In this document: in pieces, positions 1 to 64,000 of the stretch | Layout of the letters: the number at the start of each line of letters is the position of its first letter | Numbering within the stretch: the first letter of the stretch is position 1 | DNA from: Clostridia bacterium | GTDB lineage: Bacteria > Bacillota > Clostridia > Oscillospirales > CAG-272 | Assembly: GCA_017473085.1 (NCBI GenBank) | Contig: JAFUNF010000018.1 | Span: forward strand, 11,886 to 75,885 | Direction: 5' to 3' | Length of the DNA stretch: 64,000 bases | Program-made: the position numbers and the translations under genes | The notes under the pieces: generated by a model | Databases searched by the model: none | Told to the model about the DNA's origin: nothing | What the model saw: the letters and a program-made list of their open reading frames with translations, nothing else

Positions 1-330
1 TGTTTCATAATAGCCATTGTATTGGCGAGGGTTAGGGTCAGGAATTGTAATAGCTTCTGCCTTTACTATTTTGTATCTTGACAAAAAGCCGTTTCCATAT
101 TCGCCCTCATTTCCAATAGCGCAAGCCTTAGCAAAATAGTGATTTTCAAGTCCTGTCAGGCTTGAAAGCTTTTCTGTTTGCTTGCCAAACTCAGAGCCTT
201 GGTCAAACATTTCGTTAAGTCCAACAATATCAGCGCCTAAGTCCAAAATTGTCTTAGCCATAATATCGTAATCGACCCTTTTTTCAAGATAATTTAAGCA
301 GTGCTGTGTATTAAAGCTCATAATTTTCAT
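1..330 (-). CDS. endonuclease/exonuclease/phosphatase (EEP) family protein, N-terminal part only (gene runs off the left edge)
   Basis: Manual minus-strand translation from ATG at 330-328 gives MKIMSFNTQHCLNYLEKRVDYDIMAKTILDLGADIVGLNEMFDQGSEFGK, a typical EEP N-terminus. A purine-rich RBS lies upstream. Absent from the ORF track because it is truncated. Confidence 0.6.
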   Translation of the reverse strand, partial: MKIMSFNTQHCLNYLEKRVDYDIMAKTILDLGADIVGLNEMFDQGSEFGKQTEKLSSLTGLENHYFAKACAIGNEGEYGNGFLSRYKIVKAEAITIPDPNPRQYNGYYET

Positions 331-481
331 AAAAAAGCCCTCTCTTTCCTGTATTTCAGTGTACCATAATTTAAGTGAGCTTTCAATAATTATTTTTATG
401 CAAGCTATTGCTTTTAAATTTCATTTATGATAATATCGTAATTGTGGGGGCTAAGCCTACCAAAAATCGAAGGAGAATATT

Positions 482-1762
482 ATGGATATTGCAAGAATTG
501 AAAGAACAAAGCCTTTTATGGAGAAAAGGTTCGGTATGTTTATTCACTGGGGCGTTTATGCAGTTGAATCTGCAGGCGAGTGGATAAGAAATCACAGAAG
601 AATTACAGTTGAGGACTATCAGCCAAACCTTGACTCTTTTACAGCTGACCAATACGACCCTAAAAAGTGGGCTAAGCTTGCCAAAGAGGCAGGAATGAAA
701 TACGCAGTGCTTACAACAAAGCATCACGATGGCTTTTGTCTTTTCGATAGCCAATATACAGACTATAAGGCAACTAACACTCCAGCAGGCAGGGACTTAG
801 TTAAGGAATACGTTGAGGCATTTCGCGCCGAGGGATTAATGGTAGGCTTTTACTATTCTCTACTTGACTGGCATCACCCTGACTTCCCTGCTTATGCAGA
901 TATGCACCACCCAATGAGAGGAAACGAGGACTATAAGGATAAGGAAAAGGACAAGGACTTCTCTCGCTATACTGAGTATATGTATAATCAGGTTAAGGAG
1001 CTTCTTACTAACTATGGCAAAATCGACATTATGTGGTTTGACTTCCACTATGCAGAAATGACAGGCGAAAAGTGGGAGGCTACTAAGCTTGTTAAAATGA
1101 TAAGAGAAATCAACCCCGATATTATTATTGACGACCGTCTTGGTGGCGATATTAAGGTTGACGAGCCTGTTTATTATGCAGGTGACTATGGCTCTCCCGA
1201 GCAAATGATTCCAGCAGGTGGCGTTGTTGACTATAAGGGCAATCCAATTCCTTGGGAAACCTGTATGACACTTAACGACAACTGGGGCTACGTTGCAAGC
1301 GACACTAACTACAAAACGCCTAAGAATGTTATTAGAATGCTTGTTGAATGTGCAAGCAAGGGTGGTAATTTGATTCTTAACGTAGGACCTGATGCAAGAG
1401 GAAACATTCCTGAAAAGAGCATTGAAATTCTTACCGAGGTTGGCAAGTGGATGAGAGCAAACGGCGAATCTATTTACGGCTGTGGTATAAGCTCAATTCC
1501 TAAGCCTGAGTGGGGACGCATTACCGAAAACGACAAGTACATTTATTTGCACCTTATTGATGCAAATACAACCTGCTTTGCAATTGAGGGACTAAAGGAC
1601 AAGATTAAATTCGCAACTCGCCTCTCCGACGGCTCAAAAATCAATATGGCTGAGCCTTGGAACGTTACAAGCTTCCTCGAAAAGGACCCTATCTTTATCC
1701 ATCTACCAAACTACAACACAATGGACGATATTGATACTGTAATCAAGCTTTATAAGAAATAA
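482..1762 (+). CDS. alpha-L-fucosidase (GH29)
   Basis: 426-aa ORF with GH29 hallmarks (FGMFIHWGVYAV, TKHHDGFCLFDS). RBS GAAGGAG lies 7 nt upstream. Confidence 0.85.
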   Translation: MDIARIERTKPFMEKRFGMFIHWGVYAVESAGEWIRNHRRITVEDYQPNLDSFTADQYDPKKWAKLAKEAGMKYAVLTTKHHDGFCLFDSQYTDYKATNTPAGRDLVKEYVEAFRAEGLMVGFYYSLLDWHHPDFPAYADMHHPMRGNEDYKDKEKDKDFSRYTEYMYNQVKELLTNYGKIDIMWFDFHYAEMTGEKWEATKLVKMIREINPDIIIDDRLGGDIKVDEPVYYAGDYGSPEQMIPAGGVVDYKGNPIPWETCMTLNDNWGYVASDTNYKTPKNVIRMLVECASKGGNLILNVGPDARGNIPEKSIEILTEVGKWMRANGESIYGCGISSIPKPEWGRITENDKYIYLHLIDANTTCFAIEGLKDKIKFATRLSDGSKINMAEPWNVTSFLEKDPIFIHLPNYNTMDDIDTVIKLYKK

Positions 1763-1770
1763 ACCATTGA

Positions 1771-1803
1771 ACGCACACGGATTTTCCGTGTGCGTTTTTG
1801 TTT
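1771..1803 (+). terminator. rho-independent terminator after the fucosidase gene
   Basis: Hairpin acgcacacgg/ccgtgtgcgt followed by a T-run. Confidence 0.7.
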
Positions 1804-1835
1804 CAAAAATATTTACAAAATAGTTTACAAAATGG

Positions 1836-1864
1836 TTGACAAAAATAAAAAAACAGTTTACAAT
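1836..1864 (+). promoter_or_regulatory. sigma-A type promoter for the fic gene
   Basis: TTGACA (1836-1841), 17-nt spacer, TACAAT (1859-1864). Two direct TTTACAAAAT repeats lie just upstream at 1812-1834. Confidence 0.5.
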
Positions 1865-1900
1865 ATAGATATACGAATTTTAACCAAGGAGTGTAATAGT

Positions 1901-3139
1901 ATGAATATTGAAAGAGTAAAGGCTTTAATAATCGGAAGCAATTATTATTCTGTGAGTGATTTAAGATATAACAAAAAAATCGGAATAATGCTTTCAAAAA
2001 GCGAATTTGAAGAGTTTCTCAAGATTAAAGATAATTTAGCCCAAGAAAATTTTGAATTTATACAAAAACTACCCTTGAAAACATTTAACTCTAAATTTTG
2101 CTTTTTTGTACAAGGAAATTACTTGCTTTCTATCTTAAGCGAATATATGCGTATTCATTTGACAGACTTTGAACTTAATCACAGTTGGATTTTTGATAGA
2201 AATTTAGAGGATATGCTAAAGTCAAGGTTGTTTTCGGAAATAGAAGGTACTTTGAATGTTGAAAATGTACCAACAACCCATAAGCGCATAGCTGAGGTTA
2301 GCCAAATGGAACAACCCACTGAACAAAATGATATTATCATAAAAAATATGATTGACGGGGTTGACTTTATTGTTAATGAAAAACCAAAATTCAACAAAGA
2401 AAATTTATTAAAGCTGTATCATATTTTAAGTAAAAATTGTTTGCCTGAAGAGAAGAAATTAAAGGATGGCTTTTATTATCGTCATAGTGAAGTATTTGTT
2501 GGAAAATACGAAGGTGCTGACTATAATATCATTGATGAATGTATGAATAGTTTATTTGAGTTTGCAAACAATGAAAACAACATTAAAGAGTACGACAATT
2601 TGCTTCCATACATTTGCCACTACTATATTTTGTATATACATCCGTATTTCGATTATAACGGAAGAACAGCACGTATGGTTTCTTTTTGGCTTAACTATAT
2701 CAATGATATAAAGGTTGCTCCCTATTTTATGAGTGAGGCGATAAATGATAGCAAAGGCGATTATTATCGAGCAATTGCCGATACAAGAGAAACAAACAAC
2801 GATTTAACCTATTTTTTGGGGTATATACTTGAAACATCTATAAAGTATAGCTTTGTTTATAAAAATCTTGAAGAAATGAAAAATGAACTTATGAAATCGG
2901 GAGAAACATTAACATCTGCCGAATGGGTTTATATCAAAAAAATCATAATTCACAATCCTGAGGACTTTTTTAATTACAAAATGTTTCTTACCTATATAGG
3001 CTCTAATATGACAAAGCAAGGAGCGTTAAAAGTACTAAACAAGTTTACTGAATATGGTATTCTTGACAAATCAAAAAACAAAAGAAATGAAACAATATTT
3101 AAGCTAAATGATAATATGATTACTTACAAATATCAATAA
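1901..3139 (+). CDS. Fic family protein (non-canonical Fic motif)
   Basis: Motif HPYFDYNGRTARM aligns to HxFx(D/E)GNGRxxR. The start is moved to ATG 1901, which has RBS AAGGAG; the track's upstream extension has none. Confidence 0.8.
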   Translation: MNIERVKALIIGSNYYSVSDLRYNKKIGIMLSKSEFEEFLKIKDNLAQENFEFIQKLPLKTFNSKFCFFVQGNYLLSILSEYMRIHLTDFELNHSWIFDRNLEDMLKSRLFSEIEGTLNVENVPTTHKRIAEVSQMEQPTEQNDIIIKNMIDGVDFIVNEKPKFNKENLLKLYHILSKNCLPEEKKLKDGFYYRHSEVFVGKYEGADYNIIDECMNSLFEFANNENNIKEYDNLLPYICHYYILYIHPYFDYNGRTARMVSFWLNYINDIKVAPYFMSEAINDSKGDYYRAIADTRETNNDLTYFLGYILETSIKYSFVYKNLEEMKNELMKSGETLTSAEWVYIKKIIIHNPEDFFNYKMFLTYIGSNMTKQGALKVLNKFTEYGILDKSKNKRNETIFKLNDNMITYKYQ

Positions 3140-3175
3140 AGACAGAAAACGACAGCTCGTCTTCTAACTAACAAC

Positions 3176-3210
3176 AAAAAGCGTGAACAAATCGTTCACG
3201 CTTTTTGTTT
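3176..3210. terminator. bidirectional terminator between convergent fic and ribU
   Basis: Hairpin gcgtgaac/gttcacgc flanked by an A-run and a T-run. Confidence 0.7.
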
Positions 3211-3252
3211 TATAATACCAATTTTAAAATTTGCTTTGCTTGTTTCTTAAAA

Positions 3253-3798
3253 TTATTCAAGCACTGAAATTTTTCGCAAAGCCTTTACCATAGGCTTATA
3301 AATTAGCATAACAAGCACAGAGTTTGCCACGCTCTTGCCAAGATTAAAGGGTAGGAACACAGGAAGAAGCATTTCGGCTACTGCCTGTTGTGGTATGCCC
3401 ATATAGTGAGGGGTTATAAAATAATTCCAAAGTAGCATTGACCCTGTTGTTACAATACAGCCAAGGACAAGACCTAAAAGTGCTGAGGGAAAGGTCCTTT
3501 TTTTCTTATAGAAAAGTGCAGGAATAAGTGCAAAGGCAACGCTTGAAAGAATATTCATCAAGCAACCTATTATTCCTGTGGAGCTAATAAACGCCATTTC
3601 CAAAAAGGAAACCACAACACTAATTGCAATAGTTGCCAAGGGACCTAAGGCAAAGCCTGCTATTACGATAATAGCGTCCTTTGGGTCATAATTCAAAAAG
3701 CCTGCAACTCTAATAGGTACTAAATTACCCACAGCAGACAAAACAAAGGCAATAGCAGAAAACATACCTGTTATTGCAATTTTTCTTGTTAGCTTCAT
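3253..3798 (-). CDS. ribU: riboflavin transporter, ECF-type S component
   Basis: 181-aa polytopic membrane protein. RBS AAGGAG. Directly preceded by an FMN riboswitch. Confidence 0.8.
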   Translation of the reverse strand: MKLTRKIAITGMFSAIAFVLSAVGNLVPIRVAGFLNYDPKDAIIVIAGFALGPLATIAISVVVSFLEMAFISSTGIIGCLMNILSSVAFALIPALFYKKKRTFPSALLGLVLGCIVTTGSMLLWNYFITPHYMGIPQQAVAEMLLPVFLPFNLGKSVANSVLVMLIYKPMVKALRKISVLE

Positions 3799-3809
3799 AC
3801 AAAACTCCT

Positions 3810-3843
3810 TTTAAAAACAAAGTGCCTCGCAAAAACGAGGCAC
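3810..3843 (-). terminator. attenuator terminator of the FMN riboswitch expression platform
   Basis: The minus strand reads gtgcctcgtttttgcgaggcac followed by tttgttttt, between the aptamer and the ribU RBS. Confidence 0.7.
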
Positions 3844-3878
3844 AAAATGCTAAAATAACGGCAAAAGCCGATAAAAAA

Positions 3879-3992
3879 CACTTCTCTCATCCGGACTTTA
3901 ACCGTCGGTTTTGGAATTGCACCAAATCTGCCTAAGGGTTAGGCTCGCAGACTGTACTGCCGGTGGGGAGTTGCACCCCGCCCCGAAATATA
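3879..3992 (-). promoter_or_regulatory. FMN riboswitch (RFN element) aptamer
   Basis: The minus strand reads TTCGGGGCGGGGTGCAACTCCCCACCGGCAGTA...GCAGATTTGGTGCAATTCCAAAACCGACGGTTAAAGTCCGGATGAGAGAAG, matching the conserved RFN core segments. Confidence 0.85.
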
Positions 3993-4350
3993 TTAGGAAC
4001 AGTCAGATAGTGGCATAGAACGAAAAGCAGGATATATTCCCTCTTTTCTGCCTGTTCCCTTTATTTACTTGTCTATAATGTAGAGTTTTTCTATTTGTAG
4101 CATTTTAATACCACTTGCTTTTACCAAGAAAAACTCTTTTTATCTGCTTTTCTAATTGCGTTCTCTACTCTACCGTACAAAGTACGCCTACGCGTACGAG
4201 AACACAATTTCTCTACCCCTCCTGATGCCCCTAGATAGAGCTCCTTTAGGGCAATCATAACGTTTACAAAGTAAACTCATAACTCAACCCCGTTGAGCCA
4301 CACTCCCATTTTACCACTCCGTAGCTTATATGTCAATAAAAAAATGGTTG

Positions 4351-4379
4351 TTTACAAATAGATATTTGTATGCTACAAT
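4351..4379 (+). promoter_or_regulatory. sigma-A type promoter for ansA
   Basis: TTTACA, 17 nt, TACAAT, about 35 nt upstream of the ansA start. Confidence 0.5.
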
Positions 4380-4414
4380 AATTATGTATATTTCACTTAC
4401 TAAAAGGACTATCT

Positions 4415-5425
4415 ATGAAAAAAAGAATCTGCTTAATCCACACAGGTGGAACTATTGGAATGATAAGAAGTGACAAGGGCTACTTGCCAAAGGTGGGCTA
4501 TTTGGAAACTGCCCTTTTGGGCATTAGCGACCTTAAAAATGAGAAAATGCCCGACTTCGACCTTTTTGAAATGTCCCCACTTCTCGACTCATCTGATATG
4601 GCAGTTGGGGATTGGAACAGAATAGGCGAGGAAATCGCTTCAAGATACGATTTATATGATGGCTTTGTAGTATTGCACGGCACGGACACTATGGCATATA
4701 CTGCCTCTGCCCTTTCCTTTATGCTTGAGGGACTTGACAAGCCTGTAATCTTGACAGGGTCCCAAATTCCTCTTTGCGAGGTAAGAAGCGACGGACGAGA
4801 TAACCTTATAACCTCACTTCTTATAGCCTCCGAGGGCAAATATAACGAGGTTTGCCTCTACTTCGGAGGACGACTATTGCGTGGCAATCGTGCAACTAAA
4901 ATGTCGGCAGACGGACTTTTAGCCTTTGATTCTCCTAACTGTCCAAGATTAGCCGAGGCAGGAATTAGTATAAGATACCTACCTGTGCAAAAGCCACCTA
5001 AAACCAAGGAAAGCTTTTCTCTTTGTCACTTAGAGGATGTGCCAATTGGAGTTTTAAAGGTATTCCCTGGTATTCGCTTCCCTATTTTTGAAAAGCTAAT
5101 GACCGAAAGGCTAAAGGGCATAGTGCTTGAAACCTTTGGTGCAGGAAACATTCCAGGAGAGGGCGATTCCCTTTTGCCAATAATTGAGCGTGCATTCAAT
5201 GCAGGCTCTGTAATTACAGTATGCTCACAATGTCCGCAGGGCACAGTGTCCCTTGGCACCTATAAGACAAGCTCCCCACTTAAAAATGCAGGAGCTGTAA
5301 GTGGCTTTGACATGACAACCGAGGCTTGCGTTGCCAAGCTTTATTACCTATTTAGCAAGCACTACTCAAAGGAGGAAATAAAGTCGCTAATGGAGGAAAA
5401 TCTCCGTGGCGAGCTGACGAAATAA
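4415..5425 (+). CDS. ansA: L-asparaginase, type I
   Basis: Motifs HTGGTIGM and VLHGTDTMAYTASALSF. 336 aa. Confidence 0.85.
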   Translation: MKKRICLIHTGGTIGMIRSDKGYLPKVGYLETALLGISDLKNEKMPDFDLFEMSPLLDSSDMAVGDWNRIGEEIASRYDLYDGFVVLHGTDTMAYTASALSFMLEGLDKPVILTGSQIPLCEVRSDGRDNLITSLLIASEGKYNEVCLYFGGRLLRGNRATKMSADGLLAFDSPNCPRLAEAGISIRYLPVQKPPKTKESFSLCHLEDVPIGVLKVFPGIRFPIFEKLMTERLKGIVLETFGAGNIPGEGDSLLPIIERAFNAGSVITVCSQCPQGTVSLGTYKTSSPLKNAGAVSGFDMTTEACVAKLYYLFSKHYSKEEIKSLMEENLRGELTK

Positions 5426-5434
5426 AGAGGGCTT

Positions 5435-6256
5435 ATGGCATATATTAAATACAAAAACGGCTATTATCAAGGCGACGTAGAAAACGGCAAAAGATGTGGC
5501 AATGGCAAGTTTGTTTCCAAAAACGGCAACTATTATGAGGGTCAATGGAAAAACGATATGGCAAACGGCTATGGCAAAATGGTTTTTAGTAACGGCTACT
5601 ACGAGGGCTATTGGAAGAATTCCAAAAAGCACGGCAAGGGCAAATATGCTTGGGCAGATGGCTTTTATTACGATGGCGATTGGTACGAAAACATTATGCA
5701 GGGCTACGGCAAGCACACCTACGAATGGGGCTACTATGAGGGCTATTGGAAAAACGATATATGGTTTGGCAAGGGCGTTGAGGTAATAACCTGCAGTGGT
5801 GTCACCATTGAGGGCATTTGGAATGGCGACTCAACAGCCACAGACGTTATTCGCACGCAAGACGGAATAAAGGAATATGGCACCTATGAAAATTACAGAT
5901 TCAAGCCAAGCATACCCACAAAGCGATACCAAGACGGCTACTATCAAGGCGACCTTGTAAACGATTTACCAGAGGGTAAGGGCAAATTTACCTGGTTCGA
6001 CGGCGACACCTACGTAGGTTCTTGGTCAAAGGGCGCAAGACAGGGACAAGGCAGACAAACCTACCCTTGGGGTTATTACGAGGGTCTTTGGCAAAACAAC
6101 AAGTGGCACGGCAAGGGCGTAAAATACCTAAAGGACGGCTCCTCAATAGCTGCTGTATGGTCAACCACCGAAACAGCCACCACCGCCACCCTTTTAAAAA
6201 ATCACGTCTACACTATCGGCAAGGTAGTAAATGGCGAATTTAAACCTAATAACTAA
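5435..6256 (+). CDS. MORN repeat protein
   Basis: Reiterated YxGxWxxxxxHGxG units (e.g. YYEGYWKNSKKHGKGKY). The start lies 10 nt after the ansA stop, with RBS AGAGGG. Confidence 0.75.
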   Translation: MAYIKYKNGYYQGDVENGKRCGNGKFVSKNGNYYEGQWKNDMANGYGKMVFSNGYYEGYWKNSKKHGKGKYAWADGFYYDGDWYENIMQGYGKHTYEWGYYEGYWKNDIWFGKGVEVITCSGVTIEGIWNGDSTATDVIRTQDGIKEYGTYENYRFKPSIPTKRYQDGYYQGDLVNDLPEGKGKFTWFDGDTYVGSWSKGARQGQGRQTYPWGYYEGLWQNNKWHGKGVKYLKDGSSIAAVWSTTETATTATLLKNHVYTIGKVVNGEFKPNN

Positions 6257-6337
6257 AAAGAAAATGACATCTCCACACTATTTGGTAGAGTTATAGACAA
6301 GTTTGTAGAAAACAAAAAGCACGAAATAAAGAAAAAA

Positions 6338-6363
6338 ACAGACACTCCTGTGTCTGTTTTTTG
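6338..6363 (+). terminator. rho-independent terminator after the MORN gene
   Basis: acagacac-tcct-gtgtctgt followed by TTTTTT. Confidence 0.75.
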
Positions 6364-6371
6364 TATTATAT

Positions 6372-6476
6372 TGAAATGAAAATTGTTCACGTTTGCGAAG
6401 CAAATATTTCACCCCAAAGGGCTTTCATTTGTCCGAAAGTGAAAATTTCATTGCACTCCTGTTCTTGCAGGAGTGC
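6372..6476. repeat. hairpin-linker array, ATTTCAT flavour
   Basis: Hairpins tttgc-gaa-gcaaa, ccc-aaa-ggg and gcactcctg-ttcttg-caggagtgc, separated by tatttcac / ctttcatt / atttcatt. Confidence 0.6.
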
Positions 6477-6491
6477 TGTGTGTCTGTTTTT

Positions 6492-7424
6492 TTATTGAAG
6501 TCTTTTTAGTCTTTCTAAAAGCGCTGAAAACTCCTTGGGTAGCTGGCACTCAAAGGTCATTTCCTGTTTTGTTCTTGGGTGGATTAGGGTAAGCCTTTTT
6601 GCGTGAAGGACTTGACCACAAAGCAAGGACTTGTTTGCCTTTTCAAATTGAGTTTTACCACCACCATAAACCTCGTCGCCAATGATTGGGTGGCCTAAGT
6701 AAGCACAATGAACTCTTATTTGATGAGTTCTGCCTGTTTCAAGCTCCATTTTAGCGTAGGTGTAGCCTCTGTATTCCTCAATTACAGAATAGTGGGTTAT
6801 AGCCTCTCTTGCTCCCTGTCTGTCAGGGGAAACAACTGCCATTTTCTTTCTGTCAACAGGGTGTCTTGCCATAAAGGTCCTGACTGTGCCTGTATGCTCC
6901 CTTAGGTGACCTGTTAAAATTGCGTGATATTCTCTTTTTATGTTGTGGTCCTTAAGCAGACTTGAAAGAAACACGTGACTCTCGTCGTTTTTTGCCACAA
7001 CCAAAAGACCACTTGTGTCCTTGTCTATTCTGTGTACAATTCCAGGACGAATAACCCCGTTTATGCCTGAAAGTCCATTTTTACAATGGAAAAGAAGTGC
7101 ATTTACAAGAGTACCACTTTCGTTGCCTGGCGCTGGGTGCACCACCATACCCGAGGGCTTGTTAATTACTATAATGTCGGAGTCCTCGTAAACTATATCG
7201 AGAGGAATATCCTCAGGGGTGCATTCCTCAAGGTCCTTAATTTCTCTTTTTTCTATCTCAATATCGTCATTTTGCCGAAGACGATAGTTTTTCGACTCCT
7301 GCTTGCCATTTACTAACACATAGCCATCGTCAATCAAGCCTTGGGCACAGGAGCGAGTAACCTCTTGTACCTCGGAAACGTACACGTCAAGGCGTTTTTT
7401 TACGTCTGTGTCATTTATTTTCAT
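6492..7424 (-). CDS. rluD: 23S rRNA pseudouridine synthase, RluA/RluD family
   Basis: S4-like N-terminus followed by the catalytic HRIDKDTSGLLVVAK motif. Confidence 0.85.
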   Translation of the reverse strand: MKINDTDVKKRLDVYVSEVQEVTRSCAQGLIDDGYVLVNGKQESKNYRLRQNDDIEIEKREIKDLEECTPEDIPLDIVYEDSDIIVINKPSGMVVHPAPGNESGTLVNALLFHCKNGLSGINGVIRPGIVHRIDKDTSGLLVVAKNDESHVFLSSLLKDHNIKREYHAILTGHLREHTGTVRTFMARHPVDRKKMAVVSPDRQGAREAITHYSVIEEYRGYTYAKMELETGRTHQIRVHCAYLGHPIIGDEVYGGGKTQFEKANKSLLCGQVLHAKRLTLIHPRTKQEMTFECQLPKEFSALLERLKRLQ

Positions 7425-7923
7425 CTTTTCCCTGTTCCTTTTTACCCTTAAAAATATCTAAAAGTAAAGCGAGGACAACTATGCCTGCACCAACGCAAAC
7501 GAAGGCATCTGCACCATTGAAAACAAACTGCCAAATTCCACAAAAGTCAATCATATCAATAACAAAGTAGCGGAAAATTCTGTCAATCATATTGCCAATG
7601 CCACCACTGACAATAAGAGCAAGACCTACCTTTAAAAGCATACCCTCCTTGCAAAAGCCAAAGAGATAAATGCCAATGCCGATTATGGCAATTGTTGAAA
7701 CGCTCATAAAGATAACTCGTCCCACAGGACTGTCAAAAAGTCCAAATGCCATACCATCGTTTTCTACGTAGGTTAGGTGCAAAAAGCCCTTGATTAAGGG
7801 AATTGAGTCCCCAACAGTCATATTAGCCACCACAATTGCCTTGGTTATTTGGTCAATTATAATTCCACCTACGACTATGCTAATTAAAATAATTAGGTTT
7901 TTTATATTACCTATTTTTCTCAT
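7411..7923 (-). CDS. lspA: lipoprotein signal peptidase II
   Basis: 170-aa four-TM protein with NxGxAFG-like (NDGMAFG) and GGxxGNxxDR (GGIGNMIDR) motifs. Overlaps rluD by 14 nt. Confidence 0.85.
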   Translation of the reverse strand: MRKIGNIKNLIILISIVVGGIIIDQITKAIVVANMTVGDSIPLIKGFLHLTYVENDGMAFGLFDSPVGRVIFMSVSTIAIIGIGIYLFGFCKEGMLLKVGLALIVSGGIGNMIDRIFRYFVIDMIDFCGIWQFVFNGADAFVCVGAGIVVLALLLDIFKGKKEQGKDENK

Positions 7924-7932
7924 TGTTGCTCC

Positions 7933-8199
7933 TTATACTATTACCCAAATTAAATTAGAAAGCACATGCACGATAATTACAAGAACTAAAAAGGATAAAT
8001 CAAGGGGACATCTCCTTACAAATTCAAAGCGCTCAAGTAGCTTTCTTATGGGATTTAAAAAAGGGGAAAGGATTTTTTCAACAAGCTCGTAAAGCTTGGA
8101 TTCCCTCGCCTCAGGAATCCAAGACATAATAGCACTAATCAATAAAATCGCGTCTAAAACACTCAAAATGCAATAAATTATCCATGCAAGTGTTTCCAT
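7933..8199 (-). CDS. YggT family membrane protein
   Basis: 88 aa with two TM segments. Sits in the conserved yggS-sepF-yggT position. Confidence 0.7.
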   Translation of the reverse strand: METLAWIIYCILSVLDAILLISAIMSWIPEARESKLYELVEKILSPFLNPIRKLLERFEFVRRCPLDLSFLVLVIIVHVLSNLIWVIV

Positions 8200-8211
8200 G
8201 CTTACCTCTTT

Positions 8212-8595
8212 TTAAACTGTAAAAAATTCGTCGTCTCCATCATCAGAGCCGAATGCCTCGCCACTTACGTCAACGTCCTTAGGTGCTATAAAGAAGGAAT
8301 CGTTTGTCGCCTTCTTGATAGATACACCAAGGGCGTAAGCTGCGCCACTTATAAAATCAATCATTCTTTTGTAGGTTTCCTTTTCTACACCCTCAAGGTT
8401 TAAAAGGACAGTCCTGCCTGTTATAAGATAATCAACTGCTGGGAGTAATTGCTCCATAGTCTTTGGCTTGCAAATCTTTAATTCAAGAGCACCCTCAAGG
8501 GACACATTGGCTTCAACTACCTGACCCTCTTCCTCCTCGTAATCGTCCTCGTCGTCATCATATCTTTTCTTTTTGAAAAAATCGAAAATTCCCAT
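8212..8595 (-). CDS. sepF: cell division protein SepF
   Basis: Start MGIFDFFKKK, an acidic linker, then the conserved C-terminal domain. The start is trimmed to ATG 8595; the track's extension overlaps the yggS end. Confidence 0.85.
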   Translation of the reverse strand: MGIFDFFKKKRYDDDEDDYEEEEGQVVEANVSLEGALELKICKPKTMEQLLPAVDYLITGRTVLLNLEGVEKETYKRMIDFISGAAYALGVSIKKATNDSFFIAPKDVDVSGEAFGSDDGDDEFFTV

Positions 8596-8596
8596 T

Positions 8597-10198
8597 TTAA
8601 TACTTCCTTTCGCCAAATATTTTACTTCCAACTCTAACCAAGGTAGCGCCTGCCTCAATTGCGTATTCGTAGCTGTCGCTCATACCCATAGATAGAATTG
8701 CATTTTTATCAAAAAGCTTATCGAAAAGCTGTTTTACAATACCAAAATAGTAAAGGTATTCCTCTCTTGTCTGACATTTGGGCGCCATGGTCATAAGTCC
8801 ACGCACGCATACGTTTTTGTACTTTTTTGCATTTTCGCAAAAATCAGACACGTCCTCGGGCAAAATGCCACCCTTGGACTCCTCTCTTCCACTGTTTACC
8901 TCAATTAATACGTTTACCACCCTGCCGATTTTTTCAGCACGCTTGTTAATTTCCTCAAGCAAGGAAAGGGAGTCAACGGAGTGAATGAGGCTTACCTTGT
9001 CAATTATATATTTTACCTTGTTTTTTTGCAGAGTGCCAATAAAATGTAGCTCTGCACTTTTGTCGTATTGGCCGTACTTTTCAAGTAATTCATTTACACG
9101 ATTTTCGCCAATACAGCCACAGCCTAAGGAAATTAAGTAGTTAATGTCCTCTGCACTTTGCATTTTGGTAGCCGATAAAAGTGTAACTCGCCCCTCCTTG
9201 TCAAGGGCTTTAATTTTTGAAAGCACGCTTTCATAATTTTCTTTAATTTGCTGTTTTCTTGTATCCATTTTTCCTTGTAAAATTTCTTTTGCTACTTGTA
9301 TTGGGTCCTCTTCATCAACGTAAATTACGTTGTAGTAGTCGTGCCTTGAAAACCAAGTAAGCTGTCTTTTTGCGTAGTGCCTTGTTGATAGCTTTAGCTC
9401 CTCTACACAGGAGTCAAGGCTTGCGTATCCTTCAAAATAAGGAATAAATTCCTTGTAGCCAATAGCTCCTGAGGCAGTGTATTGCTTGTCAAGATAGCCC
9501 TTTTCAAAAAGCTCCCTTGCCTCATCTAAAAGACCGTCATTTAGCATTATGTCAACTCTTTTTTCAATGCGAGAGTAAAGCTTTTCCCTGTCCTTACAGG
9601 TTAAGAAAAAGACCGTTGCCTCATAAGGAGATTCGACCTCTTTGGAGCGTCTGTCCCACTCGCTTTTTGTAACGCCTGTGCAATGATAAATTTCAAGGGC
9701 GCGAATAACTCTTTTCAAATTGTTTTCGTGAATAGCCTGGGCACTTTCAGAGTCCACCTCTTTCAAAAGGCTGTGCACGTAACCGTTGCCCTTTTCAAGA
9801 GCTTCTTTTTCTAAAAATTGCCTGTATTCCTCGTCCTTTGCCGAGGTGGAAAAGGATGGAATTTCAATAACACTGTCAAGATAAAGCCCTGTGCCACCAC
9901 AAAAAATAGGTGTCTTGCCTCGCTTGATAACCTCGTCAATCTTTTCCTTTGCTACCTTGGCATAATCTGCACAGGAAAACTCCTCGTTGGGATTTTTTAT
10001 GTCAATCAAATGATGAGGCACTAAGGCTTGCCCCTGTTTCGTTGGCTTAGCTGTGCCAATGTCCATTGTGCGATATATCTGCATAGAATCACAGGAGATA
10101 ATCTCCCCATTCAGTAGCCTTGCTAACTCAATAGCCATAGCACTCTTACCTACTGCCGTAGGTCCAACAATCGCTATAACTCTTTGCTTTTTGTTCAT
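8597..10198 (-). CDS. miaA: in-frame fusion of tRNA dimethylallyltransferase (MiaA) and a YggS-family PLP-binding protein
   Basis: Residues from ATG 10198 (RBS AAGGAG) include the P-loop IVGPTAVGKS and CDSMQIYRTMDIGTAKP. From codon 9268 the sequence is YggS-like (ATK lysine, HFIGTLQKNKVKY). No stop codon separates the two parts. Confidence 0.8.
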   Translation of the reverse strand: MNKKQRVIAIVGPTAVGKSAMAIELARLLNGEIISCDSMQIYRTMDIGTAKPTKQGQALVPHHLIDIKNPNEEFSCADYAKVAKEKIDEVIKRGKTPIFCGGTGLYLDSVIEIPSFSTSAKDEEYRQFLEKEALEKGNGYVHSLLKEVDSESAQAIHENNLKRVIRALEIYHCTGVTKSEWDRRSKEVESPYEATVFFLTCKDREKLYSRIEKRVDIMLNDGLLDEARELFEKGYLDKQYTASGAIGYKEFIPYFEGYASLDSCVEELKLSTRHYAKRQLTWFSRHDYYNVIYVDEEDPIQVAKEILQGKMDTRKQQIKENYESVLSKIKALDKEGRVTLLSATKMQSAEDINYLISLGCGCIGENRVNELLEKYGQYDKSAELHFIGTLQKNKVKYIIDKVSLIHSVDSLSLLEEINKRAEKIGRVVNVLIEVNSGREESKGGILPEDVSDFCENAKKYKNVCVRGLMTMAPKCQTREEYLYYFGIVKQLFDKLFDKNAILSMGMSDSYEYAIEAGATLVRVGSKIFGERKY

Positions 10199-10220
10199 AG
10201 AGATTTTTCTCCTTTCTTTA

Positions 10221-10321
10221 AGCCTTCCACTTGAGGGGAAGGGGGACCGCAACCACAATGCAAACAGTATGATTAACACAACCATCAGCGGTGGATGAGG
10301 TGTAGCCTCGTCAAGAGGCGT
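10221..10321. repeat. GGGGAAGG / ACCTCATCC mosaic repeat, copy R1
   Basis: agccttccacttgaggggaagggggaccgc ... cagcggtggatgaggtgtagcctcgtcaagaggcgt. It is the inverted counterpart of 11363-11447. Confidence 0.7.
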
Positions 10322-10340
10322 ACCCGTCCTTCCTATATTT

Positions 10341-11282
10341 TTAAAATTCAACGCAGAATATTAGCTTGCTATGATTTTCTTTTTTAACGTTCTTTTCCAC
10401 GCTAACGCCTCCGCCTGCCTTTAGCTTGCTGAGAATTGCGTCAATGCTTATCGCCGTCTTTTGAGACATCGTTGCCGAGGTTGCTCCCTCAAGCTCTAAG
10501 GTTTCCGATTTTATTGCGTTCTTTTTAGAGCAACGCATTTCTATAAGATTTTTAATGTTGTCATCGTGCTTAAACCATTTAAGTGTTGGTTTTTTCGGTG
10601 TGTTGCTTCCCTCAAATTCTGCAACGATACAGCCTCGTCTATATTGAGAGGACTCGTCCTTACGATTAACCTGCACCTTTGCGCCGACTATCTTTGCTAC
10701 ACCTAAATTTCCACCAACGCTTTTCTGTTGAGAAAATTCATCTCCCTCAACGATTTCGATTGAGCATTTTTTAGCACCTAACGAGTAAGCAATATGCTTA
10801 AGCTCTGCCAATCTTTCGTCATGAGCAAGCTTAAAAAGGCAATCAATCTTTATATATCTACTTCTGTCACAGGAGTCTGCGTAATAGATTGCATTGCACT
10901 CTGCATTAGGAATAAATTTAATTCCACTAAACTCGATTGCCTCGTCATACAAATGTAATATCTGCATTTTGTCTTCTTTACCAAGCCAACCGATTGCTCC
11001 CTTGCAAACCTCTACATCCTTTCTAACCACGTCATCGACAATCTGCACCACGTATGGCAATGCAAATTCTTTGCTTTTGTAGTCCTCGGGAAATATGGGG
11101 TTGTACCTTTTGAGCTGATTCGCCCTTTGATTTTCCTTGCTTTTTTCTGAAAAGCTCTTGGCATTTTCTTGAATAGTGCTTGTTGCTTTTTTGCCAATCT
11201 CATTAGCCCTGTTAAAAAAGCCTGCTATCTTTTCGGAAAGTGCTTTCGGATTGTTGTCTTTGTTTTTTTCTTTATCGTTCAT
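10341..11282 (-). CDS. hypothetical protein (313 aa, no family recognised)
   Basis: Long ORF with a hydrophilic K/E/N-rich N-terminus and a Cys-containing globular remainder. No TM segment or signal peptide seen. Confidence 0.6.
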   Translation of the reverse strand: MNDKEKNKDNNPKALSEKIAGFFNRANEIGKKATSTIQENAKSFSEKSKENQRANQLKRYNPIFPEDYKSKEFALPYVVQIVDDVVRKDVEVCKGAIGWLGKEDKMQILHLYDEAIEFSGIKFIPNAECNAIYYADSCDRSRYIKIDCLFKLAHDERLAELKHIAYSLGAKKCSIEIVEGDEFSQQKSVGGNLGVAKIVGAKVQVNRKDESSQYRRGCIVAEFEGSNTPKKPTLKWFKHDDNIKNLIEMRCSKKNAIKSETLELEGATSATMSQKTAISIDAILSKLKAGGGVSVEKNVKKENHSKLIFCVEF

Positions 11283-11362
11283 TTTAAAATTCTCCCTTCC
11301 ATTTTCAAGATAGTCTTTGTTTTTTTCGCGAAGACGTCACGAATTATATTAGTTTTGGTGTC

Positions 11363-11447
11363 CTACACCTCATCCACCGCTTTTCGACGTTTTTACAAAG
11401 TCGCTTATTTAATTAAAGCGGTCCCCCTTCCCCTCAAGGGGAAGGCT
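11363..11447. repeat. GGGGAAGG / ACCTCATCC mosaic repeat, copy R2 (inverted relative to R1)
   Basis: ctacacctcatccaccgc ... gcggtcccccttcccctcaaggggaaggct. Overlaps the queA stop codon by 2 nt. Confidence 0.7.
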
Positions 11448-12528
11448 ATTCAATGAACATTGCATCGCCGAAGGAAAAGAAGCGATACTTAGCGCTCACC
11501 GCTTCGGCGTATGCACGCATTATGTAGTCCTTGCCACAGAGGGCAGATACTAACATAAGGAGTGTGCTTTCTGGTAGGTGGAAGTTTGTTATTAGGGCAT
11601 CTACTGCTTTGAATTTATAGCCTGGGTAGATGAAAATGCCTGTGTTTGTAGCTTGGGGGATTATTTCTCCTTCTTCTGTTGCTACGCTTTCAAGGGTACG
11701 GCAGGAGGTTGTACCTACTGCTATAATTCTGCCACCCTTCTTTTTTCTTTCGTTTATTATGTCGGCACTTTCCTTAGTTACTGTAATAAATTCGCTGTGC
11801 ATTATGTGGTCGGTAATCTTGTCTGCCTTTACAGGACGGAAGGTGCCTAAGCCCACGTGGAGCATTACAGGCACTACTGCTATACCCTTTTGCTTGATTT
11901 TTTCAAGCAATTCAGTAGTAAAATGAAGTCCTGCTGTTGGGGCTGCACTACTGCCATTTTCTCTTGCGTAAACTGTTTGATACCTTTCTTGGTCGGTAAG
12001 CTTTTCGGTAATGTATGGGGGAAGTGGCATTGTGCCAATTTGATTTAGCACCTCATAAATGCTTGAATATTTCTTTTCGTCATAGGAAAACTCAACTATT
12101 CTGTTTCCGTCCTCTACTACCTGTAAAACTGTTGCTTCAAGAATATCGTTATAGCGAATTTTACCACCAATTTTTATCTTCTTTGCAGGCTTTAAAAGGA
12201 CCTCCCATCTGTTTTGGGAGTGTTGCTTTAAAAGTAAGGTTTCAATTTTTGAGGGACCTGATGCAAATTGACCCTCATCCCTTACCTTTTCGCCATAGAT
12301 ACGGGCAGGAATAACTCTTGAATCGTTGATAACAAGAGTATCCCCCTCCTTTAGATAGTCGATTATATCGTAAAAGTGCTTATGCTCAATTACTCCGTCC
12401 CTTTTTAAAACCATAAGCCTTGAATGGTCACGAGGCTCAATAGGTGTTTGAGCAATAAGCTCAGGGGGGAGGTCGTAATAGAAGTCCTTAGTCTTAAGAT
12501 CTGTTTCAATTAGTGTATTTTTAATCAT
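11446..12528 (-). CDS. queA: S-adenosylmethionine:tRNA ribosyltransferase-isomerase
   Basis: The N-terminal [24 protein letters not shown] and overall 360-aa layout are typical of QueA. Confidence 0.9.
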
Positions 12529-12631
12529 TTTTACCCTTTATATCATATTATATTGATAGTACATAATATCATTGTACAATATTAAACTCTTTTTTTCAAC
12601 AAATTTTTATAATTTAGGAGGATTTTAATCT

Positions 12632-13516
12632 ATGGGCAAAAAGCAACAGGTGTTTTTTGGTAGTGGTTGCGCCTTGGTAACACCCTTTAGAAATGGGGAA
12701 ATTGACTATGAGGTCCTTGAGGAATTAATTGACTTTCAAATAAGGAATGGCACAGATGCAATAATTCTTTTAGGCACAACAGGAGAGGCATCCACAATAA
12801 ACGAAAGCGAGCGAGAAAAAATAATCCCCTTTGCTAAGGAGAAAATCAAGGGTAGAGTCCCCCTTGTTGTAGGCACAGGCACAAACTCCACCGAGGTAAG
12901 CGTAAGATACACTAAAATGGCACAGGATTTAGGGGCTAATGCTTGCCTTGCAGTAACCCCATATTACAACAAGGCAACGGAGGGTGGTCTTATAGAGCAC
13001 TATAAAAAGGTGGCAGGGAGTGTGGATATTCCCATAATTTTATATAACGTACCCTCTCGCACAGGAGTAAGCCTTTCAAGTAGAGTTTATAAGGAGCTTG
13101 CCCCCATAGAAAACATAGTAGCAGTTAAGGAAGCAAGTGGAAGCGTTGCTTATATGCAAAGATTAATTTGCGATTTTGGTGCAGATTTTGATGTTTATTC
13201 AGGCAACGACGAGCTAACCTTAACCAACCTTGCCTTAGGAGGCAAGGGCGTAATTTCCGTCTGCGCTAACCTGACCCCAAGCCTGATGCACCAGCTCTGC
13301 TATGAGTTTGCAAACGATAACCCAAACAAGGCACGAGAGCTTGAATACAAGCTCCTGCCCCTAATTGACGAGCTTTTCAAGGAGGTCAACCCAATTCCAG
13401 TAAAAACTGCCCTCTACCTTATGGGAATGGTTAAAAATGAATTTCGTTTACCACTTTGTAAATCCACACGTTTAAACGAATTGGAAAACGTGCTTTCGCA
13501 ACTGAATTTGGTCTAA
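12632..13516 (+). CDS. dapA: 4-hydroxy-tetrahydrodipicolinate synthase
   Basis: ALVTPF, LLGTTGEASTI and YNVPSRTG motifs. RBS AGGAGG. Confidence 0.9.
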   Translation: MGKKQQVFFGSGCALVTPFRNGEIDYEVLEELIDFQIRNGTDAIILLGTTGEASTINESEREKIIPFAKEKIKGRVPLVVGTGTNSTEVSVRYTKMAQDLGANACLAVTPYYNKATEGGLIEHYKKVAGSVDIPIILYNVPSRTGVSLSSRVYKELAPIENIVAVKEASGSVAYMQRLICDFGADFDVYSGNDELTLTNLALGGKGVISVCANLTPSLMHQLCYEFANDNPNKARELEYKLLPLIDELFKEVNPIPVKTALYLMGMVKNEFRLPLCKSTRLNELENVLSQLNLV

Positions 13517-13548
13517 CAAAAAAGGCCCACCTCTTTTGAGGTGGGTCA
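13517..13548. terminator. bidirectional terminator between convergent genes
   Basis: cccacctc-tttt-gaggtggg with an A-run on the left. On the minus strand this reads as hairpin plus TTTTTT. Confidence 0.65.
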
Positions 13549-13568
13549 ATTTCCTTAGCTTTGCAATA

Positions 13569-14030
13569 TTATATGGCTGTACTCTTTTTGTTTTTTCCTT
13601 TGTACATTTTCTCTAGTTCCTCAGCAAGCTTTTCAAATTCATTATAATGCTTGTCAAACGTATTTATCTCGCGTTTTTTCATTATCATTGGTTTAAGCTT
13701 CCCATACAGACTTACCAAATATCTTCCCGCTAAAAGCTTTACAGTCTTTTTATCGTATATACGAGAGTTGACGCCTACACAAAAATGTTCAATTCTTGCA
13801 AGAATGGTCGATATTTTTTTGTATTCCTGAGATTTAACGTCACCCGATATATCTTTGATATCCTTAGGTTGATAACGATTTATTGTATCGAGTGCCTGCT
13901 CCTGCAATATGTTGTACGCATCAAGCGTTGCTTTCTTTTTCTCGTGTAGCACTGAAAGTACATAAGTTAAAATCGAAAAGCCTATTGACACAATTGCTAA
14001 AATTAGTGATATTATATTTATTGCTTCCAT
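13569..14030 (-). CDS. hypothetical membrane-anchored protein (one N-terminal TM, helical cytoplasmic part)
   Basis: 153-aa ORF starting 19 nt after the LRR lipoprotein stop, on the same strand. The N-terminal hydrophobic helix is INIISLILAIVSIGFSILTYVL. Confidence 0.55.
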   Translation of the reverse strand: MEAINIISLILAIVSIGFSILTYVLSVLHEKKKATLDAYNILQEQALDTINRYQPKDIKDISGDVKSQEYKKISTILARIEHFCVGVNSRIYDKKTVKLLAGRYLVSLYGKLKPMIMKKREINTFDKHYNEFEKLAEELEKMYKGKNKKSTAI

Positions 14031-14048
14031 ATTTAATACTATCCTAAA

Positions 14049-16169
14049 CTATTTATTTTTGTAGTCCCATACAACGGGGCATTTTGAATTGTTCCACCAA
14101 CTGTTCCAGCCACTTGGCTCGCTTTCTGCCTCACAGTAGATTGTAAGGCTGCCGCAATCCTCAAACGCATACCTGCCTATTGTTGTTACACTGCTTGGAA
14201 TTTCTATGCTTGCAAGACTTGTACAACCAGAAAACGCCTCCTCGCCTAACGTAGTTACACCGTTTGGTATTTCTATACTTTCAAGGTTACGGCAATTATA
14301 AAATGCTCCCTCGCCTATTGTTGTTACACTGTTTGGAATCTCTATACTTGCAAGTCTCGTACAGCCAGAAAACACATAGTTACCTATTGTAGTTACACTG
14401 CTCGGAATCTCTATGTTTGCAAGGTTCGTACAACCAGAAAACACAGCATTACCTATTGTAGTTACAGGCAAATTATTAATTTTCTCTGGGATTGTAACAC
14501 TTGTTGTATTACCTAAATAATCGTATATTGTAATCTTGTTATCGTTAGTGCTCGCCCACTTTATTCCATCATTGGTTGTGCCATATTCCTTTACGTTCCA
14601 CACAACAAGGCAATTTGAATAGTTCCAACCGCTATTCCAACCACTTGGCTTGCTTTCCGCCTCACAGTAAATTGTTAAGTTGTCACAATCATAAAATGCC
14701 CTTTTGAATATTGTAGTTACACTGCTTGGAATTGTAATACTTTCAAGGTTTGTGCGTTTATAAAACGCCAATTCGCCTATTGTTGTTACAGGCAAATTAT
14801 TAATTTTCTCAGGGATTTTAATGTTTGTTGTCCCACTTGTAATCCCACACACTACTGCCTCGTTTGGCTTATCGTTTGTTGTTGCCCACTTTATTCCATC
14901 TTCTGTTGTGCCATATTCCTTTACGTTCCACACAACAGTACAATATGAACAGTTCCAATCGATGTCCCAACCACTTGGCTTGCTTTTTGCCTCACAATAA
15001 ATTGTTAGATTCAAGCATTTATAAAACGCATACTCGCCTATTGTAGTTACACTGCTTGGTATTTCTATGCTTGCAAGATTTGTACAATTAGAAAATGCAT
15101 TGGCGCCTATTTTTCCGTCTATTATTGTTACCTTTTTCAAGCTTGTTGGAACATAGACATCATTATAAGAATAGGAGCTGGCTCCAAAAATATAACCAAA
15201 GTGTGTCTTGTCACTTCCGTTGCCTACAAATGGTATAGTTATTTCTTCAAGACTTGTGCAGCCAGAAAACACCTCCTCGCCTAACGTAGTTACACTGTTT
15301 GGTATTTCTACGCTTGCAAGACTTGTACAACCAGAAAACGCATAGCTGCCTATTTTTTCTATTCCATTTTGAATAGTTACACTTTCGAGCTTTTTGCAAC
15401 TATAAAATGCAGACTGGTTTATTTTAGTAATTCCACTTGAAATGATAACGCTTTCAAGGTTCGTGCAATTCTCAAACGCAGAGTAGCCTATTGCTTCGAC
15501 AGGTTTATCATTGTAGGTATTGGGTATTACAACTTTTTTTGCACTATCGAGGCAATCTACAACCGTATAGCCCCCTCCACTTTCCTCAAAGGTCAAGGGT
15601 TGGTATTCAGTTTTTGCATAAATTATTAGGTTACCTGTTGTGCCTTTTTCTATTTTTGTAATTGGCTTAGTGTATTCTTGGTCCTCATACCAACCTAAAA
15701 ACGTATAGCCTTCGCCATAGGCGTCCGTTAGGTCAACTTCTGTTTCAATTGTATAGCTTGTTCGGTTATAGTGACTTGCATCGCAAACATACTCAATTTC
15801 ATAGCTAATTGGTGTCCAGCTTGCCTTAAGGGTCATATCCTTAGTTACACCTCTGTAAAAAGGCCATTTATTTCCGTCAATATACCAGTGCTTTAACTCG
15901 TAGCCAAGCCTTTCAGGGTCACTTGGCTTTGGAATTTTACCACCCTTTTCCACCTGTATGCTTTCAATAGCACTTCCACCCTGTGTGTCAAAGGTAATGG
16001 TTACGTATTCGGTATTTGGGTCGGTGTTTCCATTGTCCTCCGTGCCACCTGTTTGAGTGCCATTATTTTCTGTGCCTCCAACGTTATCGTTTCCACCACA
16101 GGACACAAGTCCTATGCACAAAAGTAGGCATAAAACAGCTACACTAAAAAGTAAAATTATTTTTTTCAT
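14049..16169 (-). CDS. BspA-type leucine-rich-repeat surface lipoprotein
   Basis: Signal peptide with lipobox LVSCGG. Listeria-Bacteroides type repeats (YTFLGWY). Many about 23-aa LRR_5 units (IPxSVTTIGxxAFxxCxxL). RBS GGAGGAG. Confidence 0.8.
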   Translation of the reverse strand: MKKIILLFSVAVLCLLLCIGLVSCGGNDNVGGTENNGTQTGGTEDNGNTDPNTEYVTITFDTQGGSAIESIQVEKGGKIPKPSDPERLGYELKHWYIDGNKWPFYRGVTKDMTLKASWTPISYEIEYVCDASHYNRTSYTIETEVDLTDAYGEGYTFLGWYEDQEYTKPITKIEKGTTGNLIIYAKTEYQPLTFEESGGGYTVVDCLDSAKKVVIPNTYNDKPVEAIGYSAFENCTNLESVIISSGITKINQSAFYSCKKLESVTIQNGIEKIGSYAFSGCTSLASVEIPNSVTTLGEEVFSGCTSLEEITIPFVGNGSDKTHFGYIFGASSYSYNDVYVPTSLKKVTIIDGKIGANAFSNCTNLASIEIPSSVTTIGEYAFYKCLNLTIYCEAKSKPSGWDIDWNCSYCTVVWNVKEYGTTEDGIKWATTNDKPNEAVVCGITSGTTNIKIPEKINNLPVTTIGELAFYKRTNLESITIPSSVTTIFKRAFYDCDNLTIYCEAESKPSGWNSGWNYSNCLVVWNVKEYGTTNDGIKWASTNDNKITIYDYLGNTTSVTIPEKINNLPVTTIGNAVFSGCTNLANIEIPSSVTTIGNYVFSGCTRLASIEIPNSVTTIGEGAFYNCRNLESIEIPNGVTTLGEEAFSGCTSLASIEIPSSVTTIGRYAFEDCGSLTIYCEAESEPSGWNSWWNNSKCPVVWDYKNK

Positions 16170-16249
16170 TTTCTTCTCTCCTCCAAAGTTATTTAACTTG
16201 TTATACCTTTTCTAATTTTTACAAGGTAAACTCATAATCGAAAGTATCA

Positions 16250-16316
16250 ACGCCTCTTGCGAGGCTACACCTCCTCCGTCTGCTTCGCAGACACCTCCAC
16301 CCTCAAGGGGAAGGCT
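16250..16316. repeat. GGGGAAGG / ACCTCC mosaic repeat, copy R3
   Basis: gcctc-ttgc-gaggc, tacacctcctcc, gtctgc-ttc-gcagac, acctccac, cctcaaggggaaggct. Lies in the 5' leader of the LRR lipoprotein gene. Confidence 0.65.
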
Positions 16317-16370
16317 TTTACTTTTCATTTTTTTCTCTCCTTTTCAAATATACCAAATTGGGATAAAATT

Positions 16371-16399
16371 ATTATACCATAATGGTATAATATTGTCAA
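16371..16399 (-). promoter_or_regulatory. consensus sigma-A promoter driving the LRR lipoprotein gene, with an embedded palindromic operator
   Basis: The minus strand reads TTGACA, 17 nt, TATAAT. The spacer contains the inverted repeat TTATACCA-taa-TGGTATAA (16372-16390). On the plus strand TGgTATAAT (16383-16391) is an extended -10 for the XRE gene. Confidence 0.6.
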
Positions 16400-16424
16400 G
16401 AGATTCTATTGAATTGGAGTGTTT

Positions 16425-16637
16425 ATGAAATTTAGGCTGAAAGAACTTAGAAAGCAACGAAAAGTTTCTCAAGTAAAATTAGCTATGGATTTAAGCATGA
16501 GTCAAAACAGCATTAGCCGATATGAAAACTTGGAAAGACAAGCGGATTATTTGACTCTTATTCGATTTGCAGATTATTTTGGAGTTTCTCTCGACTATCT
16601 ATTAGGCAGAACAGATAAAAAGGACATAAACAGATAA
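16425..16637 (+). CDS. XRE-family helix-turn-helix transcriptional regulator
   Basis: The 70-aa sequence MKFRLKELRKQRKVSQVKLAMDLSMSQNSISRYEN is a classic Cro/C1 HTH. ATG 16425 with RBS GGAG is preferred over the track's GTG 16419. Confidence 0.8.
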   Translation: MKFRLKELRKQRKVSQVKLAMDLSMSQNSISRYENLERQADYLTLIRFADYFGVSLDYLLGRTDKKDINR

Positions 16638-16669
16638 AAAAGAAGCTTGCGTTTGCAAGCTTCTTTTTA
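16635..16669. terminator. bidirectional terminator between the XRE gene and jag
   Basis: agaagcttgc-gttt-gcaagcttct flanked by A- and T-runs. Confidence 0.75.
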
Positions 16670-17632
16670 TTATTTCTTATTTCTCTTTTTGTCGGGGCAG
16701 ATGACGATTTTTCTGTTTTCGTCGTAGCCGACGGAGTGAGTTGAAACGCCCTCGATGCCTTGGATTTCAGAGTGAATAATCATTCTTTCGTAAGGATTCA
16801 TTGGCTCAAGTGGTACGTTTCTTTGATACTTAATAGCCTTGTCTGCCATTTTTCTTGCAAGGGCACGAAGTGTTTGCTCTCTCTTTTCACGATAGCCAGC
16901 AATGTCAACGATAACCTTAACGTATTCCTTGTGGTCGCCCTCGCTCTTACGTGCTAAGCAAAGGTTTGCAAGGTATTGAAGTGCGTCAAGCATATCGCCT
17001 CTGTGACCGATAAGGGAAGGAGCCTCCTCGCCCTCAATTGTGATTGTTCTTGAAACAAAGCCCTTGTCGTTTACGGTAAGGTCGCCCTTAACCTCGCAGG
17101 AAAGACCGATGTCACGAATAAAGTCACGTAGGAAGTTCATAGCAAGGGTCTTTTCCTCAACTGTTACGTTGATGTTTTCTTCCTTTTGCTCCTTAGTAAG
17201 AATTACCTTTTCTTCCTTATTTTCTACTTTATTTTCTACTTTGTTTTCTGCCTTCTTTTCTGCCTTAACCTCAGGCTTTACCTCTGGCTTTGGCTCAATC
17301 TTCTTTTCTTGCTTTTTCTCAGCCTTAGGCTCTTGCTTTTTTGCCTCTTCCTTCTTAGGCTGTGGCTTTTGCTCCTTCTTTTGCTCCTGCTTTTGTGGTT
17401 GTGGCTTCTTAGCCTCTGGCTTTGGCTCTTGTTTCTTTTCAGGCTTTTTCTCTTGAATACCGTCGTCGATTATAACCTTAATCTCTGCAGGCTTGCTTCC
17501 AATACCTAAAAAGCCCTTTTTACCTGAGCTAATAACCTCAATTTCTAAATCGCCAAGCTGTCCATAAATGTCGTTTGCCTTTGCATAAGCCTCTTCTACG
17601 GTCTTAGCTGTTATTTTAAATTCCTGTTTCAT
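16670..17632 (-). CDS. jag: RNA-binding protein Jag/KhpB (Jag_N, KH and R3H domains) with an expanded K/E/P-rich linker
   Basis: Conserved position downstream of yidC. The C-terminal KH/R3H region (ERMIIHSEIQGIEGVSTHSVG) is present. About 110 aa of lysine/glutamate/proline low complexity sits in the middle. Confidence 0.85.
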   Translation of the reverse strand: MKQEFKITAKTVEEAYAKANDIYGQLGDLEIEVISSGKKGFLGIGSKPAEIKVIIDDGIQEKKPEKKQEPKPEAKKPQPQKQEQKKEQKPQPKKEEAKKQEPKAEKKQEKKIEPKPEVKPEVKAEKKAENKVENKVENKEEKVILTKEQKEENINVTVEEKTLAMNFLRDFIRDIGLSCEVKGDLTVNDKGFVSRTITIEGEEAPSLIGHRGDMLDALQYLANLCLARKSEGDHKEYVKVIVDIAGYREKREQTLRALARKMADKAIKYQRNVPLEPMNPYERMIIHSEIQGIEGVSTHSVGYDENRKIVICPDKKRNKK

Positions 17633-18678
17633 TGTTCTGTGTCTCCGTTTTCGTCGTCTGTGTCTGTATCAGCCTTTGGCTTCTTTTTCTTGTTATTGAC
17701 CTTCAATTCCTTTTCTATCCTCTTAATATCCTCGTCGGTGTACTTAGGATATGGCATAGTCTTTGCCAAAATAAACTGCTGAAGGGTGTTTAAAATAGTT
17801 CTGAAAATCCAGTAAACACCGATTGCTGCAGGGAAAGTAAAGGTAAAGAACATAGACATAAGAGGCATTGTGTAAAGCATGATATTCATTGAGCCCATAG
17901 CGCCCTGTTGGCTTGCCTCTTGCTGTGCACTTTGATACGAAATTTTCTTTGAAATAAATTGTGAAAGATAGGTAAGTCCAAGGTTCACCAGTGGAATGAA
18001 AATAAGCCACCAGTAGCTTTGACCAAATGCGTTCCAAGGGGTAATTCCAAGCTCTGTGCCAAACATAGTTGCATCAGGCAAGAACTTTGGATTAATGCTT
18101 TCAAGCTGTGCAACAACTGATGTAGCCTGCTCAGGTGAAACAATCCATTGTCCCGCAGTTTCAGATGGCACCGCAACAATCTTTTCTGCCCAGCTACCAC
18201 TAAAGCTTCTGATTTTATCTGCTAAGCTTATTTGGTACGCATTTACACCTGTATCTACGCCCAATGCTCTTGCAATAATTCCACAAGCCTCGCTACTTAA
18301 ACCAGTAATAAACTCAAGTGGACGTCTTACAACCTCGTAAAGAGGGAAAATTACAATAAGCTGAATAATCATTGGTAGGCAACCACCAAGAGGGCTATAA
18401 CCCTCCTTTTGATAAAGTGCACTTAGCTCATCCTGATACTTTTTCATAGTAACCTGATCGTTTCTACCTGCGTACTTCTTACGAAGAATTACCTCATAAG
18501 GACGAAGTGAGGCTTGCTTTATCATATTTTTTTGTTGTCTGATACCAAATACCAAGCACATAATAATTTGTAGCACTAATGCGTACAAAAGAAGTGCCAA
18601 AACGTAGTTTTGTGTCAGCCAATAACAGCCCTTCATCAAATAGGCAAAGGGCAGTGTCAGGGTATCCCAAAATCCCAT
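17629..18678 (-). CDS. yidC: membrane protein insertase YidC/Oxa1 family
   Basis: Polytopic protein with GCLPMIIQLIVIFPLY. Overlaps jag by 4 nt. Confidence 0.9.
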   Translation of the reverse strand: MGFWDTLTLPFAYLMKGCYWLTQNYVLALLLYALVLQIIMCLVFGIRQQKNMIKQASLRPYEVILRKKYAGRNDQVTMKKYQDELSALYQKEGYSPLGGCLPMIIQLIVIFPLYEVVRRPLEFITGLSSEACGIIARALGVDTGVNAYQISLADKIRSFSGSWAEKIVAVPSETAGQWIVSPEQATSVVAQLESINPKFLPDATMFGTELGITPWNAFGQSYWWLIFIPLVNLGLTYLSQFISKKISYQSAQQEASQQGAMGSMNIMLYTMPLMSMFFTFTFPAAIGVYWIFRTILNTLQQFILAKTMPYPKYTDEDIKRIEKELKVNNKKKKPKADTDTDDENGDTEQ

Positions 18679-18935
18679 TATTTATCTTCTCCTGTTTTGT
18701 TCTCCTGCCTTTTAAAGGTAAACCTTTCTGGGACAGGGTCGTAGCCCCCCTTTGAATAGGGGTTACATCTTAGTAATCTCCAAGAGGCAAGCAAGCCCCC
18801 ACGGATTACTCCAAATTTTTCAATTGCCTCAATTGCATACTCTGAGCAGGTAGGCGTAAACCTACAAGCAGGTGGCAAAAGAGGGGAAATAAATTTTTTA
18901 TATACCCTAAAGGGAAATGTAAAAATTTTCTTCAT
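18678..18935 (-). CDS. yidD: membrane protein insertion efficiency factor YidD
   Basis: [19 protein letters not shown] motif. 85 aa. Confidence 0.85.
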
Positions 18936-18966
18936 CTTAAATAAATAATAAATTGTATCAAATAGA

Positions 18967-19362
18967 TTACTCGGCTTGTCCGTTTCCTGTCTTTATAAGA
19001 CCGATTGACAAAAGTGCTTTTTCAAGCTCCTTTTTAATTTCTGTGCTCTTTTTTCTTTCACAGCCTGCTCGAGCAACTAAGACTAACAAATAGCCCTTTT
19101 CTATTTGATTTTCCTTTTCTATCTGTCTTAAAGCCTCTCTTAATACTCTTTTAATCTTATTACGAACAACGGCACCACCAAGCTTCTTTGAAACAGTGAG
19201 CCCCACACGATTGACATATTCCTTTTGAGGATTGGCTTTCATAAGCCTTTTTGCGTGGTAGTCCTTAAGTGCATAAGCAACAACGCTTTTGCAAACGTGC
19301 TTTTTGCCCTTTGTATAGACCTTTGAGTATAAATGGTTTTCAGTAATTGCAATATGCTTCAT
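18967..19362 (-). CDS. rnpA: ribonuclease P protein component
   Basis: Basic protein with the RNR-type motif ([13 protein letters not shown]), downstream of rpmH. The start is set to ATG 19362 with RBS AAGGAAG. Confidence 0.85.
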
Positions 19363-19458
19363 AATAACCGCTTCCTTTAATTTTGCAGGCAAGCTCCTGC
19401 ACTTTATTCATTCACGATTTCTATTTGGGACATTAAGGCTGTGTCCCGAGCCTGAAAC

Positions 19459-19490
19459 GAAAAAACGGGACTGCAATGCAAAGCAGTCCC
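19459..19490 (-). terminator. terminator/attenuator hairpin after rpmH
   Basis: The minus strand reads gggactgc-tttgcatt-gcagtccc followed by GTTTTTT. Confidence 0.6.
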
Positions 19491-19514
19491 GACCTTTAAG
19501 CATGCAAAAAACAA

Positions 19515-19649
19515 TTAGTAAGTAAGTCTTGCTCTGCCCTTAGCGCGTCTTCTCTTCAAAACTTTTCTACCGTCAGCGGTTCTCATTCTCTTTCTGAAGC
19601 CGTGCTCTTTTTTTCTTTGACGCTTCTTTGGTTGGTAAGTTCTTAACAT
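19515..19649 (-). CDS. rpmH: 50S ribosomal protein L34
   Basis: [44 protein letters not shown] (44 aa). RBS GGAGGTG. The track's N-terminal extension is rejected. Confidence 0.9.
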
Positions 19650-19737
19650 AGTAGCACCTCCTTGATTCAAATTGGAAGCCGTATTTACATACGCAATCTG
19701 ATAAACAATTTCTTTATTGTGTTTTAAGACAACTAAT

Positions 19738-19766
19738 ATTATACACATAAGGGGGGACTTTGTCAA
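19738..19766 (-). promoter_or_regulatory. consensus sigma-A promoter of the rpmH operon
   Basis: The minus strand reads TTGACA, aagtccccccttatgtg (17 nt), TATAAT. Confidence 0.7.
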
Positions 19767-19829
19767 GCCTTTTTTTCTACAAAAGCCGAATTTTACTGCT
19801 CAAGTCCCCTATCTCTTACCCCTGAATGA

Positions 19830-21821
19830 TTACTTTTTCTTGGGGGAGTGTCTGTTTTTGTCTGCTTTCGACCTTGTCAAGGACACCCTTTTTTGTGGTA
19901 TTTTTTCCGTCTTAGCCCTTTGATTTTTTGTATTTTTGCCTTGATTTTTTGTATTTTTGGCTTTCTTGCTATTATCCTTATTTTTTTGATTTTGAGCCTT
20001 GAAATACTCGGAGCCGACCCTTAAATCAGGCTTTACTAAGCATTTACCATCAAAGCCGATTAGGTCCTCTTTGCCTGCTTTTGTAACTGCCTCTCTTACA
20101 AGATTTCTGTTTTCGGGCTTCTTGTATTGTAAAAGGGCTCTTTGCATTAGCTTCTCACGATAATCGTCTGCTACATATACCTTTTTGTTGTCAAGTGGAT
20201 TTATGCCTGTATAGTACATAACCGTTGAGGCTGTGCCAGGTGTTGGATAAAAATCCTGCACCTGCTCTGGATTCAAGCCCTGCTCCTTTAGATAAAGGGC
20301 AAGGTCAATTGCATCCTCAATTGTACTGCCTGGGTGGGAGGACATAAGATATGGCACTAAATATTGCTCAAGTCCACATTGGGAGGAAAGCTTAAAATAC
20401 TTTTCCTTAAACTTATTGTAAACCGAAATATCAGGCTTGCCCATATGCTTTAGCACCACCGAGGAGCAATGCTCAGGGGCTACCTTTAATTGACCACTTA
20501 CGTGGTCCTTAACTAACTTTTTAAAGAAAGCATCACTCTTATCGCACATCATATAGTCAAAGCGAATACCCGAGCGAATAAACACCTTTTTTACCTTAGG
20601 TAACGTCTCAACTCGCTTTAAAAGCTCTATGTATTCCGAATGGTCTGCCTTTAAATTCGGACACGGGGTAGGCACTAAGCATTTTCTGTTAGTGCATACG
20701 CCACTTTTTAGTTGCTTATCACAGGCAGGGTATCTGAAGTTGGCAGTAGGACCTCCTATATCGTGAATATAGCCCTTAAAATCACTCATTTCTGTAATAA
20801 GCTTAGCCTCATTAACAACCGACTCTATGCTTCTTGACCTTACCTGTCTTCCTTGATGGAAGGCAAGGGCGCAAAAGTTACAAGCACCAAAGCAACCACG
20901 ATTGTGGGTAATTGAGAATTTAACCTCGCTGATTGCAGGCACTCCACCCTCTTTTTCATACACAGGGTGGTAGTTTCTCATATATGGAAGTGCATAAACC
21001 TTGTCAAGCTCCTCTCTTTCAAGGGGGTAGGCAGGTGGGTTTTGCACTAACTTTTTATTGTCGTAATATTCAACTATCGCCTTACCACTTATGGCATCTT
21101 GATTTTTATATTGAATACCAAAGGCACGAGCATACTCCTGTTTGCTTTCCTTTATTAAATTAAAGTCAAGCTCTGCCCCTACCTCAAAGGGTATTTCGTC
21201 CTCTCTCTTACAGAGATAAACACAGCCACGCTCCCCGCGAATTTTCTTAACAGGCACGCCCTTGTCAAGTAGCTTAGCTATCTTTAAAATAATGCTCTCG
21301 CCCATTCCGTAGGTCAGAATATCGGCACGACTATCAACAAGTATGCTTCTTCGTATTTTGTTGTCCCAATAATCGTAGTGGGCAAAGCGACGAAGAGACG
21401 CCTCAAGTCCACCTAAAATAATCGGCACATCTCCGTAAGCCTCTCTTATTCTGTTTGAATAAACTATAACGGCACGATCAGGTCGCTTACCCATTTTGCC
21501 ACCTGCCGAATAGTAATCATAGCTTCTCTTCTTTTTAGATACAGTATAGTGAGCAACCATTGAGTCAATATTTCCTGCACTTACAAGAAAGCCTAAGCGA
21601 GGCTTACCAAATCTTTTAAAATCCTCTGCACTTTTGTAGTCAGGCTGTGCCAAAACTGCAACCTTAAAGCCTGCATTTTCTAAAACCCTTGTAATTATAG
21701 CAGTGCCAAAGGACGGATGGTCCACGTAAGCGTCTCCACTTACGTAAACAAAATCAGGCACACCCCAGCCAAGTGCGTCGCACTCCTCTTTTGTTATTGG
21801 CAAAAAGCCCTTTTTTGACAT
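19830..21821 (-). CDS. ygiQ: YgiQ family radical SAM protein (UPF0313)
   Basis: CxxxCxxC cluster (CFGACNFCAL) and the YgiQ-type N- and C-terminal domains. Has a lysine/asparagine-rich C-terminal tail. Confidence 0.8.
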   Translation of the reverse strand: MSKKGFLPITKEECDALGWGVPDFVYVSGDAYVDHPSFGTAIITRVLENAGFKVAVLAQPDYKSAEDFKRFGKPRLGFLVSAGNIDSMVAHYTVSKKKRSYDYYSAGGKMGKRPDRAVIVYSNRIREAYGDVPIILGGLEASLRRFAHYDYWDNKIRRSILVDSRADILTYGMGESIILKIAKLLDKGVPVKKIRGERGCVYLCKREDEIPFEVGAELDFNLIKESKQEYARAFGIQYKNQDAISGKAIVEYYDNKKLVQNPPAYPLEREELDKVYALPYMRNYHPVYEKEGGVPAISEVKFSITHNRGCFGACNFCALAFHQGRQVRSRSIESVVNEAKLITEMSDFKGYIHDIGGPTANFRYPACDKQLKSGVCTNRKCLVPTPCPNLKADHSEYIELLKRVETLPKVKKVFIRSGIRFDYMMCDKSDAFFKKLVKDHVSGQLKVAPEHCSSVVLKHMGKPDISVYNKFKEKYFKLSSQCGLEQYLVPYLMSSHPGSTIEDAIDLALYLKEQGLNPEQVQDFYPTPGTASTVMYYTGINPLDNKKVYVADDYREKLMQRALLQYKKPENRNLVREAVTKAGKEDLIGFDGKCLVKPDLRVGSEYFKAQNQKNKDNSKKAKNTKNQGKNTKNQRAKTEKIPQKRVSLTRSKADKNRHSPKKK

Positions 21822-21883
21822 ATTCTTTCCCCTTTAATGAAAGAACAGATACAAACGCATCTGTTCTTCTCTCTTTTTAAAAT

Positions 21884-22013
21884 CAACCGACAGGTTGTAT
21901 ATCATCACGCAAGGCGTGTATATCATCAACCCTTGGTTGTATATCATCACTACCACAGGTAGTGTATATCATCAACCTCTAGGTTGTATATCATCACAAC
22001 GAAGTTGTGTATC
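21884..22013. repeat. hairpin-linker array, TATATCAT flavour (6 hairpins, 5 linkers)
   Basis: caacc-gaca-ggttg, TATATCAT, cacgc-aag-gcgtg, TATATCAT, caacc-ctt-ggttg, TATATCAT, cactacc-aca-ggtagtg, TATATCAT, caacctctaggttg, TATATCAT, cacaac-gaa-gttgtg. Confidence 0.8.
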
Positions 22014-22307
22014 CTACTCCTCGTCGTCCTCTTCTGCCAAAAGGTCGATGATGTCATTTGCGATTTTTTCGTCCTCAACGTAGTTAAGGCAATCCTTTTC
22101 CTCGTCAACCTGGAAGATAAGCACCTCGTCCTCGCCTACTCCCTCAAGCTTTGTTATAGGAGCAAGAACTGCGTAGTAGCTACCCTCGTAATCTACAAGT
22201 GCAACTTGGTCGAACTCAACCTCCTTGCCACTATTGTCCTTTATAGTAATTGGCTCAAAGTTATTATCATCAAAGAGCCTGTCAACGAATCTCTCATTAT
22301 TAGCCAT
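22014..22307 (-). CDS. DUF1292 family protein
   Basis: 97-aa acidic protein (MANNERFVDRLFDDNNFEPITIKDNSGKEVEF...YYAVL). RBS GGAGG. The start overlaps the dnaB end by 8 nt. Confidence 0.75.
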   Translation of the reverse strand: MANNERFVDRLFDDNNFEPITIKDNSGKEVEFDQVALVDYEGSYYAVLAPITKLEGVGEDEVLIFQVDEEKDCLNYVEDEKIANDIIDLLAEEDDEE

Positions 22308-23658
22308 AATATCCTCCACTTCCATCGCCCATATTCTTTTCAAGGCTTGAAAACTTAGTAAATTCACCAGTCCAGCCCATTTGAACTGTACCTGTGTTAC
22401 CCTGACGGTTTTTAGCAACGATAACGTCAACTAAATGAGCCTTTTCAGGGTCCTCTCCGTAGTAGTCACGAGAGAGGAATATAACCTTGTCCGCATCCTG
22501 CTCGATTGAGCCTGACTCACGAAGGTCAGAAAGCATAGGCTTTCTCTTTTCCTTTTCCTTTTCAGATGCACGACCTAACTGTGAGCAGGTAATAACAGGC
22601 ACGTTTAATTCAAGTGCCAATAGCTTAAGACCTCTTGTAAGGTCAGAAACCTCGTTTACACGAGAGCCGTCCTTACGAAGCTTATCAGATTGCATAAGCT
22701 GAAGGTAGTCAACTATTACAAGCCCAAGATTTTTAATTCTGCGAAGCTTGGACTTCATTGCGTTTATAGTAATGTTAGATGTATCATCAATAAAAATGTT
22801 TGTTTCGGAAAGGGTTGCCGAGGCATAAGCCAAGCTATCCCAATCCTTTTCCTCCAATTGACCTGTACGAAGCTTAGTTGCATCAATCAGTGCCTCGGAG
22901 GACAAGATTCTTGAAACTAACGCCTCATTAGGCATTTCAAGGGAGAAAATACAAACGGCTTGCTTAGATTTTTTAGCCACGTTTGCACCTATGTTAAGAC
23001 AAAAGGCAGTTTTACCTACACCAGGACGAGCGCCAACAATAATAAGTTCACCCTTGCCAAGACCTACAATCATACTGTCAAGGTCCTTAAAGCCACAGGG
23101 TAAGCCCTTACCCTCGCTTGGGTTTTCCTTTAGCTCCTTCAGATTTTCGCAAACCTGCACTAAAACGTCTCTTATATGAACAAAGTCACGCTTTTCATTT
23201 CTTTCAGCAATTTCAAAAATTCTTTGCTCAGCTACGTCAACAAGGTTTTCAACGGTATCGTTTTCCTCGTATGCGTCCTTTTCAATTTGTTGAGACGCCT
23301 CAATAAGTCTTCTTAAAACGCTCTTATCGTAAACTATCTTTACATAGTCCCTGATATTAGCAGTTGTAGGCACAATATCAACCAAAAGCTGAATGTAGGA
23401 GTGAGCAGCACTCTCGTCGCTATAAATACCAGAGGTAACTATTGCATTAATTACAGCAATATTGTCAACTGCCTTGTTTTCACTCTTTAAATCAACTATT
23501 GTTTCGTAAATTTTTTGGTGGTCCTCAACATAGAAGTCTCTTGGCTTAAGGCTTTGACTTGCTATCTCGTAGCACACCTCAGGGTCTGCAATAATACAAC
23601 CCAAAACTGCCTGCTCTGCATCAACAGAATAGGGCATTTTTCTTTGTAGTGAGTCCAT
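22300..23658 (-). CDS. dnaB: replicative DNA helicase
   Basis: Walker A GARPGVGKTAF, LVIVDYLQLM and SQLGRASEKE motifs. 452 aa. Confidence 0.9.
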   Translation of the reverse strand: MDSLQRKMPYSVDAEQAVLGCIIADPEVCYEIASQSLKPRDFYVEDHQKIYETIVDLKSENKAVDNIAVINAIVTSGIYSDESAAHSYIQLLVDIVPTTANIRDYVKIVYDKSVLRRLIEASQQIEKDAYEENDTVENLVDVAEQRIFEIAERNEKRDFVHIRDVLVQVCENLKELKENPSEGKGLPCGFKDLDSMIVGLGKGELIIVGARPGVGKTAFCLNIGANVAKKSKQAVCIFSLEMPNEALVSRILSSEALIDATKLRTGQLEEKDWDSLAYASATLSETNIFIDDTSNITINAMKSKLRRIKNLGLVIVDYLQLMQSDKLRKDGSRVNEVSDLTRGLKLLALELNVPVITCSQLGRASEKEKEKRKPMLSDLRESGSIEQDADKVIFLSRDYYGEDPEKAHLVDVIVAKNRQGNTGTVQMGWTGEFTKFSSLEKNMGDGSGGYYG

Positions 23659-23659
23659 T

Positions 23660-24106
23660 TTACTTCTCCACTACCACAACAGAAAGCTTTCCTGTAACCT
23701 CTGGGTAAACCTTTACCTCAAGCAAGTAGGTGCCAAAGGCTTTAATTGGGGAGTCAAGTTGAATTTTTCTCTTGTCGATTTCAATACCACATTGACCCTT
23801 AAGTGCCTCTGCAATATCCTTAGCAGTAATTGCACCGTAGAATCTACCCTCATTGCCTGCCTCTGCCCTGATTTCAACCTTGCAAGAGGAAACCTTCTCT
23901 GCAAGTGCCTTAGCCTCTGCCTTTTCTACATCCTTACGATGCTTGTCAGAGCTTTCCTTATTTTTAACATCATTGATTGCCTTAGCATCTGCTACAATTG
24001 CAAGCTTTCTTGGGAAAAGAAAGTTTCTTGCATAGCCCTCGCTTACGTCAATGATTTGATTTTTCTTACCTTGGGACTTAACGTCCTGTAAAAGTACAAC
24101 CTTCAT
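23660..24106 (-). CDS. rplI: 50S ribosomal protein L9
   Basis: [36 protein letters not shown]. Conserved gdpP-rplI-dnaB order. Confidence 0.9.
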
Positions 24107-24116
24107 TTTTTACTCC

Positions 24117-26132
24117 TTAATCATCTATACTAATTTTGTTGTCAATTGCCTGCTTAAGTCTTGCAAGCACCTGTTGAATAGTTGGCTCCTTTTCGCTTAA
24201 GGTAACCTGTGCGCCTGCTGCATCATAGCGACCGCCACCATTCATTTCCTCAAGTATGAGCTGAACGTTTACAGCTCCATTGGACCTTGCCGAAATTACA
24301 ACCTTGTTACCAATTTTAACAAGAGCAAAGCTTGCCGCAACTCCATCAAGGGTTAGCATATTGTCAGCTATCTTAGCTGCCAAAATTCTATCCTGAGAAT
24401 CCTTACCAGATTCATTTATTGCAATAGCAAAGCAATTGCGATAAATATCGAGCTTTTCAGCAAATTTTATTTCCTTCTTGTAATCAGCTATGCTTGTCTT
24501 GAAAAGATTTTGAATTCTTTCGTATTGAGCACCTCTGTCTCTAAGATACATAGCCGCAGAATAGGTCTTTGTGCCTGCACCCTTTGTAAAGTTCTTAGTA
24601 TCAAGCACAATACCCGAATAAAGCATATCTGCATCAGTAGGTGTCAAGAAATCAACAGGCACAGCCTGTTCAAGAAGCTCAGCCACAATTTCACTTGCGC
24701 TTGAGGCACTTGGCTCGATATAGTCAAGCACAGGCTTCTTTTCAAACTCAGCAGTTTTACGATGGTGGTCAATGATAATTATATCGTCAACCATTCTTGC
24801 AAGGTCACGAGATTCAAACATTGCCACATTATTTACGTCGACAATTACCAAAAGTGTATCAGTTCTCACAAGGTTAAGACCCTTGGAGGAGTCAACGAAT
24901 ACGCCCTTAAGATTGTCATAATGCTCAAGGTGCTTAAAGCATCTTTTTACATTTGAGTCCTTAAAGTCGGTTACAATATTTACTCTCTTTTTATACATCA
25001 TTGCAAGCCTTGCAATACCAACTGAGGCACCAATTGCATCAAAGTCAGGAGACTTATGTGCCATAACAAGCACATTGCCTGCCATATTAATGCGATTTAC
25101 AAGCTCGGTAGCAATAACACGAGACCTAACCTTAATTCTGTTTTGGAGAGTGTTTACAAGTCCACCATAGAAGGAAACCTTTTCGCCGATTTTAACAGCT
25201 GCTTGGTCGCCACCACGCTGAAGAGCCATATCAAGTGCCTGCTGTGCAACCTTTTCCTTTTCTCCCATAGTGCCGTCAACCAAGGCAACACCCATAGAAA
25301 GAGTAACAGGAATATTGCTCTTTCCAACCTTGATTTCTCTAACCTTATCCAGCACGTTAAATTTAGTCTCAATAAAAGCATCAAGATTTTCGCTATCGAA
25401 AATAAAGATATACTTATCCTTTTCGTACTCTCTTAAAAATCCGTTTACAGAATCGCACCAGTTACGAAGAATACTCTCGATTTTAGCAGAAATTTCACGA
25501 TACCTATCCTGCTCGAATCTTAAAAGCTCGTCAATGTTGTCGATAATAACATAAGAAACAACCTTTTCCTTGTTCTTAATGAAGGTTCTGAGCTCGATTA
25601 ATTCCGTTACATTTCTAAAGGTGAGCAATATGTTTATTTCATTTCTGTAATTTATAGTGGTTTCCTCAACAAGATATTTCTCGTTTGCAAAATCAACTAT
25701 GTCTGAATATTTTTCCTTAGGGTCCCTGTTTGCAATAAGAGTGTACTTAAAAATCTTTTGTGCGTTAAGCCCAACGACCTTGCTCTGATTCATAGTCTTA
25801 GGTACAAATTGGTTAGTCCAAAGAACACGACCATCCTGAGTGCAAATCAAGGCAGGCTCATCGTTTACGTAAATTTTATCGTAAATTATGTCCTCAATTT
25901 TTATTTGTGAGGTAGCTCCTGCCCTTTTTCCAAGAATAATACTAAGGGCTACAAGCCCTGCGAAAAGCAAGGCAAAAAGCACAATACCTAAAATCCCAAA
26001 TAAAAGGGTACTTTGTGGGAATTTGTTTATTAAAATTACCTCTGCAAGCATAATTGAAAATGCAAGAATGGGTATCAATATACGAAAGGCTATTTTTTTG
26101 AAGTCAATTTTTCTTTTGTATGGATTTTTCAT
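24117..26132 (-). CDS. gdpP: DHH/DHHA1 phosphoesterase, GdpP-type (putative c-di-AMP phosphodiesterase)
   Basis: Two N-terminal TM helices, a PAS-like and degenerate GGDEF-like middle region, then DHH (HKSPDFDAIG) and DHHA1 (GGGRYDAAGAQ) domains. 671 aa. Confidence 0.8.
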   Translation of the reverse strand: MKNPYKRKIDFKKIAFRILIPILAFSIMLAEVILINKFPQSTLLFGILGIVLFALLFAGLVALSIILGKRAGATSQIKIEDIIYDKIYVNDEPALICTQDGRVLWTNQFVPKTMNQSKVVGLNAQKIFKYTLIANRDPKEKYSDIVDFANEKYLVEETTINYRNEINILLTFRNVTELIELRTFIKNKEKVVSYVIIDNIDELLRFEQDRYREISAKIESILRNWCDSVNGFLREYEKDKYIFIFDSENLDAFIETKFNVLDKVREIKVGKSNIPVTLSMGVALVDGTMGEKEKVAQQALDMALQRGGDQAAVKIGEKVSFYGGLVNTLQNRIKVRSRVIATELVNRINMAGNVLVMAHKSPDFDAIGASVGIARLAMMYKKRVNIVTDFKDSNVKRCFKHLEHYDNLKGVFVDSSKGLNLVRTDTLLVIVDVNNVAMFESRDLARMVDDIIIIDHHRKTAEFEKKPVLDYIEPSASSASEIVAELLEQAVPVDFLTPTDADMLYSGIVLDTKNFTKGAGTKTYSAAMYLRDRGAQYERIQNLFKTSIADYKKEIKFAEKLDIYRNCFAIAINESGKDSQDRILAAKIADNMLTLDGVAASFALVKIGNKVVISARSNGAVNVQLILEEMNGGGRYDAAGAQVTLSEKEPTIQQVLARLKQAIDNKISIDD

Positions 26133-26213
26133 TTTTCCGCGACCTCCTTTTTATTTATAACTTTCATAATAGATGATGATAAATAAACAGATTTTTAAGG
26201 ACAGAACCGCGGT

Positions 26214-26320
26214 AACACCTCATCCACCGCGAGTGGTCCCCCTTTTTTTTCCGAAACAGGAACCCTTTTGTCGCTTTGCGACATTTCCCCTAACAGGGGA
26301 ATCGCCTCAAGGGTAATGCC
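26214..26320. repeat. ACCTCATCC mosaic repeat, copy R4 (with extra hairpins)
   Basis: aacacctcatccaccgcgagtggtccccctt, then gtcgc-ttt-gcgac, tcccct-aac-agggga, and cctcaagggtaatgcc. Confidence 0.5.
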
Positions 26321-26388
26321 TACTTTCATCGTAAGTATTAGTTTAACATATTTTTATAATTTTGTAAAGTAGTTTTAAATATTTGTAC

Positions 26389-26417
26389 TTGCATAAATAA
26401 ATCTTTTGTGATATACT
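26389..26417 (+). promoter_or_regulatory. sigma-A type promoter for the glmU-like gene
   Basis: TTGCAT, 17 nt, TATACT. Confidence 0.4.
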
Positions 26418-26473
26418 CATAATGGTTAATTATGCGAACTAACAAGTTAAATACTAAAAAGGAGGCTTTTTCT

Positions 26474-27652
26474 ATGAGCAACCAAAAGAAATTATACATG
26501 GTAATTTGTGACCTTGACCCTGTTGCCTACTTGCCCGAGGGTAAGAAAACTCTTGTTTTCGGCTCCCCTATTTATGAGCATACTTACAGAAAAATAAAGG
26601 ACGCATCAAACAAGCTTGGCTTGGACGTAGAGTTTGTACGCGCCTCTGCCTGCGATATACCAAATACAAAAACACGCATAAGTCCTGCCTTTGATGACAT
26701 TGTAGTTTTTGCCTCTCCCCTTGGCTTCCTTGCAAGCAACAAGGATATTGAGGGTGCTATTGACTACGTAGTAAAATCCGATGTGGGCTACGCAACGGTT
26801 GGTAGCTTAAGAAGTCTTTACCTATCGGTAGGTCAAGGAAAAATGCTTACCGATGGCGAAATTACCTCTTGTGCAGGTCTTGTTGCCTCAATCAACGCAA
26901 GTGGGTCCAAAACCTTCCCATCTCACTTTGCAGACAGCGAAAAGTCTGTACCTGCATCAAAGCTTGATTTTTATAAGAAAATAGACACGTATCGCCACGA
27001 AATGTTAGATTATTTAGTTATGAGTGGTGTTGAAATTGAGTCAAGAGAAGGTGTTTTTGTTTCCCCTGTAACCGAAATTCATCGTGGTGTTAAGCTACTT
27101 ACAGGCTCAATTATTAAGGACGGCTCCAAAATTGGCGAGGGTGCTGTAATCGGACCAAGCTCTTATATTGAATGCTCCGAAATCGGAGAAGGTGCACATG
27201 TTGTTCAATCCAGAATAATAAATTCAAGCATTGAGCATAATGCAAAGGTTGGACCATACTCGTCACTAAATGATAAATGCCATATTCTTACGGAAGCAAT
27301 TGTTGGCTCCTTCTGTGAATTAAGAGGCACAACTGTCAGCACAGGCTCAATCGTTTCCTCTCACTGCGTTCTTTCCTATACAGATATAGACCAAAAATGC
27401 TTAATAGGTAGTGGTGTTGTAACCGTTGACTTTGAAAGCAAGAGCAAGAGCAATCGTGTAAAGATAGGCATGGGTACAGTAATTGGTAGCAACTCTACCC
27501 TTATTTCTCCTATCAACATTGGTATGAACGCATTCATCGGTGCAGGCTCAACTATTACCGACGACGTGCCACACGGAGCTCTCGGTATTGCAAGAGAGTA
27601 TCAGTCCAACCACGATGGCTGGGCAAAGCGCAATAGTAATTCGAAGTACTAA
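26474..27652 (+). CDS. GlmU-like protein: intact left-handed beta-helix acetyltransferase domain, degenerate N-terminal nucleotidyltransferase-like domain
   Basis: The C-terminal hexapeptide repeats ending IGAGSTITDDVPHGALGIAREYQSNHDGWAKR resemble GlmU. The N-terminus lacks the LAAGxGTRM signature. Sits in the glmU position upstream of pth-mfd. ATG 26474 with RBS AAGGAGG is preferred. Confidence 0.6.
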   Translation: MSNQKKLYMVICDLDPVAYLPEGKKTLVFGSPIYEHTYRKIKDASNKLGLDVEFVRASACDIPNTKTRISPAFDDIVVFASPLGFLASNKDIEGAIDYVVKSDVGYATVGSLRSLYLSVGQGKMLTDGEITSCAGLVASINASGSKTFPSHFADSEKSVPASKLDFYKKIDTYRHEMLDYLVMSGVEIESREGVFVSPVTEIHRGVKLLTGSIIKDGSKIGEGAVIGPSSYIECSEIGEGAHVVQSRIINSSIEHNAKVGPYSSLNDKCHILTEAIVGSFCELRGTTVSTGSIVSSHCVLSYTDIDQKCLIGSGVVTVDFESKSKSNRVKIGMGTVIGSNSTLISPINIGMNAFIGAGSTITDDVPHGALGIAREYQSNHDGWAKRNSNSKY

Positions 27653-27661
27653 GGTGGTAAA

Positions 27662-28288
27662 ATGGCAAATATATTCGACTTGTTCAAGCAAATAGAAGCA
27701 AAGCCACAAGCAAGCATTACCCACTTGGTTGTAGGGCTTGGCAACCCTGAGAGCAAATACACCTACACAAGACATAATGCAGGCTTTTTGGCAATAGACT
27801 ATCTATGTAGCAAAATTGGTGCTAAGTGCGACAGGCTTAAGTTTAAGGCACTTATCGGCGAGGCAACAATTGGAGGTGTAAGAGTCCTTTTAATGAAGCC
27901 TCAAACCTATATGAACCTCTCTGGTGAGGCAGTAATTGAAGCCTCAAGCTTCTATAAAATCCCACCTGAAAACATAATAGTTTTGTCCGACGACACCTCC
28001 CTTGATGTAGGCAGAATGCGTATAAGAAAGAGTGGCTCAGCAGGTGGTCACAACGGCTTAAAAAACATTATTGAGCATTTAAAAACAGACACGTTCCCAA
28101 GGATAAAGTTAGGAGTTGGTCAAAAGCCACCCCACTACGATATGGTGGATTGGGTCCTTGGCAGACTGACCGAGGATGATGAAAAAAAGCAAATTGAAAT
28201 AATCAAGCTTGTGCCAGATGCACTTGAGCTTATGCTTAAGGGCGAGGTTGAAAAGGCTATGTGCGATTATAACGGAGTAATAAAATAA
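27662..28288 (+). CDS. pth: peptidyl-tRNA hydrolase
   Basis: LVVGLGNPESKYTYTRHNAGF and GHNGLKNI motifs. Confidence 0.9.
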   Translation: MANIFDLFKQIEAKPQASITHLVVGLGNPESKYTYTRHNAGFLAIDYLCSKIGAKCDRLKFKALIGEATIGGVRVLLMKPQTYMNLSGEAVIEASSFYKIPPENIIVLSDDTSLDVGRMRIRKSGSAGGHNGLKNIIEHLKTDTFPRIKLGVGQKPPHYDMVDWVLGRLTEDDEKKQIEIIKLVPDALELMLKGEVEKAMCDYNGVIK

Positions 28289-28431
28289 ACAAATGCCACT
28301 TCCTAAAAAGTGGCACTCTGTGTTTGTTTTTCCATATTAATTAGAAAAAATACCATCAGGTTAACACTCGCCCATGTTGCGTTTGTTAGCCTTTTCGGTC
28401 CCTTAAAATAAATTTAAGAAAGGAAAAGGAT

Positions 28432-31400
28432 ATGAAGGATTTTTTAACAAGAATTATTAAGCTTTCTCCCAAGTACAAGGAGCTTGTCCAAAGACTTGAC
28501 GAGCTAAAGAAATCAGGCTTACAATTGCCTCTTTTAGTTGATGGTGTCAGTGAGGGGGCACTCTACGCTCTTTCCGCCTCGCTTGTTGAGGATATACGCA
28601 AAAAATACAACCAAACTATTTTGTTTTTGGTAAGCGACGAAAGACAGGCAAACAAGCTAAATGATTTTTTTAACAAAATAGGCTTAAAAAGTGAGTTTTA
28701 CCAAACAAGAGACTTTAATTTTTACGATATAACTGCCTCTCACGAGCTTGAGCACGAAAGACTAAAAATTTTAGCAGGTATTCTTAATTCCTCCCTTGAC
28801 GTAGTTTTAACCACGCCTGATGCGTCAATTCAATTGACTATGCCACCTAAGACTCTTGAAGCAAAGTCCTTGATAATCGACCAAGGCTCAGAGATTAATA
28901 TGAAATCTCTTGCCTCACAGCTTTATAGCTTAGGCTACACTCAATGTGATGTGGTCGAAAGTGCAGGTCAATACTCTATGCGTGGAGATATTATTGATTT
29001 ATTCCCTACAAGCTGTGAATATGTAATTAATGGAAGGACCTACACTGAGCAAAATCCAATTAGAATTGAGCTTTTTGGTGACGAAATTGACCGTATGGCA
29101 ATTTTTGATATTCAAAGCCAAAGAATGACAAGCCAAATTGAATGCTTCTCCATTACCCCCTCAAGAGAAATTATAGCAACCCCTGACCAGCTTGACCAAA
29201 TTAAGCTTGAATTAGAAAAGCTACTTGTGGGCAATACCTCTGAAAGCTCAATTGCTGAGCTTAAAAGAGAGCTTGCCTCTCTTACCTCAAAGGATTCCTC
29301 TTATCCTTTCTTTGACAAGCTTATTTCCCTTATTTACCCTCAAGGTGCTTGTCTGCTTGACTATTTTCCCAAGGGCTGTGTGTCTATTTTGTGCGATGCT
29401 AACCTTATTTCCAAGCGTGCCAAGGAGGCACAGGACGTTGAAAACGAGCTTGCTAAGACTCTTATTGATAATAGCTTAATTCCATCGAAATATGCAATTT
29501 TCTCTGCCCCTGTGTCTAAAATCGACCTATTTATTAAGGATTCCTATCCTATTCATATCGACCAATTTATAATGTCAAGGTTAGATGCAGTTGGTGGTAT
29601 TTATAGCTTTAACACAAAGGGCTCTCATTCGGCAAATCACTCCTTGTCCTCAGTTATGGAGGAGCTTACCTATTTTTATGAAAATAAGTATTCAATTGCC
29701 CTTGTTTGTCAAACTGATGCCGAGGCAAAAAATGCAGTTTCCGTTCTTAACAACGAGGGCATTTCTGCCCACTTTATGAAGGATGGTGCCTTAATCAAGG
29801 GCTCCGTTGCAGTTACCTGTGACACCTTCCCTGAGGGCTTTGAGCTTCCTACCTGTCATCTTGCTTTAGTTGTCCTTTCCTCAAAGCGAGCTCTTGATAA
29901 GAAGAAATCAAAAAAGACCAGTGGCAAAAAGGTAGATGCAAGCCAAAAGATCCTCTCCTATCAAGACCTTAACGTAGGCGACTACGTTGTGCACGAAAAG
30001 TATGGTATAGGTAAATATTTAGGCATACAAAACCTATGCACAATGGGTGCCCATCGAGATTATATCACTATTCAGTATTCAGGCTCCGATAAGCTTTATC
30101 TTCCAGTTGACCAGCTTGATATGGTATCAAGATATATCGGTGCCTCGTCCTCAACTGGCGAGGTGCGTCTATCCAAAATGGGTGGTGCCGATTGGAAAAG
30201 AGCTAAATCTAAGGCTAAAGCCTCTGCTAAGGATATGGCAAAGGAGCTGATTGAGCTTTATGCACGCAGAACAAGAATGAACGGCTTTGCCTTCTTGCCT
30301 GACGATATTATGGAAATCGACTTTGATTCATCCTTCGAATACGATGAAACGGAAAGCCAATTGTTAGCTATCAGCGAAATTAAGAGTGATATGGAAAAGC
30401 CCTATCCTATGGACAGAGTTCTTTGTGGCGACGTAGGCTATGGTAAAACCGAGGTTGCCTTTCGTGCCGCTATGAAGGCAGTAGCCAACAACAAGCAGGT
30501 TGCCATTATGGTGCCAACCACTATTTTGGCTATGCAACATTATCAAACTGCTCTTTCTCGCTTTGCAGGTACAGGTGTAAACATTGATATGCTCACTCGC
30601 TTCCGTACAGCAAAGGAGCAAAAATCTATACTCAATATGCTAAGGCGTGGAGACCTTGATATTATAATAGGAACACACAAGCTTCTTAGCAAGTCAATTC
30701 AATTTAAGGACTTAGGACTTTTAATCATTGACGAGGAGCAACGCTTTGGTGTTGCTCAAAAGGAAAAGCTGAAGCAAGCCTTCCCTTACGTTGACGTGCT
30801 TACTCTTTCTGCGACCCCTATTCCAAGAACTCTTTCAATGGCTATGGGTGGTATTCGTGACCTTTCTATTCTTGATGAATCCCCCGAGGGACGTGTAGGC
30901 ACTCAAACCTACGTTATGGAGCACGACGACAATATAATTAACGATGCAATCAAGCGTGAGCTACATCGCGGAGGACAGGTTTTCTATCTTGTAAACAACA
31001 TTGATACAGTCTACTACACTGCCGACAAGCTACAAAAGGTATTTCCCAATGCAAGCATAGCGGTAGGTCACGGTCAGATGGACAAGGACAGCCTTGAGCA
31101 AATCTGGCACAATTTAGTTGTAGGCGAAATTGATATTTTAGTTTGCACAACAATTATAGAAACAGGAATTGATATTCCAAATGCAAACACTCTGATTATA
31201 GAAAACGCAGACACAATGGGACTTTCTCAGCTCCATCAAATTCGTGGTCGCGTTGGAAGAAGCCACCGACGTGCCTACGCCTTCTTTACCTATCGTGCAT
31301 ACAAGGGGCTATCCGACATTTCAAGAAAAAGACTTAGCGCCATTCGTGATTTTGCAGAGTTTGGTGCAGGCTTTAAAATTGCTATGCGTGACCTTGAAAT

Positions 31401-31974
31401 CCGAGGTGCTGGTAACCTTTTAGGCTCTGCTCAGCACGGACATCTTGATGCAGTTGGCTACGACCTTTATATCAGACTTCTTAACGAGGCAGTACTTGAG
31501 GAAAAGGGTCAATTGCCAGTACCTAAGAAGGAAACAGTCTTTACAGTTTCCTCTGATGCCTTTTTGCCCGAAAGATATGTTAAAGCGTCCTCTCAAAGAA
31601 TGGAGCTTTACAAAAGAATTGCCCACATTGAAAACGAAATCGAACGAAAAGAGCTTGACGATGAAATCACAGACCGCTTTGGCAAAATGCCACCAGAGGC
31701 GAAAATGCTTACCTCGGTTGCCCTTGTCAAGGCTTACGCCTCACAGGCAGATATACGCAAGGTTGAACAGCTTCGTGGAGAAATTCGCATTTATCCGAAT
31801 AGCACTAAGCTTAAGGCTTTACAGGCAGTTTCTGTTTTCGACAAGGAAAACGTACGCATAAAGGGCATTAACGAATCTCCCTATATTGCTGTTGCCTACG
31901 ACCCAGCTACCGATTTTTCCGACAGATGTGTGGCAGTTTTAAAGCATTATATCAATGCTCTTAATCAGGAATAG
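28432..31974 (+). CDS. mfd: transcription-repair coupling factor
   Basis: 1180 aa. UvrB-homology N-terminus, CarD-like domain (GDYVVHEKYGIGKY), and superfamily-2 helicase motifs (GDVGYGKTEVA, DEEQRFG). Confidence 0.9.
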   Translation: MKDFLTRIIKLSPKYKELVQRLDELKKSGLQLPLLVDGVSEGALYALSASLVEDIRKKYNQTILFLVSDERQANKLNDFFNKIGLKSEFYQTRDFNFYDITASHELEHERLKILAGILNSSLDVVLTTPDASIQLTMPPKTLEAKSLIIDQGSEINMKSLASQLYSLGYTQCDVVESAGQYSMRGDIIDLFPTSCEYVINGRTYTEQNPIRIELFGDEIDRMAIFDIQSQRMTSQIECFSITPSREIIATPDQLDQIKLELEKLLVGNTSESSIAELKRELASLTSKDSSYPFFDKLISLIYPQGACLLDYFPKGCVSILCDANLISKRAKEAQDVENELAKTLIDNSLIPSKYAIFSAPVSKIDLFIKDSYPIHIDQFIMSRLDAVGGIYSFNTKGSHSANHSLSSVMEELTYFYENKYSIALVCQTDAEAKNAVSVLNNEGISAHFMKDGALIKGSVAVTCDTFPEGFELPTCHLALVVLSSKRALDKKKSKKTSGKKVDASQKILSYQDLNVGDYVVHEKYGIGKYLGIQNLCTMGAHRDYITIQYSGSDKLYLPVDQLDMVSRYIGASSSTGEVRLSKMGGADWKRAKSKAKASAKDMAKELIELYARRTRMNGFAFLPDDIMEIDFDSSFEYDETESQLLAISEIKSDMEKPYPMDRVLCGDVGYGKTEVAFRAAMKAVANNKQVAIMVPTTILAMQHYQTALSRFAGTGVNIDMLTRFRTAKEQKSILNMLRRGDLDIIIGTHKLLSKSIQFKDLGLLIIDEEQRFGVAQKEKLKQAFPYVDVLTLSATPIPRTLSMAMGGIRDLSILDESPEGRVGTQTYVMEHDDNIINDAIKRELHRGGQVFYLVNNIDTVYYTADKLQKVFPNASIAVGHGQMDKDSLEQIWHNLVVGEIDILVCTTIIETGIDIPNANTLIIENADTMGLSQLHQIRGRVGRSHRRAYAFFTYRAYKGLSDISRKRLSAIRDFAEFGAGFKIAMRDLEIRGAGNLLGSAQHGHLDAVGYDLYIRLLNEAVLEEKGQLPVPKKETVFTVSSDAFLPERYVKASSQRMELYKRIAHIENEIERKELDDEITDRFGKMPPEAKMLTSVALVKAYASQADIRKVEQLRGEIRIYPNSTKLKALQAVSVFDKENVRIKGINESPYIAVAYDPATDFSDRCVAVLKHYINALNQE

Positions 31975-32061
31975 CCTACACAAAAAAAGTAACAATTATT
32001 TAATAGACTTTTTTAATCGTGTATGCTACAATGGTTTTAATATAAAAACTCAGGAGACAAA

Positions 32062-33303
32062 ATGAAACGAATACTAACTAAATTTCTCATTCTTGCCCTT
32101 TGCCTTTCTATGATCCTTCCTTGCCTTTATTCCTGTGGCAATAATCAGGACGTTTATAGGTTAGGTGCCTATTCAATTAAGGAGGACGAATATCATTATC
32201 TTTTAGGTATGCAAAAAATGCAGGCGCTAAAGTCCCTCGGATATAGTGAAGAGGATATTGACCTTGAAATACAACAGGGCTATACCTTAGGAGATTATAT
32301 CGACGCAGCTTATTCCAGCCAGTTCGAGCAATCTGTTTTGACTCTTCTTTTCTCTGTTGCACTTTTTGACGAGTACCAGCTTACAATCAGCGATGAGAAA
32401 AGAAACACCTCAAACGAAATCATAGACACTCTTTTGACCTACTATGGTGGCTATTCAGAGAAATTTCTTGATAAAAGGCTTGACTCCTTAGGCTACAAGT
32501 TTACAACTGATACTCTAAGACGTGTTTACGAAATGCAAATGAAGCAGGGTGCAGTTATTGAGCACCTTTATGGTAGCAATTACGAAAAGCTAACAGATAG
32601 CGAAAAGGAAAGCTTTTGCAACGATTACTATATGCACTTTCAGGTTATTGTAGTAAATACTCTTTATAAAAGCCACACCGACTCAAATGGTAAAACCACC
32701 TATGTAAATCTTACACAGGACGAGATAAACGTGCAAAAGCGTATAGTTACTGAGCTTACAGAGCTTTTAGTAAACGACAACAAGGACTTTAACTATATAA
32801 TCATCGACCCCACCCTTTCCTACGAGGAGCTTTGGGAAAAATACTCTGACGATACTCTATATAAGCAGGGCTACTTTATGAAAAAGCCTGTGTCCTCTCA
32901 GCTTGCAAGCTCTCAAACACTTGCAACTGCCCTTGCATTGAAAACAGGGGACTGTGGAGTTGTCCCAGCCAAAAGATATTTTGATGGTAATGGCTCCATA
33001 ACCACCGAAAATGGTGAGGAGCAAATAAATGCAGGGGACTATTTCGAATATGGCTCTGCCTTCATCAAAAAGTTAGATATGGAAAAGGACGCATACACAA
33101 AGGAGGAAAACAAGGACTTTTTCTTCCCTGAGGGCTCAAACACCTTCAACCAACAGGCTTGTCAAAGTGCCTTTTATCAAAGACTAAAGGCTTACGAAAA
33201 GGAAAGCTCCATAGTGGTTGAGGTTTCTAACAAAAAGGACCAGTACACCATTAGTAGCTCAAAGGCAAACGAGCTTGATTATTACTATTTCTTTGGCGAC
33301 TAA
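32062..33303 (+). CDS. putative lipoprotein, function unknown
   Basis: Signal peptide with a lipobox-like LYSCGN. 413 aa. No catalytic motif recognised. Confidence 0.55.
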   Translation: MKRILTKFLILALCLSMILPCLYSCGNNQDVYRLGAYSIKEDEYHYLLGMQKMQALKSLGYSEEDIDLEIQQGYTLGDYIDAAYSSQFEQSVLTLLFSVALFDEYQLTISDEKRNTSNEIIDTLLTYYGGYSEKFLDKRLDSLGYKFTTDTLRRVYEMQMKQGAVIEHLYGSNYEKLTDSEKESFCNDYYMHFQVIVVNTLYKSHTDSNGKTTYVNLTQDEINVQKRIVTELTELLVNDNKDFNYIIIDPTLSYEELWEKYSDDTLYKQGYFMKKPVSSQLASSQTLATALALKTGDCGVVPAKRYFDGNGSITTENGEEQINAGDYFEYGSAFIKKLDMEKDAYTKEENKDFFFPEGSNTFNQQACQSAFYQRLKAYEKESSIVVEVSNKKDQYTISSSKANELDYYYFFGD

Positions 33304-33540
33304 GCCTTCCCCCAAGGGAAATGAAATCCACCTGTGGTGGATGAAATCGCTATGCGATGAAATCGTTACACGATGAAATCCTTGCTCTACAAGGATGAAA
33401 AAGCCGACACAGTGTCGGCTTTTTTAGTTTCATTCGACGTTAGGCGAATTTCAAGCACGACGAAGTCGTGTATTTCAAGCTAACTTCAGTTAGCATTTCA
33501 AGTGCGTTTCAACGCACATTTCATTCACCGAAGGTGTAGT
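33301..33540. repeat. mirror-symmetric hairpin-linker array (ATGAAAT half, terminator, ATTTCAW half)
   Basis: Left half: ccacc-tgt-ggtgg, cgc-tat-gcg, cgt-tac-acg and cctt-gctctac-aagg, joined by ATGAAAT. Centre: agccgacac-a-gtgtcggct with A/T runs. Right half: cacgac-gaa-gtcgtg, ctaac-ttca-gttag, tgcg-tttcaa-cgca and cacc-gaa-ggtg, joined by ATTTCAAG or ATTTCAT. Confidence 0.8.
33397..33425. terminator. bidirectional terminator at the centre of the array
   Basis: aaaaagccgacacagtgtcggcttttt. Confidence 0.8.
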
Positions 33541-33543
33541 CTT

Positions 33544-34260
33544 TTACTTCTTATCTTTAGCTACTCCACTTGACAGGAATCTAATTGCTCGTTCAACTGA
33601 GTCCTTGGAGTCGTACCAAGGCTCGTTGTCGTAGCGATAGTCAAACTTCTTGCAAAACCAAGAAACGTCATTTTTAAGCTTTTCAAGGTATGCGTTTTGA
33701 ATTTCCTGCACGTCCTTTGAAAGCTCTGCTTGCTTTTTCTTGTCAAGCTTCGCTGTTGCAAGAATCATAAATCTTTCATAGTGAGGCAGGCAGAAGCATT
33801 TTTGTCCCTTTAGCTTTTGCTTAAAGTCCACGTCGTAGGCGTATAGCAAAACTGCAGTTTCAAGCATTCTTGAGAAGTTATACTCAATTCGCTCGCAAAT
33901 ATAACAGCTTTTGCCAAGCCCTGTGGCTGTTTTTATAGATTTTTTAGTCTGGGTGCCTATTAGCTTTGAAAGGAAATTGCCCTTCATTTTGCCCTTGATC
34001 GTGTCAATATGGCTTTCCAGAATTAAGGCTAAGGACAAGCGATTATTTTTTTCTATCATTTGCTCAAAGTGGTCCTTGCAAAAGCCCTTTTCGTTTGTTT
34101 GTATTCTTGTGTTAGGCTCCATCATTGAGGGTCCAAGTGCTAATTCCACCTCTTTTTTCTCCAGCTTGTCAAAAAGCTTGCAGAAGGGACACTCATAGCC
34201 CTTTGTATCTCTTGCCTCCTCAAAGGCTTCATTTACAGGTATTGTATAAATTTGCTCCAT
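33544..34260 (-). CDS. Cys-rich hypothetical protein (two CxxC pairs; possibly the DUF6062 type)
   Basis: 238-aa ORF with CPFC...C...H and CYIC...CLPH arrangements. The family name is from memory only. Confidence 0.55.
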   Translation of the reverse strand: MEQIYTIPVNEAFEEARDTKGYECPFCKLFDKLEKKEVELALGPSMMEPNTRIQTNEKGFCKDHFEQMIEKNNRLSLALILESHIDTIKGKMKGNFLSKLIGTQTKKSIKTATGLGKSCYICERIEYNFSRMLETAVLLYAYDVDFKQKLKGQKCFCLPHYERFMILATAKLDKKKQAELSKDVQEIQNAYLEKLKNDVSWFCKKFDYRYDNEPWYDSKDSVERAIRFLSSGVAKDKK

Positions 34261-34355
34261 ATTTTTTCCTTTCGGTTATTTTTGGTACTTGATTTAATTT
34301 AATTATAACTGTATAATTAAGATAATGCAATACTTTTTTAAGGAGTGGTAAAATT

Positions 34356-35231
34356 TTGACTATTAAGGAATATAAGGAAAAAGGTCTTGACGTGGTTTAT
34401 CTTTGCCACATTCCTACCCTTAGTCTTGAAAAAAGCTTCGATTGTGGGCAATGCTTTAGGTTTGATGCCGTGTCCCTTTTTAATCACAAATCACAGGTGG
34501 GTGGAGTTGCCCTTGGCAAATACGTTGTCTTTGCGCAGGACAACGAAAACGAGCTTTACATATATGGGGCTACTAAGGAGGACTACTACAATATTTGGGA
34601 AAAATACTTATCCCTTGACGTTGATTATGAAAAAAAGCACACATGCCTTTTATCCCTTAAAAATGCTCATTTGGAAAAGGCAATCTCAATGGGAAATGGT
34701 ATCAGGATATTAAGACAGGACTCTTGGGAGGCACTTTGTAGCTTTATTATCTCTCAAAACAATAATATACCCAGAATTAAGAAAATTATTTCCTCACTTT
34801 GCCAAAAATATGGTGAAAAAATAGAATTTTTGGGTAGCGAGCATTATACCTTCCCTACCTACAAAGCACTTTATGAGGCAGGAGTTGAGGGACTTTTTGA
34901 TCTAAAAACAGGCTTTCGTGCAAAATATATTTTTGATGCCTGTAAAACCCTTTTAGAAAATGAAGGCTTTCTTGAAAGCGTAAAAAATGCAGACTTTACA
35001 CGTGCTCAGGAATTGCTATGCAAAATCAACGGAGTCGGTCCAAAGGTGGCAGGATGTGTCTTGCTTTTCGGCTTTGACAGGGGCGAGGGCTTCCCTGTTG
35101 ACGTACATATTAAAAGAACTCTTGAAAAGTATTTCCCTAAGGGGCTTGACGTTTCCCTTTTAGGAGATAGTGCAGGCTTATGTCAGCAATATTTATTCTA
35201 TTATGAAAGATATTTAAGCGAAGATGCTTGA
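34356..35231 (+). CDS. ogg: 8-oxoguanine DNA glycosylase / HhH-GPD family N-glycosylase (Ogg type)
   Basis: HhH-GPD region INGVGPKVAGCVLLFGF...FPVDVHIKR. TTG start with RBS AAGGAG. Confidence 0.75.
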   Translation: MTIKEYKEKGLDVVYLCHIPTLSLEKSFDCGQCFRFDAVSLFNHKSQVGGVALGKYVVFAQDNENELYIYGATKEDYYNIWEKYLSLDVDYEKKHTCLLSLKNAHLEKAISMGNGIRILRQDSWEALCSFIISQNNNIPRIKKIISSLCQKYGEKIEFLGSEHYTFPTYKALYEAGVEGLFDLKTGFRAKYIFDACKTLLENEGFLESVKNADFTRAQELLCKINGVGPKVAGCVLLFGFDRGEGFPVDVHIKRTLEKYFPKGLDVSLLGDSAGLCQQYLFYYERYLSEDA

Positions 35232-35321
35232 ATTTATCAATCTGCTCTTGACTAAATATAAAAATTAGGCTATAATTTGAATAGTCCTTAAGGACTAAAT
35301 ATTTCTATTTGAGGTAAAATT

Positions 35322-36347
35322 ATGAAAACAGTATGCTTCGGCGAAATTATGCTAAGACTTAATCCTTGTGGCTACACAAGATTTGTTCAAACAGATACAT
35401 TTGGTGCTACCTATGGTGGTGGCGAGGCTAACGTGGCAGTATCCCTTGCTAACTATGGCATTGATGCTTCCTACGTTACAAAGCTTCCTAAGCACGAAAT
35501 CGGTCAAAGCGCAGTTAATTCCTTGAGAAAGTTCGGCGTTGACACAAGCGAAATCGTAAGAGGTGGCGAGCGAGTTGGTATTTACTACCTTGAAACAGGT
35601 GCATCACAACGTCCATCAAAGGTAATTTACGACAGAGCCTACTCTGCTATTGCACTTGCTAAGAGAAGTGATTTTGATTGGGAGAAAATTTTAGAGGGTG
35701 CAAATTGGTTCCACTTTACAGGCATTACTCCAGCCTTGGGTGGCGAGCTTCCTGAAATTTGTATGGACGCACTTACAGTATGTCGTAAGAAGGGTATTAC
35801 AACAAGCTGTGACCTTAACTACCGTAAAAACCTTTGGACAACCGAGGAGGCAGGCAAGGTAATGGGTCAGCTTATGAAGCTTGTTGACGTTTGTATCGCT
35901 AACGAGGAGGATGCTGAAAAGGTATTCGGTATCAAGGCAGAAAACACCGACGTTGATAAGGGTGTTGTAAACCACGACGGCTACAAGAGTGTTGCAAAGC
36001 AATTGTCCGACACCTTCGGCTTTAATAGAGTTGCAATTACACTTCGCACAAGCATCTCTGCAAACGACAATATTTGGGCTGCTATGCTCTTTGACAAGAA
36101 TGAGAACGAGTACTACTTCTCTCGCTCCTACAACATACATATTGTTGACCGTGTTGGTGGTGGCGACTCCTTCGGTGGTGGACTTATCTATGCTTCACTT
36201 ATGAACAAGTCCTCACAGGACGTAATCGAGTTTGCCGTTGCTGCATCCTGTCTGAAGCACACAATTATAGGCGACTACAACCTTGTATCCGTTGCTGAGG
36301 TTGAAGGTCTTATCAAGGGTGGCGGAAGCGGAAGAGTACAAAGATAA
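35322..36347 (+). CDS. kdgK: PfkB-family sugar kinase, 2-dehydro-3-deoxygluconokinase-like
   Basis: GEIMLRL N-terminus, GGGEANVA, and C-terminal DRVGGGDSFGGG motifs. Confidence 0.75.
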   Translation: MKTVCFGEIMLRLNPCGYTRFVQTDTFGATYGGGEANVAVSLANYGIDASYVTKLPKHEIGQSAVNSLRKFGVDTSEIVRGGERVGIYYLETGASQRPSKVIYDRAYSAIALAKRSDFDWEKILEGANWFHFTGITPALGGELPEICMDALTVCRKKGITTSCDLNYRKNLWTTEEAGKVMGQLMKLVDVCIANEEDAEKVFGIKAENTDVDKGVVNHDGYKSVAKQLSDTFGFNRVAITLRTSISANDNIWAAMLFDKNENEYYFSRSYNIHIVDRVGGGDSFGGGLIYASLMNKSSQDVIEFAVAASCLKHTIIGDYNLVSVAEVEGLIKGGGSGRVQR

Positions 36348-36356
36348 GAAAACTAA

Positions 36357-36385
36357 AGACCCAAGGCACTTGGGTCTTTTGTTTT
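36357..36385 (+). terminator. rho-independent terminator after kdgK
   Basis: agacccaag-gcac-ttgggtct followed by tttgtttt. Confidence 0.75.
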
Positions 36386-36435
36386 CAATGAAATCCTTTT
36401 TTACAAAAGGAATAAATCAACTGCGTTGATGAATG

Positions 36436-36582
36436 AAGCCTTCCCCTTTGTTTGGAGGGCACCCTTTAGGGCGTGCCCTTTGCGAAAAAGAGTGACACCC
36501 AAATACGAGGTTGCTAACACACCCCAACCTCTTGCCCTCCCTTGTCAGGGAGGGGGGACCATCAAAGATGGTGGAAGGGTAG
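36436..36582. repeat. GGGGAAGG-type mosaic repeat, copy R5
   Basis: gaagccttcccctt..., gggcac-cctttaggg-cgtgccc, ccctccct-tgtc-agggaggg, and gggaccatcaaagatggtggaagggtag. Same orientation as R1. Confidence 0.55.
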
Positions 36583-36599
36583 TAAGAAGGAGTTTATAC

Positions 36600-37403
36600 G
36601 TGAAAAGTTTTAATTTTAATAATAAGGTTGCAATAATTACTGGTGGGTCGAGTGGAATTGGCAAAGCACTTGCAACCGAGCTAATTAAGAAATACAATTG
36701 CAGAGTTTTTGCCATAGCTCGAAACGAGGAAAGGCTACGCCTTGTAAAAGAGGAGCTTGGGGAAAAATACGTGCCCACTCCCTTTGACGTGTGCCTTGAG
36801 GAAAATTGGCAAGCTTTTGCTCAAAAGCTCAAAAACGATGGGGTACGTGTAGATATTTTAATAAATTGTGCAGGAATTTTGCCTAAATTTATTCCCTTTG
36901 AAAAAAGCAATCCACAATCTCTTAAAAGTGTTTTTGATATAAATTTCTTTTCCTGTGTGTATTCCTGTCATCACACAAGGGAGCTAATGGAAAATGGTGG
37001 TATGATAGTAAATATATCAAGTGCCTCTGCCCTTTGTCCTTTTTCGGGAGTCAGCGCATACTCCTCGTCAAAAAGTGCTCTTGACCGCTTTTCAACAGCT
37101 CTTGCCTATGAGTATAAGGAAATTTCCGTTACCACAGCTTTGCCAGGCTTTGTAAAAACAGACATTATGAAAAACCAAAACGCAAGCAACAAGGACAAGT
37201 CCTTAATTGACAAATTTAGTGCTAACCCAAATAAAATCGCTAAGAAAATTCTCAAGAAAGCAGGCAAAAGAAAAAAGCGAGTTATCCTCGGCTTTGACGG
37301 CAAGCTACTTGACTTTATGTATAAGCACTTCCCCAGCCTTGCCCCCTCGCTTATAGGCAAATTCCTCAAAAAATCAGGGCTTGAGTTATTCTCAGAGCTT
37401 TGA
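36600..37403 (+). CDS. SDR family oxidoreductase
   Basis: TGGSSGIG cofactor motif and YSSSK catalytic motif. GTG 36600 with RBS AAGGAG is preferred; the track's 58-aa N-terminal extension is a read-through of repeat R5. Confidence 0.75.
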   Translation: MKSFNFNNKVAIITGGSSGIGKALATELIKKYNCRVFAIARNEERLRLVKEELGEKYVPTPFDVCLEENWQAFAQKLKNDGVRVDILINCAGILPKFIPFEKSNPQSLKSVFDINFFSCVYSCHHTRELMENGGMIVNISSASALCPFSGVSAYSSSKSALDRFSTALAYEYKEISVTTALPGFVKTDIMKNQNASNKDKSLIDKFSANPNKIAKKILKKAGKRKKRVILGFDGKLLDFMYKHFPSLAPSLIGKFLKKSGLELFSEL

Positions 37404-37508
37404 TTTTTGTTAAAATTGACAGTTTTTTACTTTTCCCTTGAATAGCAGATTTTTTAATGCTATAATCATCGTAGGGAGAAATATTTATATTATAAAGGAG
37501 AATAATTT

Positions 37509-39335
37509 ATGAAAAGAAGACTACTTCTTTTAGCTGTTATGGTGCTCGCTATTGCTTCAATGCTTGCTGTTTCTGTAAGTGCTGAGCTATATGGCGAAAG
37601 CAACATATACTATTTTGATGCTACTGTTGAGGAGCTAAGTAGCAAAACAACTGAGGACGCGTTGTTCTACGCTCGCAGAGATTCAAATGACATTATCACT
37701 GAATACGAGGGAGCATTCCCAAAAACCAATAGTTCAGGCAATGCAATTTCTTGGTATAAGTTAGGTCAAGCAACTGTTGGCAGTGACATTTTCGTAGCTG
37801 TAAAGAGCTTCGTTACAACCGACCCTACTTACAGCACAATTAATACAAGCAATGGTATGTATAAATTTATTACCTCTGCCGGACCAACTAAATCAAATAT
37901 CGTTTCAATCAACTTCCCTGACGATTCAAGCATTAAGAGCTTCTCTGACGGAAGCTCCTATGGATTAAATGCAAGGTCTGGTGATTATTACCCTACCAAC
38001 TCTGAACTTTTGTTTGCATATTTTCCAAACACCTGGTGTGATTCCAACCGTATTGTTCAAGCTACACCCGTATTAGAGGTGTATATCCACCCTGACGCTC
38101 CATTTAACACAATCAGCGGTAATGTTTATGAAGTACCTACTCTTAACAACACAGCCTTTCATGGTTGTAAATCCGTAAGGAAAATCGTTTTCCCTAAAAC
38201 CTTAGAGGTTATCGCAAATGGTGCAATAGCAGGTAACGCTTATGGTGCAATGTACTATTGTACCAGCTTAACCGAAGTCATTTTCCCAGAGGGTTCTGCC
38301 TTGACCACAATAGGCGCACGTGCTTTTTCATATTGCACGAGCCTTCCTAAGCTTTCTCTTCCAAACACTGTTACAACAATCGGTCTAAGAGCATTCGAGC
38401 AATGTCACTCTCTTCAGGAGCTTCGCTTAAGTGATAATCTTACCACAATTACAGACGGTCAAAGTCTTCTTTGGGAATCAAAAAGCCTTACAAAGCTTTA
38501 CTTACCTGCTTCGATCGTTTCAAGCATGACATCACTTACAGGCTCGCACGTATTTCACGGTACAGGCACAAAGGGTGTAATCTTCTTCACAGGCTCACTT
38601 GAAGAATTAAACACACTTAAGTCTATTCTTGAAAAGCCTACTGACAACCAACAAAGAATCAATCACGACAACGTGTTGGATTGGGATTCAACAATTTCCG
38701 ATGACGAATACGTACAAATGGCAATTGACGAGAACAAATATTACGTTGTATATAATTATAGCCAATGCGACGCCTTCTATGAAGGCACCCACATTGGCGA
38801 GGAAAAGCTTGTATTTGCTGATACAGTAAACACACTTCTATCAAGTGCAGACGTTTGCACAGTATGTACCCGTTGCGAAAGCACACAGGTAACTGATACA
38901 AAGGATGCTTTGTTTACAAATAAGGGCTACTCACAAAATGGCGAAGGCGCTATTATGCAGGGCTTTGTGATTAATAAGGAGGTTATCTCCTTCTACACCG
39001 AGTGGCTTGGCGAAATAAACTATGGTCTTGTTGCAGGTGTTTACTCCTACGTTGACAACGAGGAAACAAAGTACATTCACGAAACAGGCGAGCTACTTAC
39101 TCTTGCAGATGGTGAGATTGTAGCTAAGGAAAAGGTTGCTTCCGTTTCCTTTGATGAAAGAAACCAATATGATGCCTTTGAAATGAAGGTTTCAGGTCTT
39201 ACAGATAGCCTTGCATCAACCAAGGTATTCTGTTGTGCTTACGTAGTATATGGCAATACAATTTACTACATTAGCAATAAAACAGTTACCGAGGGTAACG
39301 CAGGCACAGCCGTTTCAATTGGCGAAATTCAATAA
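37509..39335 (+). CDS. secreted BspA-type leucine-rich-repeat protein
   Basis: Signal peptide (LLLLAVMVLAIASMLAVSVSA). The central LRR_5 units include AFxxCxSLxxLxLPNTVTTIG. 608 aa. Confidence 0.7.
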   Translation: MKRRLLLLAVMVLAIASMLAVSVSAELYGESNIYYFDATVEELSSKTTEDALFYARRDSNDIITEYEGAFPKTNSSGNAISWYKLGQATVGSDIFVAVKSFVTTDPTYSTINTSNGMYKFITSAGPTKSNIVSINFPDDSSIKSFSDGSSYGLNARSGDYYPTNSELLFAYFPNTWCDSNRIVQATPVLEVYIHPDAPFNTISGNVYEVPTLNNTAFHGCKSVRKIVFPKTLEVIANGAIAGNAYGAMYYCTSLTEVIFPEGSALTTIGARAFSYCTSLPKLSLPNTVTTIGLRAFEQCHSLQELRLSDNLTTITDGQSLLWESKSLTKLYLPASIVSSMTSLTGSHVFHGTGTKGVIFFTGSLEELNTLKSILEKPTDNQQRINHDNVLDWDSTISDDEYVQMAIDENKYYVVYNYSQCDAFYEGTHIGEEKLVFADTVNTLLSSADVCTVCTRCESTQVTDTKDALFTNKGYSQNGEGAIMQGFVINKEVISFYTEWLGEINYGLVAGVYSYVDNEETKYIHETGELLTLADGEIVAKEKVASVSFDERNQYDAFEMKVSGLTDSLASTKVFCCAYVVYGNTIYYISNKTVTEGNAGTAVSIGEIQ

Positions 39336-39340
39336 TAAGA

Positions 39341-39376
39341 CAAAAAGACTTACTCAACCGAGTAAGTCTTTTTTTA
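39341..39376 (+). terminator. rho-independent terminator after the LRR gene
   Basis: aaaaagacttactc-aacc-gagtaagtcttttttt. Confidence 0.8.
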
Positions 39377-39377
39377 A

Positions 39378-39483
39378 TGAAATGTGCTACGCACTTGAAA
39401 TGCTAACTAAAGTTAGCTTGAAATACACGACAAGGTCGTGCTTGAAATGAAGCTAAAGCTTCATAAAAACCATTGCTACGCAA
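39378..39483. repeat. hairpin-linker array, (A/T)TGAAAT flavour; inverted homologue of 33428-33536
   Basis: gtgc-tac-gcac, gctaac-taaa-gttagc, cacgac-aag-gtcgtg, gaagc-taaa-gcttc and ttgc-tac-gcaa, joined by ATGAAAT or TTGAAAT. Confidence 0.75.
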
Positions 39484-39489
39484 GAGGTT

Positions 39490-40230
39490 TTACATAAACA
39501 AGCAAAGTAGAATTGGCAGGAAGATTGCAGGCAACATATTGGCGATTTTTACCTTTGTTGCGCCAATCATATTAAGACCAAGGGCACAGACAATAACGGA
39601 GCCAACGGCAGAGATTTCTGTAATTGAGCCTTGCAAAAAGACGCTAAGTCCACTTGCACCAAGCTCGATAATTCCTTGATAAAGCAATACAACGATTGAG
39701 GCAAAGGCAGCACCTAAGCCGTAGGCAGAGGAAAATACTATTGCAGTTATAAAGTCAAGGACACATTTTGTATACAAAAGTCCCTGCTCGGCACCCCCTG
39801 AAAGTCCACTTTCAAGAGCACCTGTTATAGATAAAGCTCCAACGCAACAGGTAAGTGCAGTTGACACAAAGGCTTTAGAAAAGCTCTTTTGCACTCTGCC
39901 CTCATTTAGCATTGGGTGAGTGGTGTTTTCCTTAGTCTTAACAAATTTTCTTTCCATAAATTTGCCAAGCCTTTCAAAGAGTCCGTCAATATCAATAAGC
40001 GAGCCGACAAGCGTGCCTACAACCATTGAAATAAGCAAAACAATAGGCTTTTCCGACTCTAATGCTCCACTAATACCGATAACAATAACCACCACAGAAA
40101 CAGCCTTCATAAGCTGTGAGGGTAATTCTCTTAGCCTTGGTCTTTTATCAAATAGCTTCGACAAAAAATGTCCTGCTATTGAGCCGACAATTACCACCAA
40201 GGCATTTAAAATAGTTGCTTGTAAAATCAT
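39490..40230 (-). CDS. DUF554 family membrane protein
   Basis: 246-aa polytopic protein starting MILQATILNALVVIVGSIAG. Overlaps the rsmA stop by 4 nt. Confidence 0.7.
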   Translation of the reverse strand: MILQATILNALVVIVGSIAGHFLSKLFDKRPRLRELPSQLMKAVSVVVIVIGISGALESEKPIVLLISMVVGTLVGSLIDIDGLFERLGKFMERKFVKTKENTTHPMLNEGRVQKSFSKAFVSTALTCCVGALSITGALESGLSGGAEQGLLYTKCVLDFITAIVFSSAYGLGAAFASIVVLLYQGIIELGASGLSVFLQGSITEISAVGSVIVCALGLNMIGATKVKIANMLPAIFLPILLCLFM

Positions 40231-41108
40231 TTAATCTCTCCCAGCTTATCAGCCAATCTACAAAAATCCTCAATATCAAGCTTCTCTCCCCTTATGCTTT
40301 CGCTAAAGCCAAGGGACACAATAACATCTAAAAGCTTGTCCTTTGATATATTACCAAAATAGGAGGACAAGGAATTTAAAAGCGTCTTTCTTCTTTGAGA
40401 AAAGGCACCCTGTATCGCTTTAAATAGCATTTCCTCACTCTTAACACTATATTTAGGCTTATCATAAAGCTCAATTCTAACCACCGAGGAGGTTACCTTA
40501 GGAGCTGGCAAAAAGTTGTCAGGGGACACGTCAAAAAGCCTTTTTGCCTCGCCATAGTAAGCAATTGAGGCAGTAATAGCACCATAATCTCCCTTTTTAG
40601 TGGTAGCACAAAGTCGGTCTGCCACCTCTTTTTGCACCATTACAGTAATCGAGGTAAGATAGCCCCTTGCCTTTTCCAAAAGTGCCATAATAATAGGAGT
40701 TGTAATATAATAAGGAAGATTTGCACAAACGGAAATATTGTATTCCTCTGCATATCTGCCAAAAAACTCCTCTAAATCCATTTTCAAAAAGTCGTTATTT
40801 ATAACCTCAACATTGTCAAATTCAGAAAGGGTTTCATCTAAAATTGGCAACAGCGCTTTGTCAATTTCAATAGCAATAACCTTGTCGTAAACCCCTGCTA
40901 ACTCATAGGTAAGACAGCCAATACCAGGGCCTATTTCCACAGCAAGGCTCTTTTTTGTAGCCCTTGTCAAGTGATAGGAATAGCTTGCCTCAGCAATAGC
41001 TTCAGGTATTTCCTTATTTATAAGAAAATTCTGCCCAAAGGACTTTTTAGTGCCCGTTTGGTATCTTGCCATAAGCCTTTTAACAAAGCTAATATCGCAT
41101 AAATTCAT
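40227..41108 (-). CDS. rsmA: 16S rRNA (adenine1518/1519-N6)-dimethyltransferase
   Basis: KKSFGQNFL N-terminal motif and the SAM-binding EIGPGIGCLT. Confidence 0.9.
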   Translation of the reverse strand: MNLCDISFVKRLMARYQTGTKKSFGQNFLINKEIPEAIAEASYSYHLTRATKKSLAVEIGPGIGCLTYELAGVYDKVIAIEIDKALLPILDETLSEFDNVEVINNDFLKMDLEEFFGRYAEEYNISVCANLPYYITTPIIMALLEKARGYLTSITVMVQKEVADRLCATTKKGDYGAITASIAYYGEAKRLFDVSPDNFLPAPKVTSSVVRIELYDKPKYSVKSEEMLFKAIQGAFSQRRKTLLNSLSSYFGNISKDKLLDVIVSLGFSESIRGEKLDIEDFCRLADKLGEIK

Positions 41109-41162
41109 AATCTTTCCCCCTTGACAAAGTTAATAATATATAGTAAAATATCTTTTAGTTAA

Positions 41163-41237
41163 GCTGGAGTAGCACAGTGGTAGTGCAGCTGATTCGTAAT
41201 CAGCAGGTCGTGAGTTCAAATCTCATCTTCAGCTCCA
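41163..41237 (+). tRNA. tRNA-Thr (anticodon CGT)
   Basis: Cloverleaf: acceptor GCTGGAG/CTTCAGC, anticodon stem GCTGA/TCAGC with loop TTCGTAA, T-arm GTGAG-TTCAAAT-CTCAT, encoded CCA. Confidence 0.85.
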
Positions 41238-41240
41238 AAA

Positions 41241-41280
41241 AATACTGCAGAAAAGGATACTTTTTCTGCAGTATTTTTTT
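41241..41280 (+). terminator. rho-independent terminator after the tRNA
   Basis: aatactgcagaaaa-ggatac-tttttctgcagtatt followed by TTTTTTT. Confidence 0.8.
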
Positions 41281-41282
41281 AT

Positions 41283-41466
41283 CCAAACTGCAGGTTTGGT
41301 ATATCATCACGCCTCGGCGTGTATATCATCAGCCCTTTGTGGCTGCATATCATCGCGACTTAGTCGTGCATACCCCACCCTGCTGTTTGATGATATACAA
41401 TGCTTTTCTCGCATTGGTGATATGCAATTCCTTGCAGAATTGATGATATGCAAGGCTGATGCCTTG
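41283..41466. repeat. bipartite hairpin-linker array, TATATCAT flavour (direct half plus inverted half)
   Basis: Left half: ccaaac-tgcag-gtttgg, cacgcc-tc-ggcgtg, cagcc-ctttgt-ggctg and cgcgac-tta-gtcgtg, joined by (T/C)ATATCAT. Right half: caatgc-ttttctc-gcattg, caattc-cttgca-gaattg and caaggc-tgat-gccttg, joined by (G/A)TGATAT(A/G). Confidence 0.8.
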
Positions 41467-41512
41467 ATTTTAATGTTAGAATGTGGTACAATACACCCAA
41501 AGAGGTGATATT

Positions 41513-41860
41513 GTGTCAAAAAACTATTTATTGATATATTCGGAACAACTCGCAACTGAAATAGAATTGATGTGCCAAAATATAAAAGCTCCATCAAATA
41601 CTTTGTTCCAAATACGTAAAAGCTCAAGCAGTGTTTATGCCAATATCCGTGAGGCAAATTATGGTCAAAGTAAAGCAGATATGCTTTCCAAATTTGAAAT
41701 TGCTCTTAAAGAATGCAGCGAAACTGAAGGCTGGTTACAGCTATTGTTCAACACAAATGGTATAGACGAAGAAACATACAAAAGCCACCGAAATCTTTGC
41801 GGACGCATTAGACGAATGTTGATTTCAAGTTGCAAAACGTTAAAGAATATTGGAAAGTAA
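41513..41860 (+). CDS. four-helix-bundle protein (23S rRNA intervening-sequence protein / Avd-like family)
   Basis: About 115 aa with the family-typical helices (IRKSSSSVYANIREANYGQSKADMLSKFEIALKECSETEGWL). GTG 41513 with RBS AGAGGTGA is preferred. Confidence 0.65.
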   Translation: MSKNYLLIYSEQLATEIELMCQNIKAPSNTLFQIRKSSSSVYANIREANYGQSKADMLSKFEIALKECSETEGWLQLLFNTNGIDEETYKSHRNLCGRIRRMLISSCKTLKNIGK

Positions 41861-41920
41861 AAAAACTATTAGCAATTATACTTCTGTCTTGTACGCTCTG
41901 CTTTGAGGTTTTTCAATTAA

Positions 41921-42147
41921 ATCCGTCCGAAACGGGATAAATCCACAAATGTGGATGAAATCACTACGAGAACCCCCTAAAATTCTCCGAATTTTTGGGG
42001 AACCCCTACATGATGAAATCAAGCTTCGCTTGGAGATAAGTAAGACGGATTTGATTTCATTTTTCCAACGGAAAGATTTCATTCGACCCTAGTCGGATTT
42101 CATTACACAAGGTATACTTCGTAATGTGCGTAAGCACAATTTCATTT
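41921..42147. repeat. bipartite hairpin-linker array, ATGAAAT then ATTTCAT flavour
   Basis: Left half: ccac-aaat-gtgg and caagc-ttc-gcttg, with ATGAAAT linkers. Right half: tttcc-aac-ggaaa, tcgac-ccta-gtcgg and tgtgc-gtaa-gcaca, with ATTTCAT(T) linkers. Confidence 0.7.
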
Positions 42148-42149
42148 TG

Positions 42150-42178
42150 TTGACTTTATAGAATTGTTATGATACAAT
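42150..42178 (+). promoter_or_regulatory. sigma-A type promoter for the HD-LRR gene cluster
   Basis: TTGACT, 17 nt, TACAAT. Confidence 0.5.
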
Positions 42179-42267
42179 TATTATAAGATGTTGACATTTT
42201 CAATCCACCACTTGACAGTATAACATATCTTTTGGGCAAAATCAATTAAATTTTGAGGAGTTAAATA

Positions 42268-43791
42268 ATGATTTACACAGAAAAAACAAAAAAGGCGCTT
42301 GCCTTGTGCTTTGAGGCACACAAGAATCAGGTTGACAAAGCAGGTATGCCTTATGTTTTTCACCCCTTTCATTTGGCTGAGCAAATGAAAACAGAGGAAG
42401 AAACCATAGTTGCTCTTTTGCACGACGTGGTTGAGGACACGGACTACACGCTTGCAGATTTAGAAAAAATGGGCTTTGGAGTGTCTGTAATTGAAGCATT
42501 AAAGCTCCTTACTCACGACACCTCGGTTGATTATTTTGACTACGTTAAAGCGATTTCCCAAAACGAAATAGCAAGGGCCGTTAAAATTGCCGACCTTACC
42601 CACAACTCTACCCTTGAAAGATTTGACTACAAGGACATTACCCCTTGGGACATAGAAAGACAGAAAAAATATTTCAAGGCGCTTGAAATATTAGGCGAGG
42701 TACCATACAAAAACAAGTATATGCTTTGTATCTGTTGTGGTGCTACCACCTTTAACAAGGACTACGTAGGTGCATTTGACACTTGCCCTATCTGTGGCTT
42801 TAATGACGAGGATTTGGTTACTAAGGACATAACCCTTGAGGGTGCACGACAACATTTTATAGAAAGCAAAAAAATAATAAAATATGTATTGCCACTGGGC
42901 TTAAGACGAGAAAAAATGACAAATTTAAAATACGAAAGAAAGCCTTCTAAAAATGAAATTACAATAACAGGGCTTTCTGACAAAAATGTAACCGAGGTTG
43001 TTATACCTGATGAAATTGACGGAAGCAAGGTTACAGAAATAGGCGACTCTGCCTTTTGGGATTGTGAGGAGCTTACAAGCGTTATAATTCCAAAGGGTGT
43101 AACCACAATAGGTGTCTCCGCCTTTTCAGGTTGCAATGAGCTTAGAAGCATTATAATTCCAGATAGTGTAACCACAATTGGCGCCTTTGCTTTTTTCAAC
43201 TGCACAAGGCTTAAAAATATTGAATTTCCAAATAGTATAGCTACCATAGGACGTTCCGCCTTTATGTATTGTAAAGGACTCACAAGTGTTACAATTCCAA
43301 ACAGTGTATCGAAAATAGAGACAAACATCTTTTCTGGTTGTACAGGACTTACAAGTGTTGTAATTCCAAACAGTGTAACTGCAATAGGCTCCTCCGCTTT
43401 TCATGGTTGCACAGGTCTTAAAATCATTGTGATTCCAAAAGGTGTAACTGCAATAGGTTCCTCTGCCTTTTGGGGTTGCACGTCACTTACAAATATTACA
43501 ATTCCAAACAGCGTTACGAAAATAGGTTTGAGTGCCTTTTTCAATTGCACGTCACTTACAAATATTACAATTCCAAACAGCGTTACGAAAATAGGTTTGA
43601 GTGCCTTTTTCAATTGCACGTCACTTACAAATATTACAATTCCAAACAGCGTTACAAAGATGGACAGCCATGTTTTCTTGAAATGTGATAATCTTACAAT
43701 TTACGCACAAGCAAATTCCAAGCCACGTGGTTGGGATTCCAATTGGAATCCAGACAACCGACCTGTTGTATGGGGTCACAATGGTCAATAA
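42268..43791 (+). CDS. fusion protein: HD-domain (RelA/SpoT-type small alarmone hydrolase-like), CPCC zinc ribbon and BspA-type LRR
   Basis: N-terminal HKNQVDKAGMPYVFHPFHLAE...LLHDVVEDT (HD_4 type). Middle CICCGATTF...CPICGFNDED. C-terminal 23-aa LRR_5 units. No signal peptide. RBS GAGGAG. Confidence 0.75.
   Translation: MIYTEKTKKALALCFEAHKNQVDKAGMPYVFHPFHLAEQMKTEEETIVALLHDVVEDTDYTLADLEKMGFGVSVIEALKLLTHDTSVDYFDYVKAISQNEIARAVKIADLTHNSTLERFDYKDITPWDIERQKKYFKALEILGEVPYKNKYMLCICCGATTFNKDYVGAFDTCPICGFNDEDLVTKDITLEGARQHFIESKKIIKYVLPLGLRREKMTNLKYERKPSKNEITITGLSDKNVTEVVIPDEIDGSKVTEIGDSAFWDCEELTSVIIPKGVTTIGVSAFSGCNELRSIIIPDSVTTIGAFAFFNCTRLKNIEFPNSIATIGRSAFMYCKGLTSVTIPNSVSKIETNIFSGCTGLTSVVIPNSVTAIGSSAFHGCTGLKIIVIPKGVTAIGSSAFWGCTSLTNITIPNSVTKIGLSAFFNCTSLTNITIPNSVTKIGLSAFFNCTSLTNITIPNSVTKMDSHVFLKCDNLTIYAQANSKPRGWDSNWNPDNRPVVWGHNGQ
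43477..43655 (+). repeat. perfect 69-bp tandem repeat (2.6 copies) inside the LRR coding region
   Basis: The unit tgcacgtcacttacaaatattacaattccaaacagcgttacgaaaataggtttgagtgcctttttcaat starts at 43477, 43546 and 43615. It equals one 23-aa LRR unit. Confidence 0.9.
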
Positions 43792-43865
43792 GAAGCACAA
43801 GGTAAAAAAATGCTCTTTACAAAAGCCTATGAATACAATACATAACTAAATCTAAAGGAGAAAAA

Positions 43866-44735
43866 ATGACAGATTTAATATACGAAATCGATACTTCAAA
43901 ATACGAAATTAAAATAACGGGAGTTTCCGATAAAAGTAAAAAGGAACTCGTTATTCCTGATGAAATAGACGGAATGGCTGTTACGGAAATAAGCAAAAGT
44001 GCATTTGAGAATTACGAGGAGCTTACAAGCGTGACAATTCCAAGCAGTGTAACCAGCATCGATTCCTATACCTTTGTCACTTGCAAAAAGCTTTCGGCTA
44101 TTATTGTTAAAGAAAACAATAGGACGTATAAATCTATTGACGGAAACTTGTATTCAAAGGATGGAAAAACTCTTATTCGATATGCCATAGGCAAAAAGGA
44201 CACCTCGTTTAAAATTCCAAACGACGTAACTGCATTAGCCCATTTCGCCTTTGCCAATTGCGCAAACCTTAAAAGTATTACAATGCCAAACAGTATAACC
44301 TCAATAGGTGCGTATGCCTTTTCACGTTGCACAGGGATTTCACGCATTGTTGTGCCAAGAGGTGTAACCACAATAGGCAAGCTTGCCTTTGACCACTTCA
44401 TAGGACTTGAAAGTGTTAAAATTCCAAGTAGTGTAACCTGCATCGATCACTTTGCCTTTGCCAATTGCCCAAGCCTTAAAAGTGTTAATATTCCAAGGAG
44501 CATAACCAATATCGGACACTTTGCCTTTATCCATTGCTTAAGCCTTAAAAACGTTACAATTCCAAAGAGTGTAACCAGCATCGGCAAAGAGACCTTTAAG
44601 GGCTGCACAAGTCTTACAATCCACGCACAAGTAAAATCTAAGCCTGACGGTTGGATTCCCAATTGGAATCCAGCCAATAGACCTGTCGTGTGGGGTTACA
44701 AAAAATGGTTCGGTCAAGGAAAGAATACAAAGTAA
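43866..44735 (+). CDS. BspA-type LRR protein, no signal peptide
   Basis: 289 aa of LRR_5 units. The N-terminus MTDLIYEIDTSKYEIKITG is paralogous to the internal M215 region of the preceding gene. RBS AAAGGAG. Confidence 0.75.
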   Translation: MTDLIYEIDTSKYEIKITGVSDKSKKELVIPDEIDGMAVTEISKSAFENYEELTSVTIPSSVTSIDSYTFVTCKKLSAIIVKENNRTYKSIDGNLYSKDGKTLIRYAIGKKDTSFKIPNDVTALAHFAFANCANLKSITMPNSITSIGAYAFSRCTGISRIVVPRGVTTIGKLAFDHFIGLESVKIPSSVTCIDHFAFANCPSLKSVNIPRSITNIGHFAFIHCLSLKNVTIPKSVTSIGKETFKGCTSLTIHAQVKSKPDGWIPNWNPANRPVVWGYKKWFGQGKNTK

Positions 44736-44736
44736 A

Positions 44737-45603
44737 ATGATAAATTTAAAATATGAAAAAAATCCTTCTAAAAATGAAATTACAATAACAGGACTTTCCT
44801 ACAAAAATGTAACCGAGGTTGTTATTCCTGCCGAAATTGACGGAATGGCAGTTACAGAAATAGGCGACTGTGCATTTTTGGATTGTGAGAAGCTTACGAG
44901 TGTTATAATTCCTAAGGGTGTAACCCACATTGGCAAGGATGCATTTTCGGGCTGTTCCTCCCTTACAAGCATCACACTTCCAGAGGGTGTAACAGCAATT
45001 GGCGAGTGTGCCTTTTGGCATTGTACAAGGCTTAAAAGCATTACTATTCCAAGCACAGTAACCTCAATTGGCGACTATGCCTTTCCCGATTGCGAGGAGC
45101 TTACAAGTATTATAATTCCTAATGGTGTAACAGCAATTGGCGAGTGTTGCTTTTCTGGTTGTATAAGCCTAAAAAGTGTAACAATTCCAAGCACTGTAAC
45201 CACAATTGGCGACTGTGCATTTGCAGGCTGTGAGGAGCTTACAAGCGTTACAATTCCCAAGAGTGTAACCACCATTGGTGCAAGTGCCTTTAGGAATTGT
45301 CAAGGGCTTAGAAGCATTGCATTTCCAGAGAGTGTAACCCACATTGGCAAGGAAGCCTTTTACGATTGCATATCGCTTACAAGTATAGTAATTCCAAAGG
45401 GTGTTGATACCTTAAATAATGGTGTCTTTTCTTGGTGCACACGTCTTACAAGCGTCACTATTCCAGAGGGCGTTACCACCATTGACAAGTGTGCCTTTTA
45501 TGGTTGTACCTCTCTTAAATGCGTCACAATACCAAGGAGTGTAACAACAATTGGCGAGCGTGCATTTTCCGATTGCACAATTATTGCATACAACAAAAAA
45601 TAG
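44737..45603 (+). CDS. BspA-type LRR protein, no signal peptide
   Basis: 288 aa of LRR_5 units. The N-terminus MINLKYEKNPSKNEITITG is nearly identical to the internal MTNLKYERKPSKNEITITG of the 42268 gene. Confidence 0.75.
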   Translation: MINLKYEKNPSKNEITITGLSYKNVTEVVIPAEIDGMAVTEIGDCAFLDCEKLTSVIIPKGVTHIGKDAFSGCSSLTSITLPEGVTAIGECAFWHCTRLKSITIPSTVTSIGDYAFPDCEELTSIIIPNGVTAIGECCFSGCISLKSVTIPSTVTTIGDCAFAGCEELTSVTIPKSVTTIGASAFRNCQGLRSIAFPESVTHIGKEAFYDCISLTSIVIPKGVDTLNNGVFSWCTRLTSVTIPEGVTTIDKCAFYGCTSLKCVTIPRSVTTIGERAFSDCTIIAYNKK

Positions 45604-45632
45604 GCTTTGGCGAGCTTGCCAAAGCCTATTTT
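45596..45632. terminator. bidirectional terminator between the LRR gene and the GH94-like gene
   Basis: aaaaaataggctttggc-gagct-tgccaaagcctattttt. Confidence 0.8.
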
Positions 45633-45642
45633 TCGTTAGTCT

Positions 45643-47979
45643 TTATTTTATTACTACGCTTACAGTATGGGTGCCACTCTTAAAGTCGGGAACGATATTG
45701 CCTGTAATCGCCTTACCATCAACAACAATTTCAAGGGTGTAATCCTTGTGCTTGTTTTGGGAGTTATCAATTGAAATTTCGTAGGTTGCGCCACGGAATT
45801 CTCTCTTCATTGTTGCCTTATCAAATGGAAGGTGTGGCTCGATAACAAGTCCCTCGTAGGTTGGTCTTGCGCCGATTAGGTAGTTTTCCATTGTGTTGGT
45901 GTACCAAGCAACAGAGCCTGTAATCCAGCTATATTCCATTTGGAATGCACTATTCTTATGCTCAGGTCCAAAGTAGCAGTTGGAGAACATATATGGTAGG
46001 CACTTATTCTTAATATCAGCATTGTCACCTACAATGTAGCCTGGAGCAATCTTCTTAAATAGCTCGTAAGCCTTGTCAACCTTGCCATACTTCAAAAGAC
46101 CTAAAATCATCCAAATATTTGTATGTGAATAGATTGTACCATTCTCGCAAATGCCTGGCTCCATAGCAGAGATACGACCAATTGTAGAGTCAAACTCCTT
46201 AAATGAAGGTGTTAGTAGCATATATCCAACAGGAGTTGCCATATGCTCATCCATAGCCTTAATTACTGTGTTAGCTCTTTCCTCGCTGGCAACACCAGAA
46301 ACCAAGGACCAGCATTGAGATTCCATAAACATCTTTGCGTACTTGTTTTCCTTTGAGCCAAGAGGCTTGCCTGCGTCTGTGTAGCAACGTCTGTACCAGT
46401 CGCCATCCCAAGCATTATCGTTAATAGCCTTAACTATTGCTTCTCTTCTTGCAAGATAGTTTGCTTCCTTTTCCTTATTGCCAAGGAATTTTGCAAGCTC
46501 TGCCATTTCCAAAAGTGCTTGTGCGTAAGCAATTGATAGCCAAACGCTCTCGCCCTTACCCTCTTTACCAACACCTGTTAAAGAGTCATTCCAGTCGCCA
46601 AACTTAATAAGAAGCAAATCGTGTACGCCCTTGTTGGACTCAAGGAAGTCAAGAGCTCTGTCCATATGTCCAAGAACAGTTGCCTCGCCCTCATCTCTGA
46701 ATGGAACAACCTCGTTTAAGAAGTCAACATCACAGGTTTCACGAAGGTAAGCTGTAAGAGTAAACTCAAGCCAAAGTGCAGAGTCGGAGTAAGCCTTTGT
46801 ATCAACAGGGTTCCAGCCACGAACTGCCATACCACTTGAATATTGATTCTTGATAGCCTCACGCAAGATTTCCTTTGTTCTTTCGTTCTTGAAGGAAACT
46901 ACACCAAAGCCATGTTGAACAATGTCACGGTAGCCATTATATCCCCAACGACACCAGGTAGCACCAAAGTTAGTTGCGTGCTTGCCCCAGAAGTTGATTA
47001 GACGGTCAAAGTGCTCGTCGCTTGTTGTTAAGTGATTCTTTGAATATAAATCCTTATAGTATTTCTTTGTTTCCTCGAAGTATTTATCCTGATTTTTCAG
47101 ATACTTGTCGGCATATTTTTCACTTTCGCACTCACACTCGCCAGCACCAAGAAGAAGGCTGATTTCCTTTTCCTCGTCCTTGTCAAGAGTAATATCAAAG
47201 CGAAGTGAACAGATAGTTGCGTTTGCAGAGCCGATGGAGTTTCTTGAAACGCCCTCTCTTACAACCTCAGGAGATGCAATTGTACCATATTCGCCAACGA
47301 ATACGTTTTGACAGCCCTCACTACCTGTAATCTTCTCGTCTGCAACCATAAATGCAGTTAGGTAGTTGTGTGGCACTATAAATGGATGCTTTGACATATA
47401 GAAGGTGTTTTTCTTTTCGTCAAAGCGAGTGCAACGATACATAGTATCGCCATAGCTATCAAATCCCCACTTAAATCTGAACTGAATTTGGCTATATGTA
47501 AATATGGAATAGGAGCGCTTGCCCTTACCTTCATTCTTAAAGGAAAGCTTCCAAATTTCAACAGGGTCCTTTCCAACGGGCACGAAAAGACGCATTTTTG
47601 CAAGTGTGTCGCAGGTCTTATTCTCAATTAGAGTGTAGCCTAAGCCTTGAGTACACTTGTAGCTTTGATAAGGATGGCAAACAGGCTCCCAGTTAAGAGT
47701 CCAGAACTCCCCTGTTTCATTATCTCTTATAAAAACAAGTCTGTTGTAAAGGTGGTCCTTACCGAAAACGTCATAGTCACAGATACGACCAACACCTGTA
47801 TAAAGCTGAATACCCTCTGTACCATTGATTTGGTAGTCGAAGCAGCCTATACCTGTTTGATGCACGTTTGCATAGCAGGAATCGTTAAACAAAAAGTTGT
47901 CAAAGGGACGTGGTGTGTTTGGAGCAGTAATTACAAACTCGTCGCCCTCTTGGTTAAAATAACCGTACTTGTATTCCAT
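45643..47979 (-). CDS. GH94-like glycoside phosphorylase (cellobiose/chitobiose phosphorylase superfamily), divergent
   Basis: 778 aa. The N-terminus YGYFNQEGDEFVITAPNTPRPFDNFLFN parallels the GH94 N-terminal signature. The size and (alpha/alpha)6-type C-terminal half are compatible. The assignment comes from remembered family features. Confidence 0.55.
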   Translation of the reverse strand: MEYKYGYFNQEGDEFVITAPNTPRPFDNFLFNDSCYANVHQTGIGCFDYQINGTEGIQLYTGVGRICDYDVFGKDHLYNRLVFIRDNETGEFWTLNWEPVCHPYQSYKCTQGLGYTLIENKTCDTLAKMRLFVPVGKDPVEIWKLSFKNEGKGKRSYSIFTYSQIQFRFKWGFDSYGDTMYRCTRFDEKKNTFYMSKHPFIVPHNYLTAFMVADEKITGSEGCQNVFVGEYGTIASPEVVREGVSRNSIGSANATICSLRFDITLDKDEEKEISLLLGAGECECESEKYADKYLKNQDKYFEETKKYYKDLYSKNHLTTSDEHFDRLINFWGKHATNFGATWCRWGYNGYRDIVQHGFGVVSFKNERTKEILREAIKNQYSSGMAVRGWNPVDTKAYSDSALWLEFTLTAYLRETCDVDFLNEVVPFRDEGEATVLGHMDRALDFLESNKGVHDLLLIKFGDWNDSLTGVGKEGKGESVWLSIAYAQALLEMAELAKFLGNKEKEANYLARREAIVKAINDNAWDGDWYRRCYTDAGKPLGSKENKYAKMFMESQCWSLVSGVASEERANTVIKAMDEHMATPVGYMLLTPSFKEFDSTIGRISAMEPGICENGTIYSHTNIWMILGLLKYGKVDKAYELFKKIAPGYIVGDNADIKNKCLPYMFSNCYFGPEHKNSAFQMEYSWITGSVAWYTNTMENYLIGARPTYEGLVIEPHLPFDKATMKREFRGATYEISIDNSQNKHKDYTLEIVVDGKAITGNIVPDFKSGTHTVSVVIK

Positions 47980-48055
47980 ATTATTCTCCTTAGAATGTTT
48001 ATTTTTTTGCTACCTAAGATTGTATCACATATATTTTATGTTTTCAAGCACTTTA

Positions 48056-49807
48056 TTAATATATGATATTGTCAGGACGAATTTTTCCGCCCTCCATGAT
48101 GATTTTGTAGTTGTCGGTAATCTTTTCAATATGTCCCATTGTGGTATCGAAAATTACACTTGCCTCGCCCCACACCTCTGTACCATTTTCGACCTTGCCC
48201 TCGCAATACTCGGCTAAGGCATAGCTTGCATTGATTTTGTAGTAGGTGTAGCGAAGTAATTTACCATCATTTCTTTGAGCAATCAGCTCATAAACCATAT
48301 TTTTCTCCACCATAATGGCTTGCTTTTCTGCCTCGGTCATTGTGTTAATGCGTCTTGGCATTGGATAGAAAATCAAGAGAGTATAAAGGTTTGAAAATTG
48401 GTTTCTGTCATAGGGGTCTTCACTTTCAACGTCGATAAAGCTTAAGCCACTGGTCTTAGTCGTAACTGAAAGCTTGCTCTTTAAGACATCGTAGCTTGTG
48501 TAGAAGGTTTCTTGGTAGTCCTTTGTGTTTATAGTGATTTCCTTCATACCAGGCTCCCCTGCCTCCTCATCCTTGTGAAGGTATTCGTAAAAGCCTGTTA
48601 AAACTGTATTTGTTGCTGCATAGTTTTCCAAAAGGTATTCGTCATTCTCATTTATAAAGAATAGGCTATCCTTAGGGATTTTTACAATAAGACCTGTGTC
48701 GTAATCGTAGAATCTTGCAATGGTGTAATGATAACCGTTAATCTCACTACCTATATCAAAGCTGACTGTACGATTGTTGCCATCCTCGTCCTTTTCCTCG
48801 AATACAGCGCTTATAAAGTAATGCTTCTGCCCTACCTCAAGTCCGTATTTCGAAAGGTCGGTTTCCTCGGTGTAGATTTCAACAACACTATCTCCCTGAA
48901 ATTCAATCAGGATTGTTTCGAAAATCTTAGTTAAGTATTCGTTATTAGCAAGAGCTATCTTGCTACCCTCTGTGGTACCTCTTTCAAGAATAATCTCGAA
49001 GGTAGAGGAGTCATTGGCTTCATCTCTGCTCTTTAGTGCTACACGCACAAGGCTTTCAAGCTCGGTGTTGCCATCGCCGTTTGCATCCTCAAGAGTAGTT
49101 TTGTAAATGTTAAAGGAATTCGTGCCCATTAAGGCGTAGGTGCTATTTGAAAAGCCCTTGAAAATTGTTGGTGCTATAAAGTCAAGCTTGCTTGACAAAA
49201 GCGCCTCGTCAAAGCTTGACATACCCGTAGCACCTGATTGTAGCATATAAATGTTATTTCTGCCCTCAACGTAGGCGTAGTAAATAGGGCTTGAGGTGTT
49301 TGCCTTGTCGCCTATTCTTACATTTACCTGTCTTTTAGTTCCGTCTTCGTCCTCGTAAACAAGGGTATAGCCAAGCTTACAGGAGCTATCAAGTCCGTAT
49401 GTCCTTAGTTGCTCCTCGGTAACGTCCCTCATAGGCTCGTGAGTAATTGAGGTGCCAATATAGGAGGTCAAAATTGTTATCAGGCTTTCATCACAGGGAA
49501 TATTCTCAAAGCCCTTTAATCTGAGCTTGTAATTGTTGTCCTCCTTGGACCATTTTTGCACAAAGGTAAACTCCCCTGTTTCGTTTTTGAGAGTTAGGGA
49601 GGTTATGTCCTTTGAGGAAACCCTTGGGTACATTAAAAGAGCATTATAATAAAGGCTCTCTCCCTCTGAGGGAATTGGAATTTCTTCCTCTGTTCCCCCC
49701 TCTTGTCCCGTGCCTAACCATTTTGGCAAGCCTACTGCAAGGACTATACCAACCACTAAAAGCACAAGGGCAATTATCAAAATTATCGTTTGCTTTTTAA
49801 CTCTCAT
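48056..49807 (-). CDS. DUF4340 domain protein (N-terminal membrane anchor)
   Basis: 583 aa with one N-terminal TM. Last gene of the ABC-2/GldG-type operon, its usual context. Confidence 0.65.
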   Translation of the reverse strand: MRVKKQTIILIIALVLLVVGIVLAVGLPKWLGTGQEGGTEEEIPIPSEGESLYYNALLMYPRVSSKDITSLTLKNETGEFTFVQKWSKEDNNYKLRLKGFENIPCDESLITILTSYIGTSITHEPMRDVTEEQLRTYGLDSSCKLGYTLVYEDEDGTKRQVNVRIGDKANTSSPIYYAYVEGRNNIYMLQSGATGMSSFDEALLSSKLDFIAPTIFKGFSNSTYALMGTNSFNIYKTTLEDANGDGNTELESLVRVALKSRDEANDSSTFEIILERGTTEGSKIALANNEYLTKIFETILIEFQGDSVVEIYTEETDLSKYGLEVGQKHYFISAVFEEKDEDGNNRTVSFDIGSEINGYHYTIARFYDYDTGLIVKIPKDSLFFINENDEYLLENYAATNTVLTGFYEYLHKDEEAGEPGMKEITINTKDYQETFYTSYDVLKSKLSVTTKTSGLSFIDVESEDPYDRNQFSNLYTLLIFYPMPRRINTMTEAEKQAIMVEKNMVYELIAQRNDGKLLRYTYYKINASYALAEYCEGKVENGTEVWGEASVIFDTTMGHIEKITDNYKIIMEGGKIRPDNIIY

Positions 49808-51492
49808 CTACGCTTTCTCCTTATAAGGACTACTGCCATAGCGCCGAGAGCTAATGCTGTTGGCACTAATGCCAAGGTAATAAGAGTTGCCTGTGCCCCT
49901 GATTCTGAAATATCAAGGTCGTAATTTGCAAAGGGCTTTGTATCAATGTAGGCAGGCACCTGTGCAGAGGTCGTTTGACGAATCAAGGAATAAATAATTT
50001 CGTCATTTGGGTAGCTATCTGACCCTATGTAGCTATCGCTGATAAAATCAGGACAAGCACAAGTAATCAAATACGAGGTGTAAGCGTCATTTGTTGAGTT
50101 TGTTTGGTCACTGTTGTTGTTTTTGTAGGTTTCAGAATAGGTTACTGTAACTATGTTATAAACGCCTCTTTGACCCTTAACTGTTGCTGTGCTTCCTGTT
50201 ACTAATAGTGGAAGCGTTCCTCTTTCGCCATCGCCTGTGTTATAGCCACCATCAGTGGTTGGAATATAGCGATTGTCAATTGTGAGGTGTGAGGAATTGT
50301 TAAATTGAGGTCTTATATCTGAGCCATAGGCAAGCTGTGGCAAATATGCCTGTGTAACTGCATTTGAGGTAACAACGCCCTTAAAGGAATTAGGCATGCC
50401 AATCGAATAGCTTCCTTGGTCGGTTACAGTTGCATTTTGCATCTTAACTCCACCCCACTCCTCAAGGAAGCCATAAAGGTTAGGTAGATCTGCACCACTT
50501 TTTAGTGTGGCAGGATTGGAAAAGCACATAATCGTGCCCTGTCCGTCAAGATACTTTCTTAAAAGGGAAATCTCTCCGTCCTCATAGTCCATAGTTGGCT
50601 CGTTAATAATTACTGCACGAGCATCCTCGGGAATATTTGGGCGAGCAACTAAATTGTCAAGCACCACGTCCTTTGTGTATGCCGTTTTACATACAGTACA
50701 GGTGTAGCTTGCCCAATTCTGCTCTGCATCTGTTGAGGGGTCAAATTGTGTGTCACAGCCATTTTCACAAAGGAACACATTGTTTGAAAGAATAATAGGC
50801 ACAAGGTTAAAGCCACTATCAACGAATAAGGTATAAAACTCCGTTGTATCAGTTGCCTCACCATGTCCTTGACATACGTAAATGTATGGTTGCGTGTCTT
50901 GGCATAGGCTAATTAGGTCGGTTGCAAAAACGTACTCTGCATCATAGCCATAAATCTGGTCGTTTTCATCCTTTGAAAAGAAGTAATCAACGGAGTGAAT
51001 ACGATAATTTGTGCCATAGCCACCATCTACGTTTTGTCTTGCGATAATTACATTTGTCTTAGTTGCACTACCAGCCCAGCCATTTTCCTTGAAAAAGCCA
51101 TGGTCCTTTTGTGGGTCCATATAAAGCACCCTTATGTTAGACATTCTCTTTTCTAACTGCTTTGCAGTTGAATGAACGTAGGTAAGCATACCACCTGTTG
51201 GGTCCTCGTCTATGCTTTGCGCCTCGTAGCTGGAGCAACAAAAGATAACATCAATTTTTGCATCCTTTGAGGTTTCAATAGCAAGCTGTGCCAGCTGTTC
51301 TGAAACTGTGTAAGCCTGCTCCTTGGTCATATCAACGTACCACTCAAGGCTTTCTGCCAAAACAGAAATAACTGAGTTTAAAACTATAACAAGGGCAATA
51401 ACAATTGCGCAAAAGGCAATTGTTACAGTGCCATACTTTATCTTTCTTTTGTCAGAAAATGCTTTTAAAAATCCTAACTTCATATCAAGCAC
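49804..51492 (-). CDS. GldG-like ABC-transporter auxiliary component
   Basis: 562 aa with N- and C-terminal TM anchors. 4-nt overlaps with its neighbours. Position after the ABC-2 permease. Confidence 0.65.
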   Translation of the reverse strand: MLDMKLGFLKAFSDKRKIKYGTVTIAFCAIVIALVIVLNSVISVLAESLEWYVDMTKEQAYTVSEQLAQLAIETSKDAKIDVIFCCSSYEAQSIDEDPTGGMLTYVHSTAKQLEKRMSNIRVLYMDPQKDHGFFKENGWAGSATKTNVIIARQNVDGGYGTNYRIHSVDYFFSKDENDQIYGYDAEYVFATDLISLCQDTQPYIYVCQGHGEATDTTEFYTLFVDSGFNLVPIILSNNVFLCENGCDTQFDPSTDAEQNWASYTCTVCKTAYTKDVVLDNLVARPNIPEDARAVIINEPTMDYEDGEISLLRKYLDGQGTIMCFSNPATLKSGADLPNLYGFLEEWGGVKMQNATVTDQGSYSIGMPNSFKGVVTSNAVTQAYLPQLAYGSDIRPQFNNSSHLTIDNRYIPTTDGGYNTGDGERGTLPLLVTGSTATVKGQRGVYNIVTVTYSETYKNNNSDQTNSTNDAYTSYLITCACPDFISDSYIGSDSYPNDEIIYSLIRQTTSAQVPAYIDTKPFANYDLDISESGAQATLITLALVPTALALGAMAVVLIRRKRR

Positions 51493-51496
51493 CCCC

Positions 51497-52222
51497 TTAA
51501 CCTAAGCGTCTTACCTGAAATACTCTTTCGCTTAAAAACAGGAAAAGACCTGTCAAGGAAAGATAGTAAATCAAGGACGCAATATCGAAAACGCCATAGG
51601 TAAAGCTTGAAAATCTACCATAAATGGAAAGCCACTCAAAAATTGTTTCTAAAACAGGCACATCAATTAGCAAATTGATAAAGTAAATGAACAAAAGTCC
51701 AATCAAAATACCAATTGTAATAACCATAGCAACTGCTGAGTTTTCAGTAAGAGTTGAGGCAAAAATACCAATTGCAATAAAGCAAGCTCCTACCAAAATA
51801 AGTGCCATAAGATTGCCAACTATTAAAGCAAGGTTAGGTTGACTTGCGTTTTGTGCCACGTTTGCGTAAAGTGGAATAAGATTTATAAGTGAGAATGCCA
51901 CATAAATTAAAAACATAGAAAGGGCAGATAAAAACTTACCAATTACAAGTGAGGCAATTGAGATGGGCGAGGTAAACAAAAGCTGGTCTGTTTTTGTTCT
52001 TCTCTCCTCGCTAAAGGACCTCATTGTAAGGATTGGAAGAAAGATTGCCATTAAGAAAATCATAATGGTAAAATATGAGGTTGTATTAGAGGTTGGGTCG
52101 CTTGAATAATATGTAGTCAATGCAAAGGCAAAGGCAGACACAAAAAGCGAAACAGCTAAAAATACGTAGCCTAATGGTGTTGTGAAATAGGTACGCATTT
52201 CTTTTTTGTAAATAGCTATCAC
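51497..52222 (-). CDS. ABC-2 type transporter permease (GldF-like)
   Basis: 241-aa six-TM protein starting MIAIYKKEMRTYFTTPLGYVFLAV. Confidence 0.8.
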   Translation of the reverse strand: MIAIYKKEMRTYFTTPLGYVFLAVSLFVSAFAFALTTYYSSDPTSNTTSYFTIMIFLMAIFLPILTMRSFSEERRTKTDQLLFTSPISIASLVIGKFLSALSMFLIYVAFSLINLIPLYANVAQNASQPNLALIVGNLMALILVGACFIAIGIFASTLTENSAVAMVITIGILIGLLFIYFINLLIDVPVLETIFEWLSIYGRFSSFTYGVFDIASLIYYLSLTGLFLFLSERVFQVRRLG

Positions 52223-53202
52223 TTATTATCTCCTCCTTGCTTTTTATTAGCTTTAAATTCAGGGCTTTCCTCTGCCTTTTTAATAAGCTGAACGAAAACG
52301 TCCTCAAGAGTAACGCTAACGTCCTCCATAGCTAAAATAGGCCAGCCCTTTTTTGCAAGCTCGTTAAATAGCATTTTTCTGATTTCAACAGAGCCTGAAT
52401 ATTCAATTATGTAGGTGTAAGCATCTACATCACGTTGTCCATCACAGCTAACACTTCTTACACTATGTATGGAGCGAAGCAGGTTTTGAACCTCCTTTTG
52501 AGGTCCTGCAATTTTAACCTGAAAGCGATTATTTTGTCCTATGGTCTGCTTAAAGCTTGCAGTTGGCTGGTCGGCAATAATTTTTCCTTGATTCATAACC
52601 AGAATTCTGCCACAAATAGCCTGTACCTCTCCAAGAATATGAGTAGATAAAATCACTGTGTGCTTCTTGCCTAAGCTTCTTACAAGGCTTCTGAATTCAA
52701 TTACCTGCTCTGGGCTAAGGCCAACGGTTGGCTCGTCAAGAATAATAATTTTGGGATTGCCAATTAATGTGCCTGCAATACCAACTCTTTGCTTAAAGCC
52801 CTTTGAAAGATTTTTAATAAGCTTGTCCTTTACCTCGGTAATTTTAACAAGACCCATAATTTCGGCCAAGTGCTCTTTTTTGTTGAACTCACAATTTTTA
52901 AGGTCATGAACAAAGGAAAGATATTCCCAAACTGTCATATCCATATAAAGAGGTGGTTGCTCAGGTAAAAAGCCAATTTGCTTTTTGGTAGCTTGTGGCT
53001 CCTCGAATACATCTACTCCGTCAACAAGCACCTTACCACTTGTGGGAGAAAGGTAGCCTGTAATCATATTCATAGTAGTAGATTTACCTGCACCATTAGG
53101 ACCTAAAAGCCCAACAATTTCCCCTTCTTTTATTGTAAAGGAAACGTCGTCAACTGCGTAGTTGTTGCCAAATCTTCTCGTAAGATTGCATACTTCAATC
53201 AT
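52219..53202 (-). CDS. ABC transporter ATP-binding protein (GldA-like)
   Basis: Walker A GPNGAGKST, signature LSKGFKQR, Walker B IIILDEPT. ATG 53202 with RBS AGGAG is preferred over the track's TTG 53217. Confidence 0.9.
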   Translation of the reverse strand: MIEVCNLTRRFGNNYAVDDVSFTIKEGEIVGLLGPNGAGKSTTMNMITGYLSPTSGKVLVDGVDVFEEPQATKKQIGFLPEQPPLYMDMTVWEYLSFVHDLKNCEFNKKEHLAEIMGLVKITEVKDKLIKNLSKGFKQRVGIAGTLIGNPKIIILDEPTVGLSPEQVIEFRSLVRSLGKKHTVILSTHILGEVQAICGRILVMNQGKIIADQPTASFKQTIGQNNRFQVKIAGPQKEVQNLLRSIHSVRSVSCDGQRDVDAYTYIIEYSGSVEIRKMLFNELAKKGWPILAMEDVSVTLEDVFVQLIKKAEESPEFKANKKQGGDNK

Positions 53203-53366
53203 ATTTTCTCCTGTCAAAGGTATATTACCTTATAATTATAAATATAACTTTACTTTAAAAGTATAGCATATAATAAAAAGGATTGCAATAACAATATTTT
53301 CTTTTCACATAAAATTCAGCTTCTATTTCATTTTGTTTTCACATTGAGAGAGCCTGCACATCTCTC

Positions 53367-53395
53367 TTGACTTTTCAACTTAACAGTGCTATAAT
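53367..53395 (+). promoter_or_regulatory. sigma-A type promoter for the small lipoprotein gene
   Basis: TTGACT, 17 nt, TATAAT. Confidence 0.55.
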
Positions 53396-53418
53396 CACTA
53401 AAAAAGGAGAGTGATAAT

Positions 53419-53928
53419 ATGAAAAAAATTAAAATTTTCTCTTTAGCCCTTGCACTTGTGCTATCGCTTGTGCTTTTGCTTTCAGGCTGTAATTTATTAA
53501 AGCCTGCTTATGAGGGAAAGAGCAAAACCTTTACAAACGACGAATTGGAAATAACCTTAACCGATAGCTTTTTTGAGTCTGAAAACGAGGACAGAGAGTT
53601 TTTCTATCTCTCAACCTCCTGTGGTGCAACAGGCTTTAAGGAGCATAAGTCCGATTTATTTACTACAAGTGGCACAGTAAGGGATTATGCAAATCTGATG
53701 AAGCAAGCAAATTCCTCAATGAATCCATCAGAGGTAAAAACAGAAAACGGTCTTGTTTACATTGAATGCACAAAGCTTGACGACGATGGTGAGGAATGGA
53801 CCTACTTCTTAACCTTCCTACAAGATGGGGACTATTTCTGGACTATTCAATTCCATTGCTTAAGCGAGGAATACGAGGCCTTTAAGCCCCACTTCTTTAC
53901 TTGGGCTAACTCAATAAGCTTTAAATAA
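53419..53928 (+). CDS. putative lipoprotein, function unknown
   Basis: Signal peptide with lipobox LLSGCN. 169 aa. RBS AAGGAGAG. Confidence 0.6.
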   Translation: MKKIKIFSLALALVLSLVLLLSGCNLLKPAYEGKSKTFTNDELEITLTDSFFESENEDREFFYLSTSCGATGFKEHKSDLFTTSGTVRDYANLMKQANSSMNPSEVKTENGLVYIECTKLDDDGEEWTYFLTFLQDGDYFWTIQFHCLSEEYEAFKPHFFTWANSISFK

Positions 53929-53932
53929 AGCA

Positions 53933-53964
53933 AAATCCGTAGTCGGCTGACTACGGATTTTTAT
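53933..53964. terminator. bidirectional terminator between convergent lipoprotein genes
   Basis: aaaatccgtagtc-ggct-gactacggattttt. Confidence 0.8.
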
Positions 53965-55088
53965 TATTCTTCTGTTACTTCAACGCACAAAACAATACCC
54001 TTTTTGTCGTTTCTGTAATTTATATCTGCCGTGCCCATATAGAAGGTGCTATCGCTTTTGACAAGACTTACACAGCAGTATTCACTCTCAAAATATACAA
54101 GTCTTTCAAAATCCACACTATCCTTAGCTAAGTCAAGTGCCCAAATTGAAGTTCCATATTGCCCACTTTTCAATGGATAATGGCAAAGTGCGTATAGTGT
54201 ATTATCGTCCAAGCAATAATCAAGCACATATTCTCCACCGAAATCTATGCTTTTAAAGTCAATCATATTGTCGGTGTAGTAGCCTTGTGGCGTTGCTATA
54301 AATATCCTATCGTTTACAACCACCTTAGAGCCTATGATTTTGAAGTTAATGTATGAAGCTACTCGTGCTTGACTACCAAGGTCTGACACATATTCAAAGG
54401 TGCTATTTTCCTCGTTATACTGATACACCTCTAAGGCTAAGGTGCTACTTGCATCTCGTGACATTATGGCATAAAGCTTACCCTTTAGCATAACCAAATC
54501 AAACACTCTTGCCGACTCAATGCCCTTTGTTACTCTTTTTCCGTCCTTATAAAAATAGTGTCTTATCAAATCCTTGTCACTCTCATCGGTAGAAAAGCAG
54601 GGAGAGTATGAAATATCAGCATCAACCCCATAGAAAAGGCGACCCTCATAGCTTACCACGTCAAAGCAATGCTCTGTGTTAGTCAAAATTCTATGCTGAA
54701 TCCACTCGCCATTTTCGTAGGTGTTGTAGTTAGATATATTATTGTTTTCTGTTGAGTCAATTCCAGGTGCTACTAAGGTGTTGTCAATAACGAAGAAGCT
54801 ATTGATAACCTCCTCCTTCAAAACACCACTTTCAAAAAACTCCTTAGTGTCAAGGTCGTATGCGTAAACAGTAATAGGACCTGTGTTTGCATTTCCGTCC
54901 CCTGTGCCAAAGAAAATTTTATTCTCCCACAGGTACATATCCCACACGTTATCATTAATTGGACTATCAACTACTGTAAATTCAGCAAGTGTACCGCCCT
55001 TTTCTTCCTCACAAGAGGAAAGACCAAAGCACAGACCAACACAAAGCACAAGTGCAAGAAGTAAGGCAATTGCTTTTTTCATTGGCAT
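53964..55088 (-). CDS. putative lipoprotein, function unknown (repetitive beta-rich sequence)
   Basis: Signal peptide with lipobox GLSSCEE. 374 aa. Confidence 0.55.
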   Translation of the reverse strand: MPMKKAIALLLALVLCVGLCFGLSSCEEEKGGTLAEFTVVDSPINDNVWDMYLWENKIFFGTGDGNANTGPITVYAYDLDTKEFFESGVLKEEVINSFFVIDNTLVAPGIDSTENNNISNYNTYENGEWIQHRILTNTEHCFDVVSYEGRLFYGVDADISYSPCFSTDESDKDLIRHYFYKDGKRVTKGIESARVFDLVMLKGKLYAIMSRDASSTLALEVYQYNEENSTFEYVSDLGSQARVASYINFKIIGSKVVVNDRIFIATPQGYYTDNMIDFKSIDFGGEYVLDYCLDDNTLYALCHYPLKSGQYGTSIWALDLAKDSVDFERLVYFESEYCCVSLVKSDSTFYMGTADINYRNDKKGIVLCVEVTEE

Positions 55089-55116
55089 ACTCCTTTCTTA
55101 AGGCTTACAATATAAC

Positions 55117-55217
55117 CCTGCGAAGCAGGATTTCATCGTGAAAGCGATTTCATTCACCAAAGGTGGATTTCATCCGTCAAAGACGGATTTCATTGCGTTG
55201 TGACTTTGTCACAACGC
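55117..55217. repeat. hairpin-linker array, ATTTCAT flavour (5 hairpins)
   Basis: cctgc-gaa-gcagg, ATTTCAT, cgt-gaaa-gcg, ATTTCAT, tcacc-aaa-ggtgg, ATTTCAT, ccgtc-aaa-gacgg, ATTTCATT, gcgttgtgac-ttt-gtcacaacgc. Confidence 0.8.
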
Positions 55218-55220
55218 CGA

Positions 55221-56345
55221 CTACCAGTTTGTATTCCACTTTCTTTTATAGGTATCGTTAAGGGGCTTTTCGGTGTCTTTTTTAGACACAGGGTGCTCTT
55301 TTTTTTGCATTTCTTCAAGAAAGCTTAAAAATTCATTCTCGTCAATTGGCAAGGCTACTACCTCGCCCTTGTAGGAGGAAAGGTAAGCACAGTTTGAAAT
55401 TTCAAGGCTTTTTAGTCCCTCTGTGGCAGGAGCAATTAGCTCCTTACCCTTAACTATTGCATTTACAAAATCCTTAATAATCTCCTTGTGACCGTTATAT
55501 TCCTTATCCCTAAAGGTCCTTAGCTTTTGTCCGTCCCTTTGAAGAATTAGCTTGCCCTTTTCAAGAAGAATTGAGCCACACTCTCCACTAATTTCAAGCC
55601 TGTTTGTACCATATTTGTCGCCTGTTGTGGTAATAAAGGTGCCAGTTGCTCCGTTTTCGTATTCGGCTATGATAGTTGCTTCATCCTCAACGGAAATATT
55701 GTGATACTTACCATTTTTGCAAACTGCATAAATTGTTTTTGGCATACCACAAAGCCACTGCCAAAGATCAAGATTGTGGGGGGCTTGATTAAGAAGCACT
55801 CCACCACCCTCACCCGTGTAGCTACCTCGCCAGCTATCAGACTCGTAGTACTGTTGTGTGCGATACCAGTTAGTAATTATCCACACGTTCCTTTGTATTT
55901 TTCCAATTTCGCCCTTGTCAATAAGCTTTTTTGCAAGAGTGTAAAGCTTGTTTACTCTTTGGTTTAGCATAATTCCAAAGACTACTCCCTTGTCCTCAGC
56001 CTTTTGACAAAGCTGTTTTCCACCCTTAGTAAATACACCAAAGGGCTTTTCCGTTAGCACGTGCACACCCCTTTCAATAGCATACTCGGCTATTGTTGGG
56101 TGCAGATAGTGGGGAGTTGCAATAATTACTGCATCTATGCCACTATTTATTAAATCCTCGTATTTTTCAAATACAGGAATTTGTGGGTGCTTTTCCTTAA
56201 GTGCGCTTAGCTTTTCCTTATCAATATCACAAAGGCCACCCAAGGTGCCACCCTCTATTTGATTTGTAATAATGGTATTCAGGTGTACGCTACCTATGTT
56301 GCCTACACCCACAATACCTATTTTTATAGTCTTTTTCATCGTCAA
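55221..56345 (-). CDS. Gfo/Idh/MocA family oxidoreductase
   Basis: N-terminal Rossmann motif IGIVGVGNIG. 374 aa. Confidence 0.8.
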   Translation of the reverse strand: MTMKKTIKIGIVGVGNIGSVHLNTIITNQIEGGTLGGLCDIDKEKLSALKEKHPQIPVFEKYEDLINSGIDAVIIATPHYLHPTIAEYAIERGVHVLTEKPFGVFTKGGKQLCQKAEDKGVVFGIMLNQRVNKLYTLAKKLIDKGEIGKIQRNVWIITNWYRTQQYYESDSWRGSYTGEGGGVLLNQAPHNLDLWQWLCGMPKTIYAVCKNGKYHNISVEDEATIIAEYENGATGTFITTTGDKYGTNRLEISGECGSILLEKGKLILQRDGQKLRTFRDKEYNGHKEIIKDFVNAIVKGKELIAPATEGLKSLEISNCAYLSSYKGEVVALPIDENEFLSFLEEMQKKEHPVSKKDTEKPLNDTYKRKWNTNW

Positions 56346-57509
56346 TTAATGAAAGGAATCTCCCATATTTACCTTTGCGGTCTTAGTTTCCTTTTTCTTT
56401 CCACCTGATGCATTAATTCTCTTTTGCAATTCCTCGTAGAATAAATCGTGGTCAAGTGAGTCAAGCTCGATTGGCTTACCAAGCCAGCTTGACAGGTGCA
56501 TTGCGTTTGAGATAGTCAAGCCGAAAATACCCTCAACGCCATCTGCTACCATTGGCTCATCTCTTAAAATTGCACCTGCAAATGCGTTTAAAACTCCTGC
56601 GTGCTGTGGATTTTGTCCGTCTGTTTCAACTACTGTTTTTTCAAATGGTGGTGCTGCAAAGGCATTGTCCGTTGTTCTTGACCATTCTGGCTCGGACATT
56701 TCTGTTTTCCACATAGTAAGCTCGTTATTTTCGCAAATTAGCTTACCTCTTTCAAGAGTAATTTCAAAGCGATTTGTACCTGGAGTGTCGCCTGTTGTAG
56801 TAATAAACGTGCCTGTTGCTCCGTTTTCATACTCAACGTAAGCAGTTACGTCGTCCTCAACCTCAATATCGTGCCACTTACCATAGTGAAGCTTAGCCTC
56901 AACAACCTTAGGCATACCACAAATCCATTGCCAAAGGTCAAGATTGTGTGGGCATTGGTTGAGCAAAACTCCACCACCCTCGCCCTGCCAGGTTGCACGC
57001 CAGTCGCCTGATTGATAGTAAATTGCAGGTCTATACCAGTCGGTAATAATCCAGCTTGTACGCTTAATTGCGCCCATTTCTCCACTCTTTACGATTTCAC
57101 GCATCTTGCGATAGATACAGTTTGTACGTTGGTTCATCATAATACCAACCTTAACCTTAGCATTTTTTGCGTGCTCGTTCATTTCCAAAACCTGCTTAGT
57201 GTAAACACCTGCTGGCTTTTCAATCATTACGTGAAGATTTTTTTCAATTGCCATTATTGCAAATTTTGGGTGGTCGTAGTGTGGCACTGCTACCAAAATA
57301 GCATCAACTAAGCCACTATCCATCATTTTTTCTGCATCATCAAATACTGCTACGTCTGGCTTTTTTTCAAGGGCTTCCTTTCTTCTTTCTTCCTTTAGGT
57401 CGCAAACTGCACAAAGGTCGATTTCAGGGCACTTACCCCCTATAATGTTGTCTGTATGTACCTTACCTATATTACCAAAGCCAATTATACCAAGTCTTAC
57501 CTTTTTCAT
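56346..57509 (-). CDS. Gfo/Idh/MocA family oxidoreductase
   Basis: LGIIGFGNIG. Paralogous to the downstream gene (shared GGGVLLNQxPHNLDLWQWxCGMPK). Confidence 0.8.
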   Translation of the reverse strand: MKKVRLGIIGFGNIGKVHTDNIIGGKCPEIDLCAVCDLKEERRKEALEKKPDVAVFDDAEKMMDSGLVDAILVAVPHYDHPKFAIMAIEKNLHVMIEKPAGVYTKQVLEMNEHAKNAKVKVGIMMNQRTNCIYRKMREIVKSGEMGAIKRTSWIITDWYRPAIYYQSGDWRATWQGEGGGVLLNQCPHNLDLWQWICGMPKVVEAKLHYGKWHDIEVEDDVTAYVEYENGATGTFITTTGDTPGTNRFEITLERGKLICENNELTMWKTEMSEPEWSRTTDNAFAAPPFEKTVVETDGQNPQHAGVLNAFAGAILRDEPMVADGVEGIFGLTISNAMHLSSWLGKPIELDSLDHDLFYEELQKRINASGGKKKETKTAKVNMGDSFH

Positions 57510-57510
57510 A

Positions 57511-58266
57511 TTATAAACCTCTTGATTTCAAATATTTGTAGCTATCAGTTAAGCAATCAAATGGGCAAGCACCATTACAGTTGTCCTGCTCTACCAAAAG
57601 ATACTTAGCACCACTTCTTGCACAAGCATCAATAATCTTTTCCATATTAAGATTACCATAGCCAACTCTTTCCATAATGGGATTGCCTAAGGAAACTGCG
57701 TAATCCTTAAGATGCACGCACTCAACTCTGCCAGCAAGAGACTTAATAAGCTCCTCAGGATTCATTCCACCATACTGTGCCCAGTAGGTGTCAACAGTTA
57801 TGCCAAGCTCCTCAGGTGGAAATGCCTCAAGAATTTTATCCATAAAGGTATCTTTGTCCTCAAGACGCTCAAACTCGTGTCCGTGATGGTGGTAAAATAG
57901 CTTTGCACCATTTTCTCTGAAAATTCTTGCAGGCTCCTTGAAGTTTTTGATAAACAATTCAAGGTTTTCCTTAGTTGGTCCACCTGGCATAATTCCAATA
58001 CCGATGTTGGTACAACCAAAGATTTTGTGCTCCTCTACTACCTTAAGTGGCTCCTTTATAATTCTATCAGGGCTTGTGTGTGTCAAAACACATTTTAGTC
58101 CGTTTTTGTCAAGCTGTTCCTTAAGCCAGTATGGGTCATAGGCACAGGTGCCTGAAATTTGAACTGTTTTGTAGCCGATTTTAGCCACTCTCTCAAGTGT
58201 TTTTGCAAAATCCTCAAGACTTGTGCAATTATCTCTTAATGTATAAAACTGTGCTCCGATTTCCAT
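57511..58266 (-). CDS. sugar phosphate isomerase/epimerase (xylose-isomerase-like TIM barrel)
   Basis: 251 aa. Typical AP_endonuc_2 / TIM-barrel layout (HHHGHEF, VHLKDY). Confidence 0.7.
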   Translation of the reverse strand: MEIGAQFYTLRDNCTSLEDFAKTLERVAKIGYKTVQISGTCAYDPYWLKEQLDKNGLKCVLTHTSPDRIIKEPLKVVEEHKIFGCTNIGIGIMPGGPTKENLELFIKNFKEPARIFRENGAKLFYHHHGHEFERLEDKDTFMDKILEAFPPEELGITVDTYWAQYGGMNPEELIKSLAGRVECVHLKDYAVSLGNPIMERVGYGNLNMEKIIDACARSGAKYLLVEQDNCNGACPFDCLTDSYKYLKSRGL

Positions 58267-58268
58267 TT

Positions 58269-59099
58269 TTAGTACTCCAATCCTAATTTATCAAGTAAAT
58301 TTTTCAAAGCTTTAACGCCTGTGTCAAATGCCTCGTTTTCGTCGTTAAACTTGCTTTCTCCCTTTAGGCTCTCGCCATTTTCAAGTCTGGAAAGACCGTA
58401 AAACTCCATTAGGTGTGGCTCAAGGGTTAGCACCTCGCCACCCATTTTTTCGTATTCTGAAACTACGTATTCAAGATTTCCAATACCGTAGCCTGCTGGC
58501 ACAACCTGACCATTTTCAAGTGCGTCCTTAATATGTAGATAGTCAACGTAGGGGTTAAGCATTTCCCAAGCGCCCTTAGTTTCAACCTTGCATTGAACGA
58601 AGTTGGCAGGGTCAAAAACTGCCTTTATTCCCTTAACCTCTTGACAGATTTTCAAGCAATTTTCCCACTTATCGCCATAAATACCCTTTTCGTTTTCGTG
58701 ACAAAGAATAAGGTCATCTCCTGCAAGCTCACACAAATGGTTAAGTCTTGCAATAATCTCCTTTTCCTCTCCGTCAAAGAAGCTGAACATTCTAATTCTC
58801 TTACAACCAAAAAGCCTTGCAATTTCGCATAATCTTAAAAAGGTTGATTCTTGCTTTTCCACGTCCTCGTTGATTTTAGCCTTACCAACAGGAGAGCCAA
58901 TTGACCAAACGCTAATTCCGTTTTTGTCAAGAAGAGATTTTACCTCTCTTGCCTTTTCCATTGTAATCTCGGAAATGTTTTGTCCGTCAACACCTCTTAT
59001 TTCCAAAAGGGAAATATTATTTCTTTTAAGTGCCTCAATTTGCCCACTTAAATCCTTAGATGCCTCGTCAGCAAATGCACACAATTTCATTTTTTTCAT
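58269..59099 (-). CDS. sugar phosphate isomerase/epimerase (xylose-isomerase-like TIM barrel)
   Basis: 276 aa with HENE and HIKD motifs. First gene of the four-gene operon. Confidence 0.7.
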   Translation of the reverse strand: MKKMKLCAFADEASKDLSGQIEALKRNNISLLEIRGVDGQNISEITMEKAREVKSLLDKNGISVWSIGSPVGKAKINEDVEKQESTFLRLCEIARLFGCKRIRMFSFFDGEEKEIIARLNHLCELAGDDLILCHENEKGIYGDKWENCLKICQEVKGIKAVFDPANFVQCKVETKGAWEMLNPYVDYLHIKDALENGQVVPAGYGIGNLEYVVSEYEKMGGEVLTLEPHLMEFYGLSRLENGESLKGESKFNDENEAFDTGVKALKNLLDKLGLEY

Positions 59100-59234
59100 T
59101 TTCTTCTCCTTTGTAGTCTTACTACTTTTCTTATTGTACTACACTTTTTTCCTTAATACAATCTATTTTTTATTTTTATTTAAAAATAAACACAAAAATA
59201 AAGGGGTAACGAAACGTAGCTTGCCCATTTTACA

Positions 59235-59265
59235 AAAACAAAAACGCACCCTTGGTGCGTTTTCA
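59235..59265 (-). terminator. rho-independent terminator after pepF
   Basis: The minus strand reads gcacc-aag-ggtgc followed by gtttttgttttt. Confidence 0.65.
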
Positions 59266-59270
59266 TTCTA

Positions 59271-60959
59271 TTATTGCAATTTTGAAAGAAGAGCCTCAAT
59301 TTTTTCGGCAATTCCCTTAAGCGAGCCCTGCTCAAAGGGGGACTTAATTCCTGCAAGTGATAAAAGGTCAACAAAGCTATAATTTCCTGTGCGTCTTGCG
59401 TGGTCGATATAGGTCTTAAGTGCGCCCTCGTAGTCCTCTAAGCTTAAGCACAAAAATTCAAAGGCAACAACCTGTGCAAGACAGTAATCAACATAGTAAA
59501 ATGGGCTTTGGAAAATGTGGTTTTGATATTGCCATCTTGTGCCCTTTTCCAAATATTCAATGCCCTCACTGTTCATCCAAGGACGGAATTCCTTTTCAAG
59601 TTTATTCCAAAGGTCGTTTCTCTCACGTGGTGTCATATCAGGGTTTTCGTAAACTATCTGTTGGAAGTAGTCAACTATAATTCCGTAAGGAATAAAGGAA
59701 AGGGCAGAGAAAAGGTGCTTATACTTGTAAGCCTGTGCTCTTTCGCCAAAGAACTTATCCATAAATTTCCAAGCAAAGAACTCCATGCTCATTGAGTGGG
59801 TTTCTGCTGTTTCCATTCCACCTAAGGAAAGCTCAGGTGTCATATCCTTTGCGCCTACAAAGTAAGCAAAGGCGTGACCTGCCTCGTGGGTAATTACGTC
59901 AATATCCGCAGTTGTGCCATTGAAGTTAGCAAAAATAAAGGGTTGCTTATAAATTGGGAAGAAGGTCATATAGCCACCTGTCCACTTACCCTCTCTTGGC
60001 ATTACGTCAAAGGCATCTGTTTCAAACATTACGTCAATAAATTCCTTAGTTTCAGGACACATTTCGTGATACATTTCCTTGCCTGCCTCCAAAATTCCCT
60101 GTGCATCAAGGATTGGAGTTGGGTCGTTTTCGGAATAAGTTGAATCGTCATAAAGCTTCATTTCCTCAATGCCAAGACGAGTGGCAAGCTCGCCCTTTAG
60201 CCTTGTAATAACAGGCACAAGGTCACGCTTTACGTTTTCACGGAATACTGCAATCTTGTCCTTATCATAGCAGGTTCTTTGCATTAGATTGTAGCCAAGC
60301 CCAACGTAATTTTCATAGCCTAACTTAGTTGCCATTTGATGACGGATTTTAACCATTTCGTCATAAATATTGTCCAAAAACTCACTATTTGCACTTAAGG
60401 ATTTACCAAGGGAGGCATAAGCCTCCTTTCTTGTTTCTCTGTCACTGCTTTGCATATGCTTCCTCAGTGTGCCAAGGGTAAGCTTTTCGCCTCTGAAATC
60501 ATAGGTAAGCTCGGAAACAAACTTAGAATATTTTGTAGTAAGCTCGTTTTCCTTTTGCATTTCCTCAAGTATTCTTTCGTCAGCACACTTTAAGGAAAGC
60601 TCCATCATAGTAATTACAAGTGGGTTTAGTTCCTTTTTAGCCTCTTGTAAATATGGGGAGTCCAAAAATGCCTTTGTAAACTTAAGGTCGTACATTTGTA
60701 ATTCAGGCAAGGTCTTGTTAAAATAATCCATTTCCTTTTCATAAAACTCGTCTCTGCTATTAAGATTAAGTCTTGTAGAGGCAAGCCTTGCCATAGTGCC
60801 TACGTACTCACTATCACGATTGTAGTCCTCTCTTGCCTTTAATATATCACTGGCACATTTTGCATTTTCTACTGCCTTTATTTGCGCCTCCATTTTTTCA
60901 ATAACCTGATTTTTGTCAGGTCTTTGATATTCCATATCCTTAATTTTTACGTAGCTCAT
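59271..60959 (-). CDS. pepF: M3 family oligoendopeptidase (PepF-like)
   Basis: Zinc motif HEAGHAF. 562 aa. Confidence 0.85.
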   Translation of the reverse strand: MSYVKIKDMEYQRPDKNQVIEKMEAQIKAVENAKCASDILKAREDYNRDSEYVGTMARLASTRLNLNSRDEFYEKEMDYFNKTLPELQMYDLKFTKAFLDSPYLQEAKKELNPLVITMMELSLKCADERILEEMQKENELTTKYSKFVSELTYDFRGEKLTLGTLRKHMQSSDRETRKEAYASLGKSLSANSEFLDNIYDEMVKIRHQMATKLGYENYVGLGYNLMQRTCYDKDKIAVFRENVKRDLVPVITRLKGELATRLGIEEMKLYDDSTYSENDPTPILDAQGILEAGKEMYHEMCPETKEFIDVMFETDAFDVMPREGKWTGGYMTFFPIYKQPFIFANFNGTTADIDVITHEAGHAFAYFVGAKDMTPELSLGGMETAETHSMSMEFFAWKFMDKFFGERAQAYKYKHLFSALSFIPYGIIVDYFQQIVYENPDMTPRERNDLWNKLEKEFRPWMNSEGIEYLEKGTRWQYQNHIFQSPFYYVDYCLAQVVAFEFLCLSLEDYEGALKTYIDHARRTGNYSFVDLLSLAGIKSPFEQGSLKGIAEKIEALLSKLQ

Positions 60960-61567
60960 TATTCCCCCAAAATGCTATCTAAATATTTTTTTAACTTAGC
61001 AGAATCTCCGTCAAAGGCGTAGGTGTTTATGCCTACTGCCATAGCACCCTTAATATTCTTTTCATTGTCGTCAATGAAAATACATTCCTCTGCTCTTACG
61101 TTATATTTATTCAAGAGATGCTCAAAAATTTCACGACTTGGCTTTACAATTCCAATTTCTCCTGAAAAAACACAGCCGTCAAGCAGGCTAAGAATTGGAA
61201 TTTCCTCTCTGTGTGAGGAAAAGTAGGTTGAAATATTTGAAAGCAAGTAAATATTTACATTATATTTTTCCTTTAAGTAAAGTACTAAGTCCCTCATACC
61301 ATCAATTTCAGGTATGTTGTAAATCCAATTGTAGTAAATGGTGTCAGCTACATCCCATAGCCTTTTTGGTATTCTTTCCTTAACAAGAGAAAGAGTTTCC
61401 TCGTTGGAAATTGTACCTTGGTCAAGTCTGTCCCAATAAAGACGGTCAAAAAGCACCTCTTCAAGTAATTTTTTGTCGTCCTCGTTGGTTACGTATCTGC
61501 CAACCATATATTCAGGCTCAAAGTGAACAAGCACCTGCCCAAAGTCAAAAATAACAGTTTTAATCAT
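60959..61567 (-). CDS. HAD family hydrolase
   Basis: Motif I VIFDFGQVL and motif IV FIDDNEKN. 202 aa. Confidence 0.75.
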   Translation of the reverse strand: MIKTVIFDFGQVLVHFEPEYMVGRYVTNEDDKKLLEEVLFDRLYWDRLDQGTISNEETLSLVKERIPKRLWDVADTIYYNWIYNIPEIDGMRDLVLYLKEKYNVNIYLLSNISTYFSSHREEIPILSLLDGCVFSGEIGIVKPSREIFEHLLNKYNVRAEECIFIDDNEKNIKGAMAVGINTYAFDGDSAKLKKYLDSILGE

Positions 61568-61575
61568 AAATCCTC

Positions 61576-62367
61576 CTAAAATACAAGCACCTTATAAAGC
61601 TCTGCAAGACCAACTGCAAAGCCGATTGCCATTAATATAATGCCCGTTACACGATTTAAGGTAATAGGCTTTAGCTTGTTTGCCATCTTTGAGGCAATTC
61701 TTGCCCACAAAAGTGTAAATACAACACAAGAAAACAAGCAAAGTATATTGGGCGAGCCACCTATTGAGAAGTGACTGATTGCACCCGTGAGTGCCGTAAA
61801 GGTCATAATAAATACGCTGGTGCCAACTGCCTTTTTAAGCTCATAGCCAAGAACAGAGGTAAGCATAAATAGCATAACCATGCCACCACCCGCGCCTACA
61901 AAGCCACAAACAAAGCCAACGCAAGCGCCTGCAATTAAGGAGTAAGCAATTTTCTTACCACCCTTTAGGCTCTTTTCGGATTTTTTGTGCTCCTTAATAG
62001 GCTTAACAATAAAGCGAATACCCATAATTATGGTAACAACAAAGGCACAGCCCTCCATCATCATAGCAGGCACAAGGCTACCAACGTAGCTACCTACTGT
62101 GGTCAAGGCAAGAACTGCAACCATCATCAAAATACCATTTTTAATATCAACGTTTTTGCTTTTGTAGTAGGTAAAGGCAGAAATACCACTTGCAAGCACG
62201 TCACTTGCTAATGCGATACCAACAGCCTCGTAAATGGGAACGTCTAAAAACACCACAAGCATAGGAGTAATAGCAACTGCTGCACTCATACCTGCAAAGC
62301 CTGTACCAAGTCCTGCTGCCATTGACCCGATAAAGCAAAATATAATTTTAATTAATATATCTATCAA
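61576..62367 (-). CDS. TauE/SafE family sulfite-exporter-like membrane protein
   Basis: 263 aa with about 8 TM helices and glycine-rich repeats (GxGxGFAGM, GAGGGMVM). Confidence 0.75.
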   Translation of the reverse strand: MIDILIKIIFCFIGSMAAGLGTGFAGMSAAVAITPMLVVFLDVPIYEAVGIALASDVLASGISAFTYYKSKNVDIKNGILMMVAVLALTTVGSYVGSLVPAMMMEGCAFVVTIIMGIRFIVKPIKEHKKSEKSLKGGKKIAYSLIAGACVGFVCGFVGAGGGMVMLFMLTSVLGYELKKAVGTSVFIMTFTALTGAISHFSIGGSPNILCLFSCVVFTLLWARIASKMANKLKPITLNRVTGIILMAIGFAVGLAELYKVLVF

Positions 62368-62743
62368 AATAAAATTCTCCTAAATAGTCAAGCCATAAAA
62401 GCCTAAGTATCAACGCCATACAGATATATTGTATCACATAATATTAAATTTTGCAAGTGCGTAATATTGGGGGCATACAAGTGCTATTGAAAGCATCTGA
62501 GCATGCTGTGACAAATCACATATAATACTATATAATCAGTTTCAAAAATTTTTAAGCTTCGACAGAGAGTTTTATTGAAAGAATGGAATATTTACAAGGG
62601 ACACCTGACATAAAAATAATCATTAGTATCAGAGCTGTGGCAAAGCCAAGCTTATGGAAGCGTATACAGATTACTTGAAAATAAAGATGCAAGACTACGC
62701 TGAAGCGACCTCATTCAGCTCTCGCAGGCTTGCATCCTTCTGA

Positions 62744-64000
62744 TTACTTTTCGATATACACAATTGTATTTCTCTCAAGGCGAAGAGTTACCTTGCCACC
62801 CTCAAATTTGTCAGTCTTGTTTTCAAACATAGTTTTATCTTCGTCAATTATATAAATTCTTGCGTTTTGCATATCCTCGTTACCTACATCAATGGTTACG
62901 AAGTTGCTACCCTTATTGTCATCCTCAGCGTAGTAGGTTAGCAAAATGCCACACTCCTCGCCACTTTTTGCACCAATTACGTAAATATCTTCGTGGTCGG
63001 TTGTTGCTTCAACCTGATTTTGTAGCTCATACATATTTGCAAAAAGATAGAAAGGATAATAGCCCTTTAGTGGCTCCTGTGTATAGAAATCAAAGAGTCC
63101 ATTAAAGCCACAGGGACGAGCATCGTAGTACATAAGCATATCAATGGTTGGATTGTTTTGACACTCAAGCATACAAGCAGTGGTAAAGGCAGCGCCCTTC
63201 ATACCGATAATTTGCTTTATGCTATATACAAACTCGTCAACCCAGCCACGAACGTAGTTCCACTCGTTACAAATGCTTTCACACTCTCCATAGCCATACT
63301 CCTCAAGTATGCCTCTTATTTTTGTAGCCTTAGCTGATAAATCCTTAGGCTGTGTCCAATACCAGTGCCAGGAGAAGAAGTCAAAGGTAACGCCCTGACC
63401 CTTAATTCTTTCAAAAAATCTTCTCATCCAGCTCTCGTCCCCTGCAAGTGCAGGACCACCTATCTTTAAGTGTGGGAATCTCTTCTTCAGGTGCTTAGAG
63501 GCAATAACGTAAAATTTGGCAAATTCCTCCTCTGTACCCTGCCAACACTTTTTGTTAGGTCCATCATCAGGGTCAAGGTCAGGCTCATTCCAAATTTCCC
63601 AATACTCAATATCATAATTAAAGCCGTTTGCCCAGCCCTGTGTATAGTGTGCGATTATATGCTCGCAAATCTCTGCCCACTTCTGAAAGTCAGGTGGGAC
63701 TACTGTACCATACTTTTTAACTCCGTGCTCAATCTTTGAGCCAAGACGGTAAAAGGGCTTTGCACCATACTTAAACAATTGCTTCATATAGTTATCAGTG
63801 CAAGGGAAATCATAGCTTGCAGGGTCGTTTACGTCTGCATTAAAGTCTGGGAAAATTGCGTGAACGTCAACTGTATGCTCTCCACCATAAGGGGAATAGA
63901 AGGATGCATCGTGAACTCTTGCGTAAGGTATTCTTGCAGCTTGATAGTAGTCTTGATTGCCACTTCTTTGGTCGTTGCCTGCAACCTTAGGTCCATTATT
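62744..64000 (-). CDS. clan GH-A glycoside hydrolase, GH39-like (5' end beyond the right edge)
   Basis: YWEIWNEPD acid/base motif. The frame stays open upstream of the track's Met, through NNGPKV...ARVHDASFYSPYGGEHTVDVHAIFPDF, to position 64000. Confidence 0.55.
   Translation of the reverse strand, partial: NNGPKVAGNDQRSGNQDYYQAARIPYARVHDASFYSPYGGEHTVDVHAIFPDFNADVNDPASYDFPCTDNYMKQLFKYGAKPFYRLGSKIEHGVKKYGTVVPPDFQKWAEICEHIIAHYTQGWANGFNYDIEYWEIWNEPDLDPDDGPNKKCWQGTEEEFAKFYVIASKHLKKRFPHLKIGGPALAGDESWMRRFFERIKGQGVTFDFFSWHWYWTQPKDLSAKATKIRGILEEYGYGECESICNEWNYVRGWVDEFVYSIKQIIGMKGAAFTTACMLECQNNPTIDMLMYYDARPCGFNGLFDFYTQEPLKGYYPFYLFANMYELQNQVEATTDHEDIYVIGAKSGEECGILLTYYAEDDNKGSNFVTIDVGNEDMQNARIYIIDEDKTMFENKTDKFEGGKVTLRLERNTIVYIEK

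Follow-up and report, generated by a model that had tools for sequence, protein, structure and literature searches.

Inverted hairpin repeats on either side of a conserved gene between queA and miaA in Clostridia: probable solo members of a dispersed repeat family

When two inverted repeats enclose a single gene, are they the ends of one mobile unit, or did each arrive separately beside a gene already in residence? The question is raised by a locus in a 64-kb window (the whole stretch of DNA analysed here), where a 313-aa ORF lies between queA and miaA with a repeat on each side. The original prediction likened the arrangement to a MITE-like or cassette insertion, and gave as an alternative that the repeats are ordinary members of a dispersed family whose symmetry is fortuitous. 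We think it very probable that each repeat is a solitary member of a dispersed family and that the two inserted beside a resident gene at different times, leaving the bracket as a by-product.

The minus strand carries all genes at the locus, in the order queA, right repeat, ORF, left repeat and a miaA-YggS-like fusion. Pfam assignments of queA and miaA in the following list were taken from the gene calls of a same-species contig.

8597..10198, minus strand: miaA fused to a YggS-like PLP domain, 533 aa, downstream neighbour; ATG at 10198..10196; PF01715 and PF01168
10221..10321, plus strand: left repeat, antisense within the minus-strand transcript
10223-10242, plus strand: left repeat, hairpin 1, CCTTCCAC-TTGA-GGGGAAGG, with a single A.G mismatch
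10243-10250, plus strand: left repeat, GGGACCGC, inside which lies the 5′ arm of hairpin 2
10251-10286, plus strand: left repeat, insert of 36 nt, unrelated to the right insert
10287-10303, plus strand: left repeat, 3′ arm of hairpin 2 and tail, AGCGGTGGATGAGGTGT
10303-10321, plus strand: left repeat, third hairpin, TAGCCTC-GTCAA-GAGGCGT
10341..11282, minus strand: conserved protein gene, 313 aa, the sole long ORF between the arms
11363..11447, minus strand: right repeat, sense in the minus-strand transcript, beginning at the queA stop codon
11445-11426, minus strand: right repeat, hairpin 1, a perfect 8 bp with TTGA loop, followed by GGGACCGC
11417-11382, minus strand: right repeat, insert of 36 nt that lengthens hairpin 2
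11381-11363, minus strand: right repeat, 3′ part, AGCGGTGGATGAGGTGTAG
11446..12528, minus strand: queA (S-adenosylmethionine:tRNA ribosyltransferase-isomerase), upstream neighbour; PF02547 on identical-context contigs

The layout described in the original prediction holds at each point. The inverted flanking repeats are real: a repeat search gave outer arms of 30 nt (10221-10250 and 11418-11447) that are 97% complementary and inner arms of 19 nt (10287-10305 and 11363-11381) that are 100% complementary. The internal segments said to be unrelated are two 36-nt cores (10251-10286 and 11382-11417) with only ~36% identity when compared by eye, and on that ground we too treat them as unrelated. A single gene is enclosed and lies between miaA and queA as described, with 2 nt shared by the right repeat and the stop codon of queA, TAG (11446-11448). 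Since queA ends in TAG also in a relative that has no right repeat, the repeat abuts this stop codon and did not create it. The repeat motifs are far more frequent than chance predicts: GGGGAAGGGGGACCGC occurs twice (0.14 expected), AGCGGTGGATGAGGTGTAG three times (0.00 expected) and hairpin 1 four times (0.00 expected).

The main practical effect of the repeats at this locus is on annotation. The spacer between the ORF and miaA is 142 nt, and a 584-aa reading of miaA that extends across the left repeat was rejected as a miscall, a false extension of 51 codons; the gene is called at 533 aa on contig L128 and at 584 aa on contig L127. The repeats also yield spurious peptides such as ...TPHPPL...SPFPSSGRL.

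The enclosed gene had been called an orphan of no recognisable family. It is no orphan, having at least 797 homologs at E ≤ 1e-3, all of ~310 aa, and an exhaustive profile search places the family at no fewer than 647 clusters at 50% identity. The lack of a recognisable family stands: searches against Pfam, NCBIfam, PHROGs and PADLOC gave no match above cut-off, and neither the HMM nor the structure search proposed with the prediction returned a domain or fold. A sequence-profile search of the PDB reached E 1.5, and Foldseek searches of PDB and BFVD with an AF2 model (pLDDT 76) gave a best E of ~0.4. Scanning 38 homologs against Pfam member by member brought no assignment, and among the longest members of the family the sole Pfam match was one probable chimera with DUF3427. 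The N-terminus foreseen as disordered is so in the model (pLDDT < 50 for residues 1–28), with a long helix at 18–60. The N-terminal helix is amphipathic, which hints that the protein may associate with a membrane or condensate. There are two further alpha/beta regions, and the loop at 183–215 varies. The several cysteines pointed out earlier include two that are invariant in the family (C93 and C173) and three that are nearly so (C129, C148 and C251).

Whether the repeats brought this gene can be judged from the same site in relatives. The order queA-ORF-miaA is kept in L001 (79% identity), L129 (77%) and L003 (57%), and L211 (57% identity) has queA-M78-x-ORF-miaA, so that in all four the ORF is directly upstream of miaA. 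The spacers between ORF and miaA in these four lineages are free of repeats and measure 37, 89, 16 and 34 nt, respectively. Because this spacer is short in relatives (16–37 nt in three of the four), the gene is probably co-transcribed with miaA. The left (miaA-side) repeat is missing from all five relatives compared, at 57–79% identity, and is found in contigs of the same species and in a metagenomic one with ~88% DNA identity. L001 has the right (queA-side) repeat only, in an orthologous copy whose insert is similar; the queA-ORF spacer of L129 holds a different, long-form repeat, positioned elsewhere; L003 and L211 have no repeats flanking the ORF. A native motif upstream of the ORF, CGCGAAAAA...TATCTTGAAA, is retained in all queA-ORF spacers compared. 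As far as gene order among these sequences can tell, the 313-aa gene is thereby shown to be ancestral at its position directly upstream of miaA.

This bears directly on the cassette proposed in the original prediction, in which the inverted repeats would delimit a single mobile unit that brought, or can move, the 313-aa gene. At 57% identity (L003 and L211) the ORF is syntenic without flanking repeats, an outcome that the original prediction itself had named as refuting, and the comparison of the miaA-queA interval, which might have revealed an empty site, found relatives that keep the ORF with one repeat or none. The left and right repeats moreover have different phyletic distributions as well as unrelated inserts. 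Outside 10221 and 11447 there is no direct repeat that could be a target-site duplication, just short inverted matches. More distant homologs of the ORF do occur in variable, island-like surroundings, with Mor, Fic, RhuM and HTH neighbours, as might be expected of cargo, but no repeats were seen at ORF homologs in other contexts. Nor was the repeat-ORF-repeat unit found in another context; the contigs with close homologs all have the same one. Repeat-free synteny thus largely refutes the cassette, as judged by sequence comparison, and we regard it as extremely improbable even with the points in its favour given below (the topology of the pair, its rarity under random placement and a pair with other contents at a further locus).

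The repeats themselves belong to a family with a recognisable architecture: a hairpin 1 of 8–9 bp, a hairpin 2 of free sequence, a tail [G/T]GATGAGGTG, and often a third hairpin. Consensus sequences are (G)[C/G]CTTCYCC-loop-GGRGAAG[G/C] for hairpin 1 and [G/T]GATGAGG[T/G]G for the tail. Two pairs of hairpin 1 covary (C-G in 52 and G-C in 16; C-G in 53 and U-A in 16). Hairpin 2 occurs in 138 distinct sequences, 98.6% of which form a stem with four or more pairs; their mean ΔG is -11.6 against -6.2 in shuffles, and more than 20 different arm pairs are perfectly complementary. In some members, among them the left and right repeats of the window, its stem is longer by tens of nucleotides. A covariance model of the family matches the left repeat at 10223-10250 (E 3.5e-7) and 10271-10303, and the right repeat at 11418-11445 (E 3.8e-9) and 11365-11388. 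The right repeat has no third hairpin in the window; its L001 ortholog has one. In all, the model finds five members in the 64-kb window, the other three being as follows.

16250..16315, minus strand: short form, E 4.7e-12; hairpin 1 decayed; hairpin 2 GTCTGC-GAAG-CAGAC; tail GGAGGAGGTGT; third hairpin TAGCCTC-GCAA-GAGGCGT
26210..26330, minus strand: long form, E 2e-5; upstream of a 671-aa gene (26132..24117)
36534..36581, plus strand: diverged member, E 3.3e-5, just upstream of a gene start; CCCTCCC-TTGTC-AGGGAGG and GACCATC-AAA-GATGGT; tail decayed

In the long form, additional hairpins separate hairpin 1 from GGGGGACC...GCGGTGGATGAGGTGT; such forms are also present at L129, L023, L030, L052 and L083. 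Searching with the 16-mer GCGGTGGATGAGGTGT led to ~70 complete elements in MAGs of Oscillospiraceae, Acutalibacteraceae, Lachnospiraceae (Butyrivibrio), Eubacterium and Mitsuokella, and by these matches the family is widespread among gut Clostridia. Among isolates, Butyrivibrio fibrisolvens 16/4 is a carrier of the repeat. Metagenome depth over a repeat arm is ~680, against a baseline of ~24. Phage carriage in IMG/VR came to only two exact matches of a 27-mer. Rfam gave no match on the repeats at gathering threshold anywhere in the window; at the locus, with E ≤ 10 allowed, the best was Acido-Lenti-1, at 24.3 bits (gathering 37) and covering the first hairpin only. No description of the family was found in the literature searched.

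Several identities for the element were considered and rejected. A hammerhead ribozyme was suggested by CUGAUGAG in one subtype, but the main subtype has GGAUGAG with no GAAA and no stem II/III arrangement, and there is no Rfam hammerhead match. A Chi site was suggested by the likeness of AGCGG and GCGGTGG, and was dropped because copies with a CTTG loop have no AGCGG. A riboswitch-like 5′-UTR element is ruled out by orientation relative to genes: family members are mostly intergenic and, relative to flanking genes, are co-oriented in 13 cases, anti-oriented in 14, divergent in six and convergent in four, which amounts to no bias.

The same lack of bias weighs against a further reading, that the repeats are not selfish at all but cis-acting RNA structures (attenuators, processing sites or stabilisers) selected to set the expression ratio of queA, ORF and miaA. 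Stable hairpins are indeed predicted in both orientations (for the right repeat, -27.9 kcal/mol in the sense orientation and, for the opposite strand, -26.3 kcal/mol at z -4.9); in each of three close relatives some member of the family precedes the ORF, its tail facing that gene; and the tail, which serves elsewhere as a ribosome-binding site, reads as a strong Shine-Dalgarno-like sequence. Yet neither repeat has a T-tract or a terminator call, relatives with the same gene order do without the repeats, and Rfam offers no match. Selection for such a role is compatible with a selfish origin of the repeats, and we consider it unlikely. Under separate insertion, their local role is probably just that of stable hairpins in a queA-ORF-miaA transcript, where they could have a predicted modest effect on read-through or mRNA stability.

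If the two repeats inserted separately, into the spacers on either side of a resident gene, their inverted arrangement would not mark the ends of one unit, and there remains the matter of how such a pair arose. With random placement among ~52 spacers, a tail-to-tail pair in adjacent spacers would be expected in 0.9% of cases for two copies and in 9% for five. So low an expectation makes it conceivable that insertion has some local preference, or that the two events were connected. A rival account is a local inverted duplication, with the left repeat derived from the right and the pair formed in a single event. The conserved modules of the two are nearly identical, and the left copy has a third hairpin, as does the L001 ortholog of the right copy. 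The 36-nt inserts remain unrelated under this account, however, and L001 has the right copy without the left. A left-like copy including the insert is present, moreover, in the same metagenome on a different contig of equal depth, so the left repeat has its own lineage. A local duplication is accordingly very unlikely.

Tail-to-tail doublets are common in the family: 13 were counted, with spacers of 14–86 nt, against six head-to-head pairs and eight same-orientation neighbours. Tail-to-tail brackets also surround genes elsewhere. DUF559 genes (PF04480 at E 9e-28) were seen next to repeats at L107, L077, L010 and L057. An unbiased sample comprised 80 loci picked by DUF559 homology alone. In this sample a repeat lies upstream of the gene in 23 of 72 cases, an inverted repeat downstream in 36 of 75, and both in 20 of 67; repeat density is 3.51/kb within 200 bp of the gene and 0.06/kb farther off, a difference of ~60-fold. 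The DUF559 genes, which encode PD-(D/E)XK, Vsr-like proteins, are typically bracketed tail-to-tail, with the GAGGTG tail as ribosome-binding site. The doublets and the link between DUF559 and the repeats are new observations. The alternative offered in the original prediction, ordinary family members whose symmetry is fortuitous, is the reading that the evidence favours. Since the family habitually forms such pairs and brackets DUF559 genes elsewhere, the topology seen here is nevertheless typical of it, although this pair very probably arose in steps. Taken as a whole, the earlier interpretation is partly supported.

To our knowledge, no role has been assigned to DUF559, a large Vsr-like nuclease family. 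The repeats may work as DNA, offering the DUF559 nuclease hairpins to recognise or target, and their spread may be REPIN/RAYT-like or resemble homing, in which case solo copies such as those of the window would be non-autonomous relics; the window holds no DUF559 gene. No pair of occupied and empty sites for a DUF559 unit turned up among the loci fetched, so mobility and the part of DUF559 in it are for now things we infer, and we give the general claim of a REPIN-like system run by DUF559 an even chance.

A bolder version would have the window pair be a functional cargo cassette, captured or in the making, of an undescribed mobile system of Clostridia driven by the DUF559 nuclease. Tail-to-tail pairs would then capture and move host genes, and the unit at L086 may be another: there a pair surrounds non-DUF559 ORFs and is flanked by a 33-bp direct duplication, so that cargo-bearing pairs may exist in the family. 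For the window pair we hold this to be highly unlikely.

The locus itself matters little; a widespread repeat family tied to DUF559 matters more. Should DUF559 prove to mobilise or home into the hairpins, the nuclease would gain a function, and long-lived intragenomic replicators of the REPIN/RAYT type would have a second example, with a different mechanism. The odd short ORFs and C-terminal tails of proteins that number in the thousands in annotations of Firmicutes would then be explained as well.

Four known systems invite comparison. Integron attC cassettes resemble the locus in that single promoterless genes are flanked by imperfect hairpins whose centre varies. The attC sites of successive cassettes are, however, direct, the repeats here are inverted, and the sequences are not alike; among the flanking genes read at the locus, none was noticed that encodes an integrase. 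MITEs and composite transposons likewise place inverted terminal sequences around a single gene and have multi-copy repeats, but here there is neither target-site duplication nor linked transposase, the enclosed gene is present in relatives without repeats, and the ends were acquired at different times.

Free-standing Vsr-like or PD-(D/E)XK homing endonuclease genes reportedly include the I-Bth0305I family (Taylor et al. 2011; Dassa et al. 2009). The likeness is that of a small nuclease gene amid a pseudo-palindrome that also occurs uninterrupted, as tail-to-tail doublets; a DUF559 unit and an uninterrupted doublet have the look expected of an occupied and an empty homing site, respectively. 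The differences are that the putative ‘target’ here is a multi-copy repeat and not a conserved host gene, and that no occupied and empty alleles of one locus were found.

The REP/REPIN-RAYT system (Bertels & Rainey 2011, PMC3116915; PMC3337134) differs in its enzyme, RAYT being an IS200-related HUH-Y1 transposase and the gene here a DUF559, Vsr-like PD-(D/E)XK nuclease; in its hosts, which are Proteobacteria and not Clostridia; and in that mobility is presumed in our case. The unit here also has two or three hairpins and a tail, GATGAGGTG, which is conserved and single-stranded and is at the same time the ribosome-binding site of the gene. A REPIN is an inverted doublet of repeats with a short spacer between (PMC3337134), and the Clostridia family has the same frequent inverted doublets with short spacer. 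It shares as well the dispersal of short hairpin repeats through intergenic spacers in many copies, the many subtypes with compensatory stem changes, and the association with a small enzyme gene on whose two sides the repeats lie.

The original prediction for this locus was a MITE-like cassette, a single gene carried between two inverted repeats; its fallback was that the repeats are ordinary members of a dispersed family and their symmetry fortuitous. The fallback is supported. The genes around the repeat pair are on the minus strand throughout.

Layout of the locus (window coordinates)
12528..11446, minus strand: queA
11363-11447: right repeat (queA-side copy), in the 163-nt spacer between queA and the ORF
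11282..10341, minus strand: the 313-aa ORF
10221-10321: left repeat (miaA-side copy), in the 142-nt spacer between the ORF and miaA
10198..8597, minus strand: miaA, fused to a YggS-like PLP domain

The described geometry holds. Complementarity is 97% over the 30-nt outer arms (10221-10250 and 11418-11447) and 100% over the 19-nt inner arms (10287-10305 and 11363-11381), and the 36-nt centres are, as predicted, unrelated between the two copies. The motifs of both repeats are far commoner than in shuffled sequence. As transcribed, the queA-side copy runs forward and the miaA-side copy is inverted, both tails being directed toward the ORF. The reported overlap with the queA stop is also real, the copy starting inside the TAG; since queA ends in TAG also in a relative lacking this copy, the repeat abuts the stop codon and did not create it. 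Both repeats have a stable predicted fold in either orientation, and no T-tract or terminator was called at either.

The repeats belong to a family of hairpin elements whose canonical form, of ∼47 nt, is GCCTTCCCC-TTGA-GGGGAAGG GGGACCGC-(TT or GNNA)-GCGGT GGATGAGGTGT, that is, hairpin 1, hairpin 2 and a tail containing GAGGTG. Hairpin 1 has two covarying pairs. Hairpin 2 occurs as 138 distinct sequences, 98.6% of which fold (mean dG −11.6 versus −6.2 kcal/mol in shuffles); its arms can be wholly different between subtypes yet complementary (e.g. GTCAC/GTGAC, GGCAGCC/GGCTGAC, GTCCC/GGGAC), with CTGATGAGG or CGGATGAGG preceding the tail. It is expandable by tens of nucleotides, as seen in both copies flanking the ORF, and in the long form hairpins 1 and 2 are separated by additional hairpins. 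Elements often have a third hairpin after the tail (10303-10321 and 16250-16267 in the window). By covariance model the 64-kb window has five members: the left and right repeats and three others.

Further family members in the window
16250-16315, minus strand: short form with decayed hairpin 1 (covariance-model match 16267-16315)
26210-26330, minus strand: long form, containing extra hairpins; lies upstream of the gene for a 671-aa membrane protein (covariance-model match 26215-26261)
36534-36581, plus strand: diverged copy directly upstream of a gene start (covariance model)

Ahead of the copy at 16315 stand a promoter-like TTGACA...TATAAT and an ATG, yielding a tiny ORF that is probably spurious. 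Contigs of the source metagenome have a depth of ∼680 over the shared arm, versus ∼24 for the genome; a paralog of the left copy, insert included, lies on a metagenome contig of the same depth, and other contigs carry the short hairpin-2 form.

Breadth was scanned in one genome per species with the shared 16-mer GCGGTGGATGAGGTGT, which matched at least 120 loci. Among those listed, ∼70 hold the complete element, in Clostridia MAGs or isolates, and the carriers include Oscillospiraceae, Acutalibacteraceae, Lachnospiraceae (with Butyrivibrio fibrisolvens 16/4), Eubacterium and Mitsuokella; the remaining listed matches are chance occurrences of the 16-mer in coding DNA rich in GC. Few viral contigs carry the element, and no Rfam family corresponds to it. 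At the gathering threshold, Rfam matches in the window are limited to an FMN riboswitch (3875-3994, minus strand, 110 bits) and a tRNA gene (41163-41234, plus strand). The elements show no orientation bias with respect to the genes beside them (13 are co-oriented, 14 anti-oriented, 6 divergent, 4 convergent), which speaks for an element acting at the DNA level and against a role as strand-specific RNA.

The miaA–queA interval was compared among contigs encoding close and distant homologs of the ORF.

The interval by contig (contig; identity of the ORF; spacers)
L127 and L128, same species; 100%; queA–ORF and ORF–miaA spacers identical to the window
L001; 79%; ortholog of the queA-side repeat, similar in its insert and having a third hairpin; ORF–miaA 37 nt, repeat-free
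L129; 77%; queA stop free of repeats, with a family member of the long form closer to the ORF; ORF–miaA 89 nt of unrelated sequence
L003; 57%; queA–ORF repeat-free; ORF–miaA 16 nt, repeat-free
L211; 57%; two extra genes between queA and the ORF; ORF–miaA 34 nt, repeat-free

Alignments show an insertion of ∼105 nt in the window's ORF–miaA spacer. The YggS-like PLP-binding domain (PF01168) is fused to miaA in the window (8597-10198, minus strand), L001 and L129, and encoded by a separate neighbouring gene in L003 and L211. Directly upstream of the ORF, all lineages compared share a native motif, CGCGAAAAA...TATCTTGAAA (as CGCGAAAAA..ACA.A..(C)TAT(C)TTGAAA; window 11283-11330, minus strand; L001:4950-5000; L129:2630-2681; L003:4950-5000), which occurs independently of the repeats and may be the ORF's own promoter or operator. 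Distant homologs are found in other settings, beside Mor/HPr, Fic or HTH/RhuM neighbours, and have no repeats of the family around them. In one other context, two ∼40-nt repeats (ttcgctaagtttggatgcagaagttaatttctttacc...) unrelated to the hairpin family follow the homolog (L005:5960-6170).

Because relatives keep the ORF at this site with one repeat or none, the ORF is older there than both repeats. That the inverted pair forms the ends of one unit holding the ORF is therefore very improbable: the ORF is syntenic in L001, L129, L003 and L211 without the pair, the outcome the original prediction had itself named as refuting a cassette, and the window's pair has no direct duplication at its flanks. 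We retain a slight probability for it because another locus suggests that cargo-bearing pairs may exist. There (L086, 6510-7296), a tail-to-tail pair, tails inward, surrounds two small non-DUF559 ORFs (106 aa, lipoprotein-like; 68 aa). A 33-bp stretch of the upstream gene's 3′ end (gaagagcaaatagtaaacggattttt[a/g]aaata[a/g]) is directly duplicated on either side of this unit, which may be a genuine cargo cassette belonging to the family.

Two solo insertions are the preferred reading, and the two repeats have different histories. Most likely, the queA-side copy was already in place when the L001 lineage split off and has since lost its third hairpin. The miaA-side copy, present in the same-species contigs and a ∼88%-identical metagenomic contig and absent from L001, L129, L003 and L211, most likely arrived afterwards or in a more restricted lineage. 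If copies were placed uniformly at random among ∼52 spacers, an adjacent tail-to-tail pair would be expected in 0.9% of cases with two copies and in 9% with five, low enough that some local insertion bias is plausible here, though not required. The locus is an ordinary one, two solo repeats beside a resident conserved hypothetical gene. A practical effect of the left repeat is mis-annotation of miaA: an in-frame TTG upstream (window 10199-10351, minus strand) leads gene callers to extend it with a false N-terminus, ...TPHPPL...SPFPSSGRL.... One public call (L127:3932-5686, 584 aa) runs 51 codons longer, through the repeat; in L128:1247-2848, of identical sequence, miaA is called at 533 aa.

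The ORF is no orphan, as had been supposed. At E ≤ 1e-3, a search of 5.8 billion proteins gave 797 homologs, almost all of 305–320 aa and hosted by Clostridia and Oscillospiraceae MAGs, and an exhaustive profile search gave 647 clusters at 50% identity, among which no fusion to known domains recurs. A single database homolog (P0221, 451 aa) joins family residues 33-250 to a DUF3427 domain, probably through a frameshift or assembly chimera. Mean column identity in a 38-member alignment is 61%, with many invariant residues, C93 and C173 among them. The profile and structure searches proposed earlier found homologs and no known family or fold: Pfam, NCBIfam, PHROG, PADLOC and PDB sequences gave no match, in keeping with the prediction, and the AlphaFold model (mean pLDDT 76, pTM 0.66) matched nothing in PDB or BFVD by Foldseek (best E ∼0.4). 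In the model, the N-terminus (residues 1-28) is disordered, as expected, and so is a variable loop (183-215); there are also a long helix (18-60) and alpha/beta regions. The ORF's tight link to miaA is the sole contextual hint on function.

The repeat family and its coupling to DUF559 merit follow-up more than this locus. In L107 (4254-4729), a 125-aa DUF559 endonuclease gene (PF04480, E 9e-28) is exactly bracketed by two inverted copies, tails inward (...GGATGAGGTGT aat ATG ... TAA CACCTCATCC...), and the tail's GAGGTG acts as its Shine-Dalgarno sequence. All four DUF559 genes in repeat-selected loci abut repeats likewise (L107:4254-4729; L077:2543-2985; L010:6653-7190; L057:5206-5940), the GAGGTG tail serving such small genes as ribosome-binding site; in L077 the frame continues through the inverted copy to a ...TSSTASGSPSPQGEG tail. 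Between gene and inverted flanking repeat, L057 has three tandem ∼61-nt copies of a partial repeat (ACACCTCATCCTAAGAATGCGGAGCGTTCTTTGCTGGTGGAGCCGCTTCGCGGCG; 5395-5585, minus strand). Against selection bias, 80 metagenomic loci (L131-L210) were selected by DUF559 homology alone. By a strict pattern, a repeat lies directly upstream of DUF559 in 23/72, an inverted repeat directly downstream in 36/75 and repeats on both sides in 20/67; across the 80 loci, there are 3.51 repeats/kb at up to 200 bp from the gene and 0.06/kb farther off. Neighbouring repeats in repeat-selected loci are tail-to-tail in 20 cases, head-to-head in 6 and in the same orientation in 8. Thirteen of the 20 tail-to-tail pairs have spacers of 14–86 nt, and three have spacers of 346–443 nt containing DUF559.

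These pairs fit a homing picture, with the short-spacer doublet as empty site and the DUF559 unit as occupied site. No occupied and empty pair at one locus was found for the DUF559 unit among the loci examined; mobility and the role of DUF559 are inferences. In the part of the literature that we searched, no description of the association was found. REPIN/RAYT systems show inverted doublets and an enzyme gene flanked by repeats (PMC3337134). The repeat family with its coupled DUF559 is a REPIN-like system: as in REPIN/RAYT, hairpin repeats form inverted doublets and flank an enzyme gene; unlike REPIN/RAYT, the enzyme, DUF559, comes from a different superfamily.

Follow-up and report, generated by a model that had tools for sequence, protein, structure and literature searches.

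The closest described system is the Gut-1 RNA motif (Rfam RF01706), in which three hairpins are separated by (G/A)UGAAAU (Weinberg et al. 2010, PMC2864571). Gut-1 was graded as certainly RNA from covariation. In the published description it was found in human gut only, with no sequenced organism and no proposed function, and nothing was reported on array variability, composites, a link to tRNAs or terminators, or mobility (PMC2864571). Repetitive extragenic palindromes (REPs) are also built on hairpins, and are defined by GTAG or GTGG located 0-2 nt 5' of the hairpin (PMC6006769).

Herein, a hairpin-linker array was analyzed within a 64-kb stretch of a metagenome scaffold (the window, 64,000 nucleotides in all). 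The tentatively favored reading, to which slightly less than an even chance is given as a whole, is that the array belongs, as a diverged member, to a large superfamily of "GC-rich hairpin + 7-8-nt AU-rich linker" elements in Oscillospirales-type gut and rumen Clostridia. The UGAAAU/UGAUAU branch of this superfamily would be the orphan Gut-1 motif.

The hairpin-linker array and its gene context

The array is contained in the 192-nt spacer between the ygiQ and DUF1292 genes (Table 1). Direct reading, shuffling and folding agree with the earlier note, made from the sequence alone, that six hairpins are joined by five identical linkers with a period of 21-25 nt. The linker is exactly TATATCAT in all five copies, the periods are 21, 21, 25, and 22 nt, and all six stems are perfect with 5-7 bp. 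The same note called the stems unrelated; they do differ between units, but CAACC/GGTTG is common to three of the six. The true conserved unit of the array is the 12-mer TGTATATCATCA, which is present in 5 exact copies.

Table 1 Positions of the array, its parts, the neighboring genes and the sister arrays in the window.
Feature	Position	Strand	Remark
Radical SAM gene, YgiQ-type (PF08497, PF11842), downstream gene	19830..21821	-	
Terminator-like hairpin AAGAACAGAT..ATCTGTTCTT, then CTCTCTTTTT + AAAATC	21841..21883	+	terminator scan flags 21841-21868
Hairpin-linker array, six hairpins + five linkers	21884..22009	-	sequence read directly
Hairpin 1 CAACC/GACA/GGTTG	21884..21897	.	sequence read directly
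Linker 1 TATATCAT	21898..21905	+	exact
Hairpin 2 CACGC/AAG/GCGTG	21906..21918	.	sequence read directly
Linker 2 TATATCAT	21919..21926	+	exact
Hairpin 3 CAACC/CTT/GGTTG	21927..21939	.	sequence read directly
Linker 3 TATATCAT	21940..21947	+	exact
Hairpin 4 CACTACC/ACA/GGTAGTG	21948..21964	.	sequence read directly
Linker 4 TATATCAT	21965..21972	+	exact
Hairpin 5 CAACC/TCTA/GGTTG	21973..21986	.	sequence read directly
Linker 5 TATATCAT	21987..21994	+	exact
Hairpin 6 CACAAC/GAA/GTTGTG	21995..22009	.	sequence read directly
DUF1292 gene (PF06949)	22014..22307	-	TAG stop adjoins array
dnaB, upstream of DUF1292	22300-23658		in dnaB-DUF1292 operon
Sister composite between convergent genes	33303..33530	.	
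Sister element: terminator, then (WTGAAAT-hairpin) x4	39336..39464	.	
Sister composite A, same linker class as the array under study	41238..41470	.	
Sister composite C, ATGAAATC/GATTTCAT linkers	41910..42147	.	Gut-1 score 31.5 bits
Sister intercistronic Gut-1-like array	55089..55220	-	49.1 bits

Chance was measured with shuffled controls. When up to 2 mismatches were allowed, 16 matches to the 12-mer were counted in the window versus 5.45 +/- 2.05 in shuffled sequence, and none of 100 shuffles reached 16. The array thus lies well beyond what chance would give. Comparison of stem complementarity with shuffled controls, also proposed there, gave a strong excess: a perfect stem of at least 4 bp was present in 186 of 276 distinct inter-linker spacers from related loci versus about 24 expected from shuffles. 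Similarly, hairpins were found in 108 of 230 spacers of a second linker class versus 16 in shuffles. The array is detected by TRF, and its folding z-score is -4.1 on each strand. The same array sequence is present in the ENA assembly (a 231-kb scaffold) and in a Logan assembly made separately from run SRR12529333, whose sample may be the same or another. This identity makes an assembly artefact unlikely.

Hairpin 1 is a homologue of "hp0" in the family-A composites (CAAGCC-GACA-GGCTTG) and has the same sequence in the relative L476. Relatives carry a compensated variant of hairpin 4, CACTGCC/GGCAGTG. Hairpin 6 is followed by a partial linker, TATC (22010-22013), and then by CTA (22014-22016), which is the DUF1292 TAG stop on the minus strand; the coordinates place the array start 4 nt after this stop, as had been stated. 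At the other end, the terminator-like hairpin is kept in relatives, and there is no plus-strand gene there to terminate. Together with the array it corresponds to the left half of family-A composites, "terminator-ATC-hp0-(linker-hairpin)n", and the terminator-like hairpin with hp0 (GACA loop) is a module common to tRNA-linked composites.

The array reads in the Gut-1-like sense (hairpin-AUGAUAUA-hairpin) on the minus strand, the strand of the mRNA. When the distance to a stop codon is no more than 50 nt, arrays are in Gut-1 sense in 18 cases versus 6 in the opposite sense (p = 0.02), and the array under study has this usual orientation. The bias is confined to that distance, and none was found in the orientation of arrays relative to flanking genes generally. 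The earlier suggestion of transcription as a 3' UTR holds in that the array is on the transcribed side of the dnaB-DUF1292 operon, with AUGAUAUA in the mRNA; co-transcription itself we infer. Since the array lies in the DUF1292-ygiQ spacer in Gut-1 sense, it is probably co-transcribed as six stem-loops. GC skew within the window tracks gene orientation and gave no replication direction.

Sister arrays, linker classes and turnover

The array does not stand alone. It is one of six arrays in the window, a density of about one per 10 kb, and hundreds were found in related genomes. The element at 33303..33530 reads, in order, a stop codon, (hairpin-ATGAAATC) x5, a bidirectional terminator (33398-33424), and (ATTTCAW-hairpin) x5, and here the T-run of the terminator plus CAT makes the first linker-like 8-mer. 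The three hairpin types at 39336..39464 are ordered as in the right arm at 33.45 kb. Composite A begins with the tRNA-Thr terminator, hp0 and (TATATCAT-hairpin) x3; its second half has a segment complementary to hp0, (ATGATATR-hairpin) x3, and then TTGATT..TACAAT, a promoter-like site that could serve the four-helix-bundle (PF05635) gene at 41513-41860. Composite C is orthologous to the composite that directly follows tRNA-Thr in L259.

At the gathering threshold, Rfam found only an FMN riboswitch and tRNA in the window. The RF01706 gathering cut-off is 50 bits, and the window arrays were scored in E-value mode; the Gut-1 link emerged only through this mode and through GC-richer relatives. The array under study scored 19 bits (E = 0.22; minus strand, 21915-21996), below the cut-off. 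The best sister arrays in the window reached 48-49 bits (49.1 and 47.9), which is also below the cut-off. The lower of these two comes from 33319-33384 on the plus strand of the composite between convergent genes, whose other arm scored 33.2 bits (33422-33503, minus strand). Arm 1 of the composites scored 57-74 bits, and UGAUAU-linker arms in other loci scored 57-61 bits. The earlier note had not recognized a described repeat class, and had named a match to a catalogued RNA family as a refutation. This is partly borne out against it: sister arrays of other loci, with UGAAAU/UGAUAU linkers, match Gut-1 above threshold, but the array itself has only 19 bits.

Two collection scans, one per linker class, gave at least 120 and at least 119 loci, almost all from Oscillospiraceae, Acutalibacteraceae and other uncultured Clostridia (MAGs). 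The relatives of the array come from goat, deer, sheep and other gut or rumen Clostridia MAGs. For the same linker pattern, a viral collection yielded little but plain AT-rich tandem repeats and a single true composite (L164), which indicates that the arrays are not a phage feature. No match to the array junction of the DUF1292-ygiQ spacer was found in a metagenome scan, and a literature search by linker sequence and by repeat, REP and hairpin-array type found no account of the element.

The linker was described as invariant. It is constant within an array only, and at least five classes occur between arrays: TATATCAT, GATTTCAT, TATTTCAA, TATGGAAT (the reverse complement of ATTCCATA), and AATGATGT in gene sense. 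The orthologous array in a near-identical strain has ATTCCATA linkers. Orthologous arrays with either ATTCCATA or ATGATATA linkers weaken the case for a single universal linker-binding factor. Stems across related arrays have 4-7 bp and vary by unit and by site, with a limited vocabulary that recurs. Inverted-arm composites are common, and composites always carry both orientations. A family-B composite (L074) is present in the complete genome NZ_CP188040.1. A one-to-one pairing of left and right linkers in composites was considered and dropped because arm copy numbers are unequal. The neighboring genes are diverse; clustering them across loci gave no recurrent enzyme gene, and about one tenth of the arrays are directly upstream of a four-helix-bundle (PF05635) gene.

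Comparison of orthologous sites revealed extensive turnover. The DUF1292-ygiQ site has six units in the window, eight in L252 and L457 with a 3-unit block duplicated, a remnant in L241, and no array in more distant species (66-68% DnaB identity). L457 and L463 are 98.5% identical in their flanks, yet their linkers are ATGATATA and ATTCCATA, respectively. L463 and L460 have flanks that are about 85% identical and arrays that are 96% identical. L476 has ATTCCATA linkers, yet its last hairpin equals that of the window. The four hairpins of the 55.1-kb array follow an order also found in other species' composites. In L470 and L471 the orthologous spacer is 21-22 nt long and has no array, and in L472 this spot is occupied by another one; the lack of the array in two related lineages indicates an insertion. 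The filled and empty sites are compatible with a TA target duplication, a weak hint, with no terminal inverted repeats evident. Presence/absence polymorphism, a MITE trait, was thus found both at 55.1 kb and at the DUF1292-ygiQ site. Some composites are kept at the same tRNA over deep divergence (window versus L259, RsmA 62% identical). The rsmA-tRNA-Thr orthologues are at most 65% identical, too distant for a clean empty site of composite A. Compensatory changes were observed in positionally homologous hairpins.

These comparisons show the superfamily elements to be dispersed, insertion-polymorphic mosaic repeats, built like MITEs or BIMEs, that adjoin terminator-type hairpins, tRNA 3' ends and stop codons. 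Unit gain by duplication and unit loss keep to the register of the linkers, whole arrays move between alleles and between species, and compensatory changes keep the hairpins foldable.

Functional readings and significance

In the favored reading of a diverged member of the superfamily, the element at this locus would be the "terminator-like hairpin + hp0 + (linker-hairpin)5" half of a family-A composite, in an orientation that would keep the terminator-like module out of the path of the dnaB-DUF1292(-ygiQ) transcript. The array would then be co-transcribed in Gut-1 sense and fold as six independent stem-loops. Its effect, if any, may be that of a passive intercistronic or 3'-UTR stem-loop cluster, acting as a 3'-exonuclease barrier and as processing punctuation. 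On the opposite strand, the array hairpins and the hairpin at 21841-21868 would stop antisense transcription into the operon. Several observations weigh against this reading. No mobilizing gene was found among the diverse neighbors, and a crude HUH/Y1 pattern had no match in the window or in about 310 non-viral loci. Clear terminal inverted repeats were absent, and the target duplication amounts to one weak TA. The deep tRNA-site retention, and arrays better conserved than their flanks, would fit a host function as well as recent transfer.

The evidence on the folding strand is contradictory. The TATATCAT strand is favored by the stem mismatches (G:T 20 versus A:C 2) and by the G..A loops. The opposite strand is favored by gene context, Rfam orientation and per-unit energies.

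A dedicated structured RNA read in the AUGAUAUA sense is rather unlikely. Its repeated linkers, single-stranded between the hairpins, would form a platform or sponge to which an RNA-binding protein or a nuclease attaches, and the RNA would act in cis within the operon mRNA or as an sRNA released by processing. The covariation grading of Gut-1 (Weinberg et al. 2010, PMC2864571) agrees with such an RNA, as do the 18 versus 6 excess of Gut-1 sense behind stop codons, the hairpins preserved by compensatory changes, the long-term retention of some sites, and the slightly higher stability of most units in the AUGAUAUA sense. However, many arrays follow a strong intrinsic terminator and precede the next promoter, a stretch in which transcription should be low. 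Both orientations occur, and always together in composites; a site can switch its linker class altogether, the unit number is free to vary, and the stem mismatches would read A.C in the AUGAUAUA sense.

The mismatch pattern fits instead a strand-specific fail-safe terminator or insulator, although this too is improbable. Units in the TATATCAT sense would be weak terminators or pause modules, each a GC hairpin followed by UAUAUCAU, UAUUUCAA or GAUUUCAU, and the arrays would back up a canonical terminator. They would shield neighboring genes from read-through or antisense transcription, which here means dnaB-DUF1292 from plus-strand transcripts. Consistent with this are the G.U-compatible mismatches and the G..A loops on the TATATCAT strand, the hairpin flush with the following linker, and arrays that begin directly after terminator T-runs, as with the T-run plus CAT that forms a linker-like 8-mer at 33.4 kb. 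Furthermore, composites cover both directions between terminator and promoter, and the non-terminating orientation predominates in operons and behind stop codons. The tail argues against it: position 2 is always A and a TCA is conserved, which does not resemble a U-tract; linkers of class ATTCCATA (UAUGGAAU when read in the TATATCAT sense) are even less U-rich, and none of the array hairpins was flagged by the terminator scan.

An undescribed, linker-class-specific machinery that writes and moves the arrays carries a similarly small probability. It would add or replace hairpin-linker units beside terminator hairpins and stop codons, and candidates for it are a structure-specific nuclease or recombinase and the PF05635 four-helix-bundle proteins carried on tRNA-linked cassettes.

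It is quite unlikely that the arrays are single-stranded DNA substrates of an HUH (Y1) enzyme, as are REP/RAYT or IS200/IS605 ends. The hairpin with its single-stranded motif (..TCAT or ..TCAA) would be recognized and cut on one strand, and excision with insertion beside an existing motif would build arrays and move blocks. The hairpin with a conserved flanking motif does resemble REP and IS200 ends (PMC6006769). Strand asymmetry, inverted-arm composites that resemble REPINs and BIMEs, block insertion at 55.1 kb, unit shuffling between alleles, and the frequency of IS200-type TnpA in Clostridia point the same way. On the other hand, there is no GTAG/GTGG foot, some linker classes are without TCA, and the stems, at 4-7 bp, are much shorter and lack conservation within a genome. 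The earlier note had proposed a search for RAYT or IS200-like Y1 transposases, and a crude HUH/Y1 pattern found no such ORF in the window or in about 310 non-viral loci; single-copy RAYT-type genes could lie elsewhere.

An equally low probability is given to arrays as operator-like or chromosomal binding sites of a PF05635 four-helix-bundle oligomer (Avd- or 23S-IVS-protein-like). Among 27 four-helix-bundle ORFs in array-selected loci, 24 are preceded within 260 nt by three or more linker-like 8-mers, versus none in 96 control loci. The entry of the nearest solved homologue, 2RLD, contains five chains, and arrays typically have 3-6 units. Nevertheless, about 90% of arrays, the DUF1292-ygiQ array included, are without such a gene nearby; the gene may merely ride on the same tRNA-linked cassette, and each of several linker classes would need a matching specificity. 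Finally, chance periodicity, an assembly artefact, or a CRISPR-like or type III antitoxin array has practically no probability: the superficial repeat-spacer look is refuted by the shuffle statistics, the agreement of two assemblies, a build of 8-nt repeats with palindromic "spacers", and neighbor genes that include no cas or toxin gene.

The window and its relatives place Gut-1, an orphan since 2010, in identifiable Clostridia (Oscillospiraceae, Acutalibacteraceae, and related MAGs). The catalogued three-hairpin RNA proves to be just a single arm of larger inverted composites, and a single branch of a superfamily whose linker classes are interchangeable and whose elements are abundant in the window, insertion-polymorphic, and swapped between strains. 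If confirmed, this opens to testing what may be the principal interspersed repeat in a dominant, poorly cultured group of gut bacteria. Should dedicated linker-class machinery exist, it would amount to a new kind of system of gut Clostridia, mobile or array-building, with Gut-1 as its RNA or single-stranded DNA footprint. In practice, the arrays offer hypervariable markers of strains and compact natural stem-loop cassettes, and they likely cause assembly breaks and false CRISPR or sRNA calls.

Comparison with known systems

The view that the array is neither CRISPR nor a canonical REP is supported. As in CRISPR, constant and variable elements alternate, and the constant element is uniform within and different between arrays. 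However, CRISPR requires repeats of about 23-55 nt, unique non-palindromic spacers, and cas genes or a leader. The constant element here has 8 nt, the variable elements are palindromes of 11-19 nt from a small recurring vocabulary, and the neighbors are dnaB, DUF1292 and a radical SAM gene, with no cas or leader. ToxI-like type III arrays place near-identical tandem repeats of about 34-40 nt ahead of an endoribonuclease toxin gene, whereas the units here measure 21-25 nt, their stems differ, and a YgiQ-type radical SAM gene lies downstream.

The likeness to REP, BIME and REPIN sequences is broader. All are extragenic palindromes in mosaic clusters, with inverted orientation, conserved inter-unit motifs and high copy number, and with REP/BIME the arrays have in common gene 3' ends, proximity to terminators, strand-asymmetric hairpins and a candidate role in mRNA 3' protection. 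The array is, however, not a canonical REP. Its flank is TATATCAT/ATGATATA with no GTAG. In REPs the palindrome is conserved, stems have 7-20 bp, and a RAYT is associated; here the linker is conserved within the array and the stems vary. REP/RAYT hosts are Enterobacteria and Pseudomonas, a different phylum from that of the array's host, and no RAYT was found in the window or in about 310 non-viral loci.

The pneumococcal BOX element, with its variable boxB number, and the Neisseria Correia/NIME elements are modular MITE-like repeats. The arrays are likewise intergenic mosaics with variable module number, foldable sequence, promoter- or terminator-like ends and insertion polymorphism. Compared with those repeats, the units of about 21 nt are much smaller, defined terminal inverted repeats are missing, and linker classes are interchangeable at one site.

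Rho-independent terminators similarly have a GC-rich hairpin followed by an A/U-rich tract, and arrays start at, and sometimes flank, bidirectional terminators. The array differs in having no U-run, with 4 U in 8 nt of the tail, an invariant A at tail position 2, and a conserved TCA; the terminator scan flagged 21841-21868 and none of the six array hairpins. Among the sister elements, a four-helix-bundle gene beside stable-RNA genes and structured inverted-repeat DNA recalls the 23S rRNA intervening sequences with PF05635. In the sister elements, though, the gene follows a tRNA after a terminator and promoter, and is not inside an rRNA helix.

Gut-1 remains the closest relative. Both have consecutive short GC-rich hairpins and an A/U-rich conserved linker, occur in the same organisms and the same genomic contexts, and the array's matching strand is the mRNA strand; the source of the array and its relatives are gut-associated uncultured bacteria, as with Gut-1. 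The differences are six units instead of three, the low score, and the linker AUGAUAUA, which has AUGA-AU in common with AUGAAAU. In Gut-1, A-U and U.G pairs from the linker close the stems and only GAA is unpaired. Each CA..TG hairpin of the array has an A on either side (a T on either side when the other strand is read); an A.A clash therefore replaces these closing pairs, leaving all 8 linker nucleotides of the array unpaired.

Structure and gene setting of site 1

The array under study (site 1) was read directly on the plus strand within 21500-22500. Its order is CAACCgacaGGTTG, TATATCAT, CACGCaagGCGTG, TATATCAT, CAACCcttGGTTG, TATATCAT, CACTACCacaGGTAGTG, TATATCAT, CAACCtctaGGTTG, TATATCAT and CACAACgaaGTTGTG, followed by TATC and then by CTA at 22014-16. 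The array reported in the earlier note is real. Six hairpins and five exact linkers are present, and the conserved unit, the 12-mer TGTATATCATCA, has five exact copies. With up to two mismatches, 16 matches to this unit were found in the window versus 5.45 +/- 2.05 in shuffles, and 0 of 100 shuffles reached 16. The same sequence is present in a 231-kb ENA metagenome scaffold and in a separate Logan assembly. The array was also detected by TRF, and its folding z is about -4.1 on both strands. The stems had been described as unrelated, but CAACC/GGTTG is common to three of the six. The earlier separation from CRISPR and REP elements was upheld; chance, assembly artefact, CRISPR and type III antitoxin arrays were all excluded as readings of site 1.

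The minus-strand gene layout (Table) indicates that site 1 begins 4 nt past the TAG of DUF1292 and, in the operon sense, has the order hairpin-AUGAUAUA-hairpin, in line with the earlier proposal that it is probably transcribed. In window 18967-26132 the minus strand carries rnpA, rpmH, ygiQ, DUF1292, dnaB, rplI and the gdpP-like gene, and neither dnaA nor dnaN adjoins rpmH. The gene strand switches at about 26.2-26.4 kb, and the GC skew merely tracks gene orientation.

On the plus strand, site 1 appears to be the left half of a composite, an element with two hairpin-linker arms in opposite orientation. Its first hairpin, hp0 (AACCGACAGGTT), has a GACA loop identical to that of CAAGCCGACAGGCTTG. 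The adjoining terminator-like hairpin has no preceding plus-strand gene, and thus belongs to the repeat module and not to any gene as its own terminator.

Table. Features of the window, with scores of the orphan RNA motif Gut-1 (Rfam RF01706) obtained in E-value mode
Feature	Position	Strand	Remark
FMN riboswitch RF00050	3875-3994	minus	110 bits
Tandem repeats, periods 69 and 138 bp	14163-14466, 43067-43655, 44383-44583, 44962-45404		in BspA-type leucine-rich-repeat protein genes (PF13306); copies at 43476-43655 100% identical
YgiQ-type radical SAM gene	19830-21821	minus	after 192-nt spacer from DUF1292
rpmH, rnpA		minus	next after YgiQ-type gene
21-bp tandem repeat, 2.2 copies	19917-19964		ygiQ 3' end; encodes lysine/asparagine-rich KNTKNQ-type tail
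Terminator-like hairpin with T-run	21841-21868	plus-strand reading	then AAAATC, hp0, five linker-hairpin units
Array, 21.9 kb (site 1)	21884-22009		Gut-1 on minus, 19 bits, E = 0.22
DUF1292	22014-22307	minus	PF06949
dnaB	22300-23658	minus
GdpP-like DHH protein gene, rplI		minus	before dnaB in gene order
Array	33.3-33.5 kb		stop codon, (hairpin-ATGAAATC) x5, bidirectional terminator, (ATTTCAW-hairpin) x5; between convergent genes
Gut-1 match	33319-33384	plus	47.9 bits
Gut-1 match	33422-33503	minus	33.2 bits
Array	39.4 kb
PF05635 cassette	41163-41860
Array (composite A)	41.24-41.47 kb (41238-41470)
Array	41.9-42.15 kb
Gut-1 match	42071-42147	minus	31.5 bits
PF13306 protein	42268-43791		weak sub-threshold HD_4 match, 23.2 bits (cut-off 27.2); Cys-rich CPCC N-terminus
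Array, 55.1 kb	55089-55220		intercistronic
Gut-1 match	55125-55195	minus	49.1 bits

Sister arrays, composites and the PF05635 cassette

The view of site 1 as a unique element did not hold. A second TGTATATCATCA-type site was found at 41.3 kb by the 12-mer search, and six arrays were counted in the window by a relaxed linker pattern and direct reading. A mechanical scan for three or more consecutive perfect hairpins 5-12 nt apart gave six runs in the window versus 0-3 in shuffles; the run at 34.9 kb appears fortuitous. When one genome per species was scanned, at least 120 loci carried three TATATCAT linkers spaced 9-20 nt, and at least 119 carried the GATTTCAT version. Among the matches listed, nearly all hosts were Clostridia, Oscillospiraceae, Acutalibacteraceae, Faecousia, Eubacteriales or Christensenellaceae MAGs from gut or rumen, and the few matches in other taxa were ordinary tandem repeats. 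Applied to viral contigs, the same pattern picked up AT-rich tandem repeats of the plain kind and a single genuine composite (L164); this result serves as a specificity control. The stem complementarity asserted earlier also exceeded the shuffled controls: 186 of 276 inter-linker spacers folded as hairpins versus about 24 by chance, and 108 of 230 versus about 16 in the second linker class. The Gut-1-related modular repeat is shown to be real, abundant and clade-specific.

Many arrays are part of composites. Typically, a tRNA 3' end (CCA) is followed by an intrinsic terminator and hp0. Next come arm 1, a stretch complementary to the 5' arm of hp0, and arm 2. The end of the array then supplies the -35 box of a promoter-like TTGAxx-17-TATAAT. 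Across 13 distinct variants, comprising four or five different sequences, the long-range complementarity to hp0 extends over 10-11 of 11 positions. Two registers occur, with the hairpin flush with both linkers (the CA..TG type of site 1) or with 1 nt unpaired on the 5' side. The adjoining tRNA varies from locus to locus, and a tRNA gene lies within 250 nt upstream of 55 of 149 arms. Habitual placement of the arrays beside terminators, tRNAs and stop codons is shown. Tandem copies of whole composites were seen at loci of other genomes, namely L049 (7450-8000), L360 (1180-1700) and L078; in L078 the terminator half and arm 1 are copied again after the four-helix-bundle gene.

The genes neighbouring the arrays are diverse. 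The sole strong gene association is with small four-helix-bundle genes of PF05635, the family that includes Avd and the '23S rRNA intervening sequence protein'. The window and the array-selected loci together contain 27 PF05635 ORFs; 24 of them directly follow the promoter of a composite, and the 96 control loci contain none. The closest solved homologue of the protein is the uncharacterised 2RLD. A cassette of tRNA gene, intrinsic terminator, inverted composite, strong promoter-like site and PF05635 gene recurs in L002, L003, L018, L022, L037, L068, L072, L078, L164, L342, L347 and L364. Across species its tRNA identity differs, while the terminator stem and protein are nearly unchanged; the unit suggests a mobile cassette landing just after tRNA genes. 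Other tRNA-terminator-linked inverted structures, with the heptamers ATTCATT/AATGAAT and CTTCACT/AGTGAAG, occur in L059 (about 4000-4230) and L263 (upstream of rsmA), and in L059 a PF05635 gene follows one of them. The tRNA-flank and four-helix-bundle theme may be wider than the hairpin-linker arrays.

Insertion and swapping of arrays

At 55.1 kb, two related lineages (L470, L471) have an orthologous spacer of 21-22 nt that lacks an array. In the window this spacer measures 132 nt and holds a Gut-1-like array; in a third lineage (L472) it measures 110 nt and is occupied by a different array type (linker AATGATGT). The four window hairpins are ordered as in composites of unrelated MAGs, indicating a dispersed copy. 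Tentatively, the junctions would fit insertion at the stop-codon TA with TA duplicated. In both filled cases the ancestral stop codon was TAA; the insert starts at its TA and provides a new TAG. L259 (RsmA 62% identical) shares the 41.9-kb composite that lies after tRNA-Thr, and there it comes immediately after the tRNA terminator. In the window the two are separated by a block made up of a terminator, composite A, a promoter and a PF05635 gene, which looks like an insertion.

The gene order dnaB-DUF1292-ygiQ is conserved. In species with 66-68% DnaB identity the spacer holds nothing more than a plain hairpin; in L241 (85%) it holds an array remnant, and in L252 (96% amino-acid identity) eight hairpins with a duplicated three-unit block. 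Site 1 was sampled more finely through DUF1292 homologues. L457 and L459 (flanks about 91% to the window) have 8 hairpins with ATGATATA/ATGATATG/GTGATATA linkers. These two assemblies are of the same species and differ within the array solely at the last hairpin, CACGATTTGCGTG versus CACGCCTTGCGTG, a single-unit microheterogeneity. L463, with flanks 98.7% and 98.4% to L457, has 5 hairpins with ATTC(C)ATA linkers, and L460, with flanks 84.5-87.5% to L463, has an array 96% identical to that of L463. L476 (flanks about 91% to the window) has 7 hairpins with ATTCCATA linkers, and its last hairpin CAACCTGTCGGTTG and right flank match the window. The linker, earlier called invariant, is uniform within each array but differs between alleles, and certain hairpins are common to different linker classes. 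In all alleles the array lies between constant sequences, TAG-(G)ATA at one end and, at the other, ATT.. then a GAACAG.. hairpin, which indicates that whole arrays were swapped with sharp boundaries. Positionally homologous hairpins carry double compensatory changes, namely TCGC/GCGA, TCTC/GAGA and TAGC/GCTA, and CACTACC/GGTAGTG versus CACTGCC/GGCAGTG. Insertion polymorphism, unit-number variation, array swapping and hairpins kept by compensatory change are shown for this family.

Folding strand, interpretation and relation to Gut-1

Within 233 foldable units, single stem mismatches on the TATATCAT strand were G:T-type in 20 cases and A:C-type in 2 (p = 1e-4), and the loops were rich in G..A (GAA, GCA, GTA, GCAA). 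Both biases are present in both composite arms and favour the TATATCAT strand as the folding strand. Conflicting evidence favours the Gut-1 sense, which at site 1 is the mRNA strand of dnaB-DUF1292: arrays that follow a stop codon by no more than 50 nt take this sense relative to the gene in 18 cases versus 6 (p = 0.02; site 1 agrees but was left uncounted), the Rfam model uses it with U.G closing pairs, and for most units it gives marginally greater stability. The conflict may reflect constraints that differ between the strands; the terminator-like sense, for example, could be polar and hence kept out of operon transcripts.

The most economical reading takes site 1 as a mosaic element of the MITE/BIME kind, tolerated here in its non-polar orientation. 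It would be co-transcribed with dnaB-DUF1292 in the Gut-1 sense, would form six independent stem-loops in the spacer ahead of ygiQ, and would have at most a passive role as an exonuclease barrier or processing punctuation point. A dedicated RNA platform of the Gut-1 type, which the stop-codon bias favours and the wholesale replacement of linker classes at one site disfavours, is unlikely. That site 1 is a strand-specific fail-safe terminator against antisense transcription is improbable; the stem mismatches on the TATATCAT strand would suit it. Low probability is given to an ssDNA substrate of an HUH enzyme, which would go with the strand asymmetry and the block insertion; a crude pattern test gave no HUH/Y1-like ORF in the window or in about 310 non-viral loci. 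A binding platform for PF05635 proteins is likewise of low probability, the association being one of sister elements (e.g. window 41513-41860) that does not include site 1.

At the Rfam gathering threshold (50 bits for Gut-1), no match was found at any window array. In GC-richer relatives, Gut-1 matches composite arm 1 with 71-74 bits when the linkers are UGAAAU, and with 57-61 bits when they are UGAUAU, the class of site 1. The earlier suggestion of an undescribed class stands in part: a sister form is already in Rfam as Gut-1, and site 1 itself reaches only a sub-threshold 19 bits. Gut-1 was published from human-gut metagenomes only, from no sequenced organism, as a probable non-coding RNA (PMC2864571). 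No account was located in the literature of mosaic or mobile Gut-1-type elements, interchangeable linker classes or the tRNA-terminator-PF05635 cassette, and these features of the family go beyond what was located there. The Gut-1 consensus has three hairpins with (G/A)UGAAAU between them, where A-U and U.G close each stem and only GAA is unpaired. In contrast, site 1 has another linker, 8 unpaired linker nucleotides and a sub-threshold score, and is therefore a diverged relative of Gut-1 and not a formal member.

Follow-up and report, generated by a model that had tools for sequence, protein, structure and literature searches.

What is the mirror-symmetric array of small hairpins found between two convergent genes at positions 33304-33541 of the window (the whole 64,000-nt stretch of Clostridia DNA analysed here): a 3'-end element of the two transcripts, or a copy of a dispersed repeat? 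A preliminary description, made from the sequence alone, reported hairpins joined by ATGAAAT to the left of an intrinsic terminator and by the reverse complement of this linker to its right, and attributed the symmetry to the two converging transcripts. The mirrored array around the terminator is present as described, as two arms of opposite orientation, each with about five short hairpins rich in GC, except that the left half holds five hairpins instead of four. The features of the locus are as follows.

32062-33303, plus strand: gene of 413 aa upstream of the left arm
33304-33396, plus strand: left arm, five hairpins on ATGAAAT, beginning 1 nt past the stop codon of the 413-aa gene
33396-33426, no strand: central bidirectional intrinsic terminator (A5, 7-bp GC-rich stem GCCGACA/TGTCGGC, T6)
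33427-33541, minus strand: right arm, five hairpins, with linkers that read (A/U)UGAAAU on the minus strand
33544-34260, minus strand: DUF6062 gene, with its stop 2 nt from the end of the right arm

Hairpins of the left arm lie at about 33305-33320, 33326-33342, 33346-33358, 33362-33374, and 33378-33396. Exact copies of ATGAAAT start at 33321, 33341, 33357, and 33373, and a degenerate ATGAAAA merges into the A-run which, with the T-run, encloses the GC-rich stem of the bidirectional terminator. Linkers of the right arm are of the form ATTTCA(T/A), namely GTTTCAT at 33427, ATTTCA at 33448, 33472, and 33495, and ATTTCAT at 33518, and the predicted fold of this arm has an outer closing helix (GGUGAAU/AUUCGCC). 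There is no ORF inside 33304-33541.

The arrays are no chance feature, and selection maintains the pairing of their stems. The pattern ATGAAAT-N7-20-ATGAAAT occurs eight times in the window, versus 0.04 expected. Across loci, every spacer forms a flush hairpin in 57 of the 145 candidate arrays, versus 1% when spacers are shuffled, and 1206 (97%) of the 1243 pairs in 258 distinct hairpins are Watson-Crick. Fold z-scores are -4.4 for the left arm, -3.5 for the right arm, and -9.0 for the whole region. A long-range helix which closes the left arm also covaries, as the perfect complementary run measures 9.6 nt in cognate and 4.6 nt in non-cognate pairs. Hairpins vary within and between arrays, and the linkers alone are constant.

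Rfam assigns both arms to the Gut-1 RNA (RF01706), with 47.9 bits for the left arm (33319-33384, E 1e-8) and 33.2 bits for the right arm (33422-33503, minus strand), against a gathering cut-off of 50. Over the whole window the E-value is 2.4e-6, and the best-scoring copy (49.1 bits) is the array at 55117-55220. Gut-1 copies in the window fall 2-17 bits short of the gathering score, which homologous arrays in other genomes exceed (53.5-55.7 bits). In both arms the cmscan alignment spans model positions 1-77 and covers three successive hairpins spaced by (G/A)UGAAAU, and the Gut-1 stems are kept by compensatory change. The window arrays thus have the architecture, sequence, and gut habitat of the motif, but their unit number is variable, versus a fixed three in the model, and they occur as mirrored pairs, in multiple copies and tied to a protein gene.

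Gut-1 was found in gut metagenomes and judged to be a likely RNA that is not cis-regulatory (Weinberg et al. 2010, PMC2864571); our literature searches turned up nothing on it after the 2010 Rfam entry. Rfam classes it as a stand-alone small RNA gene (type "Gene; sRNA"). That rating, the covariation of both the stems and the long-range closing helix, and the bidirectional terminators at the module edge, which could stop a transcript arriving from either direction, would suit such a gene. We nevertheless consider this reading very unlikely, and rejected it for 33304-33541, where a scan of 33200-33650 found no promoter-like site and the arms adjoin two stop codons and use the flanking genes' own terminator. 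Moreover, hairpin number varies, and the density in the window (about one array per 6-9 kb) would amount to tens to hundreds of copies per genome.

The further arrays of the preliminary description are indeed present, at 6372-6476, 39376-39465, 41920-42147, and 55117-55220. A second linker class, ATGATAT/ATATCAT (class 2, as opposed to class 1 for ATGAAAT), had been overlooked; it occurs at 21885-22015 on the minus strand and at 41280-41470. Outside the main locus, the window contains the following features.

6372-6476, minus strand: class-1 array, degenerate, flanked by the stop of the minus-strand gene 6492-7424 and by a terminator (Gut-1 31.0 bits; fold z -5.8)
21885-22015, minus strand: class-2 array of six hairpins on ATGATATA, beginning immediately behind a small ORF (stop at 22014-22016), with a terminator next
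39376-39465, plus strand: class-1 array, paralogous to 33304-33541, past the terminator of an LRR gene
41238-41470, plus strand: array part of a class-2 module, with a bidirectional terminator after tRNA-Thr, a first hairpin, left arm, junction, and right arm (z -8.0)
41483-41860, plus strand: four-helix-bundle (4HB) gene (PF05635, 68 bits; TIGR02436, 75 bits)
41920-42147, no strand: class-1 composite element with a plus-strand arm (41920-42052) and a minus-strand arm (42054-42147; Gut-1 match 42071-42147, 31.5 bits)
55117-55220, minus strand: class-1 array filling the spacer between the co-directional minus-strand genes 55221-56345 and 53964-55088 (z -5.1)

The array at 39376-39465 has three stems identical in kind and order to those of the right arm of 33304-33541, with different loops; that arm and 39376-39448 are 87% identical over 78 nt. 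In the module at 41238-41470, the left arm has YATATCAT linkers and GNA-type loops, the right arm has ATGATATR linkers and TNC-type loops, and the junction is complementary to the first hairpin. The plus-strand arm at 41920-42052 is bracketed by the inverted repeat AAATCCGTC...GACGGATTT.

One explanation would make the arrays 3'-UTR RNA elements of the host that share the sense of the gene upstream and protect the 3' end of its mRNA, aid termination, or serve as a binding site for a host RNA-binding protein, for instance KhpB. Several observations agree with it. In the window, the arrays starting at 6372, 21885, 33304, 33427, 41920, and 55117 have the same sense as the gene that ends directly before them, and the arms fold strongly. 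The base before TGAAAT, where it is not A, is G in 30 cases, T in 7, and never C, a pattern compatible with U.G pairing on the ATGAAAT strand, i.e. the sense strand. In other genomes, many solo arrays begin 7-25 nt past a stop codon, and among solo arrays 31 share the strand of their upstream gene while 21 lie opposite to it. The rule that ATGAAAT or ATGATAT is read in the direction of the gene whose end directly precedes the array thus describes most arrays of the window, but it fails as a general law, because the census that had been suggested in the preliminary description shows no orientation bias: across 109 loci with 134 arrays, 40 arrays share the strand of their upstream gene and 45 lie opposite to it, so that orientation is not locked to the upstream transcript. 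The minus-strand arm at 42054-42147 does break the rule, as had been noticed, but far from being a sole exception its layout is the commonest one elsewhere.

The symmetry itself does not follow from convergent transcription either. Mirror pairs are convergent in 103 cases and divergent in 5, regardless of the flanking genes; composite elements are more often located in divergent (18) than in convergent (8) spacers; and the mirrored design stands upstream of 49 of 73 4HB genes, ahead of promoters, where there is no convergent transcript. The mirror arrangement is a property of the element itself. In most related elements a junction holds the slot that the central terminator occupies in 33304-33541, and terminator-centred junctions are rare among the 103 convergent pairs. 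Nor is the array a fixed 3'-end feature: it is absent after the orthologous stop codons of the flanking genes in the nearest relatives and after all 72 DUF6062 orthologues. A metagenome search found no relatives of the 413-aa protein, and DUF6062 relatives at 47-60% identity only, none of them with the array. The LRR gene's array sits beyond that gene's terminator, not before it, and the near-identical, multi-copy dispersal described below indicates a repeat family. A host 3'-UTR function therefore appears distinctly unlikely as the general explanation. What stands of the proposed RNA-level role is that the units are oriented, single-stranded in design, and selected for structure, and that a protein partner is plausible; the lock to the upstream transcript does not.

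Copies of these arrays are dispersed, multi-copy, lineage-specific, and sporadic. One genome carries five copies of an element of about 235 nt, which are 93-100% identical and have unrelated flanks, as MITE copies do. Repeats recur in 20 of the 22 genomes with at least two loci, contigs break at arrays, and 80 Mfd-anchored loci (about 900 kb) contain only two arrays. At 33304-33541, no insertion boundary is readable at the nucleotide level in the nearest relatives (L233 and L227), because they have three extra genes between the flanking genes. No clean empty site was found for any array, a target-site duplication is missing from the single copy for which both flanks are available, and an imperfect 13-nt terminal inverted repeat is present in one genome only. 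Carriage by phages was considered and rejected, as the 25 exact-pattern matches in IMG/VR are not hairpin arrays and have no 4HB gene. Terminators were detected next to 7 of 77 class-1 composites, a count which is not usable because the perfect-stem detector misses imperfect terminators.

Several known repeats are comparable. Pneumococcal BOX and Neisseria Correia elements are modular MITE-like repeats which lie close to promoters and terminators and can affect the transcripts of adjacent genes. Like them, the arrays are non-coding and intergenic, measure about 130-250 nt, and have a variable number of internal modules and pairing ends; unlike them, their modules are differing hairpins with only the linker in common, and no defined terminal repeats or target duplication were found for them. 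REP/BIME elements are short intergenic palindromes with a conserved flanking oligonucleotide and alternating orientation, often near 3' ends or terminators, and their associated RAYT protein is a Y1 HUH transposase. The arrays resemble them in being dispersed intergenic palindromic units in alternating orientation, with a repeat class matched to a neighbouring protein gene and with dispersed orphan copies. However, the palindrome sequence is not conserved within a genome but free, the linker alone being conserved, and the linked gene encodes a four-helix bundle without known nuclease fold.

The protein consistently linked to the arrays is this PF05635 four-helix-bundle protein of about 120 aa (PF05635/TIGR02436), which is Avd/S23p-like. 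A full module, usually located immediately behind a tRNA gene, consists, in order, of a bidirectional terminator, a left arm, a junction, a right arm with reverse-complement linkers, a promoter, and the 4HB gene. In the window, the predicted promoter of the 41483-41860 gene is TTGATT-17-TACAAT at 41464-41492. The 4HB gene is present in 23 loci found by the array pattern and in none of 80 control loci; its distance from the arm end, which is always the same one, is 19-80 nt. When the test starts from the 4HB genes, constant-linker chains are located upstream of 49 of 73 genes, versus downstream in 1 of 74 cases, and only 2 of 132 control spacers contain one. Of 68 4HB genes, 36 have a co-oriented tRNA gene no more than 450 nt upstream, and these tRNA genes represent 13 isoacceptor types. 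Every linker of a module changes together with the clade of its 4HB protein, a match which could result from co-inheritance of neighbours instead of recognition. The module architecture, the linkage of arrays to 4HB genes, and the dependence of the linkers on the protein clade are new here. Only about 18% of class-1 composites have a 4HB gene. Second ORFs beside the 4HB gene in loci L093 and L095 have no Pfam match, and a PADLOC search for defence systems gave no match.

These sequence comparisons lead us to favour, with a probability of about 0.5, the reading that the arrays are recognition sites of a selfish 4HB module and that 33304-33541 is an orphan copy of a dispersed repeat of uncultured gut Clostridia. 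The building block is the Gut-1 motif, i.e. short hairpins of arbitrary sequence on a constant linker of 7-8 nt. The linkers, which the hairpins would keep at a distance from each other along an RNA or DNA single strand, would be candidate sites for a cognate 4HB oligomer. We know of no sequence-specific nucleic-acid binding by 4HB proteins, and of no catalytic motif for mobility in them. The PDB relatives of the 41483-41860 protein (2RLD and 2GSC) have five chains per entry; a match of five subunits to five linkers was considered and dropped, as arms mostly carry 3-4 linkers. The unit of protein and array may spread selfishly into spacers close to terminators. Orphan arrays, among them 33304-33541 with no protein gene of its own, are probably its non-autonomous derivatives. 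The only 4HB gene of the window belongs to the class-2 linker clade, whereas 33304-33541 uses class-1 linkers; its cognate protein would therefore have to be encoded elsewhere in the genome. Each arm would be transcribed as the tail of one convergent mRNA and may incidentally stiffen or protect its 3' end or back up termination, without being a conserved regulator of either gene.

A backup role could also be the primary one if, in the ATTTCAT direction, each GC-rich hairpin followed by the U-rich AUUUCAU acted as one of a series of fail-safe terminators, so that an arm would halt read-through from the opposite gene. Antisense units, for example GTGCGTTTCAACGCAC-ATTTCATT, are picked up by a terminator scan, the loops on the ATTTCAT strand are of fast-folding types (GNA and GNRA), and the arms do flank a bidirectional terminator. 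Yet other linker classes, including AUAUCAC and AUUACAU, are not U-tracts, the orientation of arms relative to the adjacent terminator varies between clades, and the link to 4HB genes is left unexplained. We give this idea only a slight chance.

A DNA-level mobile repeat, akin to REP/BIME or derived from IS200/IS605, deserves more attention while still being improbable. Its hairpins would form in single-stranded DNA and be recognised by a strand-specific nuclease or transposase encoded elsewhere, the 4HB gene being a passenger or accessory. The stems contain nearly no wobble pairs (6 G.T versus 10 A.C among 1243 pairs), a lack of G.U excess which we do not regard as deciding between RNA and DNA. 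As 49 of 59 TNC triloops are closed by C-G, the opposite strand has C(GNA)G, an extraordinarily stable DNA mini-hairpin motif. Loops are also inverted from one copy to another (CTTCG becomes CGAAG, for instance), which is what template switching in DNA palindromes would produce, and the dispersed copies and broken assemblies are of the kind that a mobile repeat would leave. Against this, an unsystematic look noticed no transposase beside the elements, hairpin sequences are unconserved, unlike those of REPs, and a DNA repeat alone explains neither the fixed geometry of the 4HB gene nor the match between linker and clade. The evidence on strands conflicts: the base before the linker points to the ATGAAAT strand, while C(GNA)G and GNRA, which are hyperstable loops, are found only on the opposite one.

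The selfish 4HB module would have precedents among relatives of its protein. S23p/4HB genes are known to be carried by a selfish element that resides in a stable-RNA gene, the intervening sequences of 23S rRNA, as in Coxiella and Leptospira (PMC4990558). Full modules, including the one with 41483-41860, likewise have a PF05635 ORF inside an element within a stable-RNA transcription unit, with strongly pairing RNA at the flanks. However, they lie after tRNA genes or in ordinary spacers and not in helix 25 or 45 of 23S rRNA, and they carry arrays of small hairpins instead of one long stem cut by RNase III. The 4HB proteins are also related to Avd of diversity-generating retroelements (DGRs) (PMC10053308; PDB 4DWL cited there), a homologous small four-helix bundle which works on an adjacently encoded structured RNA; here, an incidental look at the flanks noticed neither a reverse transcriptase nor a template/variable repeat pair.

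Gut-1 has been listed in Rfam since 2010 as an sRNA restricted to the gut, and its function is unexplained, as is that of the widespread PF05635 "four helix bundle / 23S rRNA IVS" proteins outside DGRs. We tentatively suggest that Gut-1 arrays and stand-alone Avd-like 4HB proteins may form an unrecognised partnership between protein and repeat, in which each clade would read its own linker and the unit would propagate itself into the 3' flanks of terminators and tRNA genes, leaving orphans behind. If true, this would be the first function for both Gut-1 and the large PF05635/TIGR02436 family outside DGRs; the link rests on the fixed architecture, the clade-dependent linkers, and the placement after tRNA genes, and makes both questions directly testable. 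For annotation, Gut-1 matches are best regarded as members of a repeat family at which metagenome assemblies break, and not as individual sRNA genes. The published Gut-1 seed alignment already includes members with GUGAUAU linkers and mirrored arrays between convergent genes, which pass without comment in the original report (Weinberg et al. 2010, PMC2864571).

Inspection of the sequence located the mirrored hairpin array at 33304-33541, around a bidirectional terminator and between convergent genes, as the preliminary description had claimed for 33301-33540; its count of five hairpins holds for the right half, but in the left half we count five instead of four. The main features are as follows.

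32062-33303, + strand: gene of 413 aa (no Pfam match on record); the left arm starts 1 nt past its stop codon
33396-33426: canonical terminator (A-run, T-run), between the arms
33544-34260, - strand: convergent DUF6062 gene; the right arm stops 2 nt short of its stop codon

The five small hairpins of the left arm are separated by four exact ATGAAAT linkers, a fifth, degenerate copy merging into the terminator A-run, and the five hairpins after the T-run have GTTTCAT, ATTTCAAG (three times) and ATTTCAT as linkers. For ATGAAAT-N7-20-ATGAAAT, the window has 8 occurrences, versus 0.04 expected. Predicted folding gives the expected hairpin row for each arm (z = -4.4 left, -3.5 right) and z = -9.0 for the whole region with both arms. 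When one strand spans both arms (33301-33545; 41236-41470), left-arm linkers pair with right-arm linkers in the predicted fold, a modelled rod of stacked four-way junctions (z = -9.0 and -8.0, respectively). At 33304-33541, each arm sits between a stop codon and the terminator common to both, so each is probably transcribed as an mRNA 3' end; any stabilizing or terminating effect would be secondary.

The other arrays reported earlier were also found. Identity between segments 33448-33525 and 39376-39448 is 87%; they share their stems, in unchanged order, but not their loops. The preliminary description overlooked another class of linker, ATGATAT/ATATCAT (21885-22015 on the - strand and 41280-41470), which occurs in this genome alongside the ATGAAAT class. 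Its features include a full module, which comprises a tRNA gene, a terminator, two arms, a promoter and a gene for a four-helix-bundle (4HB) protein.

21885-22015, - strand: six-hairpin array, directly after a small ORF
41163-41237: tRNA-Thr of the module
41238-41470: array part of the module, upstream of the 4HB gene
41483-41860: 4HB gene of the module

In an Rfam scan at an E-value threshold, both arms at 33304-33541 match Gut-1 RNA (RF01706), with 47.9 bits (E = 1e-8) and 33.2 bits for a gathering score of 50, as do 55125-55195 (49.1 bits), 42071-42147 and 6379-6453; homologous arrays of other genomes reach 53.5-55.7 bits, above the Rfam cut-off. The model consensus, hairpin-GUGAAAU-hairpin-GUGAAAU-hairpin, has the same design, its stems taking in the outer AU...(A/G)U so that GAA alone stays unpaired. 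The array at 33304-33541 counts as a near-threshold member of an established Rfam family, and its terminator-centred layout is unusual. Gut-1 was described from 43 human-gut metagenome sequences and rated a likely RNA, not cis-regulatory, with no function given (Weinberg et al. 2010, PMC2864571). Its seed alignment already has members with GUGAUAU linkers, as well as mirrored arrays flanked by convergent genes, on which that paper does not comment (PMC2864571), and we found no later work on Gut-1 in the literature searched. A stand-alone sRNA would agree with that rating; we hold it to be highly improbable. New with respect to the searched literature are the recognition of Gut-1 as a modular repeat family, its intrinsic mirror design, its association with PF05635 genes that follow tRNA genes, and linkers that track the 4HB protein clade.

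The window derives from a gut metagenome scaffold, and its nearest species representative is a Clostridia MAG from goat caecum (89% Mfd identity). Two pattern scans over 185,579 species genomes yielded, among the matches listed, at least 134 clean arrays in at least 109 loci, nearly all in Clostridia, Eubacteriales, Oscillospiraceae or Acutalibacteraceae MAGs from human and herbivore guts. Among these same matches, stems are 97% Watson-Crick over 258 different hairpins, with no G.U excess, and all-hairpin arrays number 57 of 145 (versus 1% of spacer-shuffling trials).

Most class-1 arrays (ATGAAAT or ATTTCA(T/A) linkers) among the matches listed are halves of a composite element: a TGAAAT arm, a junction box (C/T)AAATCC(G/A)CC, and a second arm in opposite orientation, bounded by the inverted repeat AAATCCNCC...GGNGGATTT. 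Over all loci, 103 mirrored pairs are convergent versus 5 divergent, with a box junction in 82 (among the matches listed). Given these numbers and the composite design, mirror symmetry is a property of the element and not, as previously proposed, a product of convergent transcription; the supposed exception at 41920-42147 has the standard composite layout. Terminator-centred junctions such as that at 33304-33541 are rare among the mirrored pairs listed, and a series of fail-safe terminators, for which the position of this array would speak, seems to us very improbable indeed. In many composites, the AAATCCGTC box is preceded not by a terminator but by a longer hairpin whose loop is conserved, GCGTGATACTC-TTAAC-GGAGTATCACGC (loci L211, e.g. 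~1340-1400, L215, L219, L222, L229, L024, L184, L191 and L226 of other genomes); its stem is variable, its CTTAACGGAG loop region constant, and it has no Rfam match.

The arrays are dispersed repeats. One genome carries five copies of a ~235-nt element with 93-100% identity and unrelated flanks, differing mainly in hairpin loops, loop flips included, and 20 of the 22 genomes with at least two loci contain recurring repeats of 80-360 nt (among the matches listed). Same-element copies (loci L064/L163/L187/L199; 33457-33471 versus 39427-39441 in the window) differ mostly in loops. As some loop differences are exact reverse-complement flips (CTTCG to CGAAG), they suggest template switching within DNA palindromes. 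Many copies among the matches listed lie at contig ends, and a second assembly of the 33304-33541 locus stops within the right arm, immediately ahead of the stem that recurs at 39403.

Distribution is sporadic: 80 Mfd-anchored loci of relatives (~900 kb) contain only 2 arrays, an ordinary promoter or terminator instead of an array comes after the two closest orthologues (86% and 68% identity) of the 413-aa gene, and no array follows the stop codon in any of 72 DUF6062 orthologues. In locus L229 (9400-9700), a GTGATAT/ATATCAC-class composite comes directly after a distant orthologue (39% identity) of the 413-aa gene; this may reflect either an independent acquisition at the same kind of site or a preferred site.

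The preliminary description had array orientation locked to the upstream transcript. In our census, based on crude gene calls (longest non-overlapping ORFs) among the matches listed, 40 arrays share the strand of their upstream gene and 45 do not, and the spacer-type mix equals background. With the same calls and matches, composites occupy 18 divergent and 8 convergent spacers, with their two orientations at 20 versus 8 in tandem ones; of the solo arrays, 31 have the upstream gene on the same strand and 21 on the opposite one. Sense orientation is thus a mild tendency rather than a lock. Many solo arrays among the matches listed start 7-25 nt past a stop codon, as a host 3'-UTR element might; considering the census and the sporadic distribution, we find this reading rather unlikely.

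A gene of ~120 aa adjoins many composites, as seen by inspecting the ORFs between them; its proteins match PF05635 (23S_rRNA_IVP) with 68-91 bits and TIGR02436 (four helix bundle protein) with 75-99 bits, and the most closely related solved structures, 2RLD and 2GSC, both contain five chains in their entries. Among the matches listed, the 4HB gene is present in 23 pattern loci versus 0 of 80 control loci, and in ~18% of class-1 composites having enough flank; where present, it begins at a distance of 19-80 nt from the same end of the arm and is directed away from it. Several more class-1 composites hold fragments of it. Conversely, in 80 loci fetched with a 4HB protein alignment and scanned with a hairpin-chain finder that presumes no linker, 49 of 73 4HB genes have a chain with near-identical linkers upstream, 1 of 74 has one downstream, and 2 of 132 control spacers contain one. 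On the gene strand, modules begin with an A-run/hairpin/T-run terminator, AT, a first hairpin, a left arm (3-5 hairpins) and the junction, followed by a right arm (2-4 hairpins) with linkers exactly reverse-complementary to the left ones, a promoter and the 4HB gene. A co-oriented tRNA gene (13 isoacceptor types) lies at most 450 nt upstream of 36 of 68 4HB genes, and class-1 modules also come after tRNA genes. Assembly JAZORU01 (loci L336, L396) has two 4HB clades after tRNA-Trp and tRNA-Leu genes; several modules can therefore coexist in one genome. Two genomes (loci L093, 4019-4902, and L095, 2722-3487) have another ORF (176 and 166 aa, respectively; no Pfam match) that overlaps the 4HB gene; with arrays on either side, the two resemble a small cassette.

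S23p/4HB genes are known as cargo of a selfish element residing in a stable-RNA gene and excised by RNase III (PMC4990558), and their proteins are related to DGR Avd (PMC10053308). Our preferred reading, to which we give roughly even odds (about 0.5), is that the arrays are putative cis sites of a selfish gene-plus-array module, that a cognate 4HB oligomer would read them, and that orphan arrays, including that at 33304-33541, would be non-autonomous derivatives persisting in terminator-proximal spacers. Linkers differ between protein clades.

Linkers of arrays by 4HB clade
Window-like clade (74-93% identity): left TATATCAT; right ATGATATA
Sister clades (57-66% identity): left TATGTAAT, TATGGAAT, CATGGCAT; right ATTACATA, ATTCCATA
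MAENKLAD clade: left ATGAAAT; right ATTTCAT
Further clade: left GTGATAT; right ATATCAC
Another further clade: left TCGATAT, GCGATAT; right ATATCGA
4HB of locus L382: ATTCAATC upstream of the gene; GATTGAAT in downstream arrays

Within a module, the six to eight linkers are all alike while the hairpins are all different, and no neighbour of the arrays other than the 4HB protein is constant. Such uniformity argues for a clade-specific reader, as drift of linked DNA would not hold linkers alike. The 5' arm and loop of the first hairpin are complementary to the junction, with a mean perfect run of 9.6 nt in cognate versus 4.6 nt in non-cognate combinations (nine versions). This long-range helix, predicted by sequence comparison, covaries, so that the left arm, at least, would fold as one single-stranded domain.

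The array units have a strict orientation. Of 135 triloops on the ATGAAAT strand, 59 are TNC and none GNA, and of 83 tetraloops there, 38 are TNNC and none GNNA (among the matches listed); loop type is coupled to the linker in other clades too, with 0-2 exceptions. The opposite strand therefore carries C(GNA)G and GNRA loops, the former being a hyperstable DNA mini-hairpin and the latter a stable RNA tetraloop. In contrast to the loop types, the base before TGAAAT (A 215, G 30, T 7, C 0, among the matches listed) points to the ATGAAAT strand, as it fits U.G pairing there, as in the Rfam model. A repeat acting as single-stranded DNA with another enzyme would accord with the C(GNA)G loops and loop flips; set beside the constant 4HB neighbour, we consider it unlikely. 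The arm type facing the tRNA varies between clades and, as the arms are mirrored, any transcript holds one arm of each type.

Elsewhere in the window, an FMN riboswitch (RF00050, 110 bits) lies at 3875-3994 on the - strand. Large LRR_5-type genes contain 69-nt (23-aa) tandem repeats at 14163-14466 and 43067-45404, and three such repeat genes (42268-45603) come after a class-1 composite.
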